A stretch of 38,484 nt of DNA from Nemertoderma westbladi (GCA_032718475.1 JAUCBJ010006429.1:1-38484); one strand, 5' to 3'. Positions 1 to 38,484 are shown, counted from the first letter of the stretch. The notes: generated by a model not told the origin, from the sequence alone. Made by a program: numbers and translations.

Positions 1-300
1 GGAACAATAATTATGACAGGCGCGTACATTCTGTACCCCCTGTAGGATCATATTAAACGATCATGCTACGCCAAAGTTATACTACGTTTATAATAATATA
101 AATGCTGTCAGTATCCAGAATAGTGGGGCTAGTAGGGTCAATAATCGTCTTGGTTCGCGTCCCATCGCGAAGATATCAATTTATATCGGTCATTGTTACA
201 CCAGTTTATATCGTGTAGACTAGTCTTGCAGCCAAGAGCATCTTTACTGATATTATAACAGCACATCCAAAATGACTTACTAGTCATCTCACAGTCAAAA

Positions 301-2730
301 TTAGTCCTCAGAGTGGAAATGACATAAACTGTAGTTTCTAGACCCTAAAATTCCGCACCGTCCGCAAATAGAATTTTCCTGCTTCCTCAAATCCCATTGT
401 TCCTTAGAGTATCGAAGTCTGTAGGATGCCACTAGCCACCATAGATCATTGCAAGTTTTCGACAAATTCTCCAAATCAGAATTTTGTAAATTTGCAAATA
501 TCTCCGATAATACAATATCCGGTAGAATTAAGAACTTCTCAACCAAAGTCATTGTGATTTGTTGCTCGGTGACAATTGAACTTATAGGAATAAGTTTATC
601 TATTTCATGACCATGTAAAATTTCCTGTGTTGAATCGGGTGACATTTCATCAGTTAAATTTGGATTGAAATTATTTGCACTTGACGGAAACCCTATAGTC
701 TTCGGGGTTGTGGTAGGATTTTCAAAATCAGATTTTTCTTCTTCAAAATCCAGGAGTTTTGTTTTATATTTTAATCCAAAATATGGCTCTTGGCTAGCTT
801 CCGGCATTAGTTCAATAGACGCGATCATTTCATCCACTTTGGTTTGATCAACAAGACAATCCTCCAATTCGTGGTCAATAGTTTCCAATGTAATACCGGT
901 ATCATAAAGTTTGTGTTCAATTTCCTCAGTAAGGGAAATACTCTTTGCTTCGTCAACCAAACTATAGTCACATTGGGTCAGCATAATAGAATCTTTGTTC
1001 TCGACTGCCTGTCTGCCACCATCTTGCAACATATTACAGCTACTTTGTGTCGTTTCTAAATTTTGAACAATTAACTCATCAGTATTCTCTTCGTAAGAAT
1101 GTGATTTGCGTTCTGCACCCCTTAAACTTCCCTCGCCACAAACCCTTTCACACTCAACATAAGATTGATTATGAAACTCATCATTGATATTTTTTTTAAT
1201 GAGACTTGGTCTCTTGACATCAGGATCCCTCTGATCTCTTTCAGAGAGGTCTGATACGCTCATTGTGCTTGGAAATATTTCTGCATCTGTTGTCAACACT
1301 ACATCATGGCTATATTGATCTGTATGACATCCAGTCGACGCATTAAACTTAGCACTGGAATCAGTACTACTATCACAACTACACATACTCGGGGTGCTTG
1401 ACGTGATCTGGTTACGCATATCGATAAAATTCATATTTTCTGGTCTACTATCTAATTTTGTATTAGTTGTAGGGGATCTACGTGAACATAAAGCACATCG
1501 AACTTCCAAACGATCAATGTAAAGCTGATCTTTTTCAGAAAACGTCAGCAATGTATCGTTAGTAGCATCATATTTAATTGCGGGTAATTGTGCTTCATCT
1601 TGGTGTGCTGGAACAAAACTATCGGTACAAACACCACTCCTAACATTTTTTGAATTATATTCAAGGACTACATCAACAGGTTCTTCAGTAATTTTTCTCC
1701 CATCAATAACATCATCGGTGTATTTATTAGAGCAATTTTCACTTGAAGATTCTGCTGAAATATTTTCAATACAGTTGCCACGCAATTCATGACTACCCGA
1801 TATATTTATCTTCTCTTTTGTTAAGCGATTTAATGACGTTTCATGATCAGATTGAATTTCTGTTTGGAAAGTAGACAATTTGGGGCTCGCCCTTTCAATG
1901 GCAGTCTCTTCAGAAGTAACATTTTCCTCATTGAACAAGATCTTTGCTACATTCAGATTCAAAATAGATTTTAAATTCCGTTCGTCTTCCTTCGGTGACA
2001 ATCCTAGACCTTCATCATCCTCGACAAAATGCTGCTGAAACCCATCGTTCTTAATAGAAGATTTTCTCGACTGTCCTATGTCATCCTCCAAACATTTGGA
2101 ATCTTTAATTTTGCATAATGATGACACAGAAACCCCAGAATCTCGTTTTTCGTTTAATACATTGTCATGTGAATCACTAGCCATTCCTGTATCACTTTGT
2201 TTATTTAATATAGTACCATTATTTGACTCAACCATGGTAGTAGGTGTTCTATCAATCGTTTCATCAGCTTTGTCAAAATCATCATAAATCCGTGGTTTAG
2301 TACATCGATAACGATCACAAGACTTACTCCGTTGTGTATTCACACTTTGTGTCCGCATGATTGTAACTTCGTTTGCTTTAGCTTCTTTGCAAATTTGTTC
2401 AAATTTTCTTTGCCTTTCACGAAATGGAAGAATATCTTTTATAACATTTACTTCCTCTTCATTTAATTTAGCAAATTTCTCAAAATGGTGTGTGCGTTCC
2501 TTAACGCTTGCAGGAACTTCAGTCTCATGATAAACACCTACACGACTTCGTTGTGGCGTTAGAGGCAACGTGTTTCGAACAGGGCAACTCTGTCGTCGCA
2601 AAATTTGAGGTGATAGACCGAATTCACTGCGTACAATTTCAGTTTTTTTCTCAAATTGTCGAGCAATACTAGGTTTAGGTGTTTTTGAAAAGCTGCTATA
2701 ATCAAATATGACTATATTTTCACTATCCAT
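301..2730 (-). CDS. 809-aa protein: long acidic/Ser-rich disordered region, C-terminal F-box, short CxxC...CxxH tail
   Basis: Uninterrupted ORF with an in-frame TAG shortly upstream of the ATG. LPDIVLSEIFANLQNSDLENLSKTCNDLWWLV fits the F-box consensus (LPxExLxxIFxxLxxxDLxxxxxVCxxW). It is followed by CGRC-x10-CHFH. Possible 5'UTR splice acceptor at 2788-2789. Confidence 0.75.
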   Translation of the reverse strand: MDSENIVIFDYSSFSKTPKPSIARQFEKKTEIVRSEFGLSPQILRRQSCPVRNTLPLTPQRSRVGVYHETEVPASVKERTHHFEKFAKLNEEEVNVIKDILPFRERQRKFEQICKEAKANEVTIMRTQSVNTQRSKSCDRYRCTKPRIYDDFDKADETIDRTPTTMVESNNGTILNKQSDTGMASDSHDNVLNEKRDSGVSVSSLCKIKDSKCLEDDIGQSRKSSIKNDGFQQHFVEDDEGLGLSPKEDERNLKSILNLNVAKILFNEENVTSEETAIERASPKLSTFQTEIQSDHETSLNRLTKEKINISGSHELRGNCIENISAESSSENCSNKYTDDVIDGRKITEEPVDVVLEYNSKNVRSGVCTDSFVPAHQDEAQLPAIKYDATNDTLLTFSEKDQLYIDRLEVRCALCSRRSPTTNTKLDSRPENMNFIDMRNQITSSTPSMCSCDSSTDSSAKFNASTGCHTDQYSHDVVLTTDAEIFPSTMSVSDLSERDQRDPDVKRPSLIKKNINDEFHNQSYVECERVCGEGSLRGAERKSHSYEENTDELIVQNLETTQSSCNMLQDGGRQAVENKDSIMLTQCDYSLVDEAKSISLTEEIEHKLYDTGITLETIDHELEDCLVDQTKVDEMIASIELMPEASQEPYFGLKYKTKLLDFEEEKSDFENPTTTPKTIGFPSSANNFNPNLTDEMSPDSTQEILHGHEIDKLIPISSIVTEQQITMTLVEKFLILPDIVLSEIFANLQNSDLENLSKTCNDLWWLVASYRLRYSKEQWDLRKQENSICGRCGILGSRNYSLCHFHSED

Positions 2731-3455
2731 TATGGAATTGATTATTTTCTAAAGCGCATTGGAGCAGTAAAACAACATGTGTTATTCCTAGGTGAAACAA
2801 AATAGTAGATGGCCTATAATATTAATATTTAAATAAGTGTATAAATAAAAGAAACAAGCTACAGATGGAAAATACTACAAGATTGTAAGCTACATCGTTT
2901 CTATTTATATTTAAAAAAAAACAGTATTAAAGCGTAGAGATCAAAACCTGGCAATATTAATTTCGATTAATGAGAATACTAGATAAAGAATAGAATAGAG
3001 TATACCAGACACCGATCAACCAATACCATTGCTACCGTTCGCCCTTGTACAATATATACTACTACGCGGGTACTACTGATGTAACTTTGTACTATATTAA
3101 AATTTTATACAGTAATTTACAGATTTAATTTAGTTATTTACATTCATGAGTAGTACTGAATCTACAAATAATTAAATGGGAAATACTTAACGCCTGATAC
3201 AATAAATCAATTTATTAACTTTTTTTATTTAGAATTCGACTCACTGTGACCGTTATAAACTTATACAGCATTTTTATTGGCTTTGTACTGTACATTTCAT
3301 CGTGCAGAAGAGAGAGAAACACATTTGTGAATCACAGTGAATCATCATAATACAATTACTTTGTTGGTTGTCCTGTGCCCTTGCTAGCTAGCCCTTGCTT
3401 GCAAGCATCCCAGCTTACAGGATGTGGGTATGGCCACTGGCCAGTGGCATAGCAG

Positions 3456-3478
3456 GTTCTACCATGGCAACGACCAAT
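3456..3478. promoter_or_regulatory. Imperfect RFX X-box (GTTCTACCATGGCAAC) next to a CCAAT box; possible promoter element of the F-box gene
   Basis: Motif match only, in a locally GC-richer patch ~700 bp upstream of the F-box ATG. Confidence 0.25.
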
Positions 3479-3659
3479 CAAATTATCGCAATGTTATTCA
3501 GAACCAAATTCTATCCAGGCATTACTGTTAGGGATGTGTAGCTGGTGCAGAACCCATCAGGGGAGGGTGGTGCCTAGAAAACATGAGAGGGAAGTGGAAA
3601 TTGCCAGATTGGGCAACTGTGCGATTGTGGGGGATGGATTCAACTATAAAGAATTTTAT

Positions 3660-3740
3660 TTTACTCTGTTACACGCCACGAAGGGCCAGCCACGAAGTTG
3701 GGGGTGCCTTAGCAAACTGACCTGTTAGGGGTTTGATCAA
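3660..3740 (+). repeat. Diverged second copy of the 5' block of the HINE-like element at 4823
   Basis: AGCCACGAAGTTGGGGGTGCCTTAGCAAACTGACCTGTTAGGGGTTTGATCAA aligns with 4846-4899 AGCCACGAAGTTGGCGGAGCCTTAGCGAATTGACACTGTTAGGGGGTGGGTCAA. Confidence 0.7.
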
Positions 3741-3925
3741 AGCGCTGACATATCAGCGGAGAAGAATCTTGTGCGGGAAATCACATCAGTTCAGCTCTTA
3801 CCTTCCCCCAGACATGTTATTTACATTATTACCTGCTAACCTGATAGTTGATACTGGATTACTTGAGAACCTGAACAAACTCGGTGATATATTGTGTCTA
3901 AGTCCCGTTTCCCTTTCATAGGCAT

Positions 3926-3960
3926 GGGGAGGGGGTGGGGGGGGGGGGGGGGGGGGTGGG
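3926..3960 (+). repeat. Poly-G tract
   Basis: Near-pure G run; source of the spurious poly-Pro ORF 3798-4046. Confidence 0.9.
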
Positions 3961-4444
3961 ACTGGACGTAAATCCCATCTCGGCGAATTAATAATTCGTC
4001 TCAATGTTAAATTATAAATTAAGGGAAATGGGCAAGTTATAACCAAAACAATTAACTAAAGTCAATAGAACAGATTACAGTTTTATATTTTTATTTTTAG
4101 ATTATAGTTTTATAGTTATATTATTGACGTCAATTTTCCCTTAGAGCTGAATGCTTTTTGATTGCGCTGAACCCCCCCTCCATATCCACATTTACTACCA
4201 CCGTTCGCAAAACAATCGACTCTGATCTGTAAAGAGCCACTTTTTTCACAATTGTGTAAATATTAAGATATAATAAGGTGGGGGAGAGTTTTATATTTAA
4301 GCATTAATGTTCTGTATTCAATGAGAATCAACAAAATAAATGATACAGTTTATATCAAAAGATAGTAGCTTAGTTACCGAGCAGTATTAAAACATGAGTA
4401 ACTATAGTTGCATCACAGCCGAATATTAAAAAGACTCCCAATGT

Positions 4445-4638
4445 TTATTGCTCCTTATAAGTAGCGAACCCCTTGTCCATCAATCTCTTGTATAAGACCG
4501 TCGGATCGGTTTCATTCACAGGTATCATCGATATGTGTGGAATCCCATCTATCATTTCGTTTATACGAACATTGCACTCGGAGTTCTTGGTCATAATATT
4601 CTTGAATAACCTAAGAGCTTCCTCACTCCATGAGGTAC
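4445..4638 (-). CDS. RNF17: RNF17/Qin-like Tudor paralog A, last coding exon
   Basis: Acceptor ttgcag at 4639-4640, phase 1, matching the upstream exon. Reads (G)TSWSEEALRLFKNIMTKNSECNVRINEMIDGIPHISMIPVNETDPTVLYKRLMDKGFATYKEQ*. WSxEA and LxxxGFA are typical of the C-terminal SN-fold part of extended Tudor domains. Confidence 0.8.
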
Positions 4639-4914
4639 CTGCAATATTATATATTTGCTAAGGGTTACAACAATTTAACAGACGTGGATAGACACCATAA
4701 TTATTGTATTGTGTATACACAATTTCAAAGTACAATTAACGAAAACCCGCTGCCAGATTAATAAAGCCTATCAGAAGAAATCAATCCGTCAATATTTATC
4801 ATCAAGCTTCTAATATTTCAAACTTTTACCGGCTGATGTGGGGCGAGCCACGAAGTTGGCGGAGCCTTAGCGAATTGACACTGTTAGGGGGTGGGTCAAT
4901 TTATGCAAATAGTT

Positions 4915-4977
4915 GTCGTCGTCGTCGTCGTCGTCGTGTCGTCGTCGTCGTGTCGTCGTCGTCGTTGTCGTCGTCGT
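4915..4977 (+). repeat. (GTC)n microsatellite
   Basis: About 20 imperfect GTC units, directly visible. Confidence 0.95.
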
Positions 4978-5094
4978 TACGATTTTGACATGCTAATAAC
5001 TTTGTCGGATTTAAAGCTGCCAAGTTGAAAATTTGTAGGTATCAATATGAGCAAAAGTTGAGATTTTTGAGAGACTTTCAGACACCATCAGTGC

Positions 5095-6300
5095 AATGGT
5101 CTCCCGCTAGAGGGCCACATGTCTAAACATTAAATGGCCACCCATTTCTTTGCTTTTAATCCGTTTAAGCTGAAACTTGGGAAGTATGTACTAGACCATT
5201 AGCTGTAAATTTCAAAGGAGGCTAATCTGTCTGCAGTTCTCCAGTCTGCCGCTAGAGGGCGAAATGTCCCGAATGTGAAATTATTCTTCCATTTAGTTGT
5301 TTATGATCTGATTACGCTGAAACTTGTCATATATGTACTAGATGACATCCTGAGTCTTTGTGTGGATTGTAATCGGTCCGAAGTTTTCCAGTCTGCCGGT
5401 AGAGGGCCACATGTCTAAACATTAAATGGCCACCCATTTCTTTGCTTTTAATCCGTTTAAGCTGAAACTTGGGAAGTATGTACTAGACCATTAGCTGTAA
5501 ATTTCAAAGGAGGCTAATCTGTCTGCAGTTCTCCAGTCTGCCGCTAGAGGGCGAAATGTCCCGAATGTGAAATTATTCTTCCATTTAGTTGTTTATGATC
5601 TGATTACGCTGAAACTTGTCATATATGTACTAGATGACATCCTGAGTCTTTGTGTGGATTGTAATCGGTCCGAAGTTTTCCAGTCTGCCGGTAGAGGGCC
5701 ACATGTCTAAACATTAAATGGCCACCCATTTCTTTGCTTTTAATCCGTTTAAGCTGAAACTTGGGAAGTATGTACTAGACCATTAGCTGTAAATTTCAAA
5801 GGAGGCTAATCTGTCTGCAGTTCTCCAGTCTGCCGCTAGAGGGCGAAATGTCCCGAATGTGAAATTATTCTTCCATTTAGTTGTTTATGATCTGATTACG
5901 CTGAAACTTGTCATATATGTACTAGAAGACATCCTAAGTCTTTGTGTGGACAGTAATCGGTCCGGAGTTTTCGAGTCTGCCGCTAGAGGGCGAAATGTAG
6001 GAAAGTGATAACCTTCGCGAATTCCTTGATCTTAATCTATTTAAGCTGAATTTTGGAATATACAGTACCGGTATGTACTAGACCACATGCCTCGTCTTTG
6101 TGAGGAAGGTGATCGATCCGTAGTTCTTTAATATACCGCTAGAGGGCTAAATGTATGAAAGTGAAAACCTTCCAACATTTCGTTATTTATGATCCGTCAA
6201 TCGGAAACTTGGTAGATATGTAATAGACCATAGGCTGTGGCTTTGTAGGGAAACTAATCCTTCCTTCTTCAGTTACCCAGTCTCCCGCTAGAGGGTTAAC
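5095..6300 (+). repeat. Tandem array of 145/147-bp units arranged as a 292-bp dimer (x3) plus diverged edge units
   Basis: Anchor CCGSTAGAGGG starts at 5104, 5249, 5396, 5541, 5688, 5833, 5980, 6136 and 6285. Spacing alternates 145/147, then 156 and 149. Confidence 0.95.
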
Positions 6301-6548
6301 GTTTTCCGGGAAAATCTTCTCCTATGTTTTTATAATCCTTTCGAGTTGATACTTAGCATTAACTCATTTCACGTGCTGCGCGAAGGCCCCACTTCGTGTA
6401 AAGTGTAATGTACGTTATAAATATGTTATAAAATAAATATTAAAAAAATCGACTGGTAGAAACCGAGATATAACAGCAGACGTAAATCAGATAGGTAGGC
6501 TGGGAAAACTGACAGCGGAAATGAAATCACTGACCAGTAAAACTCGAA

Positions 6549-6955
6549 TACTACTACTATAGGCGAGTAAGCTCGGACAGTGTAAATGAGATCCTTCCAG
6601 GCTTCCCGATTCTCCATAGTTGTCGCAATTTCGTATCTTGCAACTTCAGTATCCCTTTCAAGTTGATCTATATATGTTATAACCGGTCGTCCACGACTAC
6701 GCTTTCCATGAGTTGGTTGCCAGAAAAGTAGATCTGGTATGACCTCGTCTTTACTTCGCCAGCAGTGCCCACTGAATCTTAATCTGCGTTCACATAGGGT
6801 GGTTGATACAGGTGGTATTGTACCATAAAGCTCGGCGTTTGTCATGTGTTGTCTCCAGCTAATGTTTAGTGCTGCACTTAGTAGTCTTGTATAGCAACCA
6901 TCACTTCGCAACAAGTGATTTCCTCAGTGTCCAGGTCTCACCAGCGTATATGGGA
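6549..6955 (-). mobile_element. 5'-truncated RTE-type LINE fragment (region C-terminal to RT plus 3' tail)
   Basis: IYAGETWTL (frameshifted), then LNISWRQHMTNAELYG, RRLRFSGHCWR and GKRSRGRP..TYIDQL, typical RTE post-RT motifs. Ends in a (GTA)n tail near 6549-6559. Confidence 0.85.
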
Positions 6956-7663
6956 GAGGGTTGATTTCCAGATGGTAAACATTTTTGGCTTTTCTCTTGC
7001 TTTTTATCAATGAACCAAAACGCGTATAGCGAAAGTTTTAGCTAGGAGATGCTTGGTGGTTTTTATGAGAAGAAGAACAGACAGTCACTGGCAGACCAAC
7101 ATGCAGTTTAGCTTCAGTCAAATATGAAAATTGAAATCGAAAATTAATCACCGACCAGGAAAACTGACACAACGAGAATTTTAGCAGGTGTGTCTATTGC
7201 CAGACATTATTACCTGACGACATACTTACATATTGATAGTCCCCAGATAGATAGTTTTGAACGGGAAATTGTAAACCTGAAGACAATTATCTCGGAATTC
7301 CTATTCGTCATTTTCAAATAACTCCTCCGTCATTTCTCAACCAATTCCGAATTTAAAAATTTTGAAAATTTTAAGAAGCCATTTTTAGTAAGAAAAGGTA
7401 AAAAAACATGTATTGTAATAAACATTCTTAAAATTTGGAAATTAAAAAGAAACAGATCGAGGCCAAAATCGGTTGGGAAGTAGCAATTTGAAAATTGGAA
7501 TTTGTAAAGAATAAAAAATTAGAGAAAAATGCAATTAAAGTTTTATAATGCACTTTTATAATATGAAATAATTAATGTATATGAGGCTGTTATGTCCTTT
7601 TCGAAACTATAAAACAGATCTCGTAAAACAGTTTTCAGACTTTTTCAGACAGATTTGCCCCAT

Positions 7664-7872
7664 GGACTATTTGTCCCTCCAGGACAATTGCCCCCCAGAC
7701 AATTGCCCCACGACATCGTATTTACAGAATATATTTTTTAAATCTTAGAATCCTTTGAATGTCTTCCTATGATTTTCTGGAATTCAGGTTATAATATAAA
7801 CCTTCCTTGGTCATAGTTAGGAGCGACTTTGTCATCGGGAGCAATTAATTGTCCGGGGGGCAATAATAGTCC
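7664..7872. mobile_element. MITE-like element with reiterated GACAATTGCCCC subterminal motifs
   Basis: Left end GGACTATT...GGACAATTGCCCCCC, GACAATTGCCCC; right end AATTGTCCGGGGGGCAATAATAGTCC is its inverse. AT-rich non-coding core. Confidence 0.55.
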
Positions 7873-8119
7873 AGGTCAGCTGTTAACCTGACACAATAAA
7901 AACTGCATTAAAAGACAAAAAAGGTAGGCACTTGGCCTTATGGTCCTTAACTTATCGCAAATGCATTTCTATACGATTGAGTATCAAAATATTTTTTACG
8001 GCTTTTCCGATATAAAAATAAGAAAAGTTCTTCGTGGTTTCCGGAAGCCGCGTGCGTCTCCATTTAGCGAAACAATTAATTGCGCAACAGTATTGGTAGA
8101 CGACGGGACTGCTACTTAC

Positions 8120-8276
8120 CATGAATGAGCTTCCCTGTACTGCGGTTTACAATGGGTTTTAGCTCAGAAATGAATGCCAAACGAGCTGAAACACGTCGCT
8201 TGATATATTGTTGAGGAATCGAACGTAAATTATGCCGTCGTTGTTCTTCCGACCACCCGAAATCAACAAATATTAC
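8120..8276 (-). CDS. RNF17: RNF17/Qin-like Tudor paralog A, penultimate exon
   Basis: Acceptor ccttacag (8277-8278) and donor G|GTAAGT (8119); 157 nt, phase 0 to 1. Reads VIFVDFGWSEEQRRHNLRSIPQQYIK..., completing Tudor 5. Confidence 0.85.
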
Positions 8277-9143
8277 CTGTAAGGAAATAATTAATGAATA
8301 ATGAAACCTGAGTTGTAATGCATAAACAAATTTACAGACTCATTGCTGGGAATATGCGTACATGAGCCATTGCCATCGGGCAGGAGGGAGCAAAGCCAAA
8401 GTTCGCCCGATTCAAAAAAATTTGCTCCTCCCACTACTCACAGAAAAAAACTCACTTTTATACTGAAAATATAAGTTTTTCATTATCATTATAATTAATT
8501 CACCATATAATATACAGGTATTGAAAGACATATTTAATAAATTTACTCTATATGTCCAGTCTTCCGGATTTTCACATTATCGCATCCATATAAATACATA
8601 TTACACCACCAAACAAAACAAATTGCTTCTTTTTACAACTAGTAAGAAATACACCGCGTTTTGGTGTAAACAACCACAACATGACACACCGAGGCGAGCC
8701 AAATTCACGTTGGCTGACCCATTACGGCCTGTTTTGAAAAAGCTTGAAAATGTTTTATAAACGCACACGCAATCCAGTCAACAACAAGCAGAAACGTGAT
8801 TGGCGCAAGTTTGAGACCCTGCTTCCCACCTTACATGCGTCTCTCCTCGTTTCAATACGCTTTATTTCCAATTTAATGATTTCCCTCAACCGACATTTAC
8901 TGGCTTGGCATCTTGTAATGCCTCCCCTTCAGCTGCGGGGCGAACCTACCTTTCAGCTGACTACTGTTAGCTGATTACTGATTGGATACAACGTTTAGGA
9001 CCAGATGCTTCACTTTTTTTTATAAACCTTGGTACTTGCATACCTACCGGTAATGTTTTTCACTTAACATGCCTAAATAAGAAAATAAGATCTCCTTCCA
9101 ATAGCGAATATATTCAGATTAAATTAATAGAAAGGGAATATAC

Positions 9144-12100
9144 CTTAGTAACATCCATATCAATGTGTGTTATAACGGCACGTCCCCATTGTCGATTGTT
9201 GCAACTCTTCGCCAAACAAGGTAAACCAACTTGTGGATCTTCCAGGCCTGGGAATTGCATTGGGTCATCCTCCATTGTCTTGGCTACTTCGATAGCAGTT
9301 GAGTGCTCAGCGATGAACTGTATATAGACCGCGTCAGGGAGAGGAACTGTTGAGATGTTAATACGAAACAAAGTCCCAATGGGTGGGACCTCAACAGGAC
9401 GAAAGGCCTGCACTAAGGCGGCCCACTCTAAGGTCAGATGCAAATGACCGGGATCAGAAAACCGGCAGAGTCCTTTAGATGGTTGAGCAATAGCTAAACC
9501 GAGCTGCAGTAAGACATCAGACAAACTGATACCAGCTGAGGGAAAATAAATATTGGCAATGTAAGGTTCGACACTGCGGTCCACGATATTGACATCAACA
9601 CAAGGGAACTGTTCAGTTACCAATTGATTCACCTTATTGTACTCATCCGCACTCCATGTGGAAATATTGTAATCCACATCGCATATTTTCATAGCAAAGC
9701 TTTGGACTGGTGGCTCCAACATTGCAAATTTATTTACATTATCGATGGAAACTTCTTCACAATTGCCGAAATCAACGAAGAATACGGTCATGGTTTCTGC
9801 TTTCACAGCAATGACAGTGGAGCGATACCACACATTATCCGTATACTTTGCAGTGCATGGGTCACCCACCGAGAATTCACTTGTGCCGAATACTCCATTT
9901 GTATAGTCTCTTTTTATTTCTTCTTGCAAATTTTTATTAATAGCATATAGCACAGTATCGTGTGCAAGAAGGTGTCCATAGACAAATCCAGTTGATTTAT
10001 CTATGTGAGTGATACCCATCTTCAAAATTCCAGAATCAGGTACAACGCAAGGTAGATATTGGCGCCGGACATGCGGCGATTCATCACTGATACCATAAGA
10101 CGCGCGCAGATTGAGTTGACTGAGGTCTTTCTCAAGGGATGAGCGTGAGGGCATGTTACTTTCTGAATCATTATTCAACATATTTGCCTTTGGCAAGGGA
10201 GAGTTAGCTGATTTAGGAATCACATTTGAAGAAGGGCAGTCAGACAGAAGCTTAGAAGCATTTTCCAAAGAATTAATGTTATAGGTTTTTTCTGATCCGC
10301 GCAAGCGAGCCACGCTCTCGGCTGTGACTAATCGCATTCCCTGATATCTAACTGAGGGTTGCGTATTGGTCTTATTCGGCAGCCCCTTCCCTTGGATTAT
10401 CAATTCCTTGCTGACGTCAATTAATCCTGATCCTTGATTATCACAAACACTTGAACTCGGATTCTCGTAGAGCCATTCCACTGACAATGAGTCCAATCCC
10501 CGATCACTAACCTCATTATTATCTAGTATTTTGATGTACGACCAGTTTTTCGATGCTAAATTGTCTACGAACTCACACACAGAATCCGGCCATCTACCAG
10601 ACCCTCCGGGAGGCACTACTCCTGACAGATGACACCGAACTGCATATGGAGGTATACTCCGGAACTTATCTGGCAACATTCGAATATCAAATTGAGATAT
10701 TGAGTATACATTTCCATAATCGAAGTAGAATACATCCACTAAATCTGTATCATGCACGTTAATCACCTGCGCTCTGCACCATTCATTGTGATGGGGGAAA
10801 TGGGCGCAACAGATGTCACCTCGTTTCCAGGTTGTCTGTAGAATAGGTTTACGAGCATCTTTGAATAGTCGAGTCAAATGTTGAAGCATCTCAAGAAATC
10901 CAGTATCGTAAGTCTTAGCATTCTGGACGTAAAACTCCCAAGGTGATATTACAGAGACAACACTAACAGCCAGGCATGGTAACATCAAGTTTATTGTACG
11001 AGGGCCATTGGAGGTACGTACCACCACAGAAGAGTCCTGGTCAGGGGAGCATTCAGCTGTGCCTAAAACTGTAGCTCCAGGCAATATTTCCCCCACTTTT
11101 GGGGCTGCTAAACCCTCCAATACGAGCACACTATTCAAACATATATACTTATTCATCTTATCCCTGAAAACACAGACAGGAAACACTTCATCCTCTTTAC
11201 AATCAAGAACAGTTTTCATAATGGTGAAGTCGAGTTTCACTGTGTCAGATGTCAAGTCAAGGAAATAATCTACTGCATTCTGACTAAAACTGTTTCCTTC
11301 TAGAGGTTGTACCCCATAAAAGCTGCACCGAATGGCAAATATGTGGTCTTTCAAAAATCGGTCAGGGATCTTTTGTATTTCTGTAACATTGAGAAGCATT
11401 TCATTCCCGTAGTCTACAAATAAAACATTGACATTTCGCTCAGGGAGCAATCGCGTTATTCTAGCACGATACCATTTTCCATCATTAGTGTACAATGCCA
11501 TACATGGCATACCAACACAAGGGCAATGAATCCGCCAAGCTGGATTTCCAACGGCTTTATATTCACTATGGATCTCATTAGCCAACATCGCAATTCGCGG
11601 TAGTTCTGAAACAAGTTGAAAAACCAACAATGACAGGTCATCGTAATGGCATATTCTTCCATGTAGAACTTCTTTCAACTTCAGAGCTGGACGTTTAAAG
11701 AATTTCCTAGCTGACCTGCCAAATGTGGATTCATTTTTTTGTATAGGCCGCCGTACACTATTATTGTCAGGGCGCGCTAATTCCATAAAAATCAAATAGT
11801 CCCGAAGTGAGAATGGTGGCTCAGATATTCCACCAGTATCATCTTGTGGAATAAACAGATTTACATACAAAAGGTCATTAATATCATTGGGTTGCTCATC
11901 CTTGAAATAGGTTGACATATATATCATTTTATTATTACATATTTCAGTTATGGCAGCCTTTGATTCATGACTGTAATACGGACCAGACTGGTTTTCCATA
12001 TCGGGTTTAATGTTAATCAATGAACATCTAAAGCAAAATCGATCATAAACAAAGAACTGATCGGGAAGTTGTCGTAGTCTACGGAGAGGTTCCCAAGCAA

Positions 12101-13265
12101 TAATACCGTAATCAATTAGGTGGACAGGAGCTAAAACATTGTTCGAAATGTCTGGAAATTCACCAATTGCATTCGCTGATGCTTCGCCAAACATACCTCG
12201 AGCCCATTTCTTATCTCCATGTGGGGCCAAACACAATGTACCAAAGCGTTTTGGCACTTTAATCAACATATTTGTATCTGGGGGGCCCCCATCATAGGAT
12301 GGGATGGATATTGCTAAGCCTTTATTGCAGAAATCATTTAAAGCGACCTCCATTTTTCGTAGTTGATTCAAATCTGAGCACTTCTGCACATATATTTCTG
12401 ATGGGTCAATTGCACGCAGAACTACAACCTTTTCCATACCATCAGGTGTTCTGCGTTTTGGCAAATCAAAATTATCATGTTTTCTGGTTTCTATAACATT
12501 TTTATTTAGCTTTTCCCCAATGCTTCTCCCATAATCCTGAGTAGTTGTGTTCAGTAAACTAGTAGATATACCAGATAGATTCATATTTTGTTTCGGCCGA
12601 TCGCTTATCAAAACAGCTTGTCCTTGAGGGGTATTACTGGCAACCTGATGGGAGAATAGATCAACCTTAGAAACTCTGATATCTCTTTCTTTGTCAGGGG
12701 AATTCTGGAGAGAAGATCCACTAACATCATCTGGCATAATCCCAACCCGAGAATCCCTGGGCGTAGACGAGTCATCTCGAAAACTATTAGGCAACTCGAG
12801 GACATCAGAGTGAGGACTGCCCATTGTGGACCCACTCCATTTGCTATCAGAGCTACATGTATCAACAGAAATATCACCATTAGTTATGTGTTTAATGGGT
12901 AGGTTAATACTTGCTGCTACAGCATCATGTGCAGAAAGGCTCTTATACTTGGGAATACTATTAACACCCAATGATATTACATTATTTATCTTATCAATGA
13001 CGGAGCAGTCTTCTTTTATCTCACAAATAGCACTGGTAGCATCATCATTTTTGACGTAGCAAATAATATCATGTACTAACGACAGTTTGTTAGTCGTATT
13101 TAATGTGACCTTGTGGTTATCCTTACGAAAATCATCTTCTATTTCGGTGACGATATTCGAAATTCTCTTTAAACTGCATTGTATGTCTTCATACATTCCG
13201 TTGGTTTCCATTTTAACAATGTAATGAAATGCTTCCAGTGATTCGGTGAATTTTATTTCACTTTC
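9144..13265 (-). CDS. RNF17: RNF17/TDRD4/Qin-like multi-Tudor protein, paralog A, 4122-nt exon
   Basis: Four complete extended Tudor domains (e.g. CMALYTNDGKWYRA...VLFVDYGN, CTAKYTDNVWYRS...VFFVDFGN) plus the start of a fifth. PFSLRDYLIFMELA resembles the RNF17 post-Tudor-1 motif SLRDALVFMELA (from recall). Acceptor ttttctag at 13266-13267, donor AAG|GTATAT at 9143. No RING/B-box exons identified. Confidence 0.85.
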
Positions 13266-13537
13266 CTAGAAAAATATACATATTAACACGTAATGGAGAA
13301 AAAATAGATAACAAAATCTGTGACAAATATTAACTATATAATATATTCGATATAATTAAGTTCTTAGATAAAGAGGTGGGCGGGGCATTTACATCGTGAT
13401 AGTTTAATAATAATTACCAAAATACATAATAATAAATAATAATTAGGGTAAGTGTTAGGGGTCTTGCCTGGCAGTATGAGTTATATAGCGTATGTCAGCT
13501 ACTCTTGTTGGTTTTGCCTACAGTGTAAAATAAAGTT

Positions 13538-15592
13538 TAATCTTATTTAACTCTGTAACCCCTAATAATATTATTTAATACTTTAAGTGTACTGTAACCC
13601 CGAATAATCATATTTAACACTGAATAATCTTATATAAAACAGTAACCCATAATAACCTTATTTGACATTAAACCCCTAATAATCTTATATAACACTGTAA
13701 CCCATAATAACCTTATTTGACATTAGATCCCTAATAATCTTATTTAACACGGTAACTCCTAATAATCTTATTTAACACTGTAACCCCTAATAATCTTATA
13801 ACACTGTAACCCCTAATAATCTTATTTAACACTGTAACTCCTAATAATCTTATTTAACACTGTAATCCCTAATAATCTTATAACACTGTAACCCCTAATA
13901 ATCTTATTTAACACTGTAACTCCTAATAATCGTATAACACTGTAAGCCCTAATAGTCTTATTTACCACTGTAATAATCGTATTTAACACTGTAACCCCTA
14001 ATAATCTTATTTAACACTGTAATCCCTAATAATCTTATTTAACACTGTAACCCCTAATAATCTTATTTAATACTGTAATCCCTAATAATCTTATTTAACA
14101 CTGTAACCCCTAATAATCTTATTTAACACTGTAACCCCTAATAATCTTATTTAACACTGTAACCCCTAATAATCTTATTTAACACTGTAACCCCTAATAA
14201 TATTATTTAACACTGTAACCCCTAATAATCTTATAACATTGTAAGCCCTAATAGTCTTATTTACCACTGTAATAATCGTATTTAACACTGTAACCCCTAA
14301 TAATCTTATTTAACACTGTAACCCCTAATAATCTTATTTAACACTGTAAGCCCTAATAGTCTTATTTACCACTGTAATAATCGTATTTAACACTGTAACC
14401 CCTAATAATCTTATAACACTGTAACCCCTAATAATCTTATTTAACACTGTAACCCCTAATAATCTTATTTAACACTGTAACCCTTAATAATCTTATAACA
14501 CTGTAACCCCTAATAATCTTATTTAACACTGTAACTCCTAATAATCGTATAACACTGTAAGCCCTAATAGTCTTATTTACCACTGTAATAATCGTATTTA
14601 ACACTGTAACCCCTAATAATCTTATTTAACACTGTAATCCCTAATAATCTTATTTAACACTGTAACCCCTAATAATCTTATTTAACACTGTAATCCCTAA
14701 TAATCTTATTTAACACTGTAACCCCTAATAATCTTATTTAACACTGTAACCCCTAATAATCTTATTTAACACTGTAACCCCTAATAATCTTATTTAACAC
14801 TGTAACCCCTAATAATATTATTTAACACTGTAACCCCTAATAATCTTATAACATTGTAAGCCCTAATAGTCTTATTTACCACTGTAATAATCGTATTTAA
14901 CACTGTAACCCCTAATAATCTTATTTAACACTGTAACCCCTAATAATCTTATTTAACACTGTAAGCCCTAATAGTCTTATTTACCACTGTAATAATCGTA
15001 TTTAACACTGTAACCCCTAATAATCTTATAACACTGTAACCCCTAATAATCTTATTTAACACTGTAACCCCTAATAATCTTATTTAACACTGTAACCCTT
15101 AATAATCTTATTTAACACTGTAAGCCATAATAACCTTATTTAACACTGAAACCCCTAATAATCTTATTTAACACTGTAACCCCTAATAATCTTATTTAAC
15201 ACTGTAAGCCCTAATAGTCTTATTTACCACTGTAATAATCGTATTTAACACTGTAACCCCTAATAATCTTATAACACTGTAACCCCTAATAATCTTATTT
15301 AACACTGTAACCCTTAATAATCTTATTTAACACTGTAAGCCATAATAACCTTATTTAACACTGAAACCCCTAATAATCTTATTTACCACTGTAACCCTTA
15401 ATAATCTTATTTACCACTGTAACCCTTAATAATCTTATTTAACACTGTAACCCCTAATAATCTTATTTAACACTGTAACCCCTAATAATCTTATTTAACA
15501 CTGTAACCCTTAATAATCTTATTTAACACTGTAAGCCATAATACCCATACTTAACACTGAAACCCCTAATAATCTTATTTACCACTGTAACC
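13538..15592. repeat. 28-bp minisatellite AACACTGTAACCCCTAATAATCTTATTT (~75 units) with a 615-bp internal duplication
   Basis: Directly visible. Variant markers at 13921/14536 and 14231/14846 are both offset by 615 bp. Confidence 0.97.
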
Positions 15593-15762
15593 AAACCTCT
15601 AATACGAGTGTGACATAACAAAGCCCCGTAGGGCGAAAGGTGCACATACATATAACTCATCTTTTAAGTCAACGTTTACATAATTAGACCTATTTATGTG
15701 CAATATAAATTGTACATAATTATGGATAGTGTTAAATTAGTGCATGTTTTTATCAGAAAAGA

Positions 15763-16231
15763 GGGCAATTCATGAAGCGATGCTAAGTTGTACCGAACTA
15801 AGTCCAAAGTTCGGAGCCAAATATTTAGCACTGTCGCTAGAGCACCAAGTTAGAATGGTATTCATAAAATCTGATAGTCCCGGTACCCCAGCTAACACCG
15901 GCGGACTAAATATTCGTCACCGGTCACCGTAAGCGTCACCGGTACAAATAATACGTTCAGTTACTCGTTGTAACGGTAGGGGAAGGGTGGGGGGTTGAGC
16001 TTCACCTTTTTTTACCTGATAGCGGTCAGCTGAATGGGTACCGTCCTTACGTAGGCCTACAAACTATCACTAAATTTAGCATTGGTTCAGATCAGTGCTA
16101 AATGTTCGGTACTAAACTGGATATTTTGTACCGGTACTATCTTATCGATTACTTGATGAATACCGGCGGTACCTAGAGAACTTAGTAACGAGCTAAAGTT
16201 AGCTCGGTACCATAATGTTCATGAATACGGC
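15763..16231. mobile_element. MITE-like element with imperfect terminal inverted repeats
   Basis: Left GGGCAATTCATGAA...GTACCGAACTAA; right end reverse-complemented GCCGTATTCATGAA...GTACCGAGCTAA. Internal GGTATTCATAAA (15857)/ATGAATACC pair. Confidence 0.45.
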
Positions 16232-16958
16232 ACAAGATAAATTAACAAATTTAATTATGCATATCAATCAATTAATTGAAATTAAAGATTTGAAACGAAT
16301 CAATTAATTGTAATTGCGAATTTACGAAATCAAATCTATTCAATTAATTGCAAATTATTTTAAAAAAGTTAAAGATATAATATTTACATAATTTCTTTAT
16401 TATATGACTATCTGCCAGGTATCTCGCTCAAACTAGCGGTACCGGTAACAAAATATCTGAACTGAACCCCTGATGCTGTGGTAGGCAGATAATTTATTTT
16501 ACATTGTGTTTGTGCATTGTAGCAAGTAATGTACAGTAGCTACAGTTTAAAACTGTAAAGTATTACTGATGCTTTCTCTAAGGCTAACTTTCTACTATAG
16601 AATTGCAGAATTGATACAAAAGAATGGACAATTGGTTGGAATGGACGATGGGGGCAATTAATTGGATTGGACCCTTCTCGCCGCGATATTGAGACCCTTA
16701 TACCATGATAACTGGCTTACCGATAACGTAATAGAAGTTGTAATCCGTTCTTGCTGTCTTCTTCATGAAGGTCCTGCTAGAATTTTCAACATCACTTCCT
16801 GGAGATATTCCAGTCTGGGGATTTTAAGAGTAGAAAACAGCTCAGTAGGGGTTGTTAAGACCCCATGCTTGAAAACGAATTAATTTTCTTCCGAATCAAC
16901 ATCAGTAATTGCCACTGAACATTATTAGCAGCTTGGCCAAAGAATCTAACATGCCCTG

Positions 16959-16983
16959 CCCCCCCCCCCCCCCCCCCCCCCCC
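16959..16983 (+). repeat. Poly-C tract (25 nt)
   Basis: Directly visible. Confidence 0.9.
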
Positions 16984-17199
16984 AATTAAGTGTGTCCATC
17001 GATCAAGCATGTCCAATTTAACGCGCAACAATAATGCGGGGTATACATTTGCAGGCTTGCGAAATGGTCCTGGAGGGCTGCCAAATGTAAGTCGTGGAAG
17101 ATAACGATTCCTCTTATCAGTATTTTTCGCTCACTAACATATTTGGAGATATCCACGGGAGCTAGCCTGGTTAGATCTGGTTCACCACTGACACACCTT

Positions 17200-18897
17200 G
17201 AAAATATACCTGCTGATATCTTTACCTCAACCCCACCATGACTTACCCAGGACTGCCACCTTACATACCCCTTACTCAGCAACCACCATCCAGCCACCCG
17301 TTCAGCCCAAGCTCCCGCCCTCTATCTTCACCCAACCCTCACACTCCCACCCCCCCCCCCATTCCCCTCCACCATCAAAATGTTACAGCCTCTGGGATAG
17401 ACCGCCTGAGAGTCAGTGACCTTAAGCTCCACCTCCTCCTCCATTGGCAGGGAACAAGGCTACATTAAAGGCCCGACTCATTGAGGCCACAATTCGTTCA
17501 CCTGACATGGTTTCTCAACCTCAAAACCGCATTAGAAGCGATGCTATACGCCCATTGGATCCACCCACTCCGAATGCACCTCCCATAGACCCCTCTACCT
17601 TCCACCTCTACTCTACCTACCATCCATCAAATGCATTCGGCATGCAAAAATACCACATTCCCAAGGCATGCCGAGATCTCTGGTCTGGCGCGGTGGGCAA
17701 CGTATTTGAATCCATCTCGCGTGATCCTCTCAATCCTGACCTCTGGGTTCTTGTTTTCCTTCTGGCTCATTGTATATTGGCAAACCCCAAAAGGGCAGGT
17801 CGCTCCCACTGGAAGGACACTGAGAAAGCAGTGAAATCTCGGCTCCGAAAATGGCTCAGCGGAGACATACTTGCCCTATGGGAAGATACGTTCTCTAACC
17901 TCTCCACAGCCAGGAAACCAAAACGGCCCACAGTTTAATACCATGTCACAGGATGCCCTGTTCGACCTGGTAGGTGGTTCTCTATCAACCGGGTCAGCGA
18001 TAAGGCCTGTCTCCCTACCTCCATGGGGGAATTGGTCTGCATAGGGCAGCTGGTCATGCCCCCGCAGCCTACATACATTGCTTCAGTCAGTCAAACCGAA
18101 CCACTGGTGTCACAAATCCTGCATCACCCCCCTTTTAACCCCCATATCACCTCAGCCCTTGCTTCTCTAGCAAAGAACGCTAAAGAACCGGATTGGACCT
18201 CTTTGGAAGCCCTCCACATCCCCTATCACCCATCAAAAACTCTCATTCTATTGACCTAGCTTTATATGAGGACCTCCTTTCCTCTACCCCCGACACTAGG
18301 TCAAACGCCCTAGCCAACTCGACCTCTCTGCCACACTCTGGAGACTGGCTCCACACCGTTCGTTTTCAGAACTTAGGTCTTCACTTCCTCGATGCCGAGT
18401 TTCGGTACTCAGTGTGCTACTGGCTTGGTATGTGTATGAGCTCCACTGCATCCCCTTGCCCCATTTGCGCCTCGACCTCAGACAGACCCCTACCACGGAG
18501 ATCACCATGTTGGATGCAGTGGTGAGGGGGACCGGATTGCCCGTCACAACTCACTCCGGAACGCTGGATTATTAGCTGCCCAATCAGCAGCCTTAGCGCC
18601 CCGGAGTGAAGTGCCTGGCCTCATCCCAGGTTCCCACAGCCGCCCTGCTGACATTTTCATGCCTAACTGGCATCATGGTCATTCAGTGGCCCTAGATGTT
18701 ACAGTGATCCGTAACTGTAGATGGTGCTGCTGCTGATGCAGGCCACACTCAAATCATTGCCAGAGACCGCAAGCTTGCTGCTCACTTGGATGAGTGCATG
18801 AAATCCGGAGTTGGCTTCACCCTGCTTATTGTTGAAGCCCAGGGGGGATGGGATTCCCACTCATCCTCCACCATCCGTGAGATTGCCACCCCGCAAC
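17200..18897 (+). mobile_element. Degenerate CRE-clade non-LTR retrotransposon (restriction-like endonuclease type) with RT internally deleted
   Basis: Frameshifted pieces in order: Pro-rich N-terminus, SAP-like motif, HIPKACRDLW...LWVLVFLLAHCILANPKRAG (pre-RT), KACLPTSMG...AAY..AS (post-RT), HSGDWL..LGLHF..EFRYSV..WLG, CPIC..D..GDHHVGC (zinc knuckle), RHNSLRN, EVPGL..RPADIF..W..G..VALDVTV (PD-(D/E)xK nuclease), VEAQGGW. 5' boundary approximate; 3' end truncated. Confidence 0.8.
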
Positions 18898-20065
18898 AAT
18901 TCATTTATTATTATAAAATATAATTTCCTACTTTGATTTTTAGCCTGTCTGGCGTTTTGATTAAAATATTACCGGTATTATAATTAAAATTAATAACATA
19001 TTTATCTAATTTATATTAATTAGTTCGGGGACGGGGCCGGTCTGCGAGGTGCGGGGCTGGCAGACCAGTTCTGAGTCGCTTTGTGTGGTGATGGGTATTT
19101 GTATTTTTAATTTGTGTAACGGTCTAATATATATATATATATATATATTGTGTTTAAATATATAGAACACGCGTATAAAAAAAAAAAAAAAAAAATTTAT
19201 ATTAATTGCATCCATCCCAATAAATTATCAAATTTTTTAAATTACCAATCAATTTATTGGGGTCAATTTGATTGTAATTAATTGTAGTCCAATTAATTTT
19301 TGATAACCCTTGGAGCCATGGTCTATCTAAATGATTACTTGTAGCGCTGTTGTAGTGGTCCATGTAATTTAATGTATGTAGCAGTTAGCTGGGATGCTAC
19401 AAAAGCACTCTAATTGCTTCTCTTTATAAGGTAATTATCAGATCATTATATCGGGTATTTTTAGAACCAGTCGACCTCACCACAATTGTTAATGGTTGAC
19501 GCCGACGTACAGTATACAACTCTATTCTGTTCATATTCCAAGAAAGCCAAACTTCCAATCAACGAAAGGGCTATAGTATTTTAGATATAATGGCCTGCTT
19601 GTTTCACTTTTCATTGTATTGTAGGTAGTGTATACGCCTGTCAGCACTGATAATGCTGCAGTAAAGAATACTAGCAATAATTTTTGCAGAATCACAACTT
19701 TTTACAGAAACGTGACTTTTTTAGCCGAATCGCAACTGCTACTGCCGTAATTGTTATCCGCTCAACTTCAATTCATTTATTGTAGCAGAATAAAGTGCGG
19801 GAAATAAAATAATTAAACTAAAAAAAATAATAAAACAATAATAAAAAAAAAAATAATATAAATATTCCCCCGAAAATTTAAATTGACTTTTGTGATTTTT
19901 AGAACGTTGTAGTGTTAGTCAACCATTGAAACAAAAAATAACAATTTGAACGGAGAAAAATGTATATAATTCAAAATTAACCTACTGTGTATATTGTATA
20001 GTTTTTATATACCAATATCGCACAAATAAAACCGACTAAATTTAATAGAACAATTTATATTTGAG

Positions 20066-20193
20066 TTATAATGGGGTTCTAATCTCATCCAATCGAACCA
20101 GCGGAAGTTGACCTGATTGAACTAGAGTCACAAGGATTTGTTTACCCAATAACTCTTCCTTGCATAAGTTCACAGCCTCCAGCGATTCAAAAT
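20066..20193 (-). CDS. RNF17: RNF17/Qin-like Tudor paralog B, last coding exon
   Basis: Acceptor attttag (20194-20195), phase 1. Reads (D)FESLEAVNLCKEELLGKQILVTLVQSGQLPLVRLDEIRTPL*, homologous in position to the last exon of paralog A (SLEAVNL vs SEEALRL). Confidence 0.75.
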
Positions 20194-21111
20194 CTAAAAT
20201 AAACAAACATAATAATACAGTCAATAATAAATATCAATAATTAGAGGCATAATGTAGGCTCGTCCTGAGGGCCGAGAGGAGACAATGTGAAGTAAAGAAA
20301 TATGATTTATTTTCTCATTGATGTGTAACCTAAGTTTCATGAATAAATATTGCATATTCACTTTATTCAGTTCTACAAACACAGATTGATGGAAGCGAAA
20401 CAACAATAACTATTTACATCATTGCGTGAATTGTGAAATTTAGCACTTTTCAGCGTTATGAACCGAATATATTTATGAGGCGGCGTTATTGGGCCCTTTA
20501 ATTTTGTTACAATATGTCAACTTTATCAGTGTTCTGGTAATATCCTCGTAACGCGGCAAAGTAATCACTAACTTATTTAACAATTACATCCAGAACAGGT
20601 CTTGAGTATTCTCAATTATTGATGATAGCCGAGCCATTGTAGGCTAAGTGCAAGATTATCAAGGCGTGCGTCCTAACTAAACACGTTTGCTAAACACGTT
20701 TTTTCCGAATATATTTGGGATGTTTGACATCTTTAAATAAAAAGGATGACAGAATTTTCGAAGACAATCTTGAGGAACTTGTTGTCCTACTTTAGCGGAA
20801 TTCCTATCGCCTCTGCTTTGACTTGCAAAATTTATGCTGTTACAACTTACAACCTTTTTCTGTGAAGTTACCTAACAACTTGTTATAAAGCAATAAAATA
20901 GCTCCATTATCAGAGAGTTATTAGCAATTATTGGGCAAAAATAGGTTATTTGTCAGCATGAAGATGAAATTTAATGTATTTTTTTTTATTGCTAATATCT
21001 TTGGTTTTTTGCTAGATTAACAACATAATTAGAGTATTTAACTAATTTGAATCAATGCAATTAAGTACCTACACCTTAACATTGGCCCCAACACAAAACC
21101 CGAATAATAAT

Positions 21112-21136
21112 GGGGGGGGGGGGGGGGGGGGGGGGG
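21112..21136 (+). repeat. Poly-G tract (25 nt), intronic
   Basis: Directly visible. Confidence 0.9.
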
Positions 21137-21286
21137 CTGCTGCAGTCTGAGGCACTTTTTTTAAACGATAATAAAATTCTGACTCACCCAGTAAACAGTT
21201 GGGAGTTAAAGTTTCATATTTCATGGGATCTCTTTGGTGTTAAAGTATACTATATAGTTATCATTAACTATAATTTATTGCATTAC

Positions 21287-21467
21287 CTGTCAAGACAACA
21301 CTTGAATTGATTAGCGACTCCTTTGGCTTGATACCTTTCAGTATTGCATCAGGATTCTCTATTTGACATAACTGCACAGTTAGTGGGGCACTACTCAGCC
21401 CCTCGGGTAGTGAACGTAGATTCCCTATATTCATCAATTCGGCGAACCCTAAGTCGACGAAAAACAC
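21287..21467 (-). CDS. RNF17: RNF17/Qin-like Tudor paralog B, penultimate exon
   Basis: Acceptor ggttcag (21468-21469) and donor ACAG|GTAATG (21286); 181 nt, phase 0 to 1. Reads VFFVDLGFAELMNIGNLRSLPEGL..., completing Tudor 5. Confidence 0.85.
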
Positions 21468-21920
21468 CTGAACCAAAAATAATAAAGTATTAATATAGTG
21501 CGTCACCACATTAATAGAAAAGTGTACTAAATTATGACACTATATTACACGACTTCGTGTATACATACATAGTACATACTGTGGGTAGCAAGCAGTGGCT
21601 GGCATTATTTAAGTAATCTGAGTAATCTGAACATAAGTAATAAACTGTAATATCTCGCAAAATTGCAGAAAATATATTTTTTCTTAAATTATTCGAAATA
21701 ATTTCTTAGAATTCCCTTAAAAAAAGTGCATTATTTACTTTCATAGTTACGGGTCGGCCTGTCATAGTTACGGAGTATGTGGGAACGCTGCAAAGAATGA
21801 ATTTAACATTTACCGTACACGTAGGTATTCAGTTACTCGCATAAATACATATGATTTCCATCAATTAGTTATGATGTATCGATTTATGCTTGAGATACTG
21901 AATTAATTTATTAAACTTAC

Positions 21921-24900
21921 CTTTACTAATTCGTGACTATATCCTGCAAATCCAATTACAACAACCCTGTTCCATTTATCGGCGTCAGTAGCAGACCTAG
22001 CCAAGCACTGCATTCCCACGACAGCCAAGGATACCATAGGGCAGCTCTCCAACTTGGTCTGAACTTCAAGTAGCAATTCATTCAGGTGAGACGTATCTGA
22101 ATCAGGTACTGAACGAAGAAAGACCACACTGGGAGACAACAGTGAAGCAACAACCACACTAAATGAACCCCCTACATCGCCAGGGAATTCCAAAGGAGGA
22201 AACACTGATATCAACAGTGATAAATTGTAAGCATGGGAGCTTATTGAATCAAGATTCGGAGATGCCAATCCCAGATGGAGCATAACATCAGTAAAAGATT
22301 CTCCACTCTCAAGGTTAACATTGGCCGCATACGGCGGTGATGTGCCCTCAACAATGTTTACTGCAAGAAACTGATTAGGTCCTGTGAGAATTCCAACCAG
22401 CTGTATAACATTGCTAGGAGTCATCAAGTGATAGTGAATGTCAATGCCATGCAGACGTAGTGGTATGCATTGAGATGGAACGGCAGTGAGTGCAAAGTTC
22501 CTCATTCTGTTGAAGGAGACCAGCTCGGTGTTGCCGAAGTCTACAAATTGTATATACGCTCCATCGGAACATAAATCCCTGATTATACCCCGACACCATT
22601 TGTCATCTCCAGAGTAACGGGCACTGATACTGTCTCCCACACAAAAATTATCACGACATAAATTATCACAAACAGTAAGTCCCAGCTGATCCTCTAAATG
22701 ATCCATTACCTTGGAGAGGACAAAATTATTATTGCCAACAATATGTCCAAATATAGTCCCATCAAGCTCCAGGTGAGTAGCAATTACAGTGATTTGGATT
22801 CCAGCAGTAACACTCAACATCTCATAATCTCCAAAGTAAGGAGGCTTCACTGTTTTCTCGTCAGCAGCAATATAGCTGCATTCACCATATTGTTTAAGAG
22901 ACAGGCTATGAGATTCGTTATCTTCTGTATATTGTTTGGAAATACAAGGCAACATAGAAAATTGGTTTCTTGGCTCTGGAACGGTTGCATTGCTTTGAGT
23001 CAGAATAACATTATTATCATCATGTATTGTTTGAGATGTTGTATCAGGCAAAATAAATGTTGGTGTGTTATTGATGCTATCAACAACATCACATTCTTCG
23101 ATAACATTACCATTACATTTAACAACATCAACCATGGATTCTGAGACATTAACAACATCATTAATAGTTACATTCACAGTATTGCACTCGTACCCTATAA
23201 TAACCCCCACATTTTCATTCGCAATTGCATCCCTAACAAGTACTGAGTCTCCGAGAGAAATTTCACATTCCTTATAATTGTTTGTATGAGAATTATGATG
23301 ACTTAGTTCAATTTTGTCTTTTAAAGAAACAGCAACATTGTCAATTGCAGATACTTCATCGAGTCGGGAAACTTTCGCATCATCACCATCTGACATGATG
23401 TTCGTCATACTAACAGTGTTGTTATCATCTTTGGTATAATTTTCCGTATCCAAAATATGAACAAACTTATCAGCCTCACTGTATTCACCTGTGCTAACTG
23501 CAGAATCTCTTTCTTTACTGTCAGCAGTAAGGTATGATTCAGAATTGCCAGTGTCAGTTTCACTATTACTAGGCTTTTCATTGTTAGTGCCACCTATAAT
23601 TTGTAATTGGTCTAAACTGACATTAAGATTCGATACAATGTCATGGTTATCAATGTTTAACATACTATCTGCATTATTCGAATTTTCAAGTAATCCTTCA
23701 GTTTCTTCAAAAGAAACAACGTCCCCAATGGCACTATCAATAAGATACTGCATTACATATTGCACAATATATACAACTTCGTTGCAGTTAACCTCATCTG
23801 CATTTACATTTCCAGAGAGATCACTTTCCCTAATAACGTTATTAGAAGTAACATGATAACTATCACTAGGGGTTTCCTCGAAACATTCACCGTCTAGCTT
23901 CTCATAATCACTCTTAAGTAAGTCAGTGCATTGCGAATCCATGCATGTGGACTTGCTCGGAGATATACTAAATAAATTATGCAATATTTTCTTAGTAATT
24001 AGGCAGGATGAGATAGATCGAACTTTATACGGTTTGACTGTAGTCTTGCATGGCAAAGCCAATCCCTCCATTTCCAAAGTTTTACTCAGATTGTATAGTT
24101 TGACATCTGCACCAGGTTTTTGATCATCCGGGCGCTCGTAGTATAAAGATATAGCCATGGAATAATCGCCAATGTGATTATTCATTGTCGATTTATCAAT
24201 ATCTATATAAGACCAGACTTGAGAGACTAAAGTGTCAAGGAATTCGCACGTTGTCTGGGGCCACTCTCCTCCAGCAACTCCTGGAGGTTGTATGTCACTA
24301 AGATGGCAACGCATCACTAATGGGCTCATATGCCTATATCGCTCTGGAAGAATTCTTAAGTCTGAACGAGTTAGAGTGTAAGTGTTTCCCCAATCAGAAT
24401 AAAACACTTCCACTTCATCATTGGTATTATCCATTGTTCCAGATGCACTATCTTCGACCCCACCAAGACTTATAATCTCAGCGCGACACCATTGTTTCTG
24501 CAGAGGGTAGTATGCACAACACAGATCACCCACATGCCATGACATAGCCAAAACAGATGGCATTGCATCCTTATACAATGCTGTAAGATTGATACTCATT
24601 TCTTGGAGACCCCCATCCACTGAAAATGAAGATGCTTTCTGGATGTAAATCTCCCAAGGAGATATAGCATTACTGATACTCACAGCTAAGTGTGGAACAT
24701 CAGGGTTTAAACTTCGTGGACCATTTATTGTCTCAATAGTGTAACAACTAATATCCAAATTACATTCTGCTGTGCCGAGCACTTTAACCCCTGGTAAAAT
24801 TTGATCTTCCTTGGCAGCTACCAATCCTTCGAAATAAAGTAAACTATTTAAGCACATGTATCTTTCATCTTCTATGATAAAGATTAACACATCAGATTTC

Positions 24901-26723
24901 CGATTTACTTCATCGACAGTTTTAATTACCATAAACACCTCAGGACTTTGTACTCTTTCTAAAAAGAACTTTGATGCCTCGATACTAAATTCAGTTTGAC
25001 CTTCCAGTGGTTCCACACCCCAAAGAACACCATGTAAAGCCAATGTGGTCACTTTGAGCAGACTGTCAGGGATCTTCTGAATGTTTCTGTAATCCACATC
25101 AACAATATTGCCATAATCCACAAAGTAGACAGTGACCAATCGCTTACCAGGGAGACCAACAATTCTAGCTCTATACCACTTGCCATCCTCGGGGAAAAGG
25201 GCTATACAAACCATCCCAATTTCGGGCACAAGTATTTGCCATACATTTCGCCACTTCGAATAAATTCCCTGAATTTCTGCATCCATAGCACGTAAATAGG
25301 GTTGATTGGAGCTTTCTTGAACAGCAAAGTCTCGTAAAGACTTATAGTTACTAATACACACATGTAAAGTACTCTCTAAACGTGGGAGATCTGGAACAAA
25401 GAATTTCCGCTTGTTCACATTATATCTTCCACTCTCCAGTTTGTTGCTGATATTGCTGGCAAACCGAGCATGCTCTAGAAATACCATAGCATCACGGATG
25501 GAAAGCACACCACTTGTATCATAGTTGTCCATAGGCAAGGGAAGGGGGTGCAGATCCACCATTGATACACCTGTACGGTCCGTTCTGATCACAGACATAT
25601 TGACCATACGGTCACGTACCATATCTGCCAGATCATTCACAGCTAATTCAGTATATCCTACTGACCCATCCCAAGGCAGGATGTCATATAGGGAGCATTC
25701 ATAAGCAAATCCTTCAGCACGTGAGATTTTGCGAGGGAGTTTGCGCAAACAAGATACATTAACCCACTCGGTGTTACCAAAATCAACAAAATGAATTTCA
25801 GCTTGGCAATTTGTTGAGGGGCCAACGATGACTTCTTTATTCCCAGGTAATTTTATAACCTCGCAACGATACCAAATTGAATCCTTAGAGAACTGAGCCA
25901 AACACAGGTCAGAAACATCAACACATTCAAGTAGTGCAGTGCGACCTGAGGCAGAATTGCAGTACTTCTGAATAGCAAGTTGCAATTGCTGAAATGCAGG
26001 GTCACTCGATTTCTTCCGAATGTAGAAGCAACTAGGACTAGTAATATGAACTACCTGTACTAATTCTGAGGTGAGAAGCTTAGAGCCCTTTATAACAGGG
26101 CGCATTTTTGGAGCCCCAGGGTGATGGATTTCACCACCAGTAACGCGTGCAATGGAAGAATTTGAGCCAATCTCATCAATCTCATCCTCACTGAGACACA
26201 AATCTTTGGCATGTTCATAAATCATACCCCTCCGCCTGGGCAAAGTAGAATTCTTATTGTCATGCGAATTGTATAATTCATCAGAATCTGAATGGTGGAC
26301 GTCACCATCCAAATGATGTTCTAGTGAAGCGATGTCATCATCAATGTTACCAGACTCTGAACTATCATCATCTGTTATTCGCAGCGGTTTGATAAATTTA
26401 AATGGTGAGACTGTAGAACATTTAACTTTAATAATATTACTGAGATGATCCATAACTGATTCATCAATTTCCATGCTATGCATACGTAATGGTCCTAGAA
26501 GTCGCAACTCACAGCATTGTATATCGTCTAGAACATTAAGGTCATCAAGGATATTGACTGCATTAATAATGCAACCGCGAGTTTTTGTGGCTTTACAGCA
26601 TTCATTTACAACGCCACTAGCTGCTTCAAGATTTGCTGAAACGTTATCTTTTAAGGTCAATACATTTCTGATACATTTTTCTGATGAATTCTTCAATTGA
26701 TCCTGAAATATTTCTTCCGATAT
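21921..26723 (-). CDS. RNF17: RNF17/TDRD4/Qin-like multi-Tudor protein, paralog B, 4803-nt exon
   Basis: Four complete extended Tudor domains plus the start of a fifth, and LSIRDAMVFLEHARF. Collinear with paralog A (YMCLNSLLYFEGLVAAKEDQILPGVKVLGTAEC vs YICLNSVLVLEGLAAPKVGEILPGATVLGTAEC). Acceptor attctag at 26724-26725, donor AAG|GTAAGT at 21920. The ORF-track start at 26696 is TTG, so upstream exons are likely. Confidence 0.85.
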
Positions 26724-27169
26724 CTAGAATACAATTTATTGTAAATTACATATTAGAATATTTAAAACTATAGACCTAATTAAAACGTGGAAATGTATCG
26801 TATGTCCTCTTTCCACATGGGACGTGGGTAGAAATATAATATGACATAATCCAAACAAACCTATTTATTTATATAAAGGTAAGAGTAACTAGCACCTTAA
26901 ATGTAAATAATACATAATTAGGTTGTTTTTCGGTAATTTTATTTACAGTTGTTATGTACAAATTATAAGTGAAGTGATTTATGTTGCCCAAGTTGAATTA
27001 ATTAATTTTACAATAAAAGTCCACACACACCGACTTTAAAAATTATTGTACAGTACAAACAAAAACAAGTATATTATACTTTTCAGTTTCACTGTAGTGG
27101 TATACAACTTTCTACTTAATAAAGATGACAAATAATTAAATAATCATAATAATAAAATTGGATACTAAC

Positions 27170-27807
27170 TGCACAAGTGGGACACGTTTTTTTAAACTGG
27201 TACGGACTGGTTTCGCAAATAAATTTACAATTTTGCTAACAAGTGCCTGAAAAAATTTTACAAGAAGAAGAAACTATTCAATAATGGGCTTCAAGATGTC
27301 CCAAATCGAGACGTTCCTGTGAAGAGAAATTCCACCTGGGAATATTATTGATTAAATCCACTATTTTGAATTGACATCTCTCCAGAGGTCGTGAGTTCGT
27401 CTCGATTATACCCAAACATCGAGGAAAAGGAAACACGTGTCGTCTGGGAAAAATGTGCCCGTGGGACCGGGATGGCATGTATTTAACTTTTTCCCCAGAA
27501 AAAAGTCATCCAGGGAAAAAAAATTAAAATATTTTTGATATTATAATTAATATCAATAATCACACCAGAGCATCTTAGTATAAAAGGTTCGCATTATGAA
27601 AAAATGACTATGCTCCAACCCGAATAAAATCCAGTCCAGTTCCATCTTACATTATAAATACCCAGGGTGCAGTTAGGAACCAAAATTACTTGAAAGAGAA
27701 GAGAACTCACCCACCTTGAAGAATTTCCTTTCATATTGATAAAGCGTTGATAATAGTGAAACACAATAACAAATCAAGGAAAGGCAAAAACCAGTCCCAC
27801 TTGTGCA
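27170..27807. mobile_element. Putative non-autonomous DNA transposon bounded by inverted repeats
   Basis: TGCACAAGTGGGAC-nnn-TTTTT at 27170 and its inverse AAAAA-nnn-GTCCCACTTGTGCA ending at 27807. No clear TSD. Confidence 0.5.
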
Positions 27808-27967
27808 ACAGGCTAATAATATTCAAAATAACCAATATACGACGACCCCGGCGGGAAACTAAAAAACCAAAAGCCAAAGCTTACGGGTATCCATCGATAA
27901 AGTAACAAACATCATGGTAACCAAGGTTACCTGAGGTAAGCGTGACTTAAGGATTTCCTAAATTACA

Positions 27968-30900
27968 ACCGTTACATATGACACCCTAAAGTACAATCTT
28001 AAATACCGTTACATATGACACCCTAAAGTGCAACATCTTAAATACCGTTACATATGACACCCTAAAGTACAATATCTTAAATACCGTTATATATGACACC
28101 CTAAAGTACAATCTTAAATACCGTTACATATGACACCCTAAAGTACAATCTTAAATACCGTTACATATGACACCCTAAAGTACAATATATTAAATACCGT
28201 TATATATGACACCCTAAAGTACAATATCTTAAATACCGTTACATATGACACCCTAAAGTACAATATCTTAAATACCGTTACATATGACACCCTAAAGTAC
28301 AATATCTTAAATACAGTTACATATGACACCCTAAAGTACAATATCTTAAATACCGTTATATATGACACCCTAAAGTACAATATCTTAAATACCGTTACAT
28401 ATGACACAACGTCATAAAGTCAGGTCAGGTATTCTAGGTCATTGATCAAGAAAACTTGCCACCTCCATGCAGCATAAAGGAGGTGCCACCTGTAGCTGCA
28501 TAGACCCTCTTACTAGGGCAAATCTGGTCCTGTAACTAGGACCCCCTTCGTTCTGGGATAAGGACGCCCTTGGTCCTGGATTAAGGACCCATATACTTGG
28601 CTGCAGGGGTATATGGCCTGGCCAGGCAGATGGTGATCTACCAATGGCTGGTCAGGAGTAGACTGTTCTCATGTCCACTCTGAGTGCACTTCACTGCGAC
28701 CTGCACCTGGCAGCAGGGGTACAGGGCATGACCCAGCAGATGAGCTGCACAGCCAATGGTGGGTCATGTGCGCCAGAGTAGATATGGGCGATGTGCCTCA
28801 TATCTGACTCCACTGCGACACCCACCCTGTGGAATGGCAAACCAGGGTGTGGTATTTGCCCCGAGAGAGACATATGACACCCTAAAGTACAATATCTTAA
28901 ATACCGTTACATATGACACCCTAAAGTACAATATCTTAAATACCTTTACATATGACACCCTAAAGTAAAATCTTAAATACCGTTACATAGGACACCCTAA
29001 AGTACAATATCTTAAATACCGTTATATATGACACCCTAAAGTACAATCTTAAATACCCTTACATATGACACCCTAAAGTACAATATCTTAAATATCGTTA
29101 CATATGACACCCTAAAGTACAATCTTAAATACCGTTACATATGACACCCTAAAGTACAATATCTTAAATACCGTTACATATGGCACCCTAAAGTACAATC
29201 TTAAATACCGTTACATATGACACCCTAAAGTAAAGTACAATATCTTAAATACCGTTACATATGGCACCCTAAAGTACAATCCTGAATACCGTTACATATG
29301 ACACCCTAAAGTACAATATCTTAAATACCGTTACATATGACAACCTAAAGTACGATCTTGAATACCGTTACATATGACACCCTAAAGTGCAATCTTAAAT
29401 ACCGTTACATATGACACCCTAAAGTGCAATCTTAAATACCGTTACATATGACACCCTAAAGTACAATATCTTAAATATCGTTACATATGACACCCTAAAG
29501 TAAAGTACAATATCTTAAATACCGTTACATATGGCACCCTAAAGTACAATCTTGAATACCGTTACATATGACACCCTAAAGTGCAATCTTAAATACCGTC
29601 ACATATGACACCCTAAAGTGCAATCTTAAATACCGTTACATATGACACCCTAAAGTACAATATCTTAAATATCGTTACATATGACACCCTAAAGTACAAT
29701 CTTAAATACCGTTACATATGACACCCTAAAGTACAATATCTTAAATACCGTTACATATGACACCCTAAAGTACAATCTTAAATACCGTTACATATGACAC
29801 CCTAAAGTAAAGTACAATATCTTAAATACCGTTACATATGGCACCCTAAAGTACAATCTTGAATACCGTTACATATGACACCCTAAAGTACAATATCATA
29901 AATACCGTTACATATGACACCCTAAAGTACGATCTTGAATACCGTTACATATGACACCCTAAAGTGCAATCTTAAATACCGTTACATATGACACCCTAAA
30001 GTGCAATCTTAAATACCGTTACATATGACACCCTAAAGTACAATATCTTAAATACCGTTACATATGACACCCTAAAGTAAAGTACAATATCTTAAATACC
30101 GTTACATATGGCACCCTAAAGTACAATCTTGAATACCGTTACATATGACACCCTAAAGTGCAATCTTAAATACCGTTACATATGACACCCTAAAGTGCAA
30201 TCTTAAATACCGTTACATATGACACCCTAAAGTACAATATCTTAAATACCGTTACATATGACACCCTAAAGTACAATATCTTAAATACCGTTACATATGA
30301 CACCCTAAAGTACAATATTTTAAATACCGTTACATATGACACCATAAAGTACAATCTTAAATACCGTTACATATGACACCCTAAAGTACAATATCTTAAA
30401 TACCGTTACATATGACACCCTAAAGTACAATATCTTAAATACCGTTACATATGGCACCCTAAAGTACAATCTTGAATACCGTTACATATGACACCCTAAA
30501 GTGCAATCTTAAATACCGTTACATATGACACCCTAAAGTGCAATCTTAAATACCGTTACATATGACACCCTAAAGTACAATATCTTAAATACCGTTACAT
30601 AGGACACCCTAAAGTACAATATCTTAAATACCGTTACATATGACACCCTAAAGTACAATATCTTAAATACCGTTACATATGACACCCTAAAGTACAATAT
30701 CGTAAATACCGTTACATATGACACCCTAAAGTAAAATCTTAAATACCGTTACATATGACACCCTAAAGTACAATATCTTAAATACCGTTACATATGACAC
30801 TCTAAAGTACAATATCTTAAATACCGTTACATATGACACCCTAAAGTACAATATCTTAAATACCGTTACATAAGACACCCTAAAGTACAATATCTTAAAT

Positions 30901-33900
30901 ACCGTTACATATGACACCCTAAAGTACAATATCTTAAATACCGTTACATAAGACACCCTAAAGTACAATATCTTAAATACCGTTACATATGACACCCTAA
31001 AGTACAATATCGTAAATACCGTTACATATGACACTCTAAAGTACAATATCTTAAATACCGTTACATATGACACCCTAAAGTACAATATCTTAAATACCGT
31101 TACATAAGACACCCTAAAGTACAATATCTTAAATACCGTTACATATGACACCCTAAAGTACAATATCTTAAATACCGTTACATATGGCACCCTAAAGTAC
31201 AATCTTGAATACCGTTACATATGACACCCTAAAGTGCAATCTTAAATACCGTTACATATGACACCCTAAAGTGCAATCTTAAATACCGTTACATATGACA
31301 CCCTAAAGTACAATATCTTAAATACCGTTACATATGACACCCTAAAGTACAATATCGTAAATACCGTTACATATGACACCCTAAAGTAAAATCTTAAATA
31401 CCGTTACATATGACACCCTAAAGTACAATATCTTAAATACCGTTACATATGACACTCTAAAGTACAATATCTTAAATACCGTTACATATGACACCCTAAA
31501 GTACAATATCTTAAATACCGTTACATAAGACACCCTAAAGTACAATATCTTAAATACCGTTACATAAGACACCCTAAAGTACAATATCTTAAATACCGTT
31601 ACATATGACACCCTAAAGTACAATATCTTAAATACCGTTACATATGACACTCTAAAGTACAATATCTTAAATACCGTTACATATGACACCCTAAAGTACA
31701 ATATCTTAAATACCGTTACATAAGACACCCTAAAGTACAATATCTTAAATACCGTTACATATGACACCCTAAAGTACAATATCTTAAATACCGTTACATA
31801 AGACACCCTAAAGTACAATATCTTAAATACCGTTACATAAGACACCCTAAAGTACAATATCTTAAATACCGTTACATAAGACACCCTAAAGTACAATATC
31901 TTAAATACCGTTACATATGACACCCTAAAGTACAATATCTTAAATACCGTTACATAAGACACCCTAAAGTACAATATCTTAAATACCGTTACATAAGACA
32001 CCCTAAAGTACAATATCTTAAATACCGTTACATATGACACCCTAAAGTACAATATCTTAAATACCGTTACATAAGACACCCTAAAGTACAATATCTTAAA
32101 TACCGTTACATAAGACACCCTAAAGTACAATATCTTAAATACCGTTACATAAGACACCCTAAAGTACAATATCTTAATTACCGTTACATATGACACCCTA
32201 AAGTACAATATCTTAAATACCGTTACATAAGACACCCTAAAGTACAATATCTTAAATACCGTTACATATGACACCCTAAAGTACAATATCTTAAATACCG
32301 TTACATATGACACTCTAAAGTACAATATCTTAAATACCGTTACATATGACACCCTAAAGTACAATATCTTAAATACCGTTACATAAGACACCCTAAAGTA
32401 CAATATCTTAAATACCGTTACATATGACACCCTAAAGTACAATATCTTAAATACCGTTACATATGACACCCTAAAGTACAATATCTTAAATACCGTTACA
32501 TAAGACACCCTAAAGTACAATATCTTAAATACCGTTACATATGACACTCTAAAGTACAATATCTTAAATACCGTTACATATGACACCCTAAAGTACAATA
32601 TCTTAAATACCGTTACATAAGACACCCTAAAGTACAATATCTTAAATACCGTTACATATGACACCCTAAAGTACAATATCTTAAATACCGTTACATATGA
32701 CACTCTAAAGTACAATATCTTAAATACCGTTACATATGACACCCTAAAGTACAATATCTTAAATACCGTTACATAAGACACCCTAAAGTACAATATCTTA
32801 AATACCGTTACATATGACACCCTAAAGTACAATATCTTAAATACCGTTACATATGACACCCTAAAGTACAATATCTTAAATACCGTTACATATGACACCC
32901 TAAAGTACAATATCTTAAATACCGTTACATATGACACCCTAAAGTACAATATCTTAAATACCGTTACATATGACACCCTAAAGTACAATATCTTAAATAC
33001 CGTTACATATGACACCCTAAAGTACAATATCTTAAATACCGTTACATATGACACCCTAAAGTACAATATCTTAAATACCGTTACATATGACACCCTAAAG
33101 TACAATATCTTAAATACCGTTACATATGACACCCTAAAGTAAAGTACAATATCTTAAATACCGTTACATATGGCACCCTAAAGTACAATCCTGAATACCG
33201 TTACATATGACACCCTAAAGTACAATATCTTAAATACCGTTACATATGACAACCTAAAGTACGATCTTGAATACCGTTACATATGACACCCTAAAGTGCA
33301 ATCTTAAATACCGTTACATATGACACCCTAAAGTGCAATCTTAAATACCGTTACATATGACACCCTAAAGTACAATATCTTAAATATCGTTACATATGAC
33401 ACCCTAAAGTAAAGTACAATATCTTAAATACCGTTACATATGGCACCCTAAAGTACAATCTTGAATACCGTTACATATGACACCCTAAAGTGCAATCTTA
33501 AATACCGTCACATATGACACCCTAAAGTGCAATCTTAAATACCGTTACATATGACACCCTAAAGTACAATATCTTAAATATCGTTACATATGACACCCTA
33601 AAGTACAATCTTAAATACCGTTACATATGACACCCTAAAGTACAATATCTTAAATACCGTTACATATGACACCCTAAAGTACAATCTTAAATACCGTTAC
33701 ATATGACACCCTAAAGTAAAGTACAATATCTTAAATACCGTTACATATGGCACCCTAAAGTACAATCTTGAATACCGTTACATATGACACCCTAAAGTAC
33801 AATATCATAAATACCGTTACATATGACACCCTAAAGTACGATCTTGAATACCGTTACATATGACACCCTAAAGTGCAATCTTAAATACCGTTACATATGA

Positions 33901-36900
33901 CACCCTAAAGTGCAATCTTAAATACCGTTACATATGACACCCTAAAGTACAATATCTTAAATACCGTTACATATGACACCCTAAAGTAAAGTACAATATC
34001 TTAAATACCGTTACATATGGCACCCTAAAGTACAATCTTGAATACCGTTACATATGACACCCTAAAGTGCAATCTTAAATACCGTTACATATGACACCCT
34101 AAAGTGCAATCTTAAATACCGTTACATATGACACCCTAAAGTACAATATCTTAAATACCGTTACATATGACACCCTAAAGTACAATATCTTAAATACCGT
34201 TACATATGACACCCTAAAGTACAATATTTTAAATACCGTTACATATGACACCATAAAGTACAATCTTAAATACCGTTACATATGACACCCTAAAGTACAA
34301 TATCTTAAATACCGTTACATATGACACCCTAAAGTACAATATCTTAAATACCGTTACATATGGCACCCTAAAGTACAATCTTGAATACCGTTACATATGA
34401 CACCCTAAAGTGCAATCTTAAATACCGTTACATATGACACCCTAAAGTGCAATCTTAAATACCGTTACATATGACACCCTAAAGTACAATATCTTAAATA
34501 CCGTTACATAGGACACCCTAAAGTACAATATCTTAAATACCGTTACATATGACACCCTAAAGTACAATATCTTAAATACCGTTACATATGACACCCTAAA
34601 GTACAATATCGTAAATACCGTTACATATGACACCCTAAAGTAAAATCTTAAATACCGTTACATATGACACCCTAAAGTACAATATCTTAAATACCGTTAC
34701 ATATGACACTCTAAAGTACAATATCTTAAATACCGTTACATATGACACCCTAAAGTACAATATCTTAAATACCGTTACATATGACACCCTAAAGTACAAT
34801 ATCTTAAATACCGTTACATATGACACCCTAAAGTACAATATCTTAAATACCGTTACATAAGACACCCTAAAGTACAATATCTTAAATACCGTTACATATG
34901 ACACCCTAAAGTACAATATCTTAAATACCGTTACATATGACACCCTAAAGTACAATATCTTAAATACCGTTACATATGACACCCTAAAGTACAATATCTT
35001 AAATACCGTTACATAAGACACCCTAAAGTACAATATCTTAAATACCGTTACATATGACACCCTAAAGTACAATATCTTAAATACCGTTACATATGGCACC
35101 CTAAAGTACAATCTTGAATACCGTTACATATGACACCCTAAAGTGCAATCTTAAATACCGTTACATATGACACCCTAAAGTGCAATCTTAAATACCGTTA
35201 CATATGACACCCTAAAGTACAATATCTTAAATACCGTTACATAGGACACCCTAAAGTACAATATCTTAAATACCGTTACATATGACACCCTAAAGTACAA
35301 TATCTTAAATACCGTTACATATGACACCCTAAAGTACAATATCGTAAATACCGTTACATATGACACCCTAAAGTAAAATCTTAAATACCGTTACATATGA
35401 CACCCTAAAGTACAATATCTTAAATACCGTTACATATGACACCCTAAAGTACAATATCTTAAATACCGTTACATATGACACCCTAAAGTACAATATCTTA
35501 AATACCGTTACATAAGACACCCTAAAGTACAATATCTTAAATACCGTTACATATGACACCCTAAAGTACAATATCTTAAATACCGTTACATATGACACCC
35601 TAAAGTACAATATCTTAAATACCGTTACATATGACACCCTAAAGTACAATATCTTAAATACCGTTACATATGACACCCTAAAGTACAATATCTTAAATAC
35701 CGTTACATATGACACCCTAAAGTACAATATCTTAAATACCGTTACATATGACACCCTAAAGTACAATATCTTAAATACCGTTACATATGACACCCTAAAG
35801 TACAATATCTTAAATACCGTTACATAAGACACCCTAAAGTACAATATCTTAAATACCGTTACATAAGACACCCTAAAGTACAATATCTTAAATACCGTTA
35901 CATATGACACCCTAAAGTACAATATCTTAAATACCGTTACATAAGACACCCTAAAGTACAATATCTTAAATACCGTTACATATGACACCCTAAAGTACAA
36001 TATCTTAAATACCGTTACATATGACACCCTAAAGTACAATATCTTAAATACCGTTACATATGACACCCTAAAGTACAATATCTTAAATACCGTTACATAT
36101 GACACCCTAAAGTACAATATCTTAAATACCGTTACATATGACACCCTAAAGTACAATATCTTAAATACCGTTACATATGACACCCTAAAGTACAATATCT
36201 TAAATACCGTTACATAAGACACCCTAAAGTACAATATCTTAAATACCGTTACATATGACACCCTAAAGTACAATATCTTAAATACCGTTACATATGACAC
36301 TCTAAAGTACAATATCTTAAATACCGTTACATATGACACCCTAAAGTACAATATCTTAAATACCGTTACATAAGACACCCTAAAGTACAATATCTTAAAT
36401 ACCGTTACATATGACACCCTAAAGTACAATATCTTAAATACCGTTACATATGACACCCTAAAGTACAATATCTTAAATACCGTTACATAAGACACCCTAA
36501 AGTACAATATCTTAAATACCGTTACATATGACACCCTAAAGTACAATATCTTAAATACCGTTACATATGACACCCTAAAGTACAATATCTTAAATACCGT
36601 TACATATGACACCCTAAAGTACAATATCTTAAATACCGTTACATATGACACCCTAAAGTACAATATCTTAAATACCGTTACATATGACACCCTAAAGTAC
36701 AATATCTTAAATACCGTTACATATGACACCCTAAAGTACAATATCTTAAATACCGTTACATAAGACACCCTAAAGTACAATATCTTAAATACCGTTACAT
36801 ATGACACCCTAAAGTACAATATCTTAAATACCGTTACATATGACACCCTAAAGTACAATATCTTAAATACCGTTACATATGACACCCTAAAGTACAATAT

Positions 36901-38224
36901 CTTAAATACCGTTACATATGACACCCTAAAGTACAATATCTTAAATACCGTTACATATGACACCCTAAAGTACAATATCTTAAATACCGTTACATATGAC
37001 ACCCTAAAGTACAATATCTTAAATACCGTTACATATGACACCCTAAAGTACAATATCTTAAATACCGTTACATATGACACCCTAAAGTACAATATCTTAA
37101 ATACCGTTACATATGACACCCTAAAGTACAATATCTTAAATACCGTTACATATGACACCCTAAAGTACAATATCTTAAATACCGTTACATATGACACCCT
37201 AAAGTACAATATCTTAAATACCGTTACATATGACACCCTAAAGTACAATATCTTAAATACCGTTACATAAGACACCCTAAAGTACAATATCTTAAATACC
37301 GTTACATATGACACCCTAAAGTACAATATCTTAAATACCGTTACATATGACACCCTAAAGTACAATATCTTAAATACCGTTACATAAGACACCCTAAAGT
37401 ACAATATCTTAAATACCGTTACATATGACACCCTAAAGTACAATATCTTAAATACCGTTACATATGACACCCTAAAGTACAATATCTTAAATACCGTTAC
37501 ATATGACACCCTAAAGTACAATATCTTAAATACCGTTACATATGACACCCTAAAGTACAATATCTTAAATACCGTTACATATGACACCCTAAAGTACAAT
37601 ATCTTAAATACCGTTACATATGACACCCTAAAGTACAATATCTTAAATACCGTTACATAAGACACCCTAAAGTACAATATCTTAAATACCGTTACATATG
37701 ACACCCTAAAGTACAATATCTTAAATACCGTTACATATGACACCCTAAAGTACAATATCTTAAATACCGTTACATATGACACCCTAAAGTACAATATCTT
37801 AAATACCGTTACATATGACACCCTAAAGTACAATATCTTAAATACCGTTACATATGACACCCTAAAGTACAATATCTTAAATACCGTTACATATGACACC
37901 CTAAAGTACAATATCTTAAATACCGTTACATATGACACCCTAAAGTACAATATCTTAAATACCGTTACATAAGACACCCTAAAGTACAATATCTTAAATA
38001 CCGTTACATATGACACCCTAAAGTACAATATCTTAAATACCGTTACATATGACACCCTAAAGTACAATATCTTAAATACCGTTACATATGACACCCTAAA
38101 GTAAAATCTTAAATACCGTTACATATGACACCCTAAAGTACAATATCTTAAATACCGTTACATATGACACCCTAAAGTACAATATCTTAAATACCGTTAC
38201 ATATGACACCCTAAAGTACAATAT
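27968..38224. repeat. 39-bp satellite GACACCCTAAAGTACAATATCTTAAATACCGTTACATAT (~250 units, with 37- and 44-bp variants)
   Basis: Directly visible over ~10.2 kb. A variant-rich block at ~29221 recurs at ~33130 (offset 3909). Confidence 0.99.
28408..28869 (+). mobile_element. 462-bp non-coding retroposed (SINE-like, possibly RTE-mobilised) structured element inserted in the satellite
   Basis: Perfect 11-bp TSD ACATATGACAC (28397-28407 and 28870-28880) and a short (GA)n 3' end. GC-rich, no credible ORF, dense hairpins. The 3' motif GGAATGGCAAACCA...GTATTTGCC resembles the RTE/Bov-A motif. Strand inferred from G-U pair bias. Confidence 0.75.
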
Positions 38225-38484
38225 GTCGTATACCGTTGTTTCCACTTGCTACTTTCAATATTAAAACCATTAGATTTGCCTTCTTACATAAATTAACTCA
38301 ATAGACTTAAATTCACTTAACGGCGGATTTAATATCCTCTTAGGGGCTTCGTTATAGAAAGATATGTTCCAATGTCACTCTACTAAAAAAATGATTTATC
38401 ATGAATGTCAAAAGTACATTTAATTCACTTACTTTAATTAATCTAACTTAAAATCTAAACTTATAAATAGGACTTGCCAGGTGC

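What the first reader, a model, noticed from the sequence alone, without database searches (positions are those of the whole stretch)
28589..28819. Tandemly duplicated three-hairpin module with conserved loops and compensated stems
Module 1 (~28589-28700) and module 2 (~28700-28819) share TGGCWGCAGGGGTA, GCAGATG, CCAATGG, GAGTAGA and CACTGCGAC in the same order. Their stems differ in sequence yet still pair: CCATATAC/GTATATGG vs CCTGCACC/GGTACAGG; CCTGGCCAG/CTGGTCAGG vs GCATGACCCA/TGGGTCATGT; GAGTAGAC/GTCCACTC vs GAGTAGATATG-GGC/GCCTCATATCTGACTC. Conserved loops with covarying stems inside one molecule are the signature of selection on RNA structure, such as a repeated protein-binding or catalytic domain.
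Basis: seen in the sequence. Interest (0 to 1): 0.75.

Follow-up and report, generated by a model that had tools for sequence, protein, structure and literature searches.

The report
Duplicated RNA fold in RTE-like retroposon
Two diverged copies of a 115-base unit inside an abundant dispersed repeat of an animal genome keep the same three predicted RNA helices through matched base changes, so the RNA shape is likely under selection, and the pair likely serves as a twin grip for the protein of an RTE-type retrotransposon that would move the repeat.

Summary
The duplication is real (alignment score 23 against -19 +/- 5 in 2000 shuffles). Of 40 equivalent pairs, 30 are identical, 6 changed on both sides, 2 are paired indels, 1 is a wobble change and 1 is broken. 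The modules lie in a 449-base non-coding insert in a satellite: a cut-short copy of an abundant, young, dispersed family with a sharp left end. The + strand folds better. Right behind module 2 sits the bulged TGG-CAAA-CCA hairpin of RTE-clade LINE 5' regions. The two longest invariant motifs can pair as a pseudoknot, and a G-C/A-U double polymorphism in the family fits it (chance 3-8%). No hammerhead, twister, HDV-like or Pol III core was found, Rfam gives nothing, and copies do not begin at the modules, which argues against self-cleavage. Best reading: a non-autonomous RTE-derived retroposon with a doubled RNA domain, likely bound by its partner's protein (untested). The family's far end and its partner were not seen. 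The scan gave a similar reading to a duplicated pseudoknot in another genome's LINE (e1-9883938); no sequence look-alike was found.

The parts
27968..28407 (.). 39-bp satellite, left block (host sequence of this insertion)
28419..28867 (+). Copy of an abundant dispersed non-coding family; sharp left end, cut short on the right (the family goes on past 28867)
   Evidence: loose ends with unlike flanks at 28418-28420; shared continuation behind 28867 in 42, 23, 27 and 1 contigs of four runs
28423..28460 (+). Predicted terminal hairpin that includes the short (TCAGG) repeat at the left end; needs G.U pairs, so it forms well on + only
   Evidence: 15 pairs, mean probability 0.92 on +
28461..28501 (+). 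Domain with helix ATGCAGC/GCTGCAT; either a nested hairpin or an H-type pseudoknot with CACCTCC/GGAGGTG
   Evidence: sequence; nested form; knot not tested
28507..28523 (+). 5' strand of a predicted long-range helix with 28854-28867 that encloses both modules
   Evidence: 8 + 5 pairs, probability 0.92 and 0.88
28526..28589 (+). Three 23-base tandem hairpins; the middle one has a swapped outer pair
28589..28700 (+). Module 1: helix 1 (28589-96/28609-16), helix 2 (28617-34/28640-56), helix 3 (28657-65/28676-90), tail
28599..28606 (+). Module 1 loop strand of the proposed pseudoknot; partner 28694-28700
   Evidence: 6 Watson-Crick pairs, one G.A, bulged W; inferred
28700..28819 (+). Module 2: helix 1 (28700-07/28718-25), helix 2 (28726-46/28751-69), linker, helix 3 (28776-88/28796-28810), tail
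28709..28716 (+). Module 2 loop strand of the proposed pseudoknot; partner 28813-28819; pair 28716-28813 is G-C or A-T in the family
   Evidence: inferred
28820..28853 (+). Hairpin with outer stem, 7-base 5' bulge and TGG-CAAA-CCA cap, as in RTE-clade 5' regions
   Evidence: PMC5786205 supplement, compared by eye
28870..38224 (.). 39-bp satellite, right block (about 240 units)

Best explanation
The two modules are an old internal duplication of one predicted RNA domain (three helices, likely closed by a loop-to-tail pseudoknot) in a non-coding dispersed repeat that likely derives from the front end of an RTE-clade LINE, and they likely act as twin binding sites for the partner LINE's protein. 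Shown: the duplication, the matched changes in the stems, the dispersed family with one sharp end, and the RTE-type motifs right behind module 2. Inferred: the + strand is the RNA; it would be transcribed by read-through from host promoters (no Pol III boxes), fold into a compact multi-helix body closed by the 28507-23/28854-67 helix, capture the endonuclease-reverse transcriptase of an autonomous RTE through the doubled domain, and be copied into new sites by target-primed reverse transcription from a 3' tail that lies beyond the part held in the window. Doubling would raise avidity and let this non-coding RNA compete with the LINE's own RNA, as dimeric Alu and Bov-A2 are thought to profit from two arms. 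Rough odds by step: structure under selection 0.9, RTE origin and + strand 0.7, pseudoknot 0.55, protein grip as the main job 0.45.
For: Covariation between modules: 30 same, 6 double, 2 paired indels, 1 wobble change, 1 broken of 40 pairs. With six majority alleles applied, module 1 folds at z -4.4 on + and -2.5 on -, both modules -3.8 and -2.6, and the whole copy has 152 against 118 pairs above probability 0.5. The three variants at paired sites (28621, 28731, 28782) toggle A-U and G.U on + and would be mismatches on -. Rare variants from single contigs break 9 of 18. Family: 4686, 1573, 2014, 74 and 1 contigs laid in runs X1, X3, X2, X4, X6; flanks before 28418-28420 agree only 0.38-0.51. 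RTE link: a pattern from 28809-28855 fetched 59 loci; 10 are one family lying before an endonuclease + reverse transcriptase frame (L012: Exo_endo_phos 2e-18, RVT_1 1e-35). Outside the pattern these 10 all have TTGCC just downstream (0 of the other 49) and GA before ATGGC (2 of 49), and the 9 with enough flank give collinear-motif scores 13-17 against 5-13 in 48 others. The outer stem + 7-base bulge + TGG-CAAA-CCA layout recurs with three different outer stems in the window, in these loci and in MAR1 and SINE2-2_ACar (by eye). Kojima 2018 (PMC5786205) reports that RTE 5'-UTR pieces, often internal ones, are kept in non-autonomous elements and that some RTEs carry a conserved 5'-UTR domain twice. 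A review (PMC13708176, passages) says engineered RTE-1_MD templates carry both UTRs.
Against: No binding or expression datum exists; the protein-grip step rests on analogy. The RTE likeness is modest by plain statistics: local alignment 32 against 24.9 +/- 3.4, 14 of 300 shuffles; upstream flank 105-339 of 1000; chain scores 10-67 of 500 shuffles for module 2 and 156-241 of 500 for module 1; the module model finds nothing in the 10 loci at E <= 10. The 10 loci are one family, and the pattern was drawn up from a recalled likeness, so they are not independent tests. The modules themselves are therefore not shown to be RTE-derived. The far end, a 3' tail, target-site duplications and an autonomous partner were not seen. 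The sharp end carries a short (TCAGG) repeat of slightly varying length and this copy is cut on the other side with an 11-base satellite word on both flanks, which also fits a minus-strand element with a microsatellite tail. The pseudoknot rests on one double change (3-8% by chance); its duplex energy does not stand out from shuffled tails (19-50% as good). One search hid 21 variant rows, six of them at 1% or more in X1.
Confidence: 0.45

Rival explanations
1. The modules are cap-independent ribosome-recruiting (IRES-like) domains inherited from an RTE leader; the non-coding RNA keeps them to sit at ribosomes and catch newly made partner protein, as Alu does through SRP9/14.
For: Pseudoknotted multi-helix layout upstream of where the RTE frame starts (in L012 the matching motif lies in the first part of the open frame). 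Ribozyme-bearing RTE leaders support translation of a downstream reporter (PMC8501958, passages). The Alu-domain precedent in an RTE-moved SINE (PMC7245038, passages).
Against: No Rfam IRES match. No long frame in the copy. Cannot be told from direct protein binding with sequence alone.
Confidence: 0.2
2. The element runs on the minus strand or is not RTE-derived: the (CTGAC) repeat at 28419 is its 3' tail, the window copy is an ordinary 5'-truncated insertion with an 11-base target duplication, and the + strand structure serves another purpose or came with a captured piece.
For: Sharp end with a short repeat of varying length (loose-end consensus ends in TCAG in three runs); ACATATGACAC on both sides of this copy; truncation on the opposite side.
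Against: Folding and the three A-U/G.U toggles favour +; the repeat is part of a + strand hairpin; 11 non-satellite bases lie between the repeat and the satellite; in a 39-bp satellite an apparent duplication of 5-20 bases arises in about four of ten random junctions; RTE motifs read on +; the minus strand did not align to the L028 3' end (score 17, 299 of 300 shuffles as good, though that end is damaged).
Confidence: 0.15
3. Each module is an exonuclease-blocking knot (works like the tandem xrRNAs of flaviviruses) that protects an uncapped element RNA from 5'-3' decay.
For: Tandem duplication of a compact pseudoknotted domain near the 5' end; a ribozyme fold gives cap-like protection in R2 templates (PMC13708176, passages).
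Against: No Rfam match; no closing helix of the xrRNA three-way junction is seen; copies keep the 170 bases upstream of module 1 at about the same depth.
Confidence: 0.08
4. Each module is a self-cleaving ribozyme of an undescribed class.
For: RTE leaders carry HDV-like or twister ribozymes in other animals (PMC8501958, PMC6765202, PMC7761336, passages); invariant unpaired and non-canonical residues; a likely pseudoknot.
Against: No hammerhead, twister, HDV L3, hairpin loop B or twister-sister core on +; Rfam blank to E 10; two cuts would split the element, yet copies start at 28418-28420 and no place with many ends is listed at the modules.
Confidence: 0.08
5. The likeness of the stems is chance or neutral drift after a duplication.
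For: Only two modules; the structural alignment was made by hand.
Against: 6 double changes and 2 paired indels against 1 break; z -4.4 and -3.1 with majority alleles; common variants keep pairs while rare ones break 9 of 18.
Confidence: 0.04

Closest known systems
Bipartite non-autonomous RTE elements and RTE-derived SINEs (Bov-A/Bov-A2, MAR1, SINE2-2_ACar, hagfish SINE1-1_EBu; PMC5786205, PMC7245038)
   Same: Non-coding, dispersed, abundant; carries the GGAATGGCAAACCA...GTAT..TTGCC stretch with the bulged hairpin of RTE 5' regions; doubled 5'-UTR pieces are known (AviRTE has a conserved domain twice; Bov-A2 is a dimer; SINE1-1_EBu has two RTE 5' pieces).
   Different: No tRNA, 5S or 7SL head found; the doubled unit is a diverged, covarying three-helix domain with a likely pseudoknot whose motifs CCAATGG, GAGTAGA, GCAGGGG and CTGCGAC do not occur in that paper's supplement text (its Figure S4 is a picture and could not be read); 3' part not seen.
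BovB-type RTE LINE 5' region (loci L012, L021, L023, L028, L031-33, L041, L044, L068; the name BovB is recalled and matched by eye to PMC5786205 supplement rows)
   Same: Collinear motifs GGGTCATG, AGAG, TCTGAC, TCCACTG, GGAATGGCAAACCA, GTAT, TTGCC; same hairpin layout with a different outer stem.
   Different: No duplicated module; the module model does not hit it; autonomous, with an endonuclease-reverse transcriptase frame.
Ribozymes at RTE 5' ends: twister T-variants of Perere-3 (PMC8501958), HDV-like ribozymes (as reviewed in PMC6765202), truncated twisters mentioned as unpublished in PMC7761336
   Same: Structured, pseudoknotted RNA in an RTE leader.
   Different: Those sit at the very 5' end and define it by cleavage; these modules are internal, doubled and lack the catalytic cores.
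Dimeric Alu (two 7SL Alu domains; PMC7245038, passages)
   Same: Works-like comparison only: two diverged arms that keep one fold in a very abundant non-autonomous retroposon.
   Different: No 7SL homology (Rfam blank), no Pol III boxes, different fold and likely a different partner clade.

Membership tests
RTE-derived non-autonomous element (bipartite) | Piece of an RTE 5' region | tested here: met
   For 28809-28867: and supplement rows. Plain alignment alone is weak (14 of 300). For the modules themselves only module 2 shows modest collinear motifs.
RTE-derived non-autonomous element (bipartite) | Dispersed, many copies, non-coding | tested here: met
   Thousands of contigs, dozens of unlike flanks at one sharp end; no long frame in the copy.
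RTE-derived non-autonomous element (bipartite) | RTE 3' end with hairpin and microsatellite tail | not testable with these tools
   The window copy stops at 28867; only 30 further letters were shown; no genome is held.
RTE-derived non-autonomous element (bipartite) | Target-site duplications of variable length | tested here: inconclusive
   An 11-base satellite word flanks this copy, but the copy is truncated and lies in a 39-bp satellite.
RTE-derived non-autonomous element (bipartite) | Autonomous RTE partner in the same genome sharing the ends | not testable with these tools
   No genome held; none in the window.
tRNA/5S/7SL-headed SINE | Small-RNA head with Pol III A and B boxes | tested here: not met
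   No tRNA, no Rfam match, no B box on either strand of the copy; a head beyond 28867 cannot be excluded.
Hammerhead retrozyme | CUGANGA and GAAA core | tested here: not met
   No CTGANGA on either strand; Rfam blank.
Twister ribozyme (any circular permutation, T-variant) | UAA-P2-GC block, L4 loop UCCCAAGC-like, GAGGG-like block with the catalytic G | tested here: not met
   No L4 motif; the one UAA..GC hit lies outside the modules (consensus recalled); Rfam blank to E 10.
HDV-like ribozyme | Nested double pseudoknot with L3 YYCNCGY, GG and catalytic C in J4/2 | tested here: not met
   No L3 motif on either strand (consensus recalled); GCAAA occurs twice on + but no fitting P1-P3 order was found by eye; Rfam blank.
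Twister-sister / TS-like ribozyme | Internal loop GCAA opposite GCUCAU | tested here: not met
   GCTCAT absent on + (motif recalled); Rfam blank.
Flaviviral-type xrRNA or IRES | Family fold and activity | tested here: inconclusive
   No Rfam match; activity cannot be tested here.

The most novel reading that the evidence does not exclude
The module is an undescribed class of RNA domain, an H-type pseudoknot with two hairpins inserted in its third loop, that is the functional core RTE-clade retrotransposons use to engage their protein or the ribosome; this family has doubled it and preserved it long enough to expose the fold by covariation, and divergent forms of the same core underlie the conserved RTE 5'-UTR pieces found in many SINE bodies.
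Probability: 0.2. Interest if true: 0.75.

Novelty: new variant of a known kind. Interest (0 to 1): 0.45.

Why it matters
Why non-autonomous RTE elements and many SINEs keep internal pieces of the LINE's 5' UTR is an open question (PMC5786205 speculates on binding of a transcriptional regulator). Here a natural duplication shows that the constraint acts on RNA shape, and gives a small, defined domain with ready-made compensatory pairs that can be tested for protein binding, ribosome binding, nuclease blocking or cleavage. RTE systems are also being developed for gene insertion, where the UTR requirements of the template RNA matter (PMC13708176). If the job is ordinary protein recognition, the finding is a tidy new variant, not a new kind of system.

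Tried and rejected
Own-genome search: no genome held. Rfam: 0 matches in the window at gathering score and 0 at E <= 10 in 28300-28950; three of the ten BovB-like loci gave only 10 sub-threshold hairpin matches in one of them. Module patterns: 11 stretches in viral contigs, all chance by inspection; 0 in metagenome contigs. Terminal pattern: 0 in viral contigs; 49 of the 59 loci look like chance. No RTE relative in viral contigs. Run search: no RNA holder listed; X6 is only guessed to be RNA, so transcription is not shown. Runs X7 and X8 of two other organisms had 0 contigs laid, which is no proof of absence. The family's continuation is not elsewhere in the window. A model of the two modules found no third module in the window (built on the MAFFT alignment, whose helix 1 is out of register). 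My first idea of a clean 11-base target duplication was weakened (satellite phase, truncated copy). Twister permutations and an HDV-like fold were tried by eye and by motif and dropped. Pairing of the tail with CAATGG was dropped because the C allele and module 1 mismatch it. A likeness of the minus strand to RTE 3' ends seen by eye was not borne out (against a damaged end only). The Tudor frames did not place the animal: best identities 20-30%. Literature searches that found no description of this fold; Repbase and Dfam were not searchable.

Full report
Setting. The window is animal DNA: two long frames carry Tudor domains with best matches of only 20-30% identity to animal TDRD6/TDRD15-like proteins, and no prokaryote genome is held for it. 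The finding lies in a G+C-rich insert between two blocks of a 39-bp satellite, 27968-28407 and 28870-38224.

The observation. The five motifs are present in both modules in the order given. The modules align with a global score of 23 against -18.8 +/- 5.0, and 0 of 2000 dinucleotide shuffles reach it. Each folds into three helices; z is -1.97 for module 1 and -3.10 for module 2 in the window copy. A hand alignment of 40 equivalent pairs, made with four family-majority alleles and fitted to the structure, gives 30 identical, 6 changed on both sides, 2 paired indels, 1 wobble change and 1 broken; the window copy itself gives 29, 5, 2, 2 and 2.

The family. Six of nine listed runs hold the stretch, five of one organism and one of another, from four studies. 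I laid seven of the nine. Contigs laid: X1 4686, X3 1573, X6 1, X7 0; X1 4680, X4 74, X2 2014, X8 0. X1 and X2 are one sample, and the best holder may be the window's source. Most contigs are 95% alike or better, so the family is young. Summed depth is not a copy number, but it is of the order of 10^5-10^6 against 10-100 for single contigs. The left end is sharp: 46+13, 45+11+8+5 and 50+14+7 contigs leave the stretch at 28415-28420 with flanks that agree only 0.38-0.51. On the right the window copy stops at 28867 while 42, 23, 27 and 1 contigs go on with a shared sequence; only 30 letters of it were shown. So the modules are internal, starting 170 bases from the sharp end.

Selection inside the family. 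Nine substitution alleles in the modules reach 1% in X1 or X2 among the rows shown, plus a one-base insertion in an apical loop. Three toggle A-U and G.U in helices (28621, 28731, 28782), four fall on positions unpaired in my model (28685 twice, 28770, 28773), and two form a couple (below). The chance that five transitions and one transversion site break nothing is about 0.04, while 9 of 18 rare variants from single contigs break a pair. One search hid 21 rows, six of them at 1% or more in X1, so this count is incomplete. With six majority alleles, module 1 folds at -50.1 kcal/mol (z -4.4, 0 of 150) on + and z -2.5 on -; module 2 z -3.1 and -2.7; the whole copy has 152 pairs above probability 0.5 on + and 118 on -. 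The + strand is therefore the structured one.

A likely pseudoknot. The two longest invariant motifs are complementary: loop 1 GGC-W-GCAR against tail YTGC-GAC gives six Watson-Crick pairs, one G.A and a bulge at W, the one position that differs between modules. In module 2 the R-Y pair is polymorphic: 28716A and 28813T are at 0.68/0.71 in X1, 0.71/0.59 in X3, 0.54/0.44 in X2 and 0/0 in X4, whereas 28621A is at 0.72, 0.63, 0.36 and 0.80. The window copy has G and C, the single X6 contig A and T. Against this: it is one event; 28685A also vanishes in X4, so shared subfamily history alone can give the parallel frequencies; X4 has few contigs; a random G-C site pair lies in a 4-pair helix 8% of the time and in so good a duplex 3% of the time; and the duplex energy is not better than shuffled tails. 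I put the knot at about 0.55. Its geometry (two-base first loop over a seven-pair helix, two hairpins in the third loop) is plausible by general knowledge of H-type knots.

Origin. From memory the 3' part recalled RTE leaders. A pattern from 28809-28855 fetched 36 metagenome and 23 genome loci; ten are one family that lies before an endonuclease-reverse transcriptase frame. Outside the pattern, all ten have TTGCC just downstream (0 of 49 others) and GA before ATGGC (2 of 49); nine with enough flank score 13-17 in collinear motifs against 5-13 for 48 others, and 10-67 of 500 shuffles reach four of these scores. Plain local alignment is weaker: 14 of 300 for the whole leader, 105-339 of 1000 for the upstream flank. 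Module 1 shows no significant likeness, and a model of the modules hits none of the ten loci. The strongest point is structural and seen by eye: an outer stem, a 7-base 5' bulge and a TGG-CAAA-CCA cap recur with outer stems CACCC/GGGTG here, CTGGAG/CTTCAG in the fetched loci, CTGGAG/CTCCAG in MAR1 and CAGAGG/CCTCTG in SINE2-2_ACar, whose cap has one mismatch. I judge the terminal part RTE-derived and the modules probably so.

Orientation caveat. The sharp end is a short (TCAGG) repeat that varies a little between copies, the window copy is cut on the other side, and an 11-base satellite word stands on both flanks. That is what a 5'-truncated minus-strand insertion would look like. Folding asymmetry, the G.U toggles, the sense of the RTE motifs, 11 foreign bases between repeat and satellite, and the ease of false duplications in a 39-bp satellite speak against it; I leave it 0.15.

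Mechanism. No hammerhead, twister, HDV-like, hairpin or twister-sister core and no Pol III B box was found in the copy (consensus motifs recalled), no tRNA and no Rfam family. Elements whose leader ribozyme cuts begin at the cut (PMC8501958); these copies begin far upstream of both modules. I favour the first (0.45) because RTE 5'-UTR pieces, including internal ones, are kept again and again in non-autonomous elements (PMC5786205, PMC7245038) and engineered RTE templates keep both UTRs (PMC13708176).

Literature seen. PMC5786205: parts 1-4 of 5 of the main text, supplement parts 5, 6 and 15 of 15 and two motif searches; its Figure S4 is a picture and may show related domains. Passages only: PMC8501958, PMC11620745, PMC6765202, PMC7761336, PMC10085705, PMC8216279, PMC13708176, bioRxiv 10.1101/2022.11.04.512097 (73), PMC7245038. 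PMC13295347 gave no hit for four terms (79). Ruminski 2011 is known to me only through these papers. Eight searches showed no description of this fold; Repbase and Dfam could not be searched, so the family may already have a consensus there.

Verdict. A real, well-supported case of structure-preserving duplication in a young, abundant, probably RTE-derived non-autonomous retroposon, with an undescribed fold and an untested job. New variant of a known kind; interest 0.45.

Noticed in passing
window 28526-28589: Three 23-base tandem hairpins just upstream of module 1; the middle one has a swapped outer pair and a G.U, a second small covarying array. Their GGAT(T)A-like loops recall the L2 3' stem-loop (recalled, not tested).
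   Followed up: partly
window 28461-28501: Possible second H-type pseudoknot with the same GCAG/CTGC core as the modules; the module model does not match it.
   Followed up: partly
window 28856-28867 and beyond: With the family continuation shown, a further hairpin (CCGAG/CTCGG) and an A-run plus C-run like that of RTE leaders can be read past the end of this copy.
   Followed up: no
window 9114-13211 and 21903-26696 (- strand): Two long intronless frames with several Tudor domains each, only 20-30% identical to known TDRD6/TDRD15-like proteins (the first was searched); a tandem pair of germline piRNA-pathway-like genes in a poorly sampled animal.
   Followed up: partly
window 301-2730 (- strand): 809-residue frame with no Pfam match.
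   Followed up: no
window 5099-5998, 13623-15592, 28870-38224: A 292-bp unit in three near-identical copies with an older 146-bp sub-period, a 28-bp satellite and a 9.4-kb 39-bp satellite; the long minus-strand frames at 30726-38094 are products of the satellite.
   Followed up: no
L068 (846-base contig of a bacterial genome record, NZ_JBHUIY010000105.1): Carries a BovB-like LINE 5' region nearly identical to those in metagenome contigs; likely animal DNA contaminating the assembly.
   Followed up: partly
L012 1239-3875 (- strand): The conserved RTE leader motif lies inside the same open frame as the endonuclease-reverse transcriptase, so in BovB-like elements this RNA structure may overlap an N-terminal extension.
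   Followed up: no
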